This document shows positions 1 through 64,000 of a stretch of 64,000 nt of DNA, piece after piece. How positions within the stretch are numbered: the first letter of the stretch is position 1; each line of letters begins with the position of its first letter. The notes below the pieces were generated by a model, which was given only the letters and a program-made list of their open reading frames with translations, made no database searches and had not been told where the DNA came from. The position numbers and the translations under genes were made by a program. Source of the DNA: Phyllobates terribilis (Eukaryota); contig NW_027362769.1 of NCBI RefSeq assembly GCF_046119375.1, forward strand, positions 292,702,001 through 292,766,000, written 5' to 3'.

Positions 1-1692
1 CACAGAGTTTCTCAAAGAAGCGGTGATGTTATGTGCGACATGCTGGTGGAGCGCAGGCACACCTTTCTTTGAGAAGTAGTGCCGACTGGGCATCTGGTAC
101 TGGGGCACTGCGACGGACATAAGGTCTCGAAAATCCTCTGTGTCCACCAGGCGGAAAGGCAGCATTTCTGTAGCCAAGAGCTTGCAGATGGTGAAATTCA
201 ACCTCTTAGCTTTCTCATGGCTAGGAGGAAATGGTCTTTTACTTGTCCACATCTGAGGGACCAAGGGCTGGCTATTGTGCTTAGACGGGGTTGATAAGGG
301 TGTCCCCGGCAAACTGCCGGTCTGTGAGGAAGATGCAGGCGGACATGTTAGGTTGCCTTGATCCAAAGGTGGTGCTATCGATGTCGGACAGCGCTCAACA
401 CCAGCTGGTGTTACCACCTCCAAAGAAAATGATGACCTGCCAATCACGCTGGCTGTTGCGGGTAAAGAGGTGGCAGGTCTGCGCCCCAAAACAGGTGTGA
501 CTGCTGTCCCCCCAGTCACAGAGGATGAAGAGGCCGCGGATGCACAAGATATGGCAGACGGTGGTTGGCCCGGCCGGCTAAGCCGCATTGTAGCACACTG
601 AGCTTCCCACTGCAACTTATGCTTCATGTCCATGTGCCGGTTCATGCATGAAGTACTCAAACTATGTATTTTTTGGCCTCTACTTAGCTTTTGCTGACAA
701 ATGTTACAGATAACACGAGTTGGGTCATCTTTATCGATCTGAAAAAATGCCCAGGCTATGCAAGGCTTAGCACCCATGCGACCTGAAGAGCCACCACGAC
801 TTGTGGTGAGAGGCAGAGTTGTGTTTGAGGATGCAGTTGTTGACGTGCTTCCAGTACTACGTCTCTGTCCAGGAAGGCGCAACCTGACCTCGTTGTCACT
901 AGCATCTTCCTCCACCTCCTCTGCTGACCTCATCTCTTGGCTGACTGTGGGTTGACAGTAAGTGGGATCTCCGACCTCATCATCATCACCCTGTGTGTTA
1001 TCACACCCGTCGTCCTCAGAGCCAACCTGTTCCTGCCCTGACAAAAAACTAAAGTTGTCGCTCCAATCAGGTATTTGAATCTTATCATCGTCTTCCTCAT
1101 TGTCTCCACCAACAGGAGTTACAGTTTGGGAATGAGGGTCTACATTATGGTCAGAACCTTCTGCGTCTGGTCCTGGATCCGACTCATAAAGATTCTGGGC
1201 ATCAGTGCAGATCATTTCCTCGTCTGGATTCACAGAAGCGCTGGAGTCGACCTCTGATTCCCAGGCTATAGTATGAGTAAACAGCTCTGCAGACTCAACC
1301 ATCTGTTCTACCTCATACTCAGACGGGCAGCTGGAGATTTGGGAGCTGTGAGGAAGCAAGTGCGATTTGGGTGACACCTTTGAGGACTGGAGTATTTGTG
1401 ATGTTGAAGTTGATGTGGAGGAGAGCCCACTTAAAGGAGCACTTGATATCCGTTGAAGCACCTGCTGTTTTTGTGCCTCATCTGGAATTTGTAGCGATTG
1501 GCGTGGCCGTAAGAAAGGGATCTTATCACATTGTCCGCTAAAAGAAGTAGACATTTTAGTTTGGCTGGAAGATGGTCTTTCTTCTGCAGATGTTACTGTT
1601 GCTTTAACACCTACCCCACGGACACAAATTTTTTTCCCCTTCCCAACACGCCTATTCCCCTTTCCACCAGCAGCAGGCCTTTTTCCACTCAT
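1..1692 (-). pseudogene. hAT transposase N-terminal part (BED zinc finger to first catalytic region), disrupted
   Basis: Paralogous to the 717-aa minus-strand ORF at 16007-18160. The ORF track shows no long minus-strand ORF here, so indels have broken the frame. Start ATG at 1692 corresponds to 18323. Confidence 0.85.
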
Positions 1693-1808
1693 TTTGGTGG
1701 TTAACTAATTCACAACTCTGGAGTTGTTTGCACAAAAAAACAATGGATGGTAACCGAGCAGAGCTGCGTGGCCAAACTGTGGTATTAGGCCAAAACTATT
1801 GGCTGGGT

Positions 1809-3642
1809 TAGATGCAGAAAAAAATTATTTTGAATTTGCAACCTGATGGAGGTCAGTATAGATGGATTAATAGAACAAGACCCACACACAGCTAGAAGCC
1901 CAATATTTTTTCAGAGGTAGATGCAGGAAAAAAATATATTCAGTTTGCAACCTGATGGAGGTCAGTATAGATGGACTAATACAACAAGTCCCACACACAG
2001 CTAGAAGCCCAAATATTTTTTCAGAGGTACTGTAGATGCAGATAAAAATTAGTTTTAATTTGCAACCTGATGGAGGTCAGTATAGATGGACTAATAGAGA
2101 AAGTCCGACACACTACTAGAAGGCCAAATATTTTTTCAGAGGTAGATGCAGAAAAAAATATATTCAGTTTGCAACCTGATGGAGGTCAGTATAGATGGAC
2201 TAATAGAGAAAGTCCGACACACTACTAGAAGGCCAAATATTTTTTCAGAGCTAGATGCAGAAAAAAATTATATTCAGTTTGCAACCTGATGGAGGTCAGT
2301 ATAGATGGATTAATAGAACAAGACCCACACACAGCTAGAAGCCCAATATTTTTTCAGAGGTAGATGCAGAAAAAAATATATTCAGTTTGCAACCTGATGG
2401 AGGTCAGTATAGATGGACTAATACAACAAGTCCCACACACAGCTAGAAGCCCAATATTTTTTCAGAGGTAGATGCAGAAAAAAATATATTCAGTTTGCAA
2501 CCTGATGGAGGTCAGTATAGATGGACTAATACAACAAGTCCCACACACAGCTAGAAGCCCAAATATTTTTTCAGAGGTACTGTAGATGCAGATAAAAATT
2601 AGTTTTAATTTGCAACCTGATGGAGGTCAGTATAGATGGACTAATAGAGAAAGTCCGACACACTACTAGAAGGCCAAATATTTTTTCAGAGCTAGATGCA
2701 GAAAAAAATTATATTCAGTTTGCAACCTGATGGAGGTCAGTATAGATGGACTAATAGAGAAAGTCCGACACACTACTAGAAGGCCAAATATTTTTTCAGA
2801 GCTAGATGCAGAAAAAAATTATATTCAGTTTGCAACCTGATGGAGGTCAGTATAGATGGATTAATAGAACAAGACCCACACACAGCTAGAAGCCCAATAT
2901 TTTTTCAGTGGTAGATGCAGAAAAAAATATATTCAGTTTGCAACCTGATGGAGGTCAGTATAGATGGACTAATGCAACAAGTCCCACACACAGCTAGAAG
3001 CCCAATATTTTTTCAGAGGTAGATGCAGAAAAAAATATATTCAGTTTGCAACCTGATGGAGGTCAGTATAGATGGACTAATACAACAAGTCCCACACACA
3101 GCTAGAAGCCCAAATATTTTTTCAGAGGTACTGTAGATGCAGATAAAAATTAGTTTTAATTTGCAACCTGATGGAGGTCAGTATAGATGGACTAATAGAG
3201 AAAGTCCGACACACTACTAGAAGGCCAAATATTTTTTCAGAGCTAGATGCAGAAAAAAATTATATTCAGTTTGCAACCTGATGGAGGTCAGTATAGATGG
3301 ACTAATAGAGAAAGTCCGACACACTACTAGAAGGCCAAATATTTTTTCAGAGCTAGATGCAGAAAAAAATTATATTCAGTTTGCAACCTGATGGAGGTCA
3401 GTATAGATGGATTAATAGAACAAGACCCACACACAGCTAGAAGCCCAATATTTTTTCAGAGGTAGATGCAGAAAAAAATATATTCAGTTTGCAACCTGAT
3501 GGAGGTCAGTATAGACGGACTAATACAACAAGTCCCACACACAGGTAGAAGCCCAAATATTTTTTCAGAGGTACTGTAGATGCAGATAAAAATTAGTTTT
3601 AATTTGCAACCTGATGGAGGTCAGTATAGATGGACTAATAGA
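1809..3642. repeat. ~110-bp tandem array (about 16-17 units) in the 5' region of hAT copy A
   Basis: Unit gcaacctgatggaggtcagtatagatggactaata...tagatgcagaaaaaaatatattcagttt, counted at 109-110 bp. Confidence 0.95.
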
Positions 3643-5057
3643 ATGATGCTATGCCCAAAAGATTTTACTTCACTAGGTGCAGTAAAAAAATTGGTATTCT
3701 ATACACAGGTGGTATATCTTGCAACACAGATAGGCTACTCCACTGACTAACACACTCTGCAATAGGCCAAAAAGGATTAGCTTTGCTAGATTCAGCCAAA
3801 TGCTGTGAAAAAAACTTGCACAGCACTGGCACAGACCTGCCTGGCAAAAACTGATAGGAACTGATGTAACCTAGTCCTGAAAAGGACTCCAATTACAATT
3901 AGTCTTTACTCCCACAACCTATCTTTTTAAGAGCACAGACCTCCCTGATAAAAGTCGTAGGAAATGCTGTAACCTAGTCCTTAAAAGGACTGCAATCACA
4001 ACTATTCCCTACTCCCAAGCTATCTGTATATTTGTGCGAAAATTGGCTTGAAATTAACAAGGTATAGCGCACACAGCAACAGCGGTGCCGTCTAACACGC
4101 AGCTGCAGCAGTGAGAAAATGGTGGCGACGGGGAAAATGGCTTGGTCTTATAGGGCAAGGACATGTGACATACACTGCCAATGACACATGCCCTTGCTTG
4201 TGTGAAAAAAAGCACTTCGCTCCGTGTGTGCGCTGCTGATAGGCTGACAGATTGCACCTCCCCACTGCAAATGCGGGAAAGAGAAAAAAAAATGGAGATC
4301 TTCATTGTTCCTGCAGAGATCCATCCCCTGCCCCTCCCCCCACCCCGCTGTACACTCAAACTGCGTATTAACATTAATTTTCATCATTACTGAGAAAAAA
4401 TCCAGTTATGATTTTGGTGCACGAACAGTTATCGAACATAACCTCGAACAGCCGAATTTTTCTCAAATTGTTCGTGTTCGCCGAACGGCTCGAACACCGC
4501 CCAAAACAGCTCAAATTTGAGATTGGCGAACAGTTCGAGTAGAACAACGCTCATCTCTAGTTATTATATTAGATACAATATCCTTGTCAAGGGTATGCAA
4601 ATCCACTAGGGCCCACATTTTTGATCCCAAAATATCTTTTCACATAAATTCCCATATAGGATTATCCAGGCATCTCTGCCAAGTTAATCAACTATGACAA
4701 GAGAGCTGGGACAGTCAGCTCCTCTTAATTGCGATTTATATGACATTAATGTATCACTTCCAGTAAGAACTTAAACATGGGAGCTCAATTTAGTTTTACA
4801 AAATAAGAAAATTACGTTCTCCAATCTTATAACCAATCACTAAGACAGTAGTAGTTAATACTGAAAAGTTAATGCTATAGAATGTTTGCCGCTGTCAGCT
4901 TCATTATATTTTTAACTTTCCCTTCAGGCTATATTAGGAGGTAGATGGTAAGAGTTTGGATGTCAATGATTAAGATATTAAAGATTACAATTTGAGTTAT
5001 AAAAAAATTCTACGAAAATTTTCCAAACAAAAATTTTTGGAGGGAATTTTTGCTTAA

Positions 5058-8000
5058 CCACTTCGCGCCAGAGCCTGTTTTTGCCTTCGTGACCGGGCCA
5101 ATTTTTTCAATTCTGACCACTGTCACTTTATGAAGTAATTACTCTGGAACGCTTCAACGTATTCCCCTGATTCTGAGACTGTTTTTTCATGACATATTGT
5201 ACTTCATGATAGTGGTAAAATTTCTTCCATATAACTTGCGTTTATTTGTGAAAAAATCGGAAATTTGGCGAAAATTTAGAAAATTTTGCAATTTTCAAAC
5301 TTTGAATTTTCATGCCCTTAAATCATAGAGATATGTCACACAAAATAGTTAATAAATAACATTTCCCACATGTCTACTTTACATCAGCACAACTTTGGAA
5401 CCAAAATTTTTTTTTGTTAGGGAGCTATAAGGGTTAAAAGTTGACCAGCGATTTCTCATTTTTCCAACAAAATTTACAAAAACATTTTTTTAGGGACCAC
5501 ATCATATTTGAAGTCACTTTGAGGGGTCTTTATGACAGAAAATACCCAAAAGTGACACCATTCTAAAAACTGCACCCCTCAAGGTGCTCAAAACCACATT
5601 CAAGAACTTTATTAACCCTTCAGGTGCTTCACAGGAATTTTTGGAATGTGGAAAAAAAAAATTAACATTTAACTTTTTTCACAAAAATGTTACTTTAGAC
5701 CCAATTTTTTTTATTTTCACAGGGGTAACAGGAAAAAATGGACCCCAAATTTTTTTGTGCAATTTCTCTTGAGCGTGCTGATACCCCATATGTGAGGGAA
5801 AACCACTGTTTGGGCGCACTGCAGGGTTCGGAAGGGAAGGAGCGCCATTAGACTTTTTGAATGTAAAATTTGTCTGAATAATTAGCAGACGCCATGTTGC
5901 GTTTGGAGAGCTCCTGATGTGCCTAAACAGTGGAAACCCCCCACAAGTGACACCATTTTGGAAACTAGACCCCTTAGGGAACTTATCTAGATGTGTGGTG
6001 AGCACCTTGAACCCCAAGGTGCTTCACAGAAGTTTATAATATTGAGCTGTAAAAATAAAATTTTCACATTTTTCCCACAAAACCGTTTTTCATCCCTTAA
6101 TTTTGCATTATCATAAGGGTAATAGGATAAATGGCACCATGAAATTTGTTGTGCAATTTCTCCTGAACACGCTGATACCCCATATGTGGAGGCAAATTAC
6201 TGTTTGGGCGCATGGCAGGGTTTGAAAGGGAAGGAGCGCCATTTGACTTTTTGAATGTAAAATTTGTTTGAATAATTAGCAGACGCCATGTCGCATTTGG
6301 GGAGCCCCTAATGTGACTAAACAGTGGAAACCCCCCACAAGTGCCACCATTTTGGAAACTAGACCCCTTAGGGAACTTATCTAGATGTGTGGTGAGCACC
6401 TCGCACCCCCAGCTGCTTCACAGAAGTTTATAATATTGAGCCGTGAAAATAAAATTTTCACATTTTTCCCACAAAAAATATTTTTCATTCTCTAATTTTG
6501 TATTATCATAAGGGTAACAGGATAAATTGCACCATGAAGTTTGTTGTGCAATTTCTCCTGAACACGCCGATACCCCATATGTGAGGGAAAACCACTGTTT
6601 GGGCGCACGGCAGGGTTTGAAAGGGAAGGAGCGCCATTTGACTTTTTGAATGTAAAATTTGTTTGAATAATTAGTGGACGCCATGTCACATTTGTGGAGC
6701 CCCTAATGTGTCTAAACAGCGGAAACCCCCCACAAGTGCCACCATTTTGGAAACTAGACCCCTTAGGGAACTTATCTAGATGTGTGGTGAGCACCTTGCA
6801 CCCCCAGCTGCTTCACAGAAGTTTATAATATTGAGCCGTGAAAATAAAATTTTCACATTTTTCCCATAAAAAATGTTTTTCATACCCTAATTTTGCATTA
6901 TCATAAGGATAACCGGAGAAATTGCACCATGAAATTTGTTGTACAATTTCTCCTGAGTACGCCGATACCCCATATGTGGGGGAAAACCACTGCTTTGGTG
7001 TACGGCAGGGTTCGGAAGAGAAAGGAGCGCTATGTTGGCTGGGATAGGCAGCAGACACCATGTCACATTTGAAGAGTCGCTGACATGCCAAAACAGCAGA
7101 AACCTCCACAAATGACCCCATTTTGTAAACTACACCTCTCAAGGAATTCATCTAGGGAAGTAGTGAGTATTTTTTAATTTTTAAATTTATACCATTGGGC
7201 AGTGAAAAAATCATAATTATATTTTTACCACAAAAAAATGTTTTACCCTCAGATTTTACATTTTCACACAGGACAATGGGTAAAAATGGTGCCGAAATGT
7301 GTCACACAATTTCTTCTAAAAGTGTCAATACCCCATATGTGGCTGTATCGTACCGCTTAGCCATACGGCGAGATCTGGGGGGGACGGAGTGCTATTTGAC
7401 AATTGGAGAACAAATTATTGTAGAATAGGCATTTGGATTTGGGAGCACAAAATTTTCTGAATTTCTTTTGGGGGGCAAGGGTCATTTTGCTTTTCCAGAG
7501 CCTTTCTGCTACCAGTAACTTGGAAGTCCCTTATATTTTTAACAGATGACGGACCTGAGTGGGGACTAGCTTTTTTTGAGGACTGAGTTGAAGCTTTTAT
7601 TGGGAACATTTTACGTAACATTTATCCGGCGCTCTAGGCTGAGCACTTACATCGGGGTTTCCATCTAAATTTCCAAGTGATGTAATTCAGATGAAACCCC
7701 TGCAGGATCCATTCACTGTAATGAGGCAGCAGAGTTACTCTGGACACCGTCTGGCCTCTGTGTAGCGGTGTCCTTTTTTTCAGAAGTGCACAAAACTGTG
7801 GCCAACCGCACTTTTATGCACGCCTAAAACAAATGACACCGTGGGATCCCAGGCTAGACGGCGTCCACAGTGGCCTATATCTGTCTCATTACAGGGAATC
7901 TTCCGTCATGGGTTCCGGCTGAATCATGTATTTCAGAGATTTACACGGAAACTCTGGTGTAAGTGCTCAGCGCAGAGCACAGGATAAATGTGGGCAGAGC

Positions 8001-9507
8001 CTTACTGGGATCTTTGGGGACATAATAAACAAATCAGTAGCAGGTGAAGAATTGGTTTTATTTATTTTTTACGCCGTTCCTAGTGTGATATAACTGATTA
8101 GATTACTTTATTCTTCGGGTCGGTGCGATTACAGAGATATCAGATTTATATCGGGTTTTTATGACTGACAGCTGTCACACACTAAAAGACGCTTTTTTTG
8201 CAAAATCTAGTTTTTGCATCACCATATTTTGAGAGCTATAATTTTTCCATATTTCGGCCGACAGAGTCATCTGATGGCTTGTTTTTTGCGGGACGAGTTG
8301 ACATTTTTATTGGTACCATTTTTGGGGACGTGACATTTTTTGATCGCTTTCTATTTCGTTTTTTGGGAGGTAAAATTAACAAAAACAAACAATTCAGGAA
8401 TTGTTTTTTGAGTTTTTTTTTTATGCCGTTCTGCGTGTGGTAAAAGTGATCAGGCAGCGTTATTCTTCGGGTCAGTACGTTTACAGCGATACTACACTTA
8501 CTGTATTTTTTTTATGTTTTGGCGCTTTTACACAATAAAACTATTTTATAGAAAAAAATATTTTTTTTGCATTGCTTTATTCTGAGCTCTATAACTTTTT
8601 TATTTTTCAGCTGATGGAGCTGTATGGCGGCTTTTTTTTTGCGTAACAAGATGACGTTTTCAGTGGTACCATTTTTATTTCTATTTTGTTTTTTGATCGC
8701 ATTTTTTTCCACTTTTTGTTTGGCAATATGATGAAAAAGCATATTTTTTTGCTCCGTTTTTTATTTATTTTTATTACGGTGTGCACAGAAGGAGTTAATT
8801 AGTGTGACAGTTTTATAGCTCGGGTTGTTTCGGACGTGGCGATACCAAATATGTGTACTTTTTTTGGTTTTGTAAAAATATACGGATTTATTGGTTTAAT
8901 ATTTTATTTATTTATTTTTATTTATTTTGTGATTGTTTTATTAATAGTTTAAAAACTTTTTTTTTACTTTTTTTCACATTTTTTCTTAGTCCCTGTATGG
9001 GACATTAATTTTTATTTTTCTGATCTCTGATCTCATGTAATGTAATAGACATATATTACATTACATGAGATCTTCCCTGACTGTTTCAGTCAGAGTCTCC
9101 TGTCTGGCTACAGCTGCAGCTGAGCCAGACAGGACACCATATATGGCAGAGCTGGAGGCGGTCATGTGACCTCCAGCTGCCATAGCAACCCCAGGTCCTG
9201 GAAGGACTCGGAGGTCTTCGGAGAGGTAAGTTGACGACCCCCTCTCCTCCTGCTGTCTCCTATATGCCGCGATCACTATAGATCACAGCATATAGAAGAC
9301 AGCTAAGGGTTAACATCACTGGGACCTGATCTAATCAGGTCCCGATGATGTTCCCTGTCAGAGCTAACGCTCTGCACCGGAATCGCAGCGCTTGCAGGAC
9401 CCTGGGGGTCCTGAGCGCTGCGAGACCACCCACCGTTTTTAAACGTCGGCGCTGCACAGAGCCCGGCAAGCGCCGACGTTTATCTACAGTGGGCGGTCGG
9501 GAACCGG
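5058..9507. mobile_element. Non-autonomous piggyBac-like element with TTAA target site
   Basis: TTAA at 5054-5057 and 9508-9511. Imperfect inverted termini ccacttcgcgcc / ccggttcccgacc. No transposase ORF. Related sequence occurs near 31000-32330. Confidence 0.7.
5640..7170. repeat. ~395-bp tandem repeat (about 4 units) inside the piggyBac-like element
   Basis: Anchor gataccccatatgtg at 5780, 6174, 6569 and 6964 (spacing 394-395). Outer limits approximate. Confidence 0.9.
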
Positions 9508-10530
9508 TTAATATACTATTAAGTCTTGTTAGTATACAATGGTGTGAAAAAGTGTTTGCCCCCTTCCTGATTTCTTACTCTTTTGCATATTTGTCACACT
9601 TAAATGTTTCAGATCACAAAACAAATTTAAATATTAGACAAAGACAACACAAGTAAACACAAAACACAGTTTTTAAATGAAGGTCTTTATTATTAAGGGA
9701 AAAAGAAATCCAAACCTGCAGGGCACTGAGTGAAAAATTGATTGTCCCCTAAACGTAATAACTGGTTGGGCCACCCATAGCAGCAACAACTGCAATCAAG
9801 CATTTGCAACAACTGGCAATGAGTCTTACAACGCTCTGGAGGAATTTTGGCCCACTTACCTTTGCAAAATTGCTGTAATTCAGCCACATTGGAGGGTTTA
9901 TGAGCATAACAATCTTTTTTAAGGTCATGTCACAGCATCTCAATTGGATTAAGGTCAGGACTTTAACTAGGCAGCTCCAAAGTCTTAATTTTGTTTTTCT
10001 TAAGCCATTCAGAGGTGGACTTGCTGGTAGTGTTGAGCCACCCCCGTAGTGTTCGAGTTCGGTTCGGTTCGTCGAACACCCGTGTGTTCGCCAAACTGTT
10101 CGTCGAACTGTTCGTTGAACACCTTCGAACACCGTTAAAACCAATGGCAGGCAAACAAAAACAAGAAACACATAGAAAACACCTTCAAAGGTGTCCAAAA
10201 GCTGACAAACTGCTCAGAAGACACAACTAACACATGGAAAAGTGACAAGTACATATAGTCATGCGAAAAGAAAAGAGGTGGAGGAGTAAAAGGAGGGGGA
10301 GACACAGATATAGGCATGTCATGCCCTTCTAAAATCCAAAAAGTGAGAAGCCGACACGTTCAGTCCGCTCCTGCCCGTGCCACCTCCGTGTCGCCGGGTT
10401 TGTGCCAGAGCCGCGGTGAACCCTGACGGCCAGCCCCCCTCTCCCAATACTGGTGCCTGTCCGCTGGTGGGTCGAGCGAGCCCCCCTGTGGTGGAGGCAG
10501 CTCTAAGCTTTTTAATTTAAATTGTCTCTC

Positions 10531-10795
10531 TAATTTGAATGAATACACTTTAAATCCATTTACAAGGATCTATTGGAGGGCAAGTCTCATGCCAGCAGCC
10601 GCGTAATTCCAGCTCCAATAGCGTCCACTAAAGCTGCTGCAGTTAAAAAGCTTTTATAAGGATCGATCTCGGCTGTCCACCGCAAGGCATCCTACTGCCA
10701 GTCCCAGCCCCTATGCCTTGGGGTGCCTCCTGATGCTCTTCACTGAGTATCCCGTGGTCCCGAAGCATTTCCTTTGAAAAAATTAAGTGTCCAAA
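10531..10795 (+). rRNA. 18S rRNA pseudogene fragment (~265 bp, degenerate)
   Basis: Contains ttggagggcaagtct..gccagcagccgcg-taattccagctccaatagcgt..aaag.tgctgcagttaaaaagc, matching the universal 18S block, followed by gtcccagcccct...gatgctctt.actgagt.tccc..cccgaagc.ttt.ctttgaaaaaatta of the V4 region. Many substitutions, so not a functional gene. Recognised from memory of 18S sequence, not by alignment. Confidence 0.9.
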
Positions 10796-11066
10796 CTACA
10801 GGTGGTGTAGCTTACTTAACAGCCGGGATAATCCACTGACTAGCAGACACTGCTACTAGGCACAAAGTATTTCCTGGGCTAGATGCAGTTAAAAATTTGT
10901 AATTAGATATTCTCGTTGGATGCTGAGAAAGCATTCCATAGAGTCTCCTGGCACGCCATATATGATTCTCTTAAAAATCTTGAGGTAGGGGTCTAGGGGA
11001 CCCTTTTATAGCCAAAATCACGGCCCTGTATCACAATACGTCACCTAGGCTGAAGATAAATGGAAC

Positions 11067-12270
11067 TGTAGCACCCTGAGGGCTCGGTTGCTACAGAGGT
11101 ATTGCACCTCACCCAGAGGTGTGATATCTCACTCTCAGGTAAGGATGGAGTGTGGATCAGGACCCGACACCTGCATGCATTACAACACATTGCCGTGGGG
11201 CAGGGCGACCAATATGCCTCTGAGATGGGCACGACAGTCCCTGTCCCTGGCTGGAGTTGGGGGAGGGAACACTGAGGAAGGGGAACCCTGTAGTGCAGGA
11301 GCAGGGAGGAAGCAGTTCCTGGGTGCATTGAGAAGGGAGTATAAAAGGTGGGCACCATCTTAGTTCAGTGCAGAGAAGTCTGAGCAGAAGTGGCAGGGAG
11401 CAGGGGCTCTGCATGAGCTCTGCTCCGGAGGCGGGCCTAGTAACAGAGGCCTAGGCCTGGAAGAGGGAGAAGGAAGGAAGAGGAGCGGAGAAGGCTCCAG
11501 GAACGAGGAATGAAGGGATCCCAGGGGTGCGGACGGGCGAGTCGCCACCACACGCCCGAATCCACCTGCGTGGAGGGGTCAGGCCAAAGGGGGAGACCGG
11601 TCCCCGAAACTAGTGGAGGCAGGAAACGACCCTCAGCTAGAAACCGGAGGCTGTGACATTTTATGTGGCGCAGCCCCTCGCTACACCCGCTAGGAAGGCA
11701 CCACATAGGGTCAGGGAAACTGGCGCCAAGTTTACCAAGAGGAGGCCCGAGGCAGCCGGACAGAAGGGTTGGTAAGAAAGGCCAGACAAAGGACACACAA
11801 AGGGGGTCCTGTGAAGCGCTCCAAAGTTATCTGGGAGTTGTCTGAGCCCCTCACCTGGTGAGCACAGTACGACGTGGGCAGCCGTTACCTGCAGACGTGG
11901 TCTGGATAATAAGAACTGTGAGAAAAGGCCCTGGACTGCATCACTGACTCCGTGTCGTTACTGCTGCTGCCCTGCACCATCACCCCCATCCTCCGCATAC
12001 ACTGCCCTGAGGCTATACTCCTCCCGTGGGGAGTTATACAATGCTCTGCTGCACCCACAACACCAGCCTCAGCGGTCTGCCCTGCAGCGGCGGTTCACTC
12101 TGACCGCAATCCACGGGTGGCGTAGTCGGACATTTAAACATCATAACCACAAAAATAGTTCCGCCACTGGTTTGACCACCCTGAGCCACGGAACCGGGTC
12201 GCCGCCACGAAGACTACAACCACCAGCATCCACCAAAAAGGGTCCGGCTCCGGGTGTCCCAAGGCCCAGG
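11067..12270 (+). mobile_element. Probable LTR fragment, truncated
   Basis: Starts TGTAGC, has a TATAAAA at about 11340, and tggcgtagtcgg (12118-12129) is complementary to the tRNA-Ser 3' end. No LTR terminus or TSD found; it fuses abruptly to L1 sequence. Confidence 0.5.
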
Positions 12271-12731
12271 GGGTGGATCAGAACATTTTCATCACCTTTC
12301 ACAATCACCAATGGGACAAGGCAGGGATGTCCTCTGTCCCCTCTCTTATACATCCTAGTGACGGAGCACCTGCTCTCATCAATTCGCCATAACCCCAATA
12401 TTAGGTGGATTGAGGTGGGAGGCACCGAGTACAAGTGCTCTCTATTTGCTGATGATGTCCTAGTATATATCACTCAATCACATATATCCATCCCTGCTGT
12501 TATGGCTGAAATAGATCACTTTGTTACATGGTCAAATTTTAAAATCAATGCAGCGAAGTCTGAGGCCCTCGATGTCTCCCTCCCCAAATCCATATAGGAT
12601 TCCATCCAGTCCAACTTTCCCTTTGCCTGGCCCTCACAGGGTATCAAATACTTAGGAATTCCTATTCACAGAGACCTCTCCCATCTATGTTATCTTAATT
12701 TTGAGCCCTTTATTGAACAACTCCATACAGA
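12271..12731 (+). pseudogene. LINE-1 ORF2 reverse transcriptase fragment
   Basis: Translation includes NGTRQGCPLSPLL and CSLFADD, and after a stop continues with IKYLG, all typical of L1 RT. Both ends are abrupt and there is no poly(A). Confidence 0.9.
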
Positions 12732-12802
12732 CCACGGTTGGCAAGTTAGAACTGTAAGATTCACTACGTGAACCACTGGTGTTTTGTGGAAAAGCACATG
12801 TA

Positions 12803-14130
12803 CACTGTGTTCCAAATTATTATGCAAAAAGTGTTTAGGAGTGATAAGGGAAGAATTTGTTTGTTTGTCAGTTAAACTCATTGATGGTGATGTGTGTCAG
12901 GGCTCTTTATTTCACTGTAAGCAATTGCAGACACCTGTGCTAGATAGTTTGGCTGGTGTGTCCAATGAAAGGCAAGACTACTTAAGAAGGCTGTCTCACA
13001 TTATTAAGCAGCCTACATTTTCTGCCAAAATGGGAAAGAAAAAGGATGTGTCGGCTGCTGAGAAGCAACAAATTGTGGAGTGTTTAGGTCAATGCATGAC
13101 TACAATCAACATTGTGCGATGAACAGGATAAAGTGTCTTGGCAATCAAGAAGTATGTAGCTGATTCACAGTACACACGTGTGCCTGCTGATAAGGGCAAA
13201 TTGAGGACTCTTTCCTACAGGCAATTACGTCAGGTTAAAAGAGCAGCGGCAAAAAAGCCTTGTCATAGCAGCAGACAAGTTTTTGAAGCTGCTGGTGCCT
13301 CCAACGTCCCCCGAACAACAAGATGCAGGGTCCTTCAGAGGTTTGCAGCTGTGCATACGCCATCCTGTCGACCTCCTCTATCCACTTCACACAAGCAGAA
13401 ACGGCTCCAGTGGGCCAAACATTACATGAAGACTGATTTCAAAACTGTTTTGTTCACGGATGAGTGCCGTGCAGCGCTCGATGGTCCAGATGGATGGAGT
13501 GGAGGATGGCTGGTTGATGGACACCCCGCGCAAACACGGCTACAGCGCCAACAAGGAGGAGGTGGAGTAATGTTTTGGGCTGGAATCATGGGGAGAGAGA
13601 TTGTCGGCCCCTTTATGATCCCTGAAGGCGCTAAAGATGAACTCCATAATGTATGTGGATTTTCTCAAACAGCACTTCCTGCCATGGTTCAAGAAGAAGA
13701 ACCGTGTATTTCAGCAAGATCATTTTTTTGCATGATAATGCACCATCTCATGCTGCACATAAAACATCTGCATCTCTGGCTGATATGGGCATAAAATGGG
13801 ACAAACTTATGGTGTGACCCCCATGCTCCCCTGACCTCTACCCCATTCAGAACCTCTGGAGCATCATCAAAAGGAGTGTCTATGATGGCGGGAGGCAGTT
13901 CACATCTAAGCAACAGCTCTGGGAGGGTATTCTGTCCTCATGCAAAACAATTGAAGCAGAAACCATCCAAAACCTGACAAATTCAATGGACGAGAGAGTT
14001 CAGAAGCTCCTTTCGAACAAGGGGTCCTATGTGAAAATGTAACATCACCTAGAATAAAGTTTTGAGTTGAAAACTGTTTGATCTCAGTTTCTAATAACCT
14101 GCTAATGCTTATAATTTCAAAAATGACCAT
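12803..14130 (+). mobile_element. Tc1-related TRT-type (DD37E) transposon, decayed, right TIR missing
   Basis: Left TIR cactgtgttccaaattattatgcaaa follows TA at 12801-02. Transposase pieces MGKKKDVS (13030), VLFTDECR..LDGPDGW, then HDNAPSH...SPDLYPIQNLW. I count 37 residues between the second D and the E position (mutated to Q). Right boundary approximate. Confidence 0.85.
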
Positions 14131-14295
14131 TTTTTTGGTCTTTATTAAAATGAAAAGGTTGATTGAAAAGTTTGGGGGATCTAAGAGTGTGGCAACCCAG
14201 TAGTCATGATTACTTCGAATTCTGACAATATGAGGGTCATGTTGCAGGTAGTGCAGCAAGAAGGCACTTATGTGTCTTGCGCATCTCGGAGCCCC

Positions 14296-14575
14296 AAAAT
14301 TATTTTCCGGGCTAGATGCAGCTAAAAATTATTATTTATTTTAAATCTGGTGGAGCTTACTATAGATGGCCTAATAGGATCAGTGCTGCACACTGCTACA
14401 AAGCCCAAGTTATTTTCCAGTTAAGATACAGATAAACATGATTAGTAATTTTAAATCTGGTGGAGCTTATTATAGATGGACTAATAGAATCAGTGCTGCA
14501 CACTGCTACAAAGCCCAAAATATTTTCCAGCCAAGATACAGATAAACATGATTAGTAATTTGAAAGCTTAAAACG
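14296..14575. repeat. About 2.5 diverged copies of the 110-bp hAT array monomer
   Basis: ttaaatctggtggagctta at 14341 and 14451 (110 apart); shares tatagatggactaatag and tagatgcag with the 18440-21035 array. Confidence 0.8.
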
Positions 14576-14609
14576 GTTGGTAGGGTCATTTTAACCAATC
14601 ATCAAGCTT

Positions 14610-17600
14610 TTACTCTCCCCAGGATGACACAGGGGTAGAAAAGTCGTTTCGGATCCATGATTTGTTCATCTTTATGAACGTGAGTCTGTCTACATTATCA
14701 GTGGAGAGCCGCGTGCGCTTATCTGTCAGCACACCACCAGCAGCGCTGAACACACGTTCAGACACACGTTCAGACAGAACGCTGGCTGCGGGGCATGACA
14801 AGATCTCCAAGGCGTAAGTGGCTAGCTCCGGCCATTTATCCAGATTGGAAGCCCAAAAAGAGCAAGGGTCCAGTGACACAGTCATGGCTTCAATGTTTAA
14901 TTGGAGATACTCCTGTACCATCGTCTCTAGGCGTTGACTATGTGTCAGACTTCTTGTCTCCTGTGGCCTTGCAAAGGATGGGCTAAAAAAGTGGTGAAAT
15001 GATTCCGCAAAATTGATGTTACCAGCAGATACTGTGGTTCTGTTACAGTTTGAGTGCTGAACACTTGACGGTCCCACGGTTGGCAAGTTGGAACTGTGAG
15101 ATTCACTACGTGCACCACTGGTGTTTTGTGGAAAAGCACATGTAAGATTCTGCAACAGTCTGCTGATACTCCTGCATGCGTGCATCCCTTTCTATGGCAG
15201 GAATAATTTCTGCAAATTTACTTTTGTACCGGAGATCTAACAGTGTGGCAATCCAGTAGTCAGGATTATTTCTAATTCTCACAATTCGAGGGTCATGTTG
15301 CAGGTAGTGCAGCAAGAAGGCACTCATGTGTGTTGCGCATCCAGGAGCACCAAGTCCCTGTTGTGTTGGTGGCGAGGTAACAATCATGATTCCTTCCTCT
15401 GTCCTCTCCCTCCAACCTCGCACAACAGAAATGTGATCAAGGTCTCCCTCATCTGATGAGTCTTCCATCAGTTCGTCCTCCACTTCTTCCTGGGCTCCTG
15501 CACCTTCGTCACTAGTTTGTTTGGCTGCTATCATGCGCCCTGGTAAAACCATCTCCCCCACCCTCACATGCCTGCCGCCTTGGTGCTGCCAACCGTCTGG
15601 ACCTTGCAGATGTTAGCCCTTCCGCATACAACTCCTCCTCCTCTACTTCCTCCACCTCCTCTTGTGCCACCACCTGATTCCGAATTCTGTTTAACATGTG
15701 CTCCAGAATGTAAATCACCGGAATAGTCATGCTGATAATGGCATCGTCAGCACTAAACATCTTCCTCGCCATTTCAAAACTGTGCAGAAGGGTGCATAGG
15801 TCCCTGATCTGAGACCACTCCTCCAGCGTGATTTGCCCCACCTCTGGATCTCGTTGGCCCAGGCTATACGTCAGAACGTATTGCACCAGGACTTGTCGGT
15901 GCTGCCACAGTCGCTGCAACATGTGCAGAGTTGAATTCCACCGGGTAGGCACATCGCATTTTAGCCGGTGAAGTGGCAGGCCCAACGACTTCTGTAGAGA
16001 TGTAAGTCACTGAGCTGCGGGATGCGAACGGCGGAAGTGAGCACACAGCGACCGTGCCCTCTGCAGAAGGCCATCTAGTCTGGGATAGTGGGCTAAAAAT
16101 TGCTGGACAACCAGGTTCAACACGTGAGCCATACAAGGCACGTGTGTGACATTGCCCCGGGGAAGGGCCGCACCCAGGTTTGCAGCATTGTCGCACACGG
16201 CCTTCCCTGGTTTCAGGTCCAGTGGAGACAACCATTCATGAAATTGGTTCTCCAGAGCTGACCACAACTCCTCAGCTGTGTGACTCACATTTCCCAGACA
16301 TTTCAAAGTTAAAACCGCCTGATGACGTTGAGCCCTACTGCCAGCATAGTAAGGAGGTGTGCAGGATCCCTTCTGCGCAGTTAGAAAGCTTGTGGCATGA
16401 CCAGACAGGCTTTGGGTGCAGGTGGAAGACCGAGAGGAGGTTGAGGAGGCTGAAGCAGTGGAGGAACTTTGACATAAAGAGGATTGACGCACAACTCGTG
16501 GGGACGGCAAGACTTGGACAGCAGCCCCTTGTCCTGCTGTCACCATAGTTACCCAGTGCCCAGTCAGCGACATGTAATGCCCCTGTCCATGCCTACTCGT
16601 CCAAGTGTCTGTGGTGAAATGCACCCTGTCACACACAGAGTTTCTCAAAGAAGCGGTGATGTTGTGTGCGAGATGCTGGTGGAGCGCAGGCACACCTTTC
16701 TTTGAGAAGTAGTGCCGACTGGGCATCTGGTACTGGGGCACTGCGACGGACATAAGGTCTCGAAAATCCTCTGTGTCCACCAGGCGGAAAGGCAGCATTT
16801 CTGTAGCCAAGAGCTTGCAGATGGTGAAATTCAACCTCTTAGCTTTCTCATGGCTAGGAGGAAATGGTCCTTTACTTGTCCACATCTGAGGGACCGAGGG
16901 CTGGCTATTGTGCTTAGACGCGGTTGATAAGGGTGTCCCCGGCAAACTGCCGGTCTGTGAGGAAGATGCAGGCGGACATGTTAGGTTGCCTTGATCCAAA
17001 GGTGGTGCTATCGATGTCGGACAGCGCTCAACACCAGCTGGTGTTACCACCTCCAAAGAAAATGATGACCTGCCAATCACGCTGGCTGTTGCGGGTAAAG
17101 AGGTGGCAGGTCTGCGCCCCAAAACAGGTGTGACTGCTGTCCCCCCAGTCACAGAGGATGAAGAGGCCGCGGATGCACAAGATATGGCAGACGGTGGTTG
17201 GCCCGGTCGGCTAGGCCGCATTGTAGCACACTGAGCTTCCCACTGCAACTTATGCTTCATGTCCATGTGCCGGTTCATGCATGAAGTACTCAAACTATGA
17301 ATTTTTTGGCCTCTACTTAGCTTTTGCTGACAAATGTTACAGATAACACGAGTTGGGTCATTTTTATCGATCTGAAAAAATGCCCAGCCTATGCAAGGCT
17401 TAGCACCCATGCGACCTGAAGAGCCACCACGACTTGTGGTGAGAGGCAGAGTTGTGTTTGAGGATGCAGTTGTTGACGTGCTTCCAGTACTACGTCTCTG
17501 TCCAGGAAGGCGCAACCTGACCTCGTCGTCACTAGTATCTTCCTCCACCTCCTCTGCTGACCTCATCTCTTGGCTGACTGTGGGTTGACAGTAAGTGGGA

Positions 17601-18323
17601 TCTCCAACCTCATCATCATCACTCTGTGCGTTATCACACCCGTCGTCCTCAGAGCCAACCTGTTCCTGCCCTGACAAAAAAACTAAAGTTGTCGCTCCAA
17701 TCAGGTATTTGAGTCTCATCATCATCTTCCTCATTTTCTCCACCAACAGGAGGTACAGTTTGGGAACGACATTATGGTCAGAACCTTCTGCGTCTGGTCC
17801 TGGATAAGACTCATAAAGATTCTGGCCATCAGTGCAGATCATTTCCTCGTCTGGATTCACAGAAGCGCTGGAGTCGACCTCTGTTTCCCAGGCTATAGTA
17901 TGAGTAAACAGCTCTGCAGATTCAAACATCTGTTCTACCTCATACTCAGATGGGCAGCTGGAGATTTGGGAGCTGTGAGGAAGCAAGTGCGATTGGGGTG
18001 ACACCTTTGAGGACTGGAGTATTTGTGATGTTGAAGTTGATGTGGAGGAGAGCCCACTTAAAGGAGCACTTGATATCCTTTGAAGCACCTGCTGTTTTTG
18101 TGCCTTATCTATCTGGAATTTGTAGCGATTGGCGTGGCCGTAAGAAAGGGATCTTATCACATTGTCCGCTAAAAGAAGTAAACATTTTAGTTTGGCTGGA
18201 AGATGGTCTTTCTTCTGCAGATGTTACTGTTGCTTTAACACCTACCCCACGGACACAACCTTTTTTCCCCTTCCCAACACGCCTATTCCCCTTTCCACCA
18301 GCAGCAGGACTTTTTCCACTCAT
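14610..18323 (-). pseudogene. hAT (Ac/ZBED-like) transposase, frameshifted
   Basis: ORF pieces 18105-18323, 16007-18160, 15512-15985, 15106-15567 and 14610-15185. They contain a BED finger (WAFF..CNICQQ..MNRHMDMKH), FTTDTWTS, CDNAAN, PCMAHVLNL, DVPTRWNST and the C-terminal dimerisation motif SCPAASVLSERVFS..KRTRLS. Confidence 0.95.
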
Positions 18324-18439
18324 TTTGGTGGTTAACTAATTCACAACTCTGGAGTTTTTTGCACAAAAAAACAATGGATGGAAACCGAGCAGAGCTGAGT
18401 GGCCAAACTGTGGTATTAGGCCAAAACTATTGGCTGGGT

Positions 18440-21035
18440 TAGATGCAGAAAATGATTATATTCAGTTTGCAACCTGATGGAGGTCAGTATAGATGGACTA
18501 ATAGAACAAGTCCTACACACAGCTAGAAGCCCAAATATTTTTTCAGAAGTAGATGCAGGAAAAAAATATATTCAGTTTGCAACCTGATGGAGGTCAGTAT
18601 AGATGGACTAATAGAGAAAGTCCCACACACTGCTAGAAGGCCAAATATTTTTTCAGAGCTAGATGCAGACAAAAAATTATTTTGAATTTGCAACCTGATG
18701 GAGGTCAGTATAGATGGACTAATAGAGAAAGTCCCACACACTGCTAGAAGGCCAAATATTTTTTCAGAGCTAGATGCAGAAAAAAATTATATTCAGTTTG
18801 CAACCTGATGGAGGTCAGTATAGATGGACTAATAGAACAAGTCCCACACACAGCTAGAAGCCCAAATATTTTTTCAGAGGTAGATGCAGATAAAAAATAT
18901 TTTTAATTTGCAACCTGATGGAGGTCAGTATAGATGGACTAATAGAAAAAGTCCCACACACTGCTAGAAGGCCAAATATTTTTTCAGAGCTAGATGCAGA
19001 AAAAAATTATATTCAGTTTGCAACCTGATGGAGGTCAGTATAGATGGACTAATAGAACAAGTCCTACACACAGCTAGAAGGCCAAATATTTTTTCAGAGG
19101 TAGATGCAGATAAAAATTATTTTTAATTTGCAGCCTGATGGAGGTCAGTATAGATGGACTAATAGAGAAAGTCCCACACACTGCTAGAAGGCCAAATATT
19201 TTTTCAGAGCTAGATGCAGACAAAAAATTATTTTTAATTTGCAACCTGATAGAGGTCAGTATAGATGGACTAATAGAGAAAGTCCCACACACTGCTAGAA
19301 GGCCAAATATTTTTTCAGAGCTAGATGCAGATAAAAATTATTTTTAATTTGCAACCTGATGGAGGTCAGTATAGATGGACTAATAGAGAAAGTCCCACAC
19401 ACTGCAAGAAGGCCACATATTTTTTCAGAGCTAGATGCAGAAAAAAATTATATTCAGTTTGCAACCTGTTGGAGGTCAGTATAGATGGACTAATAGAACA
19501 AGTCCCACACACAGCTAGAAGCCCAAATATTTTTTCAGAGGTAGATGCAGAAAAAAATTATATTCAGTTTGCAACCTGATGGAGGTCTGTATAGATGGAT
19601 TAATAGAACAAGTCCCACACACAGCTAGAAGCCCAAATATTTTTTCAGAGCTAGATGCAGAAAAAAATTATATTCAGTTTGCAACCTGATGGAGGTCTGT
19701 ATAGATGGATTAATAGAACAAGTCCCACACACAGCTAGAAGCACAATATTTTTTCAGAGGTAGATGCAGAAAAAAAATATATTCAGTTTGCAACCTGATG
19801 AAGGTCAGTATAGATGGACTAATAGAACAAGTCCCACACACTGCTAGAAGCCCAAATATTTTTTCAGAGCTAGATGCAGATATAAATTATTTTTAATGTG
19901 CAACCTGATGGAGGTCAGTATAGATGGACTAATAGAGAAAGTCCCACACACTGCTAGAAGGCCAAATATTTTTTCAGAGCTAGATGCAGAAAAAAATTAT
20001 ATTCAGTTTGCAACCTGATGGAGGTCAGTATAGATGGACTAATAGAACAAGTCCCACACACAGCTAGAAGCCCAAATATTTTTTCAGAGGTAGATGCAGA
20101 AAAAAATTATATTCAGTTTGCAACCTGATGGAGGTCTGTATAGATGGATTAATAGAACAAGTCCCACACACAGCTACAAGCCCAATATTTTTTCAGAGGT
20201 AGATGCACAAAAAAAATATATTCAGTTTGCAACCTGATGGAGGTCAGTATAGATGGACTAATAGAGAAAGTCCCACACACTGCTAGAAGGCCAAATATTT
20301 TTTCAGAGCTAGATGCAGATATAAATTATTTTTAATTTGCAACCTGATGGAGGTCAGTATAGATGGACCAATAGAGAAAGTCCCACACACTGCTAGAAGG
20401 CCAAATATTTTTTCAGAGCTAGATGGAGATAAAAATTATTTTTAATTTGCAACCTGATGGAGGTCAGTATAGATGGACTAATAGAGAAAGTCCCACACAC
20501 TGCTAGAAGGCCAAATATTTTTTCAGAGCTAGATGCAGAAAAAAATTATATTCAGTTTGCAACCTGATGGAGGTCAGTATAGATGGACTAATAGAACAAG
20601 TCCCACACACAGCTAGAAGCCCAAATATTTTTTCAAAGATAGATGCAGATAAAAATTATTTTTAATTTGCAACCTGATGGAGGTCAGTATAGATGGACTA
20701 ATAGAGAAAGTCCCACACACTGCTAGAAGGCCAAACATTTTTTCAGAGCTAGATGCAGACAAAAAATTATTTTGAATTTGCAGCGTGATGGAGGTCAGTA
20801 TAGATGGACTAATAGAACAAGTCCCACACACTGCTAGAAGGCCAAATATATTTTCAGAGCTAGATGCAGAAAAAAATTATATTCAGTTTGCAACCTGATG
20901 GAGGTCAGTATAGATGGACTAATAGAACAAGTCCCACACACTGCTAGAAGCCCAAATATTTTTTCAGAGCTAGATGCAGAAAAAAATTATATTCAATTTG
21001 CAACCTGATGGAGGTCAGTATAGATGGACTAATAG
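18440..21035. repeat. ~110-bp tandem array (about 23-24 units) in the 5' region of hAT copy B
   Basis: Same monomer as 1809-3642 but a longer array with a different variant order. Confidence 0.95.
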
Positions 21036-22589
21036 ATTGATGCTATGCCCAAAAGATTTTACTTCACTAGGTGCAGTAAAAAAATTGGTATTCTATACAC
21101 AGGTGGTATATCTTGCAACACAGATAGGCTACTCCACTGACTAACACACTCTGCAATAGGCCAAAAAGGATTAGCTTTGCTAGATTCAGCCAAATGCTGT
21201 GAAAAAAAACTTGCACAGCACTCTCACAGACCTGCCTGGCAAAAACTGATAGGAACTGATGTAACCTAGTCCTGAAAAGGACTGCAATTACAATTAGTCT
21301 TTACTCCCACAATCTATCTATTTAAGAGCACAGACCTGCCTGATAAAAGTCGTAGCAAATGCTGTAACCTAGTCCTTAAAAGGACTGCAATCACAACTAT
21401 TCCCTACTCCCAAGCTATCTGTAGATTTGTGCGAAAATTGGCTTGAAATTAACAAGGTATAGCGCACACAGCAACAGCGGTGCCGTCTAACACGCAGCTG
21501 CAGCAGTGAGAAAATGGTGGCGACGGGGAAAATGGCTTGGTCTTATAGGGCAAGGACATGTGACATACACTGCCAATGACACATGCCCTTGCTTGTGTGA
21601 AAAAAACCACTTCGCTCCGTGTGTGCGCTGCTGATAGGCTGACAGATTGCACCTCCCCACTGTAAATGCAGGAAAGAGAAAAAAAAATGGAGATCTTCAT
21701 TATTCCTGCAGAGATCCATCCCTTGCCCCTCCCCCCACTCCGCTGTACACTCAAACTGCGTATTAACATTAATTTTCATCATTACTGAGAAAAAATCCAT
21801 TTATGATTTTGGTGCACGAACAGTTATCGAACATAACCTCGAACAGCCGAATTTTTCTCAAATCGTTCGTGTTCGCCGAACGGCTCGAACACCGCCCTAA
21901 ACAGCTCGAATTTGAGATTGGCGAACAGTTCGAGTCGAACAACGCTCATCTCTACTTGCTGGTGTGTTTTGGATCATTGTCCTGCTGCATAACCCATGCA
22001 AAAGAATAAGAAATCAGTAAGGTTGCAACCACTTTTTCACACCACCATATGTCTTTTTAACCTTGGGGTGTATACTGGATTCAAAAGATTCGCACAATAG
22101 CTAAATTAAACATTTTATTATTTATTTATGTACTCAACTTTTAAAAAAGACAAATACATCATTTGTCAAAATAATTTCCCCACTGTTCAACATACATTTT
22201 CCATCTGTCAACATGGAATCAAAAAACGTTTTAGACTGTACCACAAATGCACCACTGTTTTCATCTCTTCAAGAAATTTGAATCTTTATCTTTGTTCTTT
22301 GCCACATAATCCACTGTCACTCATTTATCCAACAAAATCCTTTCACGCTCAATGTTGTCATAAATCGTGGGTGGGTGTCTGTCTCTTTCTTCATGAATGA
22401 AACTTGTGCAAACTACCTTGAACTTCTTCGCTATAAATCACTTTCGTCATACTGTACACAAAGTCTACGATAAATATTGGCACCTGACACACCCTCAGAC
22501 CACAAAAAAATTAATCACTGCACATTACCCATCTTTCGTGCAAATTACTTTTCGGGCAGCCTTTGTTTCCGCAGTCACAAATGAACTGA

Positions 22590-23180
22590 TGAAGAGGACC
22601 AGAACGCTAGTGCCACCTACGGGAAGTAGCAATCCTAAAAGTCAATAGTGACTCTTTAACGAGCCTTATCACATGACTTAGGATATAAGGACCAGAAACT
22701 CAATTTGCAGACACTGTGTTATGGGATACTGCCCTTCGTCAGTGCAAAGTGTGAGATCTGGTTTGGCTGGATGAGAGGCGTCAGACCGTATCTAAGGGGT
22801 AACATTTCTCCTTGTGGAGAGCGATAAGTTAAGCATGTCATGATGAGGAGACTTTTAAAGCTGCAAGGCTCCTCTGGGAAATATGAAAATTGTCTCTTCA
22901 GAGAAGAAGAGGACCAGAACTCTAGTGCCACCTATAGGAAGTAGCAATCCTAAAAGTCAATACTGACCTTTTAATGAGCCTTATCACATGACTTAGCATA
23001 TAAGCAAGAACCAGAAACTCAAATTGCAGACACTGTGTTTCGGGTACTGCCCCTCGTCAGTGCAAAGTGTGAGTTCTGGTTTGGCTGGATGAGAGGCAAC
23101 AGACCGGTATCTAAGGGGTAAAATTTCTCCTTGCGGAGAGCGACAAGTTAAGCATGTCATGGTGAGGAGACTTTTAAAGC
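22590..23180. repeat. Two tandem copies (~318 bp) of a dispersed repeat carrying a CTCF-like motif
   Basis: gaagaggaccagaac.ctagtgccaccta..ggaagtagcaatcctaaaagtcaat near 22591 and 22908. Related copies at about 60735-60960 and 62451-62832. Confidence 0.85.
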
Positions 23181-24573
23181 AGTGAAAAATGCAGGAACAA
23201 GAGACTTCCTGCTTCTACACAGAGCAGAGAAAAGACAAGAATTATCTGGGTAGAAAGTCAAAATGAGCGATTGTAAGTACATAGTGCTATATATCATGAT
23301 AACTACAATATACTAAGAGGATAAAAACTTTGATGGGAGTGCTTGTTTAAAGAAGGAGGTTTTAGCTCTTGCTCAGTGAGTAAAATGGGCCATTTTAGAC
23401 ATTGTACGGAAGGAGAAAGAAGTTTGATCAAGAAGTTGTTTGGAGAGGGAAAAACATATAAAGAAGTCCAGAAAATAATTAGCTGCTCAGCTAAAAAGAT
23501 TTCCAATGCTTTAAAATATCAAACAAAAGCAGAATTATGTGGTAGGAAAATAAATACTACCATCCGCTTAGATCAATAGATCATAGAATCACAAAAACGG
23601 GAAATATGCATCAAATGATCAGCTGTAGGGAGATCAAAGAAGATGTTCAGTTTCCTGTGAATCCTGCAACCATCAGAAGATTCCTACGTGAAACCAAACT
23701 ATTTGCAAGAAACCCTCATAAAGTACCATTGCTGAAAAGAAGACATGATGAATAGGTTACAGTTTGCCAAAAAACACATTGACCTAAAGAGAAGTGGCTC
23801 AACATTCTATGGACAGATGAGAGAAAGATTATTCTTATTGAGTCTAAAGGTCACAGATAGTTTGTGAGACATACCCATAAACACTGAATTTAAGTCACAG
23901 TACACTGAGAAGACTGTAAAACATGGAGGTGCAAGCATAATGGTTTGGGGATGTTTCTCATACTATGGAGTTGGGTCCATTTATCTCATACCAGGCACCG
24001 TGGACTAGTTTGAATATATCAAAATACTGGAAGAGGTCATGTTGCCTTATGCTGAAGAAGAAATACCTTTAAATAAGTGTTTCAGCAGGACAATGACCCA
24101 AAAGACACCAGCAAGTGGGCAACATCCTGATTCCAGACCAACAAGACTGTTGTTATGAAGTGGCCAGCCCAATCTGCAGACCTCAATCCGATTAGGAATT
24201 TGTGAAGTGACATCAAAAATGCTGTTTTTGAAACAAAATCTAAAAATGCAAAAGATCTGTGGAATGTAATCCAGTCAGCTTGGGATGGAATATCTGTTCA
24301 CAGATGTTAGATGTAAGGTGACTCCATGCCACCCAGATGTAAAGCAGTTATCAGAAATAAAGGTGACAAAACTAAATATTAGTTCAGTGATTAACAGAAA
24401 AGCGAAGTCTGGCAACAAATTTCAGTTTATACTGGAAATATTTGAGTTTGAAATTAAAAATGCAGACACTGCTATTTATTAAAGTAGCCTATTATTCCTT
24501 TTTCCTCACGCTCTATTTAAAAAAATAATATTTTGTTTATGATTTAATTTGGAATTGAATGTGCAGCTCCCAG

Positions 24574-24995
24574 TGTTAGAACCTTGCTGTTAGGTTTTTT
24601 TTCCTTTGCTGGTCACATGACCTTGTTGGCCTATTTAATCCTGCTCCGCCCTTCTGGCTTTGCTGGACTTCATTGTATATCTACTTTCTAGCTAGCCTGT
24701 GCTCTGTATCTATCTCTGTTAGTTTGCTTGGTCTACGGACCTCTATGTTCTATCTATTTTGTTTGTTCGTCTGTCTGCTACTATTTCTGTTAGGAGGTGT
24801 CCCATATTCCTTCCAGTCCTTAGTACTTGTAGGGATTCCCTTCCCTCATCTATAGGTCTTCGTACAGACTAGATTAGGACTTTAGCAGGTCTGATCGCAG
24901 GATCAGGTTCCCTGTTACATCGTAGGGATTCAGCTGAGTCCTATAGTAGGGACAGATCTCCTCTCTTTCCTTAGCTTTGGTAGCAGAACATAACA
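24574..24995 (+). repeat. Gypsy-1 5' LTR
   Basis: tgttagaacc...cataaca. By eye it differs from the 3' LTR at one position (24594 G versus T). Confidence 0.97.
24632..24670 (+). promoter_or_regulatory. Putative LTR promoter: TATA-like box and predicted transcript 5' end
   Basis: TATTTAA at 24632. gctggactt begins 30 nt later (24662) and is complementary to the PBS position at 24998-25006. Confidence 0.65.
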
Positions 24996-25072
24996 GTAAG
25001 TCCAGCCTGCAAATTCTCTAAGGAAAGATTTTTTTTTGTTCCATCAAACACCTGCAGGGACTCTCTCTGGAA

Positions 25073-28000
25073 GTGGCCGAGCTCCGTCAGCACGTGAGTA
25101 ACTGTCCTGGAGCATATTTCTTGGAGCCTAAGGTATGTTTGCCGGATTTATTTTTTGGTGAACATCGAGAATTTTTTTCATTTAAAAATGCTTGCTTATT
25201 GTATTTTCGTTTGAGACCCAAGTCCTCTGGGGATGAATCCCAGCGCGTAGGGTTCATAATGTCACTTTTGCGCAAAGAGCCTCAGGAGTGGGCCTTTTCT
25301 TTGCAACCTAGTGATACATGCTTCAGATCAGTGGATAGTTTTTTTTCTGCTTTAGGACTATTATATGATGATCCTGACCGTGTGGCATCAGCTGAGACTG
25401 AGTTGAGACGTTTAAAGCAAGGATCGGGTAATGTGGAAAAATATTGTACTCATTTTCGTCGTTGGTCCACTCAAACAGGGTGGAACGATTCTGCTCTGAA
25501 AAGTCTATTTCTTGCTGGGCTCAGTGAAAGGGTTAAAGACCTGCTAATTGCTTATCCTACACCTGAGGATTTGCAACAGGCTATGCAATTAGCTATACGG
25601 GTGGATAGAAGACTGCGTGCTAGGGTTAATGAGAGCAAATCCTCTGCTATGTCAGTTTCTGGTTATGATAATGTGTGTACTAACAGTGGTGAACCGATGG
25701 AGATTGGATCGGTGGCACCTCGCTCTCAAGAAAAAGACCGTCGTTTTTCGGAAGGCTTGTGTTTCTATTGCGGAAAATCTGGTCATTTGATTAAAGGCTG
25801 TGAGCTTCGTATGAAGAAAGAAAAAAAAATGGTCAGTCACGCCCGTATTGCCTGTTTAAATTCCAAGGGTATATTTTTAGCTGCTTCCACGATTGCTCAG
25901 GAAAAATTAATGGAATTTCGGGTGTTTGTTGATTGCGGGTCTACACTAAATGTAATTGATGGGGGATTCGTGGAAAAACTCAATTTAAAACCTGAACCTT
26001 TATCATCCCCCATTGCTGTGGTTTCTGTGGATGGCTCCCCTTTGAAGAATATTACTCTCAAGGTCAGTGAATTTCCTCTCACTATTAATGGTGTTCACCA
26101 TGAGAAATTGGATTTGGTAGTGTTGAATAACTTGCCTTCTCCAGTAATATTGGGTTTGCCCTGGTTAAAATTTCACAATCCTGTACTGGATTGGTCTACC
26201 AGTGAAATTAAATCCTGGAGCCATAAATGTTATGACAAGTGTTGTAACGGGCGTATTGCAGCTTTGGATAGGGGAGAATTGCCTGTTCCTATTCAGGATT
26301 TTTGGAGAGTTTTTTCTGAGAAAGAATCGCAGGTTTTGCCTCCCCATAGAGACTATGATTGTTCTATTGAATTTGTCCCTGGAGCGACTCTTCCTAAAAG
26401 TCGTTTATTTAACCTTACTATTCCTGAGAGGAAGGCTTTGGAGGAATACATACAGACAAGTTTGGCCGCCGGTCACATTAGGCCCTCTAAGTCTCCTGTG
26501 GCGGTTGGATTTTTTTTTGTAAAAAAAAAGGACGGCGGTTTACGTCCTTGTCTAGATTTTCGTGAGATTAACAAAATTACGGTACGCAATCCTTACCCAC
26601 TGCCATTGATTCCTGATCTGTTTAACCAGTTATTGGGGGCCAAGTGGTTCTCTAAAATTGACCTTAAGGGGGCATACAATCTGTTGCGCATGAAGGAGGG
26701 TGATGAATGGAAGACTGCTTTTAACACTCCTGTGGGTCATTTTGAGAATCTGGTTATGCCTTTTGGTCTTACTAATGCTCCTGCATTTTTTCAGAATCTG
26801 ATTAATGACATCCTTAGACCTTTGATCGGTAAAAATGTGGTTGTGTATTTGGATGACATTTTGATTTATTCGCCAGATCTGGAGTCTCATTGGCGGAGCG
26901 TGCGTGAGGTATTACAGTTATTAATGGACAATTCGCTTTTTGCTAAGCTGGAGAAATGTGAGTTCGCTGTACAGAGAATTATTTTTTTGGGCTACATTAT
27001 CTCCAGCAAAGGTTTTGAGATGGATCCGGTTAAGGTTCAGGCTGTGCAGGAATGGCCTAGGCCTATTGGTTTGAAATCGATACAGAGGTTTTTGGGTTTC
27101 GCCAATTACTATAGAAAATTCATAAAAAATTTTTCTAGTATTGTCAAACCTCTGACTGATCTCACCAGGAAAGGTGCTGATGCGGTTCAGTGGTCTTCTG
27201 AGGCCATTGAAGCTTTTGTGTATCTCAAGGAGAGGTTCACCTCTGCTCCCATCCTTATGCAGCCTGATGTTACTAGGCCGTTTTTGGTTGAGGTTGATGC
27301 TTCCTCTGTGGGGGTTGGCGCAGTATTGTCTCAGGATAACGGGGATGGATTACATCCCTGTGCCTTTTTTTCAAAAAATTTTTCGGAGACTGAATTGAAT
27401 TACGATGTTGGTAATCGGGAATTATTGGCTATTAAACTCGCATTTGAACACTGGCGCCACTTCTTGGAAGGTGCGGAATTTCCCGTTCAGGTTCTTACGG
27501 ATCATAAAAATCTGATATATCTTGATGCTGCCAAGCGCCTGAATGCCCGTCAGGCTAGGTGGGCACTGTTTTTCTCGCGGTTTAATTTCTCCGTTACTTA
27601 CATCCCTGGTACTAAGAATGTTAAGGCGGATGCCTTGTCTCGCAGTTTTTCTCCCATAGTCGGTGCTGAGAAAGAGGAAAACATTTTACAAGAAGGTGTT
27701 GTGATAGCTGCTTTAGACTCCGTTTTGGAAGATGAGATTCTTAAAGCTCAGGAGAATGCCCCATCTAACACTCCTCATGGGAGGTTGTTTGTGCCTGGGA
27801 CCTTTAGGAGAGATTTGTTTGTTGAGTGTCACGAATCTCGGTTGGCAGGTCATCCCGGAATCTCTGAGACCAAGAGACTGGTGGGTCGCAGTTTTTGGTG
27901 GCCTGGATGGCAGAAGGAAGTCATTAAGTGGGTGCGCCAATGTACTATATGTGCTAGATCTAAGTCCTCACATACTCCTGCTGCGGGGTTGCTTTGTCCT

Positions 28001-29194
28001 TTGGAGGTCCCCAGTGCTCCTTGGACACATTTGGCTATGGACTTTATAACTGACCTTCCCCCCTCTGAGGGTTTTACTGTCATCTGGGTGGTCGTGGACC
28101 GTTTTAGCAAGATGTGTCACTTGGTTCCCTTCGTCAAACTGCCCTGCGCTAAAACTCTCGCTAAGACCTTTGTCAAAGAAATTGTCAGACTTCATGGCGT
28201 TCCTACTGACATTGTTTCTGATAGGGGTCCTCAGTTCGTGGCTCGTTTTTGGCGTGCCTTTTGTGACAGGTTGGGAATTCATTTGTCATTTTCGTCCGGA
28301 TATCATCCTGAATCTAATGGCCAGACAGAAAGGAAAAACCAGGATGTTGAGCAGTTCTTGCGTTGTTTTGTGGCAGACAATCAAGAGGGGTGGTCTGAGT
28401 TTCTGCCACTTGCCGAATTTGCTCTGAACAATCATACATCTTCTTCTGCTGGTTGTTCACCTTTTTTTTGTTGTTCTGGGAGACATACGTCGTTTGGGTC
28501 GTTCTCCAAGTTGGGATCTGCCATGCCTGAGGAGGAGAATTTTTCCGGTGATTTGGAAAGAGTTTGGACGGATGTGCGTGGTAATCTTCAGGAGGCCAAC
28601 AGAAAATCTAAAGACTACTTTGATAGGAAACGACAGGAGGTTTTGTTCGCTGTTGGTGACATGGTTTGGTTGTCCTCTAGGAATCTGCGGTTGAGGATTC
28701 CTTCTAAGAAATTGGGTCCCAAGTTTGTGGGGCCCTTTAAGGTGCTTCAGGTTGTCAACCAATCTGCTGTTAGGCTGGAGGTTCCTACCTCCTGGAGAAT
28801 TAATCCGGTCTTTCATGTCTCTCTGTTAAAAAAAGCTGTTGTGTCGGATGGTGACGCCTCTGCCTCTGTTCCTCCGGTGGTGGAGGACGGGGAATATGAA
28901 ATTTCTCGCATCCTTGACTCTAGACGGTATAGAGGTAGTTTGCAGTATCTTGTGGCCTGGAAAGGTTTCGGACCCGAGGATAACTCTTGGGTGAGGTCAG
29001 ATGATGTTTCCGCGTCCAGACTTATCAGAGCGTTTCACAGGAGATTTCCTGATAAGCCTGGTCCTAGGGGAGGTACTGTTAGAACCTTGCTGTTAGTTTT
29101 TTTTTCCTTTGCTGGTCACATGACCTTGTTGGCCTATTTAATCCTGCTCCGCCCTTCTGGCTTTGCTGGACTTCATTGTATATCTACTTTCTAG
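25073..29194 (+). CDS. Gag-Pol polyprotein (gag, CCHC knuckle, protease, RT, RNase H, integrase, chromodomain), 1373 aa
   Basis: Uninterrupted ORF with CFYCGKSGHLIKGC, VDCGS, YLDDILI, EVDASSVG..TDHKNL, HESRLAGH..CTIC, MDFIT/SDRGPQF/GQTERKN, GPKFVGPF and YEISRILDSR..YLVAWKGFGPEDNSW. It starts at GTG; the first ATG is at 25259. Confidence 0.95.
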   Translation: MAELRQHVSNCPGAYFLEPKVCLPDLFFGEHREFFSFKNACLLYFRLRPKSSGDESQRVGFIMSLLRKEPQEWAFSLQPSDTCFRSVDSFFSALGLLYDDPDRVASAETELRRLKQGSGNVEKYCTHFRRWSTQTGWNDSALKSLFLAGLSERVKDLLIAYPTPEDLQQAMQLAIRVDRRLRARVNESKSSAMSVSGYDNVCTNSGEPMEIGSVAPRSQEKDRRFSEGLCFYCGKSGHLIKGCELRMKKEKKMVSHARIACLNSKGIFLAASTIAQEKLMEFRVFVDCGSTLNVIDGGFVEKLNLKPEPLSSPIAVVSVDGSPLKNITLKVSEFPLTINGVHHEKLDLVVLNNLPSPVILGLPWLKFHNPVLDWSTSEIKSWSHKCYDKCCNGRIAALDRGELPVPIQDFWRVFSEKESQVLPPHRDYDCSIEFVPGATLPKSRLFNLTIPERKALEEYIQTSLAAGHIRPSKSPVAVGFFFVKKKDGGLRPCLDFREINKITVRNPYPLPLIPDLFNQLLGAKWFSKIDLKGAYNLLRMKEGDEWKTAFNTPVGHFENLVMPFGLTNAPAFFQNLINDILRPLIGKNVVVYLDDILIYSPDLESHWRSVREVLQLLMDNSLFAKLEKCEFAVQRIIFLGYIISSKGFEMDPVKVQAVQEWPRPIGLKSIQRFLGFANYYRKFIKNFSSIVKPLTDLTRKGADAVQWSSEAIEAFVYLKERFTSAPILMQPDVTRPFLVEVDASSVGVGAVLSQDNGDGLHPCAFFSKNFSETELNYDVGNRELLAIKLAFEHWRHFLEGAEFPVQVLTDHKNLIYLDAAKRLNARQARWALFFSRFNFSVTYIPGTKNVKADALSRSFSPIVGAEKEENILQEGVVIAALDSVLEDEILKAQENAPSNTPHGRLFVPGTFRRDLFVECHESRLAGHPGISETKRLVGRSFWWPGWQKEVIKWVRQCTICARSKSSHTPAAGLLCPLEVPSAPWTHLAMDFITDLPPSEGFTVIWVVVDRFSKMCHLVPFVKLPCAKTLAKTFVKEIVRLHGVPTDIVSDRGPQFVARFWRAFCDRLGIHLSFSSGYHPESNGQTERKNQDVEQFLRCFVADNQEGWSEFLPLAEFALNNHTSSSAGCSPFFCCSGRHTSFGSFSKLGSAMPEEENFSGDLERVWTDVRGNLQEANRKSKDYFDRKRQEVLFAVGDMVWLSSRNLRLRIPSKKLGPKFVGPFKVLQVVNQSAVRLEVPTSWRINPVFHVSLLKKAVVSDGDASASVPPVVEDGEYEISRILDSRRYRGSLQYLVAWKGFGPEDNSWVRSDDVSASRLIRAFHRRFPDKPGPRGGTVRTLLLVFFSFAGHMTLLAYLILLRPSGFAGLHCISTF

Positions 29195-29498
29195 CTAGCC
29201 TGTGCTCTGTATCTATCTCTGTTAGTTTGCTTGGTCTACGGACCTCTATGTTCTATCTATTTTGTTTGTTCGTCTGTCTGCTACTATTTCTGTTAGGAGG
29301 TGTCCCATATTCCTTCCAGTCCTTAGTACTTGTAGGGATTCCCTTCCCTCATCTATAGGTCTTCGTACAGACTAGATTAGGACTTTAGCAGGTCTGATCG
29401 CAGGATCAGGTTCCCTGTTACATCGTAGGGATTCAGCTGAGTCCTATAGTAGGGACAGATCTCCTCTCTTTCCTTAGCTTTGGTAGCAGAACATAACA
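29077..29498 (+). repeat. Gypsy-1 3' LTR
   Basis: Direct repeat of 24574-24995, followed by TSD CCCAG. Confidence 0.97.
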
Positions 29499-30379
29499 CC
29501 CAGTGCCTTTGTGTATATGGAAATACATTCTATTATGGGGATTGAGCTTTTTCTCAGTTGCTTTGAATACACTGCTATTATTTTGCACATAACTGTATGT
29601 AGTATATTAATTTGTCCTACCACTTTACATTCTTTTTACACAGTGTTACAACTGTTCTAATAGTATTTATAACTAAATGGTTCCCAATGTTTTAATAAAA
29701 TATTTCACCTTTATATCCCTTGTTTACTGACACAATCAGAAATAATCTGTTAATATATCAGCATTTAAAATGTCCAAGTATTTTTCTCAGTCATATATGA
29801 ATATATTAAGAAAGGGTAATCTGCCATTCTACATAATTTTCATGGGCTAAAGAGAATGCAAATGGCATTTGATGGCTCTTTCATGATCCTAAATTCTCTA
29901 GCTAGATTAGTTTGATTTCAAATTATTCCTTTTTTAGACTGTCTTATATAATGTATATCTTTTTATTCAATGTTATCAATCCATGTTGCATTCAAAAGTT
30001 ACATTTATGAAACACTAATAACATTGGTCACAATGACATGTTCAACATAGATATCACTATACTGATGTTTGCTGCAAAAATAGTTTTTTCAGCCCTTTCA
30101 CTAATACGATTTAGGATGTTGCTCCAGGCATACAAGGTGTTTGTTGCGTGTGTAGTGTCATCATAAATGGCTGAATTTTGATCTGTTTATTTTGCAGTTA
30201 TTTACCTTTTTGGTACATATATCTTTTGGTTCCAAATATCTTATCTGTTTTCTGATTAAGAGAAGAACATTTCACATATGAGTTCTGAGGTTAGAAGTGT
30301 CAAATTTAGCTCCTCTGATCTTGACCTGGTTCAGGTGGTTTTCAATGGGACCTCTATAGCACTAATGTGTGTCAATATG

Positions 30380-30760
30380 TTGCAGTGACTGGCTAGAGCA
30401 GTGACACATGCTGTTAACATGACGTCACTGCAGCAGAAAACTAGACTAGAGCAACAGCTAGGAGCAAGCACTGGACCCTGTTCCCCTGCCTGCCTGCGGA
30501 TTTGTTCACTTCGCCTGCCGGCCTGTGGTTTCCTGACATCCTCCACGTCATTGTGGTTACCGGCACTCCGCCTACCTGCCTGCGGTTTCCTAATATCCTC
30601 CGCATGTCTGTGGTCTCCCACACTATGAATACCTGCCTTATGGTCTCCTGTTCCTTGGCTGTCGATATCACTTGTTTCCCTCCTTTCTGCTACACTGATA
30701 CCTGTGATCCGTGTGCCCACCCAGACCTTGGGCTTGGAAGGTCCACCTCACATGGTGAGT
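30380..30760. repeat. Possible solo-LTR or repeat remnant with short internal repeats
   Basis: Repeated cctgcctgcgg / tgcggtttcct units in a GC-richer island ending ...cctcaca. No TSD identified. Confidence 0.3.
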
Positions 30761-30999
30761 CTAACACTTCTCAGCTACCCTTCAGTGTGGATTCCTCCTC
30801 TCCTGCAGCAAAAAGGTCATTCTAATGCCTTTACTCCATTTCATTAAAGATTTTTCTTTTATCTTTTAAGCAAATAACAAAAATAAACAAGAAAACTCAC
30901 CTGCTTTTTCAAACAAAAATGTGAACTACATAAAATGGCATTGCTTATGGCTCAACACTTATTACAGATACTCTTTGGTTTCAATATTTTTCAGCAGTT

Positions 31000-32330
31000 T
31001 CACACCTTAATGATCGCCGATGAGCATTAATATGGTGGCAGCTAAGGGGCCTTATTCTGGAATAAGGTAATAGCACCCCCAGTCTTCAAACCTCCAGGGT
31101 CTTAGTTACTAGGAGGAGCTGAGACCCTGGAGAACATGATGTGGGCAGGTTTTTCTGGTCCCCAATCACATGCTCGCCTTTATTTGACGAATAATGGCGA
31201 TCACGTAAAAAAAAAGTGAGATCTGGTGGAAAAATCATTTCTATCTCGTCTGACATGATGTAACATGTCAGAGGAGAGAGAAATTATGTCCCCAAACACC
31301 CAAAGTACCTTAGTACTGGATTCGCGATCCTCCGGCCCTCCTGCTTGTTCTCCTGAAGCAAAATGGCAGTGCGTCCACCGAGATCTGCCTACCTGCACCC
31401 ATCAACCACAGGATTTTTTCCTATAGGTTGCTGACTTCTTATCACTGTGATAGACATTCTCACAGTGATCAAAAGCTCAATAATTATTAAACAGGACAGC
31501 ACTTAAGCTGTGCCTTGCTATGCACCCCCTGGATCACTCCCCCACATGTCATCCCCCTAGTCAGGTTAAAATTTTAATTTTAGAATTTTTAGATATTTCA
31601 CTCTTTGGCATTAGGCTTAGGGTTAGACTTAGGGTTAGGGATATGCTTAGGGTTAGGCTTAAGGCTAGTGTCTTTTCAATAATTAAAAAAAGGATGATAA
31701 TATTATGACATATTCAATATGACAACCTAATGTTATCAAACTTCTATAAAAAATGCGACCTGGTGCTTGCAATCTCTTTCAGCCAAATTTGTGTTCCAAA
31801 ATTCAAATATTGCTCCTTCCATTCTGAGCCCTGCTGTTTGTCCAAACAGAACTTTTGGACCACATGTTGGGTATTACCGTGCTTGTAAGAAAGTGGGTAA
31901 CAAACTGTGGGGTCCACTTTTTGGTGTTACCTTGTGCAAAAGTGAAAAAATTGGGGCCAAAACAACATTTAGAGGTCAAATTTTCATTTACATGTATGCT
32001 TTTTTCATTCCACTTTGCATTAATACCTGTGAAGCAGCTGAGCAGTTAAAAATGTATTGACCGCAGTTTTGAAGTATTTGAGGGGTGCAGTTTTTAAAAT
32101 TGTATCATTTTTAGGGAGTTTCCAATATATAGGCCCCTCAAAGTAAATTGAAATCTGAATAGGTCCCTAAAGAAAAAGGTTTTGTAAATTTGTTAAAAAA
32201 ATTAGACATTGCTGCTAAACTTTTAACCCTTCTAACATCCTAACAATATATAATGACATCTAAAAAAAGATGCAGAAGTAATGCAGACATATGGGAAATG
32301 TTAGTGATAAATGAAATTAAAATAAAGAAA
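31000..32330. mobile_element. Truncated piggyBac-like non-autonomous element related to 5058-9507 (opposite orientation)
   Basis: ttgctgctaaacttttaacccttctaacatcctaacaa (about 32208-32247) resembles the reverse complement of 5415-5450, and gaggggtgcagttttt matches the reverse complement near 5565-5580. Limits approximate. Confidence 0.5.
31611..31664 (+). repeat. Degenerate interstitial telomere-like (TTAGGG)n tract
   Basis: ttaggcttagggttagacttagggttagggatatgcttagggttaggcttaagg. Confidence 0.75.
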
Positions 32331-33377
32331 AATGTCAGTAGTTATTGTTAAATTAATATCTGAATTTTTGAGAATTTTCTTTTTTCTTTAAAAAAATACA
32401 ATTCCCTTATTTACAAAAAGGATTGCGCAAGAAATGCAACTCAGTACAGTCACTTAAGACAAGCAAGGACACTGTCTCTGACTGACACTGATTTCACTGA
32501 CAGAGAGTAACATCCATCACTAGGATATATGGTTTCAATTAAACCATGCTTTTCTCATTTCAATCTTTGTTTTATCACTATCATATTCCTACTTAGTTCT
32601 TCAGAAAATATGTACTTTAAAATTTGACATGTCCTACAATGTAGGAATCTGGAGAGTCCAGTTTTTCCTTCCGGTGTTCACTTATAATAAAACAGGCAAA
32701 TGTCTTTAGTTAAAAATTCTTATTGTTAAAGTATAATATTATCCAACCTCACCCAGCAATGAAACACAATTTATCTGTACAAATGCATCTGAACTTACTT
32801 GGTATCTTCTGGACTAGTATTGCTTTACCTGTTAGCACTGCACCTCATCTCAAGCCTTCCATAATTCCATTAACCTTCTCTATATTTATGCCAGTTAGCT
32901 ATAGTGTTTTCTTTGTACTGTTGTGTTCTGAAATCTCAATAAAAATATACAAAGTTAACTCCTTAATGACAAGGCCTGGAAATACTTTAATAACCTGTGG
33001 GATTGCTTCTTCACTTTTTAGAAGCCAAATGTTTTTTATTTTTTAATTTTTTTCACTGAGTTGGCTGTATGAGCTTTTTATTCTGGACAAGCAACACTAT
33101 TTTTGACATTTTTACGTATATTTAAATTACTGTTTATTTTACAGAGTTTTTTTTATTTTTGCTATATAATTATGGAAAAACAGCAATTTTTTGCTTATTT
33201 TGTTTTAGTTGATCTTTTCTTCTGTTCATGTTGTACAACATAGTAACCTGTTGAATTAACTTCAGGTTATTACATTCATGTGAATGCTTAATAATGCTGT
33301 GTTTTGTTGTTATTTGTATACAATAAAATCACAATTTTGTGATGCGGAAATTTTATTCATTTTACAATCTATAAATA

Positions 33378-34953
33378 CAGTGGGGAAAATAAGTATTTGA
33401 TGCACTGCTGATTTTGCTAGTTTTCCCACCAGCAAAGAATGTAATTTTTATTGTAGGGACACTTCAATTGTGAGAGACAGAATCTTAAAAGAAATATAGA
33501 AAATCAAATTGTATGTTTTTACATAATTAATTTGCATTTTATTGCATGAAATAAGTATTTGATACAATAGAAAAATAGAACTTAATATTTGGTACAGATA
33601 TCTTTGTTTGCAATTACAGAGGTCAGACGTTTCCTGTAGTTCTTGACCAAGTTTGCACACACTGTAGCAGGGATTTTGGGCCACTTCTCCATACAGATCT
33701 TTTCCAGATCTTTCAGGTTTTGGGGCTGTCGCTGGCCAATAATGAGTTTCAGCTCCCTCCAAAGATTTTCTATTGGGTTCAGGTCTGGGGACTGGCTAGG
33801 CCACTCCAGGACCTTGAAATGCTTCTTATGGAGCACCTCTTATTTGCCCTGGCTGTGTGTTTGGGTCATTGTCATGCTGTAAGACTCAGCCATGACCCAT
33901 CTTCAGTGCTCCCACTGAGGGAAGGAGGTTGTTGGGCAAAATGTCGCGATATATGACTTCATCAATTCTCCCTGCAATGCGGTGCAGTCACCCTGTCCCC
34001 TTTGCAGAAAAGCACCAGCAAAGTTTGTTGTTTCCCTCACCATGCTTCACGGTAGGGATGGTGTTTTTGGGGTTGTACTCATCCTTCTTTTTCCTCCAAA
34101 CACGGTGAGTCGAGTGGCTACCTAAAAGTTCTATTTTGGTTTCATCTGACTACATGACCTTCTCCTATGCCTCTCTGGATCATTCATATTGTCATTGGCG
34201 AACTTCAAATGGGCCTGGACATGTGTTGGCATGAGCAGGGGGATCCTGCGTGCCCTGTAGGATTTTAATCCATGACAGAGTAGTGTGTTACAAATGGTAA
34301 TGTTTGAGACTGTGGTCCCAGCTCTCTTCAGGTCATTGACCCGGTCCTCCCATGTAGTTTTGGGCTGATTCATAACCTTTCTCAGAATCATCCTTAACCC
34401 ATGAAGCAAGATCTGTCATGGAACCCCAGACCTAGGAAGATTGTCATCTTGTGTTTCTTCCATTTTCTAATAATTGTGCCAACAGTTGTTGCTTTCTCAC
34501 CAAGCTGCTTGCCTATTGTCCTGCAGCCCACCCCAGCCTTTTTCAGATCTACAATTTTTTCACTGGTGTCCTTAGACAGCTCTTTGGTCTTGGCCATGAT
34601 GGAGTGGTTGGATTTTAATTGATTGTGTGGACAGATGTCTTTTATACAGGTAACGAGTTCAAACAAGTACAGTTAATACAGGTAATGAGTGCAGAATAGG
34701 AGGGCTTCTTAAAGAAAAACTAACAGGTGTGTGAGAGCCAGACTTCTTGCAGGTTGGTAGGCGATCAAATACTTATTTCATGCAATAAAATGCAATTTAA
34801 TTATTTAAAAATCATACAATGTGATTTTCCTGTCTCTCACAGGTGATGTGTACCTGCGATAAAAAATACAGATGTCTCCATTCTTTCTCCATTCTTTGTA
34901 GGTGGGAAAACTTGCAAAATCGGCAGTGTATCAAATACTTATTTTCCCCACTG
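33378..34953 (-). mobile_element. Tc1 element of IR/DR type (1576 bp), decayed transposase
   Basis: Perfect 23-bp outer TIR cagtggggaaaataagtatttga, with inner direct repeats aaataagtatttgat near 33549 and 34765. Minus-strand pieces [11 protein letters not shown] (within 34394-34666) and [19 protein letters not shown] (33582-33836). Confidence 0.92.
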
Positions 34954-34957
34954 TGTG

Positions 34958-35011
<54 letters not shown>
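34958..35011. repeat. (TA)n microsatellite between two Tc1 elements
   Basis: About 25 TA units. Confidence 0.95.

Positions 35012-36600
<1,589 letters not shown>

Positions 36601-36648
<48 letters not shown>
36601..36648. repeat. (TA)24 microsatellite
   Basis: Pure TA run directly after the Tc1 TIR. Confidence 0.95.
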
Positions 36649-36651
<3 letters not shown>

Positions 36652-37054
36652 GCTTAAACATTCCCAACATTGAAATTGTAACAAGTTGTAGAATTATGGT
36701 AACTTCAGAATAGATAGACATGTTAATAATATGCAAATGATGAAAAAAATGTGAAATATCTTGAATAATACACTATAGAGGATGAGCACCACATGTAGAA
36801 ACATGTGCTTACATGCCATCAATTAGGCTATTAATGGATGACTGAGAAATGATCTGCCATGCTGAATGCACTTTTTGCATACCTGTTTTACTAATCTAAT
36901 TTTGTAACTGTCCTCCCCACGACAATCCTGTAGCCTGTTGCCACATTTTGCTTTCCATGTGTGTACCTATCTGCCAATATAGCATTTTTGATTAAGCCCC
37001 AAAAAAGCGGAATAAAAGAGGATTGTGCTAGGGACAAAAAAGGATATTGTTTAA

Positions 37055-38238
37055 CCCCCTACCACCATATGATGTTTACGTTATATGCTCATATGCTGGT
37101 TACCTGGCTTTGATGCGGGCTCGCATGATGAGCATGCATCTTTTCCCAGCACATGATGACTGATTCAATCAGCCATCATATATCTCTAACAGCTGCAGGT
37201 GAATCAGAGCTCTGTCCGCGGCTGTTAACCTGTTAAATCCTGCTGTCAATCTCTGACAGCGGCACTTGACACTCGTCGGCAGGGGTTAGCTTCTTTCCAT
37301 GTGCCCATCGGAGCACCCGTGATGTGAACATGGGGAGTCGATTGATATGACAGCCTGGGGTCCACTGAAGACTCTTGTGCCTGTCATTACAATCCTGTAA
37401 AAGCCAGCGTTTAGCTGGTGTTCATAGGAGACCATGATTTTAGCTATACATAGCAGTGCTGATGCACTTTATGTATACTACTAGTGATCTGACGATGGTA
37501 ACTTCAAATCGCCTAAGGGGACTATTAAATACAGTAAAAAGTAATAAAAAATGTATTTAAAAATATGAAAAAAACACAAAAGTTCGAACCATCCCCTTTT
37601 GCCCCATTAAAAATAAATCAATTAAAAAAAAAATAAATAAACATATTTGACATCGTTGTGCTCGTAAAAGCCCGATCTATCAAAATATCACATGAACTAG
37701 TTCAATCAATAAATGTCATAATGACAAAAAAAATTGAAAGTCCAAAATATAGTTTTTGTGGCCAATAAAATGCAATAAGAGGCAATTAAAATATCATATC
37801 TACCCCAAAATGTTATCAGTAAAAATGTCAGCTCAGGGCACAAAAAATAAGCCCTCACGCAACCCCATATCCTAAAAATTAAACGAGATACAGGCTTCAG
37901 AAATGGTGACACAATCAAAACATTCTTTTTTTTTTACAAATTACCAATTTTTTCATATTGCCTGTTTAGTTGTACTGTATAGTAAGCATGGTAAATTAAA
38001 AAAAAAAAAAAAAAAAAACTTTTTTGCAATTTCAATGCACTAGGATTTTTTTCCCGCTTTTCAGTGCATCTCATGATAAAATGAATGATGTTATTCAAAA
38101 GTACAACTTGTACAGCAAAAAACAAGCCCTCATATGACTTTATTGATGTAAAAATAAAAAAGTTATGTCTTTTGGAAAAAGGGTGAGGGAAAAAAAAAAA
38201 ATAAATAAATAACCGAAAATAGCCTGGGAGTGAAGGGG
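37055..38238. mobile_element. Non-autonomous piggyBac-like element (1184 bp)
   Basis: TTAA at 37051-54 and 38239-42; termini ccccct... and ...gaagggg; non-coding. Confidence 0.7.
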
Positions 38239-40074
38239 TTAAAAATTGGAAAAAAATTTAAAAATACACATAATACTTTTTGCATATCGCTGTTGCCTTG
38301 CCTCATTTTTCTTCCTTGGCATGTACTTAGATGGTATTTTTACTTGTGTCTTTTTTGGACAGGACGATCTAATTTGGTTTATAACCAAAAATAAAAATGA
38401 TATCTACAAATTAGAGCTGGGCAAAATTATTCATGTTGATTTGAATTCTACTTGAATTTTTTTAAAAAAATCTGCATTCTAGAAAATACAGATTATTTTG
38501 TAATTTGCTTTGCATGAGTTTAGCAACATGGGAGCAATCTGTGGCCAATATATTGCAGAACAATAGATCGATGCTAAAGGTTAAAGAGAAAAACAAAAGC
38601 TACTCACCCTGCTGCTCACCTTTCCGGCTGGGGCTTCTGGCTACAATGGGGCCTTGAAGTTCACTGGGCATGCTCTGCAGCCTACTCACATCCGAAAGTT
38701 CCAGTCTAAAGTGAACAGATGGCCGGATATGACACGTGATAGAGGTGCAGAGGACAAACGGCAGAGAGGAAGCCGGAGTGGACGGAGAGGTGAGCAGTAA
38801 GATGAGTATACGCGTTTTTTATATAGTTTACATCTTGTGTTTATGTATCCTCTTGTGTCTGAATAAGGGACATTAAATTTGCAGAGATTACCTTCTCTGT
38901 ACATCAAATTTCTAGGTAAAATCAACACTTACAGGTGAGTTTGAATTTTGCCTGGTTCGCTGATCTTTACTACACATTTAACTATGAAGGATCGCTTTGC
39001 AACACCTGTTTAAGTAGTCAATTTTGAGATTTGTGCATGCTCCACCAATATCAAGTGTGCACAGTTGTTGCATTAGAATTTTTTGCGCCATGTGTGATCT
39101 ACCTAGCCCCAGAGAATGTGCAATGAGCTTCATGGCTTCCTTGTGGTCATAAGTCCCTGTGACCCTCTGAGCCAGGGTAAATCTTGATGTGAGAATCAGG
39201 CTGCATGGGGATGGAAGGGGTGTGACAAGGAACTCAGGCCATTTCCCACAAAGAAGTAACTGGGAAGAGGTTGTTGGCCTCAGAAATACACAGCATTTTA
39301 GATGTGTGGCTAAAACATTGTATAGGGCAAAATATGCTTTTCCTGCTGTCAGCTGAGGAGCAGGCAATAATGTTATTGTTGCAGTTGGAGGATCAATAGA
39401 ACCTGAAAGCTGTGTGGTGATCGTGGTGGCAGGGAAGCCTATCTGTATCTCATTTGTGGGATATTTTTTTCCATGTTGCTGGGGGACTAGAAGACTGCAG
39501 AGTGCAGGCTGTGCTGTTGGAAAATAAGTTGGGTACATCCAAGGCGTAGCTAGTAGTGATGAGCGAGCACTAAAATGTTCGGGTACTCGTTGCTCGAGTC
39601 GAGCAAATTGGAATGCTCGAGTGCTCGGTCCGAGTAACGATCCCAATGTAAGTCTATGGGAAACATTTTTCCAGTGGCCCCCCCCCCTGGCGGTCTGCAG
39701 AGGGCCTAAAAATTGCTCAAATGACATGGAAACAGAATGGGGAGGACCCCTGGAAGCATCTCTGACTCCCAGGTCACTGCTGTCAACAATGTTGTCTGAG
39801 GTATTACTCCACTTTTACGGACTCACAATAAAACATACAAAAATGAAACCAAAATGGATTTTCCTGGGAAATATGTCAAGGAACATCCTTTTCAGGGTAA
39901 TGACTTGTATTTAAGGCAAAATAAATAACCAAAAACAAAAATGGTTCCACCACACCATGGGCTATGTTCACAGGTGGCGTTTTTTATGTGTTTTTGCACT
40001 TTTGCATTGCTTTCAATGGTGAAAAATATATTCACCGGTAAATGCCATATTAACGTTGTACTACTTTATCTTGC

Positions 40075-41152
40075 TGTAGCGTCGGCGTCCCTGCCTCCTG
40101 CTAGGCAGGGACGCTGTTCCCCTCACCTCTCCGCTCCATGCCCGGCGTCCTCCTCCCGCTCTGCTGGCAGCGCGCGCTGCTTCCCGGCCACTGTGTTTAG
40201 GGCGCGCGCGCTCCCCCTCTCTTAAAGGGGCAGCGCGCGCCGTCCTAAGGAGTCCCCGGCCAATGGCCGGAGGACCTCACCATATATAAGGCACCTCCTC
40301 CAAAATGGAGGTGCCCAAGCAATGTTGTTGCAAAGCCTTCACTCTGCTTCAACCCTCAGGTCCCGTTACCAGTTACCTGCCAGTCACCTGCCAGATTCCT
40401 GCTTGATACCTGCCTGATATCCGCTTACCTGCTTGCAAGCCTGCGGTCCGACGGTCTGCCTTCCGACACCTGTCAGTCTGTCTATGGACCAGCCTGCCCG
40501 CTCACCTGGGAGCGCTCACCTGCTACCTGCCTGCTAGCCTACCTGGAGGCTCTGCCGTCACTTGCCGTGACCACCTGCCAATCCAGAGACTCTTGCCCGC
40601 TCACCTGGGAGCGCTCACCTGCTACCTGCCTGCTAGCCTACCTGGAGGCTCTGCCGTCACTTGCCGTGACCACCTGCCAGTCCAGAGACTCTTGCCCGCT
40701 CACCTGGGAGCGCTCACCTGCTACCTGCCTGCTAGCCTACCTGGAGGCTCTGCCGTCACTTGCCGTGACCACCTGCCTGTCCTGAGACTCTTGCCCGCTC
40801 ACCTGGGAGCGCTCACCTGCTACCTGCCTGCTAGCCTACCTGGAGGCTCAGCCGTCACTTGCTGTGACCACCAGCCCGTCCAGAGACTCTTGCTCGCTCA
40901 CATGGGAGTGTCCACCTGCTACCTGTCTGCTAGTCTACCCAGAGACTGTCCCTGTCACTTGCTGTGACTACCTGCCCTTCTACCCAGACACTGTCCCTGT
41001 CACTTGCCGTGACTACCTGCCCTTCTACCCAGAGACTGTCCCTGTCACTTGCCGTGACTACCTGCCCATCTTCCCTGGGAGCCACCCACTTCCTTACAAG
41101 GACCGCCCCCTTGTATAGTTGCTCAGAGGTTTCGTCTCCCAGACCCGTTACA
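40075..41152 (+). repeat. Gypsy-2 5' LTR (1078 bp) with 99-bp and 45-bp internal tandem repeats
   Basis: 99-bp units at 40496, 40595, 40694, 40793 and a partial at 40892; 45-bp units at 40941, 40986 and 41031. Confidence 0.95.
40260..40322 (+). promoter_or_regulatory. Putative LTR promoter: CCAAT, TATATAA and predicted transcript start
   Basis: ccaat near 40260; TATATAA at 40283; gccc(a/g)agcaa begins 30 nt later. Same layout in the 3' LTR (45572 and 45602). Confidence 0.7.
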
Positions 41153-41165
41153 GTTTGCTCGGGCC

Positions 41166-42115
41166 ATGGAACCCGGTGGCACCCAAGCTCCCTAGCTCTC
41201 GGACCTATGTCATGAACTGTCCCGTCAGAGGTCCCAACAGGAGTCCATCCTGAGTCATCTGCGGAATGTCAACTCTCGCCTGGACACTCTTACTGCTCCA
41301 CCAGCAACCACCGCTAGTGTCATGACTCGCAGCCCGGCAGCGCCGCTGCCCACCAATACCATGTCATCCTGCCCTGGACCCCGGCTTTCTGCACCTCCAC
41401 GCATCGGAGGCGACCCCGCTCAAGCTCGGGGCTTCATAAACCAGTACACCCTGCACTTTGAACTCCTGTCCCACCAGTTTATCTCCGACCGGGCCAAAGT
41501 AGCCTTCATCATGTCCCATCTCACGGGGGAGGCACTGGCTTGGCTAAATCCTCTTTGGGAGAGAGGAGACCCCTGGTGTCCAACCTGCCAGCCTTTCTCA
41601 CGGCTTTCCGGAAAGTCTTCGACGAACCCGGATGGAAGACCTCATCCGCATCATCTCTGCAACGCCTCCATCAAGGAAATCTCACCGTGGGCCAATATGC
41701 CGTACGGTTCCGTACCCTTGCTTCGGAGCTGGCCTGGGATAATGACGCCCTGGTGTCTGTCTTTTGGGAGGGTCTGTCCGGCCGTATTAAAGATGAACTC
41801 GCCGGTCGGGACATACATACCACTCTCGACGACTTAATAACTCTTGCCACCCGGATTGACATCCGGTTCCACGAACGCGCCAAAGAGGTCACCCGTGAGA
41901 GGAGGTTTCCACGTCTAGCCTCTACCTTTCAGAAACCTGTCACTTCTCCCGCTACTCCCCAGGCGCACTCACCCGAGCCTATGCAGGTCGACCAGACCAA
42001 GATGGTCAAAACTCGTCAAGAGTTACGCCGTGCTGAGGGGAGCTGCTTCTACTGTGGCAGTAAGGAGCACCGGATCCGTTCCTGCCCGGAGAGGTCGGGA
42101 AACGCCTGTGTCTAG
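41166..42115 (+). pseudogene. Gypsy-2 gag (frameshifted) ending in a CCHC zinc knuckle
   Basis: ORF pieces 41322-41837 (GDPAQARGF..RAKVAFIMSHLTGEALAW) and 41540-42115 ([20 protein letters not shown]). Confidence 0.9.
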
Positions 42116-42157
42116 GATCGCTCAGAGAGGTCGTCCTAGACAAGAGTAAACCCTCTC
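42097..42157 (+). promoter_or_regulatory. -1 programmed ribosomal frameshift signal (G GGA AAC plus predicted pseudoknot)
   Basis: The heptamer is in the gag frame, the pol ORF is open in the -1 frame from it, and a 9-bp stem starts 5 nt downstream. Confidence 0.8.
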
Positions 42158-45100
42158 CATCCCTGTTGCTGTCGGTCTCTATCATCTGCGGGGAGAACCG
42201 TTATTTTGAACTAGCCCAACTTGACTCTGGAGCTGCCGGAAATCTCATTTCTCAGTCTCTGGTAGAGAAATACCGCATTCCCACCAAACCTCTAGCTGTA
42301 CCCTTATCTGTCGCTGCCGTGGATGGGGGCCTCTTACCACATCCCATTCAACTCATCACCGAATCCATAACCCTGCAGGTGGGAATGCTGCATTCTGAGA
42401 GCATCTTCTTTCATGTTCTGCCTGGACTCTCTCATGCCCTCTTACTAGGCCTACCTTGGCTTCAGAGACATGCACCCGTGCTTGATTGGCAGACCGGAGA
42501 AGTCCTTCGCTGGGGACAGGCCTGCCATAAGACTTGTTTAGTTCCCGTCCATCCTGTTCGTCATTCTCCTACTCCAGCCAATCTACCTGGTCTTCTGGCT
42601 CCTTATTGGTCGTATGCGGACGTCTTTAATAAAAAGGAGGCAGAGACATTACCCCCTCATAGACCATACGACTGCCCAATCGACCTGATGCCCGGCGCTA
42701 CTCCTCCCCGTGGGCGCATTTACCCTTTGTCCGCTGCTGAGACCCGATCCATGTCAGAATATATTGAGGAGAATCTGGCCCGGGGATTCATCCGGAAATC
42801 TACTTCCCCGGCGGGAGCAGGTTTCTTCTTCGTCAAAAAGAAGGACGGCTCACTCCGTCCTTGTATAGACTATAGAGGCCTTAACCAGATCATGGTGAAG
42901 AATAAATACCCCCTTCCGCTTATTCCGGAATTATTTGACCGTCTGAGGGGGGCTAGAATCTTCACCAAGCTGGACCTCCGTGGGGCGTATATTCTGGTCC
43001 GTATCCGTCAGGGGGATGAATGGAAGATGGCATTCAACACCCGGACGGCCACTATGAATACCTGGTAATGCCCTTCGGTCTCTGTAACGCTCCCGCCGTC
43101 TTTCAAGAGTTGGTCAATGACATCTTCCGGGACCTTCTCTACTCCTGCGTAGTGGTGTACCTGGACGACATCTTGGTCTTCCCTCCGGATCTCCCCACAC
43201 ACCGGAGGGATGTTCGTCAGGTTCTGCTCAGGCTCAGGCAGAACCACCTCTACGCTAAATATGAGAAGTGCCTCTTTGAGCAGACCTCGCTTCCGTTTTT
43301 GGGCTACATAATTTCTCAGACCGGCCTACGAATGGATCCTGAAAAACTGTCTGCCATCGAGAAGTGGCCTCGACCAGAGGGGTTGAAGGCTTTTCAGCGG
43401 TTCCTGGGCTTCGCCAACTACTACCGCCTCTTCATACCGCACTTCTCTTCCCGGACTGCCCCAATCTCGGCGCTCACCCGTTAGGGCACTAATCCCAGAG
43501 AATGGCCGCCCGAAGCTGAGGAAGCCTTTCTTTACTTAAAACAGGCTTTCTCTTCCGCCCCGGTGCTACATCGCCCGGACGGCAACAAACAATTCTTCCT
43601 GGAAGTTGACACCTCCTCCTCTGGAGCCGGAGCGGTACTTACCCAAAAATCATCTTCCGGGAGAATGGTAACTTGCGGCTTCTTCTCCAAACTCTTCTCC
43701 TCTTCCGAGCACAACTATTCTATAGGAGACCGAGAGTTACTGGCCATTAAGCTGGCATTGGAGGAGTGGCGTTACCTGCTTAAGGGGGCTCTTCACCCGG
43801 TAATAATTTACACGGACCACAAGAACTTGGCTTACCTCGAGAGTGCCCAGAGACTTAACCCGCGCCAAGCCCGGTGGTCCTTGTTTTTTGCTCGCTTTGA
43901 TTTTGTTCTTCATTTTCGCCCGGCTGACAAAAACATCAAAGCTGACGCCTTGTCTGATCCTTCCTGGTGTCTGATCTTGAGGAGGAACCTAAACACATCA
44001 TCGATCCCGCCAGAGTAATGCAGGTGGCCCCCGTGAGTCTAAATCGTCTCCCTCCCGGAAAGACGTTCGTAACGGTACCTGATCGGGAGAAGATCCTACA
44101 CTGGGGTCACTCGTCTAAGCTTGCTGGCCATGCCGGTCAGAAAAAGACCCTCCAGCTTATCACCCGGCACTACTGGTGGCCTACCCTGCACAAGAACGTA
44201 ATAGACTTTGTTTCTGCCTGTGTGTCCTGCGCCCGCAACAAGGTTCCGAGACTACTGCCAGCCGGTCGCCTCCTTCCTCTTCCAGTACCTGCTGCCCCCT
44301 GGCAGCATATAGCTATGGACTTCATAACAGATCTCCCTGTCTCTGCCGGTTGTACGGTCATTTGGGTGCTCGCTGACCGCTTTTCCAAAATGGCTCATTT
44401 CATTCCCCTGCCAGGCCTCCCGTCTGCACCCGAGCTGGCTAAAGACTTTATCCGCCACATCTTCCGTCTCCATGGCCTGCCCCTCCATATCGTGTCGGAT
44501 CGTGGGGTTCAGTTCACCTCACGCTTCTGGAGAGCCACATGTAAGCTGCTAGACGTCACCCTGGACTTCTCCTCCGCATACCACCCACAGTCCAATGGTC
44601 AAGTGGAGCGGATCAATCAGATCCTGACCAGTTACCTCCGGCACTTCGTTAATGCCCACCATTCAGACTGGGTGGATCTCCTGCCATGGGCCGAATTCTC
44701 TTACAATAATCACGAGAGCGAATCTTCCTCCCAATCCCCGTTTTTTGTAGTCTTCGGTCAGCATCCTCGGATCCCTTTTCCCGTCTTCACCTCGGTGGAC
44801 AATCCGGCTGCGGAATCTCTCATTAGCAAATTTTCCTCCATTTGGGAGAGTACCCGATCCGCACTCCTTCAGTCGTCCGAGCGGATGAAAAAACACGCTG
44901 ACAAAAAACGCCTGGATCCTCTACAATTCCGTCCTGGAGATAAAGTCTGGCTCTCGTCCAAGTATGTCCGGCTCAAGATTCCTTCCTACAAGTTAGGGCC
45001 TCGGTTCATCGGCCCACTAGAAGTTATCAAACAAATCAACCCGGTGGCCTATAAATTGAAACTCCCTGCCAACTTGCGGATCCCTAACTCCATGTATCTC

Positions 45101-45330
45101 TCCTCAAACCCGTGGTACTTAACTCTTTTTCCAAGTCTACAGGTACGCCTCCTGCTCCGGTTTCCGCTGAAAACGAGTTTGAGGTAGAGAAAATTCTGGC
45201 CACCAAAAGGGTAAGAGGAAAAACCTTTTTTTCAGGTAGATTGGAAGGGGTTTGGTCCTGAGGAGAGAACGTGGGAGCCCCGGGAGAACATCCATGGTTC
45301 TCTCATCCTTGATAAATTTCTGTCTGGCCT
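42097..45330 (+). pseudogene. Gypsy-2 pol (protease, RT, RNase H, integrase, chromodomain), several frameshifts and a stop
   Basis: [54 protein letters not shown], and a chromodomain remnant FEVEKIL..WKGFGPEERTWEP. In-frame TAG at 43482. Confidence 0.93.
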
Positions 45331-45360
45331 AAAAAAGTGGGGGCCTAAAGGGGGGGGTAA

Positions 45361-46287
45361 TGTAGCGTTGGCGTCCCTGCCTCCTGCTAGGCAGGGACGC
45401 TGTTCCCCTCACCTCTCCGCTCCATGCCCGGCGTCCTCCCGCTCTGCTGGCAGCGCGCTGCTTCCCGGCCACTGTGCTTAGGGCGCGCGCGCGCGCGCGC
45501 TCCCCCTCTCTTAAAGGGGCCGCGCGCGCCGTCCTAAGGAGTCCCCGGCCAATGACCGGAGGACCTCACCATATATAAGGCACCTCCTCCAAAATGGAGG
45601 TGCCCGAGCAATGTTGTTGCAAAGCCTTCACTTTGCTTCAGCCCTCAGGTCCCGTTACCAGTTACCTGCCAGTCACCTGCCAGATTCCTGCTTGATACCT
45701 GCCTGATATCCGCTTACCTGCTTGCAAGCCTACGGTCCGATGGTCTGCCTTCCGACACCTGTCAGTCTGTCTATGGACCAGCCTGCCCGCTCACCTGGGA
45801 GCGCTCACCTGCTACCTGCCTGCTAGCCTACCTGGAGGCTCTGCCGTCACTTGCCGTGACCACCTGCCAGTCCAGAGACTCTTGCCCGCTCACCTGGGAG
45901 CGCTCACCTGCTACCTGCCTGCTAGCCTACCTGGAGGCTCTGCCGTCACTTGCCGTGACCACCTGCCTGTCCAGAGACTCTTGCCCGCTCACCTGGGAGC
46001 GCTCACCTGCTACCTGCCTGCTAGCCTACCTGGAGGCTTTGCCGTCACTTGCTGTGACTACCTGCCCTTCTACCCAGAGACTGTCCCTGTCACTTGCCGT
46101 GACTACCTGCCCTTCTACCCAGAGACTGTCCCTGTCACTAGCCGTGACTACCTGCCCTTCTACCCAGAGACTGTCCCTGTCACTTGCCGTGACTACCTGC
46201 CCGTCTTCCCTGGGAGCCACCCGCTTCCTTACAAGGACCGCCCCCTTGTATAGTTGCTCAGAGGTTCCGTCTCCCAGACCCGTTACA
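45361..46287 (+). repeat. Gypsy-2 3' LTR (927 bp)
   Basis: Direct repeat of the 5' LTR with fewer 99-bp units and roughly ten substitutions in the non-repetitive part (by eye). Confidence 0.95.
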
Positions 46288-46429
46288 CTTGCCATGTGGT
46301 GTGTGAGACATGATCAGACACATACTGTTTCATTTATGAAGGAGGGATTCTGAAAGTCACAAACACTATTTTTATAGGGCGATCAGGAGGCCCTTACAAT
46401 TCTTAAAGGGCCAGCAGTCGGCTATGCTT

Positions 46430-47718
46430 TGTTGTTCCCATTATTAAGGAGTGGGTCTCCTATACCTTTATTGGTATGCAGCGACTGCAAGGGCTGCAAA
46501 AGATTTGGATGCACCCCAATGGCCCTTTGAACAGACATAGAGAAGGGCCTCAGTAAAAAAAATGTTCCCATTATAAAGGAGTGGATCTCCTATAGTGGTA
46601 ATGTCCATTCAGTGACTGCAAGAGCTGCTAAAATTTGGGAAAACCCCAATACCACTTTAAAGACACATAGAGCTGGGCCTCAGTTATGACATGTTCCCGT
46701 TTGAAAGGAGTGGATCTGCTATCCAGTTATAGTGTATGCAGTTAGTCCAACGGCTGCCAAAATTTAGGAAAAAAACCCCACACCAATTTAAAGACACATC
46801 GAGCTGGGCCATAGTAACGACATGTTCCCATTAGAAAGGAGCTGTACTGCTATACAGTTATAGGGTATGCAGTGAGTCCAACGGCTGCCAAAATTTAGGA
46901 AAAACACCAATAACAATTTAAAGACACATAGAGCTGGGCCACAGTGACAACATGTTCCCATTAGAAAGGAGTGAGTCTCCCATACTGTTATTGCTTATGC
47001 AGTGTCTTCAACGGGTGCCAAAAATTTGGAGGAACTCCAATGTCCCTTGCAAGAGACGTAGAGGTCAGAGGGCCTCCTGAAAACAATGTTCCCATTATTA
47101 GGAAGTATGTCTCCCATACTGTTTGCCTATGGATTGAATGCAAGAGCTGCCAAAAAATTGGAGGAACTCCAATGCCCCTTGCAAGAGACGTAGAGGTCAG
47201 AGGGCCTCCTGAAAACAATTTTCCCATTATTAGGAAGTGGGTCTCCCAAACTCTTTGTCTATGTAGTGAATGTAAAAGCTGCCAAAAATTTGGAGGAACT
47301 CCTATGCCCCTTGAAAGAGACGTAGAGGTTGGAGGGTCTCCTGAAATCAATGTTCCCATTACTAGGAAGTGGGTCTCCCATACTGTTTGCTTATGCAGTG
47401 AATCCAACAGCTGCCAAAAATTTGGAGGAACTCCAATGCCCCTTGCAAGAGACGTAGAGGTCAGAGGGTCTCAAGAAAACAATGTTCCCATTATTAGGAA
47501 GTGGGTCTCCCATACTGTTTGCTTATGCAGTGAATGCAACGGCTGCTAAAAATTTGGAGGAATTCCAAACCCCCTTGCAAGAGACGTAGAGGTCAGAGGG
47601 TCTCAAGAAAACAATGTTCCCATTATTAGGAAGTGGGTCTCCCATTCTGTTTGCTTATGCAGTGAATGCAACGGCTGCTAAAAATTTGGAGGAATTCCAA
47701 ACCCCCTTGCAAGAGACA
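46430..47718. repeat. Tandem array in the hAT-2 3' region: 132-bp units (47010-47718) preceded by diverged ~123-bp units
   Basis: ggaggaact at 47028 and 47160 and onward with 132-bp spacing; produces a 44-aa repeating reading frame. Confidence 0.9.
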
Positions 47719-47906
47719 TAGACATGGTGATATGGCAGATATTGTGGTGATATGGTGGTGGAGTATGAGGATGAGGAGAAGGAGGAGGACAAGAGAAAAT
47801 AGACAAAATCAGGAAGTGTATACCCATATCTGGGTGTGAAGACTGAGGTGCATGCCAATAGAGTTAGACCTCCCAAAAAAAAAGACACTGTATTTGAGTT
47901 TATGCT

Positions 47907-50000
47907 ATGCTGCTATCATTCGGTGGTGTTGAGAAGTCTGGCCCAATTCAGCCCTTGTTCATTTTTATAAGCGTCAACCTGTCAGCATTTTCAGTTGACA
48001 GGCTGATGCGCCTATCGGTTATAATTCCTCCAGTGGCACTAAGAGCCCACTCTGACAAAATGCTAGCTGCAGGGCAGGCCAGGATCTCCAAGACGTAGAG
48101 AGACAGTTCATGCCACGTGTCCAGCTTGGAAACTCAATAATTATAAGGCACAGAGGAATCACAGAGGACGTTGGTACGATCTGCAAGGTACTCCCTAACC
48201 ATCTTCTGAAACTTTTCCCTCCTTGGAAGTTTACCCCGCGCCACAGGGCCTGTGCGATGGGAGGGTGTGAGAAAACTGTCCCATAACGTTGGCAGTGTTC
48301 TCCTATCTCTGCTGGATTGCATTTGCGTCTCTCTTGCCTGTATTCCTTGGTTGTCCAACGAACTGTGACCTCTGCCGCCAGTGTTTTCAGATGAGAATTT
48401 TTTTAAATAATTTTGCAACAAGGGCCTTCTGGTACTGCCCCATTTTATTAGGCCTTTCCTGCATAAGAGACAGAAAGTTCTCCTTGTAGCGTGGGTCTAG
48501 AAGTGTCACCAACCAGTAATGGCTGTCACCCAAAATTTGGACAATGCGAGGGTCACAGGAAAGGCAGCGTAACATAAACTCAGCCATGTGTGCCAGACTG
48601 CCAAGAGGCAAGACTTCCATGTCCTCAACAAAAGGGATGACTGACCATGCTCGCCTCCTCATCCGCCTCCTCTTCCCTGTCCTCAGGCCATCCACATTGA
48701 ACAGCCAGTATGACAGTTGTACAGGTAGTACCGTATATAGCGCAGGAAACTAGCTCCTGTTCTTCCTCCTCCTCTTCCTCATTGTCACTCAATCCATGTT
48801 GGGATGAAATGAGGCTGGGCTGTGTGGAATCACCCTGTATGGTTCCTTGCTCCATCTTGTGAGCAGAGAGCGTTTCAGAAGACAGAGAAGCGGGATGGTG
48901 ATGCTAATTATTGCATCATCGCCGCTCAACATCTTGGTAGAGTCCTCAAAGTTTTGGAGGATGGTACATATGTCTGACATCCATGTCCACTCCTGAGGTT
49001 TTATGTGTGGAGTCTGACCTGAATACTGACGGCCTTGTTGATGCTGGTAGTAAACAACTGCCCTCTTTTGCTCACAAATTCTTCCCAACATCTGCAATGT
49101 AAAGTTCCAACTCAGGGGACATCGCAGATCAGTTGGTGAGCTGGAAGCTGCAAACGCTGCTGAAGCACGGCAAAGGCGGCGGAAGCTGTATCTAACTTTC
49201 TAAAATAGGCACACAGGTGGCATACTTTCACAAGCAGATCCTACAGATTCGGATAGGTTTTGAGAAATTGCTGAACCACGAGGTTAAGCACATGGGCCAG
49301 GCATGGTACGTGTGTGAGCTTGACTCGCCTCAGAGCCACCACCAGGTTCCGGCCATTGTCACACACGACCATGCCTGGCTGTAGGGTCAGCAGTGTCAGC
49401 CACAGAACTGCCTGCTCTTTCAGAGCTCTCCCCAACTCTTCAGCATTGTGCGGTTTGTCACCTATGCATATTAGCTTCAGCACAGCCTATTGCCATTTGG
49501 CCGAGGCAGTGCTGCAGTGCTTCCAGCTTGCGACTGATGTGGTCATTTCAGAGATGGAGGCTGAAGAGGAGGAGGTGCAGGAGCTGTAGACTGTGGGGGC
49601 AATCCTGATTGACCCAGGGCCCCCAATCTTCGGTATCGGGAGGATGTGTTCCGCTCCAAGGTCTCTCTGGGTCCCAGCTTCCACTATATTAACCCGTGTG
49701 CCGTCAGCAAGATTTACCATCTGTGCCCACAAGCGCTTGTCCACATGTCCGTGGTTAGGTGGACTTTCCCAGTGACTGAATTTTTGAGGACACGTCTAAT
49801 GTTGTGGGACACGTGCTTGTGTAACGCGGGGACAGCACACCGGGAGAAATAGTGGCGGCTGGAGACCAAGTACCGAGGGATGGCTGCCGCCATCAGGTTG
49901 CGGAATGCTTCCATCTCCAAGAGCCTAAAAGGCAACATTTCGAGAGCAAGCATTCGCGAAAACATGTGAATTTAGTAGTGTGGCCTGTGGGGCTTTGGCT
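47907..50000 (-). pseudogene. hAT-2 transposase remnant
   Basis: LALEMLPFRL..VHLTTDMWTS, VCDNGRNL..PCLAHVLNLVVQ, LLDPRYK and ACPAASILSE..LSTENADRLTLIKMN. Confidence 0.92.
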
Positions 50001-50397
50001 GCATATTTGCGCTTGCATCGTGTTGATGTTACAAGGAATGGTTGCCCGCCTTCTGTCTGGGGCAACCACACTGCGTCATCCTGCCTGTTGTGGTGCTACG
50101 CCTCCCTCCCCCTGTGTGCTACTGTCCTTGCTCTGTATGTCCCCCTGCCATGTTGGGTCAGCTACTATATCATCCACAACCTCATCTTCCACTTCCACAC
50201 CCTGGTCCTCCTCCTGACTTTCTGGCAATTGTGTCTCATCATCATCATCATCCACCTTTGCAACAGTAATTGCACTTTCCCACCGTCGCCTTCGTGTGAC
50301 CGTGGCTGCTCCAATATTTGGGCATCGCTACACGCGTTCTCCTCTTGACTCGCTTGAAGCTGGCCAGGCGAGAGGCCCGAATCAACAAATGGAAAAG

Positions 50398-50800
50398 TGA
50401 CAGAGAACCACGGTTTTAAATAGCAGGCCTGTAATTTGCTAATACTATTCTACACAGAGACCTAGTGTGAATAGCTTGAACGACACACTGCAACCAAATG
50501 AAAATGGAAGAAATGGCTGATTTTGGAACACTCTTATAGGTGTTAGGTCTGACAGAGAACCACGGTTTTAAATAGCAGGCCTCTAATTTGCTAATACTAT
50601 TCTTCACAGGCACCTAGTGTGAATAGCTTGACCAACACTCTGCAATGGTATGAAATTGGAAGAAATGTCTGATTTTGGAACAGTTTTATAGGTGATATGT
50701 CTGACAGAGAACCACGGTTTTAAATAGCAGGGCTGTAATTTACTAATACTATTCTTCACAGACAGCTAGTGTGAATATCTTGACAGACACACTGCAACAG
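50398..50800. repeat. ~152-bp tandem repeat (about 2.5 units)
   Basis: gacagagaaccacggttttaaatagcagg near 50399, 50550 and 50704. Confidence 0.85.
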
Positions 50801-51157
50801 AATGGAAAAGGAGGCCAATATTTTCCACGTTCAGTTTAAATTTCTGGATTTTTATCACTGAAATATGGAACAGATCTTGCTTTAATCTGCAGTGAGAACA
50901 AGCAAATGGAGCAGAAAAATGGTGTACTCTGGATTGGTTTTTAAGCAAATAACCAGGATTAAGATACAAAAAATAATTTGCCTTGGCCCCTGATATCTGG
51001 GACTATGTCTACAAATATCTGTAATTATTACAGCAGCAGCAGACAGGACGTTCAATGGAACCTCTTGTGCTGTATCATACACTGCAGTCTGCCACATACA
51101 CTGCCTACCTGCCTAAAAGCGACTGTGGCAGCAGCAACGAGCCCTGATGCAGCATGT

Positions 51158-53000
51158 CAGGCCCGGCGTCAGCACCCAGCATCCCCGGGCATGTGCCGGG
51201 GCCCTGAGCAGGCGGGGGGGCCCGTTCACCGCCTGGCACCCCGGCGTGCTATGAGACCCGTGAGCAGTGCGGTGTGGTGCTGGTGCCCCCCCTCGCTCAG
51301 GGCCCCGGCAGCTGGCGGATAATTACTTACCTCTACCCGTGCCTCTGCAGCAGGTCCGGTCTCTTCCGCGGCTCCTGCACTGTGACGTCTCAGGTCAGAG
51401 TGTGTGGTGACATCTTTACACTCCGCCCTCTGCTGAGCAGTCACAGCACAGAGCGGGAAGACCCCTGTGACTCTGGAGTCCGAAGCAGTGGCAGCAGGTA
51501 AGAAGTGAGGTGAGTATCTGATTTTTATTTTTTATATTTATGGAGGCATGGGGCATTATAAGGGAGGGGGAGAGGTGACTTCCTGCATGGGGCATTATAT
51601 GGGGGGGAGAGGTGACATCCTGCATGGGGCATTATATGGGGGGGAGGTGACATCCTACAAGGGGCATTATAAGGGAGGTGGAGAGGTGACTTCCTGCATG
51701 GGGCATTATATGGGGGGAGGGGACATCCTGCATAGGCCATTATATGGGGGAGAGGTGACATCCTGCATGGGGCATTATATGGGGGTAGAGGTGACATCCT
51801 GCATGGGGCATTATATGGGGGGGTGACATCCTGCATGGGGCATTATATGGGGGGTGACATCCTGCATGGGGCTTTATATGGGGGGGGGACATCCTGCATG
51901 GGGCATTATATGGGGGGGAGAGGTGACATCCTACAAGGAGCATTATAAGGGAGGGGGAAAGGTGACTTCCTGCATGGGGCATTTTATGGGGGAGAGGGGA
52001 CATCCTGCATATGGCATTATATGGGGGGAGAGGTGACATCCTGCATCGGGCATTATATGGGGGGGAGAGGTGACATCCAGCATGAGGCATTATATGAGGG
52101 GAGAGGTGACATCCTGCATGGGGCATTATATGAGGGGAGGGTGACATCCTGCATGGGGCATTATATTGGGGGGAGAGGTGACATCCTGCATGGGGCATTA
52201 TATGTGGGGGAGAGGTAACATCCTGTATGGGGCATTAAATGGGGGGGTGACATCCTGCATGGGGCATTATATGGGGGGGAAGTGACATCCTGCATGGGGC
52301 ATTATATGGGGGAGCAGTGACATACTGCATGGGGCATTATTTGGTGGGGAGAGGTGACATCCTGCGTGGGGCATTATATGGGGGAGTGACATCCTATATG
52401 GCGCATTATATAAGGGGAATTGACATCCTGCATGGGGCATTATGTGGGGGCAAGAATTCTGTATGGAGCGTTATAAGGGGGCCAGTATCCTCCATGGAGC
52501 TTTATATGGCGGCCAGTATCCTGTATGGAGCATTATATGGGGACCAGTATCCTCCATGGAACGTTATATGGGGACCAGTATCCTGTATGGAGCGTTATAT
52601 GGGGACCAGTAATCTGCATGGAGCGTTATATGGGGTCCATTATTCTGTATGGAGCAATATATGGGGCCCATAATACTGTATAGAGGACTATGTGGTGCCC
52701 ATAATACTGTACGGAGGACTATGTGGGGTCATTATGCTGTATGGAGCATTATATGGGGCCCATAATACTGTATGGAGGACTATATGGTGCCCATAATGGA
52801 GGAATATACTATCTGGCCTGCACTGTGTGCTGTGAGGAATCGCCGGTTTTGGAGCTGTTGTAGAATTTACTATAGATATCACTCATGTAATGTAAAAAGT
52901 GAAATCTTCGGCATTTTACTATATCTATATTTCTCTGTGGTATCTGTGGCCCACTGAGACTCTTTCACCCAGGGCCCACAAAAACCTGGAGCCGGCGCTG
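51158..53000. mobile_element. Non-autonomous hAT (CAGGGCCGGC-type TIR), 1843 bp
   Basis: 8-bp TSD CAGCATGT at 51150-57 and 53001-08; termini caggcccggc and gccggcgctg. Confidence 0.9.
51540..52450. repeat. G-rich ~30-bp minisatellite
   Basis: Unit gtgacatcctgcatggggcattatatgggggga with variable G-tract length. Confidence 0.92.
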
Positions 53001-53027
53001 CAGCATGTCAAGTTGTATAGCCTACGC

Positions 53028-54586
53028 CAGGGGTCCTCAAACTTTTTAAACAGGGGGCCAGTTCACGGTCCCTCAGACCATTGGGGGGCCGGAATATAGT
53101 TTTTAGAAAAAACTATGAACAAATTCCTATGCACACTGCACATATCTTATTTTGAAGTAAAAAAAAACAATACAGGAACAAATACAATATTTAAAATGAA
53201 GAACAAGTAAAATTAAATCAACCGGTATTTCAATAGGTAGGTAACTGTACCCAATAGGCAGCATAGGTCCCCAATAGGCAGGTAAATGTACCCAATAGGC
53301 AGCATAGGTCCCCAATAGGCAGGTAAATGTCCCCAATAGGCAGGTAAATGTCCCCAATATTCAGCATAGGTCCCCAATAGGCAGCATAGGTCCCCAATAG
53401 GCAGCATAGGTCCTCAATGGGCAGGTAAATGTTCCCAATAGGCAGGCTGTTTCCCCCTTATAATGCCATATGCAGGCTGTTCCCCCCTTATAATGCCCCA
53501 TGCAGGCTGTTCCCCCCTTATAATGCCCCATGCTGGATGCCACCCCCCCATATAATGCCCCATGCAGGATGTCCCTTTCTCACACCATATAATTCCCCAT
53601 GCAAGATATCACTCCCCTGTCTTTATAATGGCCCATGCAGGATGTCCCTTTCCCCACCATATAATGCCCCATGCAGGATGTCACCCCCCATGTCATGCCC
53701 CATGCAGGATGTCACCCCCCATATAATGCCCCATGCAGGATGTCACCCCCCCATATAATGCCCCATGCAGGATATCACTCCCCTGTCTTTATAATGCCCC
53801 ATGCAGCATGTCACCCCCCCAACCATATAATGCCCCATGCAGCATGTCACCCCCATATAATGCCCCATGCAGCATGTCACCCCCCCATATAATGCCCCAT
53901 GCAGCATGCCACCCCCCCATATAATGCCACATGCAGGATGTCACCCCCCCATATTATGCCCCATGCAGCATGTCACCCCCCCATATTATGCCCCATGCAG
54001 CATGTCACCCCCATTATAATGCGCCATGCAGCATGTCACCCCCCCATATAATGCCCCATGCAGCATGTCACCCCCCCATATTATGCCCCATGCAGGATGT
54101 CCCTTTCCCCCCATATCATGCCCCATGCAGGATGTCACCCCCCATATTATACCCCATGCAGGATGTCACCACTCCATATTATACCCCTTGCAGGATGTCA
54201 CCCTCCATATAATGACCTATGCCTCCATACAAAAAAAAATAAAAAAATCCAATACTCACCTCACTTCTCACTTGCTGCCGCTGCCGCTGCTCTGGTCTGG
54301 ACTCCAGCGTCGCGGCGGCGTTGTCCCGCTCGGCGCTGCCTGTGACAGCACTCGGGAGGGCGCGGTGTAAAGACGTCACCGCACCCTCTGACCTGAGACG
54401 TCACAGGAAGCGCAGAGCATGGAAGACACTGGATCTGCAGAGGCACGGGGAGAGGTAAGTATCCTCCTGCCGGGGCCCTGAGCAAGCGGGGGGAAGGGCG
54501 GGCAATGGCACCGCTCTCCTCTCCTCCGCCCATAGCCCGGCGGGCCGGATGAAAGTCCTCCGCGGGCCGTAGTTTGAGGACCCCTG
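53028..54586. mobile_element. Non-autonomous hAT (Charlie-like TIR), 1559 bp
   Basis: Perfect 16-bp TIR CAGGGGTCCTCAAACT; 8-bp TSD GCCTACGC at 53020-27 and 54587-94. Confidence 0.93.
53430..54230. repeat. C-rich ~30-bp minisatellite, reverse complement of 51540-52450
   Basis: Unit cccccatataatgccccatgcaggatgtca. It is preceded by a short cccaataggcag repeat at about 53250-53445. Confidence 0.92.
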
Positions 54587-54594
54587 GCCTACGC

Positions 54595-55800
54595 CTACAC
54601 AGAAAAGACGTGGGGCATATCACGTTTACGGAGTGGGAACAGATTAAGGACCTCTGCACCCTTCTGGCCTGTATTGAAATGGCTACTAAACTAGTTAGCG
54701 TTGACAATGCCATCATCAGCATCACTGTTCCGGTCATATACAAGCTGAAGAAGACTGAATAGCATGTGGCAGGATGTTGTTGTCCCAGAAGAAGAGGAGG
54801 ATGCAGAAGGGATAATAATGTCTCAAATTTCCAGACTGTCGTCACGCAGGCAGATGCCAAGTGATGGTGGCTTCCTGCAATCAAGGGAGTTTGATGATAT
54901 CACAGATACTGTTAGTGAAGGTGCAAGAGCCGAGGAACAAATGTAGGAAGAAGAGGTGATGGGCGAGCAACAGTCAGAAGATGAGGAGGATAATCATCCC
55001 CTCTCTGTTGAACGTGGTTGGCAGGAGGGGATGGAGGAAACATGCATCGGTGTTACGCAGCCAACAGTAGAATCTGGCTTTGGACCACCTGGAAGAGCCT
55101 GACATATGAGTGCCTTTTTACTGCACTTTCTGCAACATGATCCCCGTATAGTTAGGATTTGAAATAATGCTGACTACTGAGTTGCCACTCTGTTAGATCC
55201 ACGTTATAAGAGTAAATTTTGCCAGATGCTTCTCGCCCTGGAAAGGGACACGCTAATGTAGTAGTATCGAAAAAATCATTTAAGCAATCTTAATAGAGCT
55301 TTTCCCCAAGATAGGAGTGAGGCACACTGTGCATCGCAGCTGTAGTCTTTCAATCTTTGGCACGTTAGTTCGTCAATGCCAAAACATTAGCAGCAGCAGA
55401 GTAAGTGGCAGAAGCAATTTCTGTGAGTCCTATCACATATTTTTTAGACCAGCTTATGCACCAGCACAACAGAGTACAAGTCTGACAGGTGGAGAACGAC
55501 TGGAGATGATGGTGGAGGACTATCTAGAGCTCAATATGAATACCATCAGTGAGGATTTTGACCCTTTTACATTTTGGTCTTAAAAGATGGATGAATGGCC
55601 TCAGCTTGCTTGTCACGTCTTAGAGGTTTTATCATGCTCGGCAGCCAGCATTCTCTCAGAACGTGTGTTCATCGCTGCTGGTGGTATCCTGACAGATAAG
55701 CGCAACCGGCTGTCCCATGAAAGTGTTGAGTGCCTAATTTTCATCAAGATGAACAAGTCATGGATCTCAAAGGACTTTTGCAACCCAATTGCAGAATGTA
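54595..55800 (+). pseudogene. hAT-3 transposase C-terminal remnant
   Basis: EWEQIKDLCTLL, LLDPRYKSKF (frame with stops) and WPQLACHVLEVLSCSAASILSERVFIAAGGILTDKRNRLS. Confidence 0.9.
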
Positions 55801-55899
55801 CAGAGTACACGATGTTGTTGTTTTTAGTGTGCTGCATTGATCTTGCCAAATTGCAGTCTGTAATATGGCTTGTGCACCTGCTCTTGCTGCGACTGCAGG

Positions 55900-56905
55900 T
55901 TTTAGGCCCTAATTTTTGAAAATGTGGAGAATGAAGATTTGGTCTCTCAATCCATTGGGTTGGCTGTAGTGGAAGAGGTGTCGGTCCCTATTATACTACT
56001 TATACTCTAGTGAAATTGATGCCATTTTGGCAATTTTAGACCCAAATGTTTTCAAATGGGAACACTCCTGATTGGGTCTCCATCTACTTATCTACTTACT
56101 GGGTTGGCTGTAGGGGAAGAGGTGTCATTGCTAATTGTACAATTTCTACTGTACTGAAATTGATGCCACTTTGTTGGTGTCTGCCAGTAATTTTTAGAAA
56201 TATGGGGAATCCTGATTGGGTCTCCATTTATTGGGTTATCTGTAGTGGAAAAGGTGTCGGTCCCCATTGTACTACTTATACTCTAGTGAAATTGATGCCA
56301 CTATTGTGGTTTTATGTCAAAATGTTTTCAAACTGGAACAGTCCTGATTGGGTCTCGATCTACTGTGTTGGCTGTAGGGGAAGAAATGTCATTGCTAATT
56401 GGCCCTAATTTAGGGAAATGTGAACACTCTTGATTGGGTCTCCATGTGCTGTGTTGGCTGCAGTGGAAGAGGTTTTGGTCTCCTTTACAATAGTTATACT
56501 CTAGTGAAAATATTTTTTTGGTTTTGATATTGTTCTCCACACAGGAGTACACAGACCTGATAAACTCAACATGGGTATATAAGGCATACACATCTCACCT
56601 TAAAATTGTTTGGGGCAGATATTCTTCACACAGGTGTACATAGACCTGATAAACTCAACATGGGTATATATAGCAGGCTACATCTCAGCTTAAAATTGTT
56701 GGGGCAGATATTTTTCTCCACACAGCGGTATACAGACCTGATAAACTCAACATGGATATATAAAGCAGACTGCATCTCAGCTTAAAATTGTTTTGGGCAG
56801 ATAATCTTCTCCACACAGGAGCACACAGACCTGATAAAATGGGTATTTAAAGCATACTATATCTCAGCTTAAAATTTTTGGGGGCAGATATTCTTCTCCT
56901 CACAG
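55900..56905. repeat. Two degenerate tandem arrays in the hAT-3 3' region (~130-bp-scale, then ~95-bp units)
   Basis: Recurring gattgggtctccat..ggctgtagtggaagaggtgtc..ctctagtgaaattgatgcc (55900-56500), and acagacctgataaactcaacatgg..cttaaaattgttt.gggcagat four times (56530-56905). Unit sizes approximate. Confidence 0.75.
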
Positions 56906-56929
56906 GGGGGAAAAAAAAGATTGAGTCCG

Positions 56930-57840
56930 AGCAGCTTCCTGACCCTCAACTGTGCTGTGCTGTCATGGCAAGAAGAAAAGGAGGGTGACTCTGAGGGCGA
57001 GGAATGGGATAACACATTGGATGATGATCAGGTTGCACATACAACTTGGTGTGAACCCAGATGCACGCAGCTGAGTAGCTCATCTGAAGAGGTGGAGGAG
57101 GAAGACGAGGAGGTTATTTTGCGTCTTTTGGCGCAGACACGGAGTGATGGAAGCACGAGGAGCACTGCATTTTTATCCACAACCGTGGCAGTAACCAGCA
57201 GCAGTAGTGAGTCTGCAACTTGCAGGGGCAGCAAGGGTTGCCTAGCCTCGGCCTTTTTTGAGACTGCAAAGGATGAGCCAGTTCACGTAATCTGCAAACT
57301 TTGCGATAAAAAACTTAGTAGAGGGAAAAAGTGCAGTAATTTGACTACTACATGCATGAACCTTCACATGCGCAATCAACATGCATTACTCTGGCCATCT
57401 CACTGCGATAAAATGCGGACCAGCCTACCTCAACAACCATCAGCTGCCCCATCAACTGCATTCGCTGCTTCTTCCTCTTCCTCTGTTACCATGCCAAGTA
57501 TTTGCATGAATGTCTCCCACTGCAGAACCTCTGCTTCTCTACCTGCTACAGTCAGGCTGAGTGAGAGCCCGTCAGCTGTAATGGAAGTGGACATGCCTGC
57601 TGTGTTTGTTTCACCGAGCACACCACATGTTTCTCAATCCACCGTAACATGTCCCCCTGCACCTCACTTACAGTCCAGCAGTTTGTCCGTTTCACCGTGC
57701 TCTGCCCTCTCTCAGCATTGCAGCCAGCTCTCAGTCCCGCATTTGTAGTCACATAAAAGATTGTTTCCTCCCACACATGACAAAGCTAAGAGGTGGAAAT
57801 CAATCATCTCCAATCTGATGGCTACAGAAATGGTGGTATC
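56930..57840 (+). pseudogene. hAT transposase N-terminal/BED-finger fragment
   Basis: ASAFFETAKDEPVHVICKLCDKKLSRGKKCSNLTTTCMNLHMRNQH, then FPPTHDKAKR..NLMATEM, parallel to copy B. Confidence 0.88.
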
Positions 57841-58249
57841 AGGCCCTAATTTTTTGAACTGTGAACACTCCTGTATGGCTGCTTTTTTACTGAGGAGGAA
57901 ACCGGAGAACCTTGAGGAAACCCCCGCAAACACAGAGAGAACATACCATCTACTTGCAGATGTTGTCCTCTATCATCATAAAGGAGTTAGCTCATTGTCT
58001 AGGAGACTGACCACCACTGCTGTCTACTTTGTGAACATTGTGTTGAAGCTTGCAAGGTGTCACAGGTTTACTGTGACAGAGAGGAGCCAGAAGACTGCAG
58101 CGTCTGATTCCTTTCACTCCTGCAGTCATTAGAAAGAAGCCTTTTGCCTTCATATTAATCGATGCAGGGGTTAATCTGCTCAGTTGTGAGCTCCTGGAAG
58201 CTTTGTCAACAGATTTGTCCCGTGCATCTCCCCTACTGTGATAACGCTG

Positions 58250-58545
58250 TACCCCAACACATCAGACTGTCGCTTACCATGAAAACCTTGAAAAGAAAGC
58301 TAAAAACCCACTTCTTGTGACAAGTGTACAATCTGCGGTAAGTCTCGCTCCAGCATACCGCTGCACGACTAGCTGTACCCTGACCTACTGCATCCTCACC
58401 AATCCCTTATCAATTGTTTGTGCACACTTGTGGGCAGGGTCCTCTCTCCTCTTGTACCAGTCGATGAGTTACCGACGGTGACTACTTTTCCCATGTAAAG
58501 CACCACGCAATAAATGTAGCTGTAATAGTAATAATAATTATAGTA
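58250..58545 (+). mobile_element. L2/CR1-clade LINE 3' end fragment
   Basis: Degenerate PQHIRLS..KRKLKTHF C-terminus, then gtgggcagggtcctctctcctc..gtaccagt and an (aat)n-like tail. Recognised by resemblance only. Confidence 0.6.
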
Positions 58546-59174
58546 CTTGTAAGCTGGGTCAATTGATGGCACTATTCAGGTGTCTACCCCTAATTTGATG
58601 TGTATTGGCAGCTTTTGGGCCCATTTGAAGGTGTTGTGTATGCGTTTTTTTTTTGTCCTTCCATTGAATCCTATGGCGTTCGGTAACGTTCGAAGAACAT
58701 TCGATGAATAAGAATATTGCAAATTCAGCGATCGTAATCCGAATCCAATATTGAAACATTTGCTCAACTCTACCCAAGAGATATGCATTCAGTTATGCAA
58801 TTATGTGGAGATTGTTCTACATTTCCAAGTTCACCACAACTGATGCCACACCACCTAGATTGTACTGCACTTTGCAAAAGAATCTTGTGCACTTAGGCTC
58901 AGTGGAGTATAGCTAGCCGCCATAATTTATTGCACTAAAATGCCATCTCTACCAGGTTTGGGCACAAAATGCTAAGTTTTTTCCACAACAAAATTTATTG
59001 TGCTATGTGCATCAATTGTGCTCCATACAATGAACAGGGCCGGCTCCAGGTTTTTGTGGGCCCCGGGCGAAAGAGTCTCAGTGGGCCCCTTTAGCACATA
59101 CCACGATTCATGATGCACAGATACGGCGGAGAAATATAGTTATACAACACAGGGCCCAGCCTGCCACCTCATCT

Positions 59175-59775
59175 TTCACATATGCAAACATGCGCGCACG
59201 CACACAGTACGCAGACAAGCACACACACACAGTATGCAGACATGCACGCACACACACACAGTATGCAGACATGCATGCACACAGTAAGTATGCACGCACA
59301 CACACAGTACGCACGCACACACACACAATACGCAGACACGCATGCACACAATAGTCAGACACGCACACACAATACGCAGACACACACGCACAATACGCAG
59401 ACACACAATACGCAGACACACACAATATGCGCAGACACTCACACACAATATGTAGACATGCACACACAATACGCAAACACGCACAAACAATACGTAGACA
59501 CGCACACAATACACAGACACGCACACAATACGCAGACACGCACACACAGTGCAAAGACATGCGCATGCACACGGTATGCAGGCATGCACACACATACACA
59601 CACACATGAACATGGTACACAGATATACACACACAATACTCAGACACGCACAGATACATACACATATATATTTGAACACATTCTTAAAACCACATAAAAA
59701 ACAGACATAAATATATATACACAGTCATACACGCTGACATACACAGACAGTCACATCATACATGCACACACTCAT
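59175..59775. repeat. Complex CA-rich microsatellite (cacacaatacgcaga-type units)
   Basis: Low-complexity CA/TG tract generating His/Thr- and Cys/Val-rich spurious ORFs. Confidence 0.92.
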
Positions 59776-59885
59776 AAGAATTATTTTTATATGGGAATTG
59801 GGGAAGCTCGTTCACCTGCCCCCTGGCCTGTGTCCCATCCAGCTCCTCCATCATGTGGCAGTGCAGGGCCTCAGGCGTGTCACAT

Positions 59886-60355
59886 GGCCCTGGACCATCA
59901 GGGGGACCCACTCGCCGGCAGGGCCCAGGTCACTTCCCTAGCATCTGTGCAGGACCGCCGGTGCTGTTCAAGCCCTGCTCTGCTACAAGCAGCAGCAGTG
60001 TGGGATCAGTGTGCTACTGCTCCACCAATCAGGCCCAGTGCTGTCACTTTCCAGACATGGCCGCACTCTGTGCGGCTGTGTCTGGTAGTAATGATGCGGT
60101 CAGTGCGACACACAAGCACAATTAAAGGCGCAGTGTCGCCCCTGCGTGTCATTACTACCAGACACAGCCGCACTGCGCACAGCGAGCGGCCATGTCTTGA
60201 AAGTGGCAGCACTGGGCCTGATTGGTGGAGCAGCAGCACACTGACCGCACACTGCTGCTGCTGCATGAAGCAGAGCAGGGGTTGAACAGCATCGGCGGCC
60301 CTGCACAGATGCCGGGGAAGCGATGACGAGTGGGCCCCCCTGATGGTCCAGGGCC
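59886..60355. repeat. ~470-bp imperfect palindrome (foldback)
   Basis: ggccctggaccatcaggggg...gtgtctggtagtaatga is mirrored by tcattactaccagacac...cccccctgatggtccagggcc; centre near 60120. Confidence 0.9.
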
Positions 60356-60734
60356 CCGGCACTTGCCCAGGTTTGCCGGGTGATGACGCCGGCCCTGCAA
60401 TGAACTCACCTTTTTTCAAAATTTCTGTGAAATCAAATTTTGTTTTGTGCATTTTGGACAAATTTTCCCAATAGTATACTGATCACGATTGTGAGACAGA
60501 GCTAAATTGCTGAAAATCTTGAAACCAATTCCTTGAGTTCCATAAGTAAAATTCGATTTAAAATAAACTATCATTTTTTTATTCAAAATTGTGCAGCGCA
60601 GTTCACAACAGTCAAAATTTTTAAAATTAGCAAACTAAAATTAATTCACTTCCACAACTATCACAACTGTGACCATGATGGCAATTTTCTTTCATAAAAT
60701 ATTGATTCTTTTTTCTTTCCAAAAATGTTAAGGG

Positions 60735-60960
60735 TTCTAAGGGGTAATTTTTCTCCTTGTGGAGAGTGACATACTGGCTCTGGCATGCCAAGGTAAGGAG
60801 GCTAATTTGCTGTACAATGCTCCTCTGAAAAATGTAATATGCAAATTGCCTCTTCAGAGAAAAAGAGGACTTGAACTTTATTGCTCCACCTATTGTAGGA
60901 TTGCTGTTTCCAATAGGTGGCGCTATAGAGTTCAAGTCGTCTTTTTCTTTGAAGAGGCAA
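60735..60960. repeat. Diverged copy of the 22590-type repeat ending in a hairpin
   Basis: ctaaggggtaa.tttctcctt start; ctcttcagagaaaaagaggacttgaact...ccacctattg mirrored by caataggtgg...agttcaagtcgtctttttctttgaagag. Confidence 0.8.
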
Positions 60961-62450
60961 AATTGTTAAGAAATTTTTAGGATGGGGTAATTGGCATATT
61001 ACCTGGGAATGTTTTGTTCCCTAATCAGTTAAGCTTTAGAACAGTGTATGGATGACAACTGTGGTATTACCTGGTGACAACTATGCCCTCCCTGCAGATT
61101 CAACACTTCCCAGTGCAGGTCAGTTCACAAAGTACAAAATTGCTTAAAATGATCAAACAAAAATTCTTTGCATTCCATGATTTCAATTCTGTAGACAAAA
61201 CATTATATTGTTTTAGAAAATTGTTAAGAAAATTTTGGGGCAGGGGAATTGGTGTATTAGCAGGAAAATCTGTATTCCCTAATCAGTGAAGCTTTTGCAC
61301 AGTGGACGGTTTAGACTGCATTTATGACCCAGTGAACACTATGTGCTTCATGTGGAGTAAACACTTTCATGTGTGCACAGCCTCTCTGCAGTGCAGGTCA
61401 GAATGGGAAAACTTTTCACAAAGGACTAAATTGTAAACAATTATTAACCACCCAAATTCTTTTAATTTCATAACTGCAATTTTCTTTCACAAAATAACCA
61501 ATTTTACAAACAACCAACAGCAGCACCAATTACCATGTATATGACATGACAGACCAGTTGGTTTATCTGCCGATACAACAAACTGATGCACATCAGCAGA
61601 TTTGCAGCTCCTGAACAGCCAGGTATAGTCATATCTGCACTATGTACTTCAGCCAGCCGTTACACTGAGCTTCAATCTTATGGATTTCTTGGTAAACATA
61701 TTGAACCAGTGGCAAGAATTGGTTCAGTTTTCAAAGGGCATACTGTCATATCTAGTTTCCAGTGTAACATTAGAGATGGTGATCAGTGTGGCCATTTGCT
61801 TTGTTACACCCAAATGGACCAGATTAACAATTATGAAAAACCTTAGATTTGTCAAAATGCCAATGCCATTGCATAGCTAAGCCAGCTGCTCAATTCCTCA
61901 CTGTTTTCCTACTATTTTATAGTGATTCACTGTTCTACTGATATGAAATTTTCTTTTCTTGAATGCAAACACACATTAAACAGCTCCCAAAATAAAGCTT
62001 ATTTTTGGAAAGATTTGGAGACAATCCATTGCTTCTTCACTTTAAAAACAGCTAGCCTGTCTTTACTTCCTAAAAAAAGGGATACTGTTTGGATGAAATT
62101 AATATAAGCCTTTGTAATTGCTTAATCATTTTGGAACTAGAAACATTGTTGCGGAATTCAATAAAGGGGTAATTTCTTTGATCCTAGTTGAGAAACTTTT
62201 ACTTCTTCACTTTCAAAACAATGAACCTACTTTGTCTCCCTAAATAAAGGGATACTTTTTAGATGGCTTGTTATAAAGTAAATAAAACTTCATTTAGCAC
62301 AGAACAAAGCTCTCGACATTACCCAAACAGGAATAATTTTTGCTCTCCCTGTGTGAAAAAAGCCACAGCTTCTTCAATTTACAGCTCTCTATATAAACAC
62401 CAGAAAGGCAGGCATCTGCCCCCCAAAAAGGGATAATTTTTGGTCTATTT

Positions 62451-62832
62451 ATATCTAAGGGGTAACATTTCTCCTTGCAGAGAGTGACATGTTAAGCATG
62501 TCAAGGTGAGGAGACTTTTAAAGCCGCAATGCTCCTCTGGGAAATATGAAAATTGTCTCTTCAGAGAGGAAGAGGACTAGAACTTTAGTGCCACCTACAG
62601 GAAGTAGTAATCCTAAAAATCAATATTGACCCTTAACGAGCCTTATCACATGACTTAGGATATAATCCAGAATCAGAAACTCAAATTTGCAGACACTGTG
62701 TTTCGGGGTATGGCCCCTCATCAGTGCAAAGTGTGAGTTCTAGTTTGGCAGGGTGAGAGGCGTCAGACTGGTATCTACTTCCTGTAGGTGGCACTAGAGT
62801 TCTAGTCCTCTTCCTCTCTGAAGAGACAATTT
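62451..62832. repeat. Copy of the 22590-type repeat with a 58-bp inverted duplication
   Basis: 62550-62607 and 62775-62832 are reverse complements with one mismatch. Confidence 0.88.
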
Positions 62833-64000
62833 GGTCTATGTCTAAAATTTTGGTAGTCTACAAAGACTGAAACCGCAGTGTGTAGTTAAACAGGCTGCTG
62901 GTTATTACTTATTACCATCCATTTTCTTCTAGCTAGATAGATTGATATTACTTGGACATTAATAATTCTGTGTTTGCATTACATATCTCTAAACAGGTTC
63001 AATACTCATCTAAGAGACCGCAGAGTGTTATACACATATTTTTAGGACAATTAGAGACTTTTTTTTGAGACTCAGATTTAATGCTTTGGAAAAAAATTAG
63101 CAGAGCCGGCAAGATCAAATTTCAAACTTCAAAAGATCCACTCATCTTCATTAGGTACTGTTTCCACCAACACAACAAAATACGATGCAAATATAACAGC
63201 AAAAAAGAAAGGAACTTATTGGATGATATATTAATAAAAGGTGTTATTATATACATAATACATTATATTATTATATAATGTATATTAGTTTTCAATCTTT
63301 ACTGTTCCACTGTACTGTATTTCTCTAACAAGGCAATTCCACTAATTACAGTAAAGTTATTACAATGTTTAGGAAATGACTGTTAAATTAGAAAGTTAGT
63401 CTTGATCTTTTTTGTTTGATTAGTAACTAATCTAATCTATAACATCTAAGTGCAGATATTTTCAGAACATGAGCAAAGTTTGAGTCTGCGATATACATAA
63501 AGAAATAATAAATAATTGTGTGGTATATTTTTCAAATGACTTAGGTACCATTGACCAATATAAACGCGAAAAACTGTTTTATAAACTATTTATACCATTG
63601 ATTTTTCATAACCACTGTGACTATCATCATCATCTGCTATATTGCCCTTTTAAATTCTTTATTGGAATCATGGGATTTCCTAATATCCCTCATACAAAGC
63701 TAACTGCCTTTTCAACAGAATTATACTGTATGAATATTTATAACCATTAAATAAAATCTTAACAGAAGAGGGAATATTTATATGTATAGATGACTAGCAG
63801 GTTCATAACATTAATATGGACATGCACAGAGAAATAAGGGAATGAAAGAGATCTGGGGACCTCGGGCACTAAAATGTATATAGGGAAGTAGAGCAGATAG
63901 ATAAGATTTAAATAGAGTATATTGTTCTGTAAGCCTAAAAATGACATATGTAAAGCTGTTATGTTAGTAGGCAGCCTCGTTTAGAATAAAACATGCTGTA

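Follow-up and report, generated by a model that had tools for sequence, protein, structure and literature searches.

The closest precedent for the element described here is hobo_AC of the lizard Anolis carolinensis; Pack-TIRs are related as well. According to Novick et al. (PMC3014272), hobo_AC is an autonomous hAT of 9-15 kb with an 8-bp TSD, 11-bp TIRs and approximately 1% divergence. It is reported in 290 copies (25 full), swollen by fragments of other elements and divided into lineages that differ in structure and recombine, and nested insertion was thought unlikely for that case. Pack-TIRs such as Pack-hAT-N8_XT (Tan et al. 2021, PMC8277862) are described as holding non-self DNA between their TIRs and re-transposing it with new TSDs, with gap filling or template switching as the proposed mechanism. 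They are short, mostly single-copy (four multicopy cases, including Pack-hAT-N8_XT with three transpositions) and derived from a unique donor. Plant Pack-TYPE elements, including Pack-hAT, are TIR elements that gain fragments stepwise, and are defined as non-autonomous carriers of coding-gene pieces (Gisby and Catoni, 10.1101/2021.06.18.448592).

In a window of 64,000 nucleotides from the frog Phyllobates terribilis, one hAT copy of about 12 kb occupies positions 10028-21954 with the 8-bp TSD CTTGCTGG on both sides (Table 1). Its TIRs measure 11 bp and match each other at 9/11 positions. Going by the published account, it is like hobo_AC in size class, 8-bp TSD, 11-bp TIR, low divergence, TE debris and the existence of structurally different lineages; it differs in having more than 40,000 copies (against the 290 reported) and a load that includes rDNA, can be ordered in steps and contains two true nested insertions. 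With Pack-TIRs, as Tan et al. define them, it shares non-self sequence that lies between TIRs and has moved with new TSDs. Their definition also asks for a unique, TE-free donor that is at least 90% identical, whereas the donors here are repeats; the published screen would exclude such a repeat-derived load, and the frog hAT retains a transposase, unlike Pack-TIRs (PMC8277862). The plant elements, as described, resemble it as TIR elements with fragments captured stepwise, but the frog family has open transposase frames and all its pieces are rDNA or mobile elements, with none from coding genes.

Table 1. Features of the hAT copy in the window and their basis.
Feature	Position	Strand	Basis
TSD, left copy (CTTGCTGG, 8 bp)	10020..10027		sequence
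3' TIR (11 bp) and native subterminal region of the hAT	10028..10343	-	common to subfamilies A, B, C, D
rDNA spacer, likely 5' ETS	10342..10508	+	137/168 vs own rDNA unit L132
Spacer/18S joint, short locally templated duplication	10509..10525	+	49,769 exact junction matches
18S rDNA fragment (~nt 557-841 of 18S)	10526..10797	+	Rfam RF01960; comparison with own 18S
One older-type monomer of the 110-bp satellite that belongs to this hAT	10798..10909		sequence comparison
L1 ORF2 (RT) fragment, left part	10907..11066	+	joined to right part in LTR-less copies
Solo LTR, complete, TG..CA	11067..12280	+	GAAC TSD at 11063-11066 and 12281-12284
L1 RT fragment, right part	12281..12732	+	PF00078
71-bp copy of hAT ORF (15074-15144)	12732..12802	-	within-window comparison
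TRT-type Tc1 element at TA; left TIR present, right end lost	12803..14162	+	93-96% to free copies
12-nt templated insert repeating the flank just downstream	14163..14174	+	11/12 match
123-bp copy of hAT ORF (15231-15353)	14175..14297	-	within-window comparison
~2.5-3 satellite monomers, copied from 5' array of an ancestral copy	14290..14565		110-bp monomers
hAT transposase ORF, broken in window copy	14610..18323	-	stop at 14610-14612
5' array of 110-bp monomers	18440..21036		repeat analysis
5' subterminal region and 5' TIR	21037..21954	-	terminal comparison
TSD, right copy, 8 bp	21955..21962		sequence

An initial annotation of the locus had rightly recognized one TSD-bounded hAT with a mosaic inside. 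It put 4.5 kb of unrelated DNA between TIR and transposase stop; the foreign load is 4.2 kb (10344-14565), the first 316 bp being the element's own subterminal region. The pieces it listed (18S, LTR, L1 RT, a hAT fragment with TRT, satellite) are all present, but their order is L1-LTR-L1, and the spacer upstream of the 18S and the satellite monomer following it were overlooked. Nor is this a poorly described system as it proposed, given that an autonomous 9-15 kb hAT with captured TE debris appears in the hobo_AC report (PMC3014272). Most junctions in the window are spanned by contigs of other, independent runs (one contig covers 10800-12801), so the mosaic is not an assembly artefact. The hAT itself sits in a Tc1-type element with inverted ends at 9540-9588 and 21996-22044. 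A match to the snoRNA sR7 (E 0.09, under the cut-off) is attributed to chance.

The load is carried in at least 40,642 copies of the hAT family, which is the number of exact matches to the left L1/LTR joint. The spacer/18S joint yields 49,769 matches and the first 22 nt of the 3' end 82,584, with 0 for each reversed-pattern control; these are exact matches in the assembly and may include uncollapsed haplotypes. Positions 10028-11100 are matched at 99% by 39 other loci (best 40 of 4,397 candidates), and 28 of 29 fetched loci are colinear with the window to about 12600. Both ends were in view in five of nine long loci, which show five different 8-bp TSDs (four exact, one at 7/8). A positional sample of 60 3' ends contains all 10 junctions in 32 cases; six lack only or mainly the LTR, six are partial and 16 have none of the 10 junctions. 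The mosaic is not specific to this locus: it belongs to the family, which has transposed as one 12-kb unit whose 3' load is fixed. Copies keep acquiring new insertions and deletions, and deletions between the 71-bp and 123-bp ORF repeats were observed. Self-nesting of the hAT is common among the loci read. For hAT-3, where a similar pattern had been suspected, at least 30 other loci share the composite 3' end almost in full, at 84-89%, which bears out the suspicion in part.

The majority transposase frame of 31 A1 copies is open over 1233 aa and contains PF02892 (BED finger) and PF05699 (dimerisation domain, C-terminal). Against Hermes (E 8e-19) the second D, the CxxH and the E are aligned, with the first D outside the shown alignment. 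This domain set, the short TIRs and the 8-bp TSD (in the window and five of nine long loci) are those of the hAT superfamily. BED finger, dimerisation domain and aligned catalytic region are shared with Hermes/Ac-type transposases, from which the frog protein differs by its length with long low-complexity inserts, and the element by internal satellite arrays that flank the ORF at both ends. Mean distance is 0.64% among the 31 A1 copies, eight of which have a near-full open frame (at least 1226 aa), and 1.58% in A0, where none of five copies is open. Judged by the open frames of its members, the family is a young, transposase-encoding one that is presumably autonomous. Selection on the transposase appears weak (19 silent vs 30 replacement codons between the A1 and B majorities). 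In RNA runs, all from other organisms, the only matches were to free TRT or distant L1 pieces.

The 18S piece (RF01960, E 1.8e-15) is identical to the genome's own 18S at 240/281 positions, and the spacer piece corresponds to nucleotides 574-410 upstream of 18S in the own rDNA. Overall the rDNA pieces are 82-85% like own rDNA in subfamily A and 84-90% in subfamily B, and their joint skips 965 nt of the donor. The spacer in A is a remnant of a 393-nt piece in B, and a deletion at an overlap of 2 nt removed some 810 bp between B and A. At the joint of subfamily B lies a 15-nt insert with 10 nt exact to the flank (11/20,000 shuffles, for a junction chosen after inspection). Subfamily B also carries an RT piece, with a weak PF00078 match (E 0.019, three frames scanned), which from its motifs we take to be DIRS-like.

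In copies without the LTR the two L1 parts are contiguous, with a single GAAC at the empty site, and such copies survive (6/60 ends sampled). Free relatives of the LTR end where it does, and two are flanked by 4-bp TSDs. The LTR is thus a complete solo LTR, a true nested insertion and the last addition to the load. The right part of L1 is 145 bp longer in the intermediate subfamily B3, and a 5'-truncated insertion together with one deletion would account for the L1 piece. A free L1 donor was sought with an exclusion pattern, which matched 31 times; the 20 matches read all proved to be copies of the family that had later undergone insertions or deletions, and the 1.1 Mb of DNA fetched likewise lacked a free donor.

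Between the two pieces of the hAT's own ORF lies the TRT-type element (PF01498), a true insertion by ordinary transposition. About 210 bp including its right TIR are missing, a free full-length copy being about 1,570 bp (published length 1,563 bp); TRT elements are of the DD37E Tc1 type, and here the acidic spacing is D-37, while both decayed copies that were read have a residue other than E in the final position. The 71-bp ORF piece matches a B ORF at 69/71 and an A ORF at 66/71. Given the likeness of the TRT element to free copies and the closeness of the ORF pieces to the family, these pieces were young when taken, and the block may be what is left of a nested hAT copy. The match of the adjoining 12-nt insert to its flank was reached in 4/20,000 shuffles (junction chosen after inspection). 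In B3, three 3' monomers resemble the 5' array of the element itself at 91% and lie between 16-bp direct repeats. The site of the single monomer beside the 18S holds 4-12 monomers in older subfamilies.

Loads of rDNA only, of rDNA and L1, with the ORF-TRT block and with the LTR in addition all exist, and older or sister subfamilies have different mosaics. This structural order agrees with the transposase tree (1.7 kb; few nodes above 0.95 support), in which A1 is nested within A0, B3 is sister and B lies outside. At least five steps, rather than one, went into building the load. An ancestor would first have gained, beside its 3' satellite array, the DIRS-like piece together with two fragments from one rDNA unit (subfamily B). 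A partial internal duplication may have followed, with the DIRS-like piece and some of the spacer being lost, and then the gain of a 760-bp L1 fragment and three monomers from the own 5' array (B3). Subsequently a block derived from a hAT ORF that TRT had disrupted would have taken the place of some 2.2 kb (A0), and finally the LTR would have entered L1 (A1), before a burst. None of the loci read represented a cargo-free ancestor.

We favor, with a probability of about three in four, a young and abundant transposase-encoding hAT whose load grew stepwise through two nested insertions (LTR and TRT) and likely repair events, in which ends were joined or templates switched at short microhomologies. 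The junctions show microhomologies of 2-4 nt, two of them with templated duplications, which makes repair-linked capture likely for some pieces. These two short local duplications suggest end joining or template switching; PMC7454005 names templated insertions as a hallmark of polymerase theta. However, the same marks accompany plain deletions and are therefore no proof that DNA was captured in trans. The case for capture is strongest for the rDNA pieces and for the satellite monomers derived from the element itself. The open-licence literature gave no relevant match on templated insertion or filler DNA at transposon excision. As the load lies outside the ORF and the ends, it likely persists; nothing suggests that it has a function.

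It is unlikely that all pieces arrived by ordinary insertion (retrocopied pre-rRNA, L1, DIRS, nested hAT, TRT, LTR) and were then trimmed by deletion, with no capture in trans. The LTR (1.2 kb) and TRT (1.36 kb), the two largest pieces and about 60% of the load, did come by ordinary transposition, the 5' junction of L1 is as expected from a truncated insertion, and both the continuing insertions and deletions and those between the ORF repeats fit. However, satellite monomers cannot move by themselves, and still three of them, flanked by 16-bp repeats, are copies from the 5' array; the spacer, 18S, DIRS-like and ORF pieces are internal on both sides, with no ends, tails or TSDs in the copies read; and many deletions would have to be fixed within about 3% divergence. 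Far less probable is that one donor locus supplied the whole mosaic at once, as a block of old nested debris; this has been proposed for hobo_AC (PMC3014272), which offers the precedent. Such a capture may account for the ORF-TRT block, but the intermediate subfamilies refute this for the load as a whole, and the TRT and ORF pieces were young. A mosaic unique to the locus, or misassembled, has nothing in its favor and is refuted by tens of thousands of exact junctions, different TSDs and the contigs of independent runs.

The initial annotation had named its own tests: the same mosaic at unlinked loci with different TSDs, different mosaics elsewhere (here in sister subfamilies) and junction microhomology were all found. 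Its claim that the family captures and moves DNA stands for mobility, and for capture only as far as repair is likely for some pieces. Its argument that ordinary nested insertion does not produce the L1 and LTR pieces fails for the LTR, and L1 also has a reading as a truncated insertion; the LTR, said to have no terminus or TSD, has both.

Tx1L inserts into the Tx1D DNA element of Xenopus at a fixed site. A Tx1-like retrotransposon was observed at one site of the carried 18S piece (about 10607; 272 exact junctions), again a Tx1-type non-LTR element at a fixed site inside a DNA transposon; here the site is captured 18S sequence, and the element also occurs in long 18S copies. The genome-wide 18S search gave 79,151 rough candidates. 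Tentatively, and at slightly less than even odds, a hAT with a repair-prone 3' region repeatedly captures in trans, and its roughly 50,000 18S decoys, rather than true rDNA, may now be the main home of an 18S-specific Tx1-like element, so that one element builds another's niche. Searches of the open-licence literature gave no relevant match for Tx1 elements at 18S, nor for rDNA captured by hAT, amphibians and genome size.

At 4.2 kb and 40,642 junctions, we estimate that approximately 170 Mb (1.6% of the assembly) is dead L1, LTR, TRT and rDNA spread only as passengers. Repeat landscapes would misread this load as recent bursts of L1, LTR and TRT families, and rDNA counts would be inflated by the carried pieces. 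The 18S decoys let one test the response of a site-specific retrotransposon to a multiplied target, and the surviving intermediates preserve, with unusual completeness, a natural record of cargo gain by TIR elements.

The hAT in the window, itself inserted in a Tc1-type element, carries its load between the 3' TIR and the transposase stop. This mosaic is real, family-wide and mobilised. The first 1,073 bp of the hAT match with 99% identity at 39 other loci (best 40 of 4,397 candidates), and 28 of 29 fetched loci are colinear up to the limit of the fetched DNA. Both ends are visible in five of nine loci fetched at 16 kb, each with a separate 8-bp TSD, the pattern that the initial annotation had expected of mobilised cargo. 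Exact matches in the 10.6 Gb host genome number 82,584 for hAT 3' ends, 49,769 for spacer/18S joints and 40,642 for L1/LTR joints (0 for each reversed control); these counts are lower bounds as to sequence decay and may include uncollapsed haplotypes. Most mosaic junctions are spanned by contigs from independent runs.

Features of the hAT in the window, and loci of related insertions and families (L-handles are loci fetched from the same genome)
Feature	Position	Strand	Remark
hAT	10028-21954		flanked by two copies of CTTGCTGG
Native hAT subterminal DNA	10028-10343		between 3' TIR and transposase stop
rDNA spacer	10342-10508	plus	
18S fragment	10526-10797	plus	
One satellite monomer			between 18S and L1 RT pieces
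L1 RT, left piece	10907-11066	plus	
Solo LTR	11067-12280	plus	
L1 RT, right piece	12281-12732	plus	
71-bp piece of hAT's own ORF			between L1 RT right piece and TRT
TRT (Tc1-type)	12803-14162	plus	
123-bp piece of hAT's own ORF			after TRT, before last monomers
About three satellite monomers			last piece, transposase-stop side
hAT transposase ORF	18323 to 14610	minus	broken in this copy
Tx1-like insertions	L123:661-8576, L074, L083, L096, L070, L166-L189, L217-L227		site = window ~10607
Non-coding family	L053, L058, L068, L097, L099, L101, L102, L105, L107, L108, L114, L119		

Junctions were surveyed in the first 60 of the 82,584 3' ends, which all lie on a single contig within its initial 14 Mb. 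All ten junctions are present in 32 of these sampled loci (one via a nested copy counted twice, two with a common flank); six lack the LTR, six are partial and 16 have none. The search pattern is biased against the sister subfamily B because its TIR differs. The 16 junction-free loci comprise 12 of a 5.3-6 kb non-coding family, with the same hAT ends around inverted and tandem repeats, and four of a rearranged subfamily (L051, L091, L116, L124), in which a reversed transposase is fused to the TIR and rDNA spacer and which holds a 1.1-kb insert. A second copy of the same hAT family, seen at 1-4560 and in L032, starts just upstream of the window; its mosaic lacks 11974-12798. The mosaic of A1, the LTR-bearing subfamily, is also present among sequencing runs X9-X13 and X15, in runs labelled as three other organisms.

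The load was assembled in steps. Subfamily B (20 loci fetched) holds 18S, a longer spacer piece and a DIRS-like RT piece, without L1, LTR or TRT. B3 (three loci), intermediate between B and the LTR-less A0, has lost the DIRS-like piece (seen in two); its L1 piece is 145 bp longer, and three monomers, 91% like its own 5' array, lie between 16-bp direct repeats. Older copies have 4-12 monomers behind 18S. In A0 an ORF-TRT-ORF block stands in place of about 2.2 kb of B3 structure, and A1 has the LTR on top of this. B, B3, A0 and A1 each carry a distinct mosaic, as proposed for repeated capture. A transposase tree (1.7 kb, 31 copies) gives the same order as the structural series, with tips shortening step by step, although support is above 0.95 at few nodes.

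The family is young. Among 31 LTR-bearing copies, whose majority frame is 1233 aa, mean distance to the majority is 0.64% and eight retain an open frame of at least 1226 aa; LTR-less copies show 1.58% and no open frames (0/5). One of the open copies was compared with known proteins and hits Hermes at E 8e-19 as well as both hAT Pfam domains; judging by its coding sequence the family is probably self-powered.

The mechanism of build-up is mixed. The LTR is an insertion: it has TG..CA ends with GAAC on either side, A0 has a single GAAC, and relatives end at the same termini. The TRT insertion is likewise ordinary, at a TA within hAT ORF sequence, and may have taken place either here or in a copy that served as donor. 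TRT is also common in free form, with 3,684 TIR ends next to other flanks, and free copies resemble the carried one at 93-96%. The L1 piece is internal on either side, a donor search found none among the 20 loci read out of 31 matches, and a truncated insertion plus one deletion explains it equally well. The two rDNA pieces come from a single donor unit, where 965 nt separate them. Their joint holds a 15-nt insert, 10 nt of which repeat the flank (11 of 20,000 shuffles), and the TRT/ORF joint a 12-nt insert matching the flank at 11/12 (4 of 20,000 shuffles), both junctions being picked after inspection. Such templated inserts are, according to PMC7454005, a hallmark of polymerase theta, which may have acted here. 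Overlaps of 2-4 nt occur at further joints, the microhomology that the initial annotation had proposed to look for. Taken piece by piece, the proposed capture of genomic DNA in trans likely accounts for the rDNA and the monomers and may account for the L1 piece and the ORF block, but is wrong for the LTR.

Free TRT at about 96% identity occurs in RNA run X15, in line with its horizontal transfer as reported in PMC5630946. The same satellite monomer flanks the hAT ORF on either side; some copies have the 3' array fused to the 5' array with the ORF lost, and others a partial tandem duplication (L178, L180; L072, L073, L083, L084), which suggests recombination between the arrays. In the deletion derivatives C1 (L035-L036) and C2 (L047) the transposase C-terminus is deleted between the cargo 71-bp/123-bp ORF copies and the real ORF. 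LTR-like elements recur at the L1/ORF junction (window 12732) in L138, L142, L144 and L146-L153; unplaced contigs hold many near-identical cases, which perhaps reflect segmental amplification. Elsewhere in the window, hAT-3 (54606-58773), an older family for which a similar pattern had been claimed, also shows a composite 3' end, 84-89% alike at 30 loci or more. A young chromodomain-bearing LTR retrotransposon (24574-29376) has an open frame of 1390 aa, and its LTRs show no difference over the 300 nt compared.

The carried 18S is itself a likely target. At one site it holds, in 5 of 80 sampled loci, a non-LTR element with endonuclease, RT and a ZCCHC3-type ORF1, which we take to be Tx1-like. 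Exact 3' junctions with carried 18S number 272. In all 24 junctions read, the 18S end is that of the cargo, and the 3' UTRs fall into several distinct types, which suggests independent insertions. A pattern excluding the cargo's 18S variant gave 11 matches, two of them in 1.4-1.5 kb 18S copies, so the likely target is the 18S sequence itself. The hAT-borne 18S decoys may now house most of this element, a reading kept conditional since the assembly may underrepresent the true rDNA arrays. The open-licence papers searched yielded neither a printed 18S-specific Tx1 nor rDNA cargo in an amphibian hAT.

Animal Pack-TIRs, mostly hAT or Tc1/mariner, are described as short elements that are single-copy apart from four multicopy cases (PMC8277862), and plant Pack-TYPE elements as non-autonomous carriers of coding-gene pieces (10.1101/2021.06.18.448592). 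The frog hAT shares the Pack-TIR mode of working, but falls outside both definitions. It has the same habit as hobo_AC of green anole, which is reported to be autonomous, 9-15 kb long and enlarged by TE fragments, with 290 copies and lineages that differ in structure (PMC3014272), but exceeds it more than 100 times in copy number and adds rDNA cargo and a readable history. The hAT with its load is known in kind and extreme in scale.

Follow-up and report, generated by a model that had tools for sequence, protein, structure and literature searches.

The retrotransposon at positions 24574-29498 of the window, that is, of the whole stretch of 64,000 nucleotides of Phyllobates terribilis DNA analyzed here, most probably uses the nine bases at the start of its own RNA as the primer for reverse transcription, in the manner of the fission yeast element Tf1. 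For this reading, taken as a full explanation that includes the cap step described below, we estimate a probability of roughly 0.88 from sequence comparisons. It builds on the anatomy of the element, on the pairing between its primer site and its LTR, on the covariation of this pairing across families, and on an invariant C beside the primer site. The preliminary description of this DNA had already read the pairing as a sign of self-priming; this reading is now supported by the covariation and by tRNA-primed Gypsy controls that have no such pairing, and from them we infer both the priming and an RNA start at 24662. Self-priming is an expected trait of the Tf1/sushi group, to which this element adds a further member.

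The element belongs to the chromodomain Ty3/Gypsy retrotransposons and was inserted recently (Table 1). It has the paired TG...CA LTRs, the target duplication and the protease-RT-RNase H-integrase order of Ty3/Gypsy elements, its best solved relative is Ty3 Gag-Pol, and a PF00385 chromodomain at residues 1292-1341 (42.2 bits, cut-off 25.1) identifies it as a chromovirus. The 5' and 3' LTRs differ by a single mismatch, at 24594. In the host genome, 10.6 Gb in size, at least 14 other copies among the best 40 of 951 candidate places scored were identical over 473 nt; the family is very young. When 30 family loci including this one were compared, the LTR 9-mer was kept in all of them and the primer site was unchanged in 29, the remaining locus having one C-to-T change. 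The copy in the window is broken near 25047-25051, where the beginning of gag is shorter by some two dozen bases and lacks a start codon; it was shorter there than all 25 measurable siblings out of 29 examined. Its long open frame notwithstanding, normal translation of this copy is improbable. By eye, a further, short frame (36 codons, hydrophobic) was seen at 24745-24855, starting from an ATG in the T-rich leader; it may reflect base composition.

Table 1. Features of the self-priming candidate and of the second chromovirus in the window
Feature	Position	Strand	Remarks
Target-site duplication CCCAG, left copy	24569..24573	+	5 bp
5' LTR	24574..24995	+	422 nt, TG...CA ends
TATA-like box TATTTAA	24632..24638	+	30 nt upstream of predicted start
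Predicted first 9 nt of RNA, putative self-primer GCUGGACUU	24662..24670	+	Preceded by T (pyrimidine-purine start); start predicted
Possible short flanking duplex with 24993-24997	24672..24676	+	One G-U; from fold
U5 arm of 11-bp duplex with 25018-25028	24964..24974	+	Would cross the primer duplex, like the Tf1 'pretzel'
2-nt spacer GT	24996..24997	+	Mirrors AC before 3' LTR; integrase trimming predicted
Primer-binding site AAGTCCAGC, self-complementary type, without TGG	24998..25006	+
C after primer site	25007..25007	+	Invariant; predicted opposite m7G cap
Leader arm of 11-bp duplex with 24964-24974	25018..25028	+
Single open frame, 1390 codons	25022..29194	+	gag, protease, RT, RNase H, integrase, SH3, chromodomain
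Short polypurine tract and TAC before 3' LTR	29066..29076	+
3' LTR	29077..29498	+	422 nt; own copy of the 9-mer at 29165-29173
Target-site duplication CCCAG, right copy	29499..29503	+	5 bp
Primer site (10 nt) and C of second chromovirus	41155..41165	+	Element at 40075-46287; different word, same geometry

The primer site (24998-25006) pairs without a mismatch with GCTGGACTT (24662-24670), being its reverse complement; from the first T of TATTTAA (24632) to the first G of this segment there are 30 nt. Both the nine-base complementarity and the spacing from the TATA-like box had been pointed out beforehand, and both were verified in the sequence. Two nucleotides (GT) separate the CA of the LTR from the primer site, just as an AC separates the polypurine tract from the 3' LTR; with this offset, the primer would terminate precisely at base 1 of the 9-mer. 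The TGG of a tRNA-type primer site is absent downstream of the 5' LTR, in agreement with the preliminary description, which overlooked that the same 9-mer is present in a host tRNA-Arg(TCT). By chance, a complement of at least 9 nt anywhere in a dinucleotide-shuffled LTR was obtained at rates of 89, 111 and 139 per 10,000 for 12-, 15- and 20-nt windows, and internal windows of these sizes matched the real LTR in 29, 47 and 77 of 4,011 cases. With the match limited to 25 to 35 nt after the TATA-like word, the figures were 16/58,888, 28/58,885 and 48/58,880 windows. In this single element the pairing, with a chance match of about 1% anywhere in the LTR, is therefore suggestive, not proof. In folds of the leader, the nine pairs formed with probabilities of 0.94-0.99 if the RNA starts at 24660 or 24662, and of about 0.5 if it starts at 24655. 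Two raw-read RNA data sets gave no reads on the window.

Further evidence comes from the other Gypsy elements of the genome. We gathered 120 places from five Pfam searches (20 per search batch), chosen by visual inspection so as to have long frames and a spread of scores, which together with the two elements of the window gave a set of 122 loci. An LTR pair was found in 85 of them (37 were dropped), and 50 of the 85 passed a boundary filter blind to the primer site (35 were dropped). These 50 strictly bounded elements comprised 38 chromoviruses and 12 non-chromodomain Gypsy elements that served as controls. A perfect complement of 9-10 nt to the own LTR was present in 33/38 chromoviruses, and all 38 were complementary within one mismatch, with TGG in none (0/38); among the controls, own-LTR pairing was found in 0/12 and a TGG site in 12/12. 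The chromoviruses used nine primer words, and each of them matched its own LTR (9/9) and none of the others (0/72 cross pairs). The word of this element is 9 nt long, compared to 10 nt in the other eight. A TATA-like word lay at -27 to -31 in the nine cases, with an A+T content of 0.89-1.0 at -30..-25, and the LTR's CA was followed by a 2-nt spacer in 38/38 chromoviruses. Compensatory changes on the two sides were also observed inside RT clades, at one site in L041 and at two sites in L114/L120. Thus, the covariation of the two 9-mers among related families that the preliminary description had proposed to look for was found, since both sides change together and the TATA+30 geometry is kept. 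Relatives that had lost the complementarity or carried a tRNA primer site, named there as the contrary outcome, did not appear among the 38 chromoviruses.

Regarding the relatives of the element, its nearest database proteins belong to poison frogs, other amphibians and teleost fish, and are mostly 60-68% identical over RT-RNase H. In an RT tree (FastTree) it falls within the frog proteins, with a fish branch next to them and a support of 0.99 for the joint group; fungal and plant elements fall outside the frog/fish group, in a tree built without a named V-clade reference element. A pattern search for sister families by polypurine tract gave a tandem array and one other place. The window also contains a second chromovirus (Table 1), which is older, has an RT 59% identical to that of the first element, and has its coding region spread over several frames. 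Its 10-nt site has a perfect complement at 45602-45611 in the 3' LTR and one mismatch in the 5' LTR, and its gag ATG comes directly after the invariant C.

According to the mechanism that we propose, RNA polymerase II would start at G24662, 30 nt after TATTTAA, and bases 1-9 of the RNA would then fold onto 24998-25006, probably aided by the 11-bp U5-leader duplex. By analogy with Tf1, the RNase H domain of RT would cleave the RNA behind base 9, and the 3' end released in this way would prime the minus strand, leaving a 2-nt end that would be trimmed by integrase. Plus-strand synthesis would next copy the primer, so that changes in the first bases of the RNA are written into the primer site, and this copying would explain the tight covariation. 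We consider this sequence of start, fold-back, release by RNase H and primer copying to be, taken jointly, highly probable. A further step would involve the cap: RT likely reads the m7G cap as one additional C; with a C in the template at 25007, this 3' end could then base-pair during the second strand transfer, and the template C would be rewritten or selected in each cycle.

As to the structure of the leader, the 11-bp duplex between U5 and leader (24964-24974 / 25018-25028) was reached by 0/300 shuffles, and 9 bp of it are kept in the sister family. The primer-side flanking duplex (24672-24676 / 24993-24997) was equalled by 127/300 shuffles. When 13 representatives were analyzed, the U5-leader duplex passed in 8/13, although the leaders of other families often paired equally well, and the primer-side duplex was not above shuffles in 12/13. 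A three-duplex 'pretzel' is, then, only partly supported here.

Self-priming has been demonstrated in Tf1, where the RNA is reported to be cut between bases 11 and 12 (PMC7175516). Tf1 is reported to need two flanking duplexes, in a work that describes the 'pretzel' and presents self-priming as a common trait of Tf1/sushi elements (10.1101/2022.12.06.519325), and self-priming has been implicated from fungi to vertebrates (PMC4600332). It had also been proposed already for the vertebrate Tf1/sushi group (PMC6317226, PMC4600332, 10.1101/2022.12.06.519325), and the preliminary description rightly labelled the mechanism as known for Tf1 and proposed for vertebrate Tf1/sushi elements. Tf1 and Tf2 of Schizosaccharomyces pombe, Tj1 of S. 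japonicus and Tosmo1-3 of S. osmophilus resemble our element in being chromodomain Ty3/Gypsy elements, and also in having a primer site adjacent to the LTR and complementary to the 5' terminus of the transcript, no tRNA site, and a U5-leader duplex, as far as these are described in the same sources (PMC7175516, PMC4600332, 10.1101/2022.12.06.519325). Tf1 differs in the length of the primer (11 nt compared to 9 nt here), in its two flanking duplexes, only one of which is supported in this element, and in that its priming is experimental and the one proposed here is deduced. With the vertebrate V-clade (sushi-ichi, Amn) the element shares the domain order with a C-terminal chromodomain. The Sushi LTR model has a clear AATAAA (PMC3601003), whereas neither AATAAA nor ATTAAA was present in the LTR 24574-24995, nor in that of the sister family. 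The plant Tcn1 chromoviruses and TAR copia elements have a self-priming predicted from the same kind of signature (PMC6317226), but they belong to other hosts and clades.

Another aspect to mention is the base that follows the primer site, which was C in 38/38 chromoviruses. The LTR base before the primer was T or C in all 38, and therefore this C has no genomic pairing partner there. All nine words begin with GC, so that C plus GC could be one conserved triplet. The question of a triplet versus a single C was addressed in metagenome relatives, where 78 loci, 57 of them testable, gave 28 candidates; as an LTR pair was available in only 6/78 loci, a looser scan with a reversed control was used instead. 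The reversed control gave 17 candidates against the 28 real ones, which indicates that part of the 28 are chance matches. Those with a pyrimidine-purine start, a subset defined after the candidate list had been seen, amounted to 19, compared to 2 in the reversed control. Within this subset C follows in 17/19 candidates, in 13/15 distinct words and in 9/11 words whose primer starts with A; for the 13/15 words the binomial p is 3e-5 against an expectation of one third, a value that ignores kinship among words. By an alternative filter (at least 10 nt, or a confirmed LTR end) C followed in 15/18 candidates and 11/14 words, and without any filter in 19/28. Positions +2 to +8 of the metagenome primers vary. 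The LTR end was confirmed by a second LTR in only 5 of the 28, four with C and one with T. Two credible exceptions without C, both distant, were found: L218 has G, and L189 has T, with a pairing of 13 nt and a confirmed LTR end. The possibility that C marks the start of a conserved U5 helix was not supported, since 93/1,000 shuffles were as good.

RT is known to extend cDNA with C opposite the 5' cap, as reported for template-switch cDNA methods (PMC3853366); that is a property observed in vitro, and what we propose here is its fixation in the sequence of an element, beside the primer site. In addition, the 3' end of Tf1 cDNA is reported to carry the copied primer site, often with non-templated bases (PMC11042837). 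In the titles and the beginnings of the abstracts of the papers listed on the cap together with Tf1, self-priming or LTR retrotransposons, the C was not addressed; the primary Tf1 and vertebrate papers and their figures, outside our reach, may show it.

With these results, other explanations of the pairing could be evaluated. The complementarity might be due to chance, as about 1% of shuffles yield 9 nt somewhere in the LTR. Its probability is negligible, given that nine words are each matched solely by their own LTR at the same spacing and that none of the 12 tRNA-primed controls behaves in this way; covariation and controls together refute a chance origin. Alternatively, the element could be primed by the 5' half of the host tRNA-Arg(TCT), produced by a cut in the anticodon loop, the match in the LTR being a relic or an accident. 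The tRNA-Arg(TCT) gene (L111:1471-1544) indeed contains this 9-mer, whose last base is the first one of the anticodon, the site of this lineage has 9 nt where the other eight words have 10, and the use of half tRNAs has a precedent in some Ty1/copia elements. Against it, the match stops at 9 nt, since the next tRNA base would need a G and the element has C, and a pattern search for the tRNA match found one such gene. A half tRNA would also leave unexplained the LTR copy at TATA+30 and the eight other words, the tRNA comparison having covered the word of this element. Moreover, one of the fish-branch relatives (L175, L176) shares the first six bases but has a primer of 10 nt, which misfits the tRNA, and the other one has a different 9-nt primer. 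The available text of a plant survey reports half-tRNA use only in Ty1/copia lineages (PMC6317226). Taking this together, we regard priming by a half tRNA as highly improbable. A structural hairpin of the 5' leader, acting in packaging, dimerisation or translation control while another RNA primes, seems very unlikely as well. It would account for the covariation, which shows pairing and not priming, and the primer itself is deduced here. Nevertheless, in 38/38 elements one end of the duplex lies precisely 2 nt from the CA of the LTR, the position required of a primer end, and its start falls on a pyrimidine-purine step some 30 nt past the TATA-like word; a TGG site for another primer is not present, and the same geometry corresponds to the priming mechanism demonstrated in Tf1, as described in PMC7175516 and 10.1101/2022.12.06.519325.

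The interpretation of the C is more balanced. We lean slightly towards the view that it records the copying of the m7G cap by RT. A different possibility, which also assumes self-priming, is that C was kept by descent, as part of a start-codon context, as a base recognized through stacking or by RNase H, or as a preferred non-templated addition; we give it an appreciable probability, though one below an even chance. The lineage in which the gag ATG directly follows the C, in a GCC-ATG-G context, is in line with this, and so are the two exceptions (L218, L189). The shared ancestry of all sampled elements points in the same direction and weighs against the cap step, because the counts are not independent; so does the report of non-templated bases added by Tf1 RT at most cDNA ends (PMC11042837). 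On the other hand, C adjoins an ATG in 2/13 representatives, and in the remaining 11 the first ATG is 6 to 128 nt away. In addition, a role of C as the start of a conserved U5 helix was not supported, and the base persists across frog, fish-like and fungal-like branches while both of its neighbours vary. The wider proposal, namely that a cap footprint is present in self-priming LTR retrotransposons, from those of fungi to those of frogs, with a capped primer copied through its m7G and the C fixed in every cycle, is put forward only tentatively and appears to us rather doubtful.

Experiments have shown self-priming in fission yeast; for vertebrates, the literature consulted speaks of it as proposed or implicated. 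In this genome the question can be tested cleanly on natural material, with nine words that show compensatory changes, tRNA-primed controls from the same genome, and a very young family, for which mapping the ends of RNA and cDNA should be straightforward. If the C is written by the cap, the primer site plus C would be a base-exact marker of the start site, readable from DNA alone. In that case the primer would keep its cap, and the cap would contribute one more paired position to the second strand transfer, which may be undescribed; the account of how such elements complete reverse transcription would also gain a new detail. Without the cap footprint, the finding corresponds to the expected trait of a known group.

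Small contigs sampled for further families yielded plant-type elements, in which an LTR pair was found in 8/20; three were well bounded, and these three had TGG. They are plant-type Gypsy elements (L155, L156 and L166, on G000 contigs C3338, C5240 and C3549) that branch with an algal protein, and many of the top Pfam matches were on such contigs. Their TGG site is presumably of the initiator-Met type. The small contigs with plant-type Gypsy elements are likely plant contamination of the assembly. In the window itself, the flanks of the element (23800-24568 and 29504-29620) suggest, from a motif, that it may lie inside a decayed, putatively Tc1/mariner-like transposon. Elsewhere in the window, at 18340-21170, 16007-18223, 35352-36395, 56873-57748 and 11815-12597, we observed a 110-bp tandem array, two BED-finger frames, a Tc1-type transposase frame and an RT fragment.

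Follow-up and report, generated by a model that had tools for sequence, protein, structure and literature searches.

A Ty3/gypsy chromovirus family of Phyllobates terribilis that likely primes reverse transcription with the 5′ end of its own RNA

The window, the whole 64,000-nt stretch of Phyllobates terribilis DNA analysed here, contains an LTR element from a family in which the first 10 bases of the element's own RNA very likely serve as the primer for reverse transcription, in the manner of Tf1. Self-priming is read from the pairing of two sequence words and is well supported by their covariation across lineages. In the proposed mechanism, transcription would start at the G of a 10-nt LTR word, 30 nt past a TATA box, and the RNA 5′ end would fold back over the R-U5 loop to reach the primer-binding site. 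RNase H would then cut after the primer and free its 3′ OH, a cleavage shown for Tf1 (PMC7175516) and presumed here by analogy; Pfam identifies an RNase H domain in the element, as this step requires. Self-priming across a loop of ~840 nt had been proposed in an earlier, sequence-only reading of this DNA. The loop (842 nt from primer start to primer-site start) and the pairing have stood, now with covariation behind them. What they do not bring is surprise, since the mechanism is known for Tf1/sushi elements, vertebrates included; the element is, as judged from its sequence, a further member of that group.

Anatomy of the element and of its primer-binding site

The Pfam domains between the LTRs follow the gag-PR-RT-RH-IN order of Ty3/gypsy elements, and a chromodomain (PF00385, E 2.9e-07) lies C-terminal to the integrase in a shifted frame at 45215-45478. 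We read the element as a decayed copy of a high-copy Ty3/gypsy chromovirus family of the vertebrate branch. Its features are listed below, together with the second chromovirus of the window, Gypsy-1.

40070..40074, +, left target-site duplication CTTGC, 5-bp
40075..41152, +, 5′ LTR, 1,078 nt, TG...CA
40283..40289, +, TATA box of the 5′ LTR, TATATAA; a TATA-like word lies at comparable distance in 10/10 lineage representatives
40290..40315, +, 9-bp inverted repeat between the TATA box and the predicted start; right arm YY1-like
40313..40322, +, predicted self-primer, 5′ LTR copy, with one G>A at 40317 (CpG)
40495..41075, +, tandem repeats, 99-nt (4.9 copies) and 45-nt (3.2 copies), the bulk of the loop
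41128..41135, +, predicted U5 arm, a possible 'pretzel' arm that would pair with the leader at 41166-41173
41155..41164, +, primer-binding site, 2 nt past the LTR; C at 41165 next
41166..42118, +, gag: DUF4939 and Retrotrans_gag (Pfam), CCHC motif (seen in translation)
42097..42103, +, slippery heptamer G GGA AAC; its phase fits a -1 gag-pol frameshift, with a predicted hairpin downstream
42097..45330, +, pol: protease, RT, RNase H, integrase, SH3, chromodomain; 3′ end approximate
45347..45357, +, polypurine tract, from its sequence
45361..46287, +, 3′ LTR, 927 nt; TATA at 45572-45578, primer word at 45602-45611
46288..46292, +, right target-site duplication CTTGC, 5-bp
24574..29498, +, Gypsy-1, second chromovirus lineage; 9-nt word at 24662-24670, primer site at 24998-25006

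The copy is broken in both genes: in gag, codon 10 is a stop and the frame shifts near 41,580, and pol is interrupted near 43,041, 43,482, 43,955 and 45,090-45,215. The two LTRs are 97.8% identical over 919 aligned positions, with 7 of the 20 substitutions of the CpG type. The slippery heptamer and the base that follows it are kept in 33/39 family matches, frameshifting being predicted here from sequence. Neither AATAAA nor any of eight common variants (nine hexamers in all) occurs in either LTR (40075-41152, 45361-46287).

The primer-binding site, TTGCTCGGGC at 41155-41164, has its exact reverse complement at 45602-45611 in the 3′ LTR, and the 10-mer and its complement each occur once in the window. 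Both LTRs have TATATAA 30 nt ahead of the word, from 45572 in the 3′ LTR and from 40283 in the 5′ LTR. The 5′ LTR word is GCCCAAGCAA (40313-40322), in which the A at 40317 makes one mismatch to the primer site. The sequence-only reading had described the exact 10-mer, the 30-nt spacing and the single mismatch, all of which hold at their coordinates. It had also likened the geometry to that of Gypsy-1, where we find a 9-nt word in the same arrangement.

Covariation of the primer word with the primer site

A single exact pairing could be chance complementarity in a GC-rich LTR: 23 of 3,000 dinucleotide shuffles of the 3′ LTR give some exact 10-nt complement, in a test that accepted words at offsets 0-5 and did not require the TATA position. 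Against this stand the controls in which words were slid along the leader of this element, where 0/286 reach 10 nt, the fixed position of the word, and its covariation with the primer site. For the last, which the sequence-only reading had suggested as a check, we used 120 fetched 10-kb regions plus the window; the many regions in which no LTR pair could be detected were set aside. Ten lineage representatives, picked as copies with an intact match, carry 8 distinct words of 9-10 nt, each being the complement, at offset 2, of the primer site in its own element. The word lies 29-31 nt past a TATA-like box in 10/10 representatives, by a loose pattern defined after the sequences had been seen. Every word of the ten starts with GC and is preceded by a pyrimidine, and the loops measure 192-703 nt. 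Compensatory changes of a single pair distinguish the sister lineages GCTAGAGTAT / GCTTGAGTAT / GCCTGAGTAT, and a second sister set, GCGCTCAGAT / GCGCTCTGAT, shows another.

Slid controls reached equal length in 0-3/286 words, and matches between lineages were of at most 8 nt except where the word is common to them. Two plant-type elements used as controls gave matches of 5 and 7 nt. Among the metagenome relatives (36 of 80 loci examined), nine loci of five lineages showed an 8-11-nt match at offsets 1-2; the one exception has offset 4, at a locus whose LTR boundary had been set 2 nt too early. The top 30 PF03732 loci belonged for the most part to a single near-identical family and yielded no usable junctions. 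With the same-offset matches of the metagenome relatives added to a fixed position and eight covarying words, we give chance complementarity a negligible probability.

A host tRNA, or a fragment of one, would be the usual primer, as most LTR elements are primed by tRNA (PMC6317226), and the match to the LTR would then be incidental. The 30 tRNA loci retrieved from this genome were all tRNA-Lys(TTT), so that the tRNA comparison, internal fragments included, covers tRNA-Lys alone, which leaves this explanation some room. Within that scope, the best match of the retrieved tRNA-Lys sequences to the primer site is 5 nt. No TGG, the site for a mature tRNA 3′ end, occurs at offsets 0-5 from the LTR, the first one being at offset 14. 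Above all, eight different words each follow the word of their own LTR, which a host primer does not explain. We consider the host-tRNA explanation largely refuted and very improbable.

A C stands directly 3′ of the primer site in 10/10 representatives, and the genomic base ahead of the primer is never G in these ten. Of the five metagenome lineages, three have C after the primer site, one has A and one has G. Reverse transcriptases can copy the RNA cap. We raise tentatively, as an idea that is rather less likely to be right than wrong, that vertebrate self-priming chromoviruses use the capped 5′ end itself as primer and that this C pairs with, or was copied from, the m7G cap. PMC3877366 reports a preference for adding C at cDNA ends and no more than that, and the C may instead be plain inheritance of a GCC motif. 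If the capped end were the primer, the C would mark the start site in the genome, and a 10-bp duplex could close over loops of about 190 to 1,350 nt.

Family copies, predicted start and RNA folding

The family comprises at least 138 scored integrase matches of 96-100% identity, from which two sets of copies were read. The first consists of 30 loci chosen by their likeness to the LTR-leader junction, with the window's own copy included. In this set, the 5′ LTR word is intact in 26/30 and the primer site matches exactly in 25/30; the remainder for the word are two loci without a TATA match, one with the word deleted, and the present copy. The second set took 40 of the 138 integrase matches independently of the junction and gave 35 junctions. 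Primer sites are exact in 28/35 of these, and the word is intact in 29/33 readable 5′ primers and 30/33 readable 3′ primers. Among the 31 copies of this set with both LTRs readable, none of the 6 primer variants is common to both LTRs, the pattern that post-insertion changes should give. Copy L279 shows the same G>A independently, in its 3′ LTR.

Based on these counts, we interpret the 40317 mismatch as private CpG decay after insertion. Variants of the primer site could, for their part, derive from mutated parental primers, an origin indistinguishable from CpG decay. The sequence-only reading had called self-priming impaired in this copy. The weaker duplex (-12.8 kcal/mol, compared with -18.8 kcal/mol for the intact pairing) makes it thermodynamically plausible that the mismatch would weaken priming from this copy. 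No special meaning attaches to it, because it would be ordinary post-insertion decay in a copy already without intact gag and pol.

Three further observations concern individual copies. L005 has a second LTR end ~1.3 kb into its internal region, which suggests an internal deletion or a recombination product. In the sister subfamily formed by L171, L205 and L206, the pairing reaches 11 nt (offset 1), the length of the Tf1 primer. A 12-nt match in L281 lies beyond the LTR repeat of that copy and was left out of the count.

The hairpin that the sequence-only reading had placed over the predicted start, with 8 bp, does exist; its arms are 9 bp (40290-40298 / 40307-40315) and most of it sits 5′ of the predicted start, which would keep it out of the 5′ end of the priming RNA. 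It is more stable than 200/200 shuffles, and its 9 pairs are kept in 96/108 TATA-anchored family matches. The hairpin is specific to this clade, a sister lineage having a weaker counterpart. Its right arm agrees with the YY1 consensus (PMC13017510) at 9/12 letters, and since the arm is YY1-like, the hairpin may be a promoter element.

This YY1-like word also weighs against our preferred explanation, for it stands just 5′ of the predicted start and YY1 is strongest near or downstream of starts. The pairing might then be selected with transcription starting further upstream, the word being used after processing, or pairing in a structural or regulatory role. Consistent with this are the YY1-like word that closely precedes the primer word in this clade and the folding predictions, in which primer pairing drops to <=0.02 once the upstream hairpin is included in the transcript. 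Nevertheless, the TATA-like distance of 29-31 nt is kept in all ten representatives, the pairing ends exactly at the pyrimidine|G step, and the 6/10 representatives that have no YY1-like word keep the geometry. An upstream start is, in our judgement, unlikely, and a start at the G of the word is the reading we retain.

For that start, the predicted pairing of the primer peaks at 0.07 in this copy and at 0.28-0.83 in seven intact copies, where it is predicted to compete with local folds. Lineages A, A', B, C and Gypsy-1 each have a predicted U5-leader stem adjoining the primer site, with changed letters in one clade. The stem of Gypsy-1 has a better energy than 100/100 shuffles; that of this copy is matched in stability by 66/100 shuffles and is no better than cross-lineage pairs. 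The loop from primer start to LTR end spans 522-1,354 nt in the first set and 623-1,172 nt in the second. It is filled with the 99-nt and 45-nt tandem repeats, through which its length varies, and loop length seems to matter little to the pairing. Two other candidates were rejected. A U3 hairpin masking the 3′ primer copy is not a rule, as 17-128 of 200 shuffles mask as many bases in 11 representatives. A spliced primer is unneeded, the word being contiguous.

Placement among known elements and surroundings in the window

The closest database proteins are from frogs, then from fish and reptiles. In a quick integrase tree of 49 rows, the element falls among fish, frog and reptile chromoviruses (support 87) and the plant rows form a separate clade (98); the tree holds no named sushi-ichi or Tf1 sequence, and the Tf1/sushi assignment is made by clade content. 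Self-priming is described as a common feature of Tf1/sushi elements, with a three-duplex 'pretzel' (PMC10085805), and self-primers of this group are known from yeast and vertebrates (PMC6317226). For Tf1 it has been demonstrated, and it is implicated across a range from fungi to vertebrates (PMC4600332). Butler et al. 2001 and Lin and Levin 1997 are cited here via PMC10085805, PMC6317226 and PMC4600332; PMC3601003, PMC5341516 and PMC11042837 add little for comparison. Our literature search, outside of which lay the primary papers (Levin 1995-98, Butler 2001), returned nothing on point for amphibian self-priming and nothing on a role of the cap in self-priming.

The element resembles the vertebrate Tf1/sushi elements (sushi-ichi; V-clade of GyDB) in its chromodomain integrase, CCHC gag and vertebrate host, in its -1 gag-pol site, and in a primer site complementary to its own LTR and not to a tRNA. 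A -1 gag-pol frameshift is reported to predominate in Tf1/sushi elements outside fission yeast (PMC10085805). Its long and variable loop (about 520-1,350 nt), lengthened by tandem repeats, may set it apart from them, as may the C after the primer site. Also close are the fission-yeast elements Tf1 and Tf2 (Schizosaccharomyces pombe) and Tj1 (S. japonicus). In Tf1 the primer is of 11 nt and the LTR of 358 bp, and there is a single ORF that lacks a CCHC motif (PMC7175516, PMC10085805). The primer here is of 10 nt (11 in the sister subfamily), the family LTRs are roughly 760-1,590 nt, and there is a frameshift site.

Gypsy-1 has one open frame of 1,390 codons and LTRs that are 99.8% identical, which together indicate a very recent insertion. 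Elsewhere in the window, 1-3642 and 16634-20265 are 95%-identical stretches with 110-nt tandem arrays, and overlapping frames with BED finger and hAT dimerisation domains lie at 14613-18223 (-) and 56873-57745 (+). These stretches are probably hAT transposons with internal minisatellites. Tc1/Sleeping Beauty-like transposase frames are located at 35352-36395 (347 codons, open) and 13132-13794, and a lone reverse transcriptase fragment of a different retroelement at 11815-12597. Six small unplaced contigs of the assembly (L062, L065, L066, L070, L071 and L073) carry LTR elements with tRNA-type primer sites, which we take to be of plant style. The L071 integrase groups with a Lolium protein (support 97; quick tree), and the small contigs may hold plant contamination.

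The element reveals no new mechanism, and its long variable loop and the C after the primer site are modest extras. It offers a clean natural covariation series of 8 words in an abundant family suited to RNA end mapping, and the copies in this genome indicate that the length of the loop is only loosely constrained.
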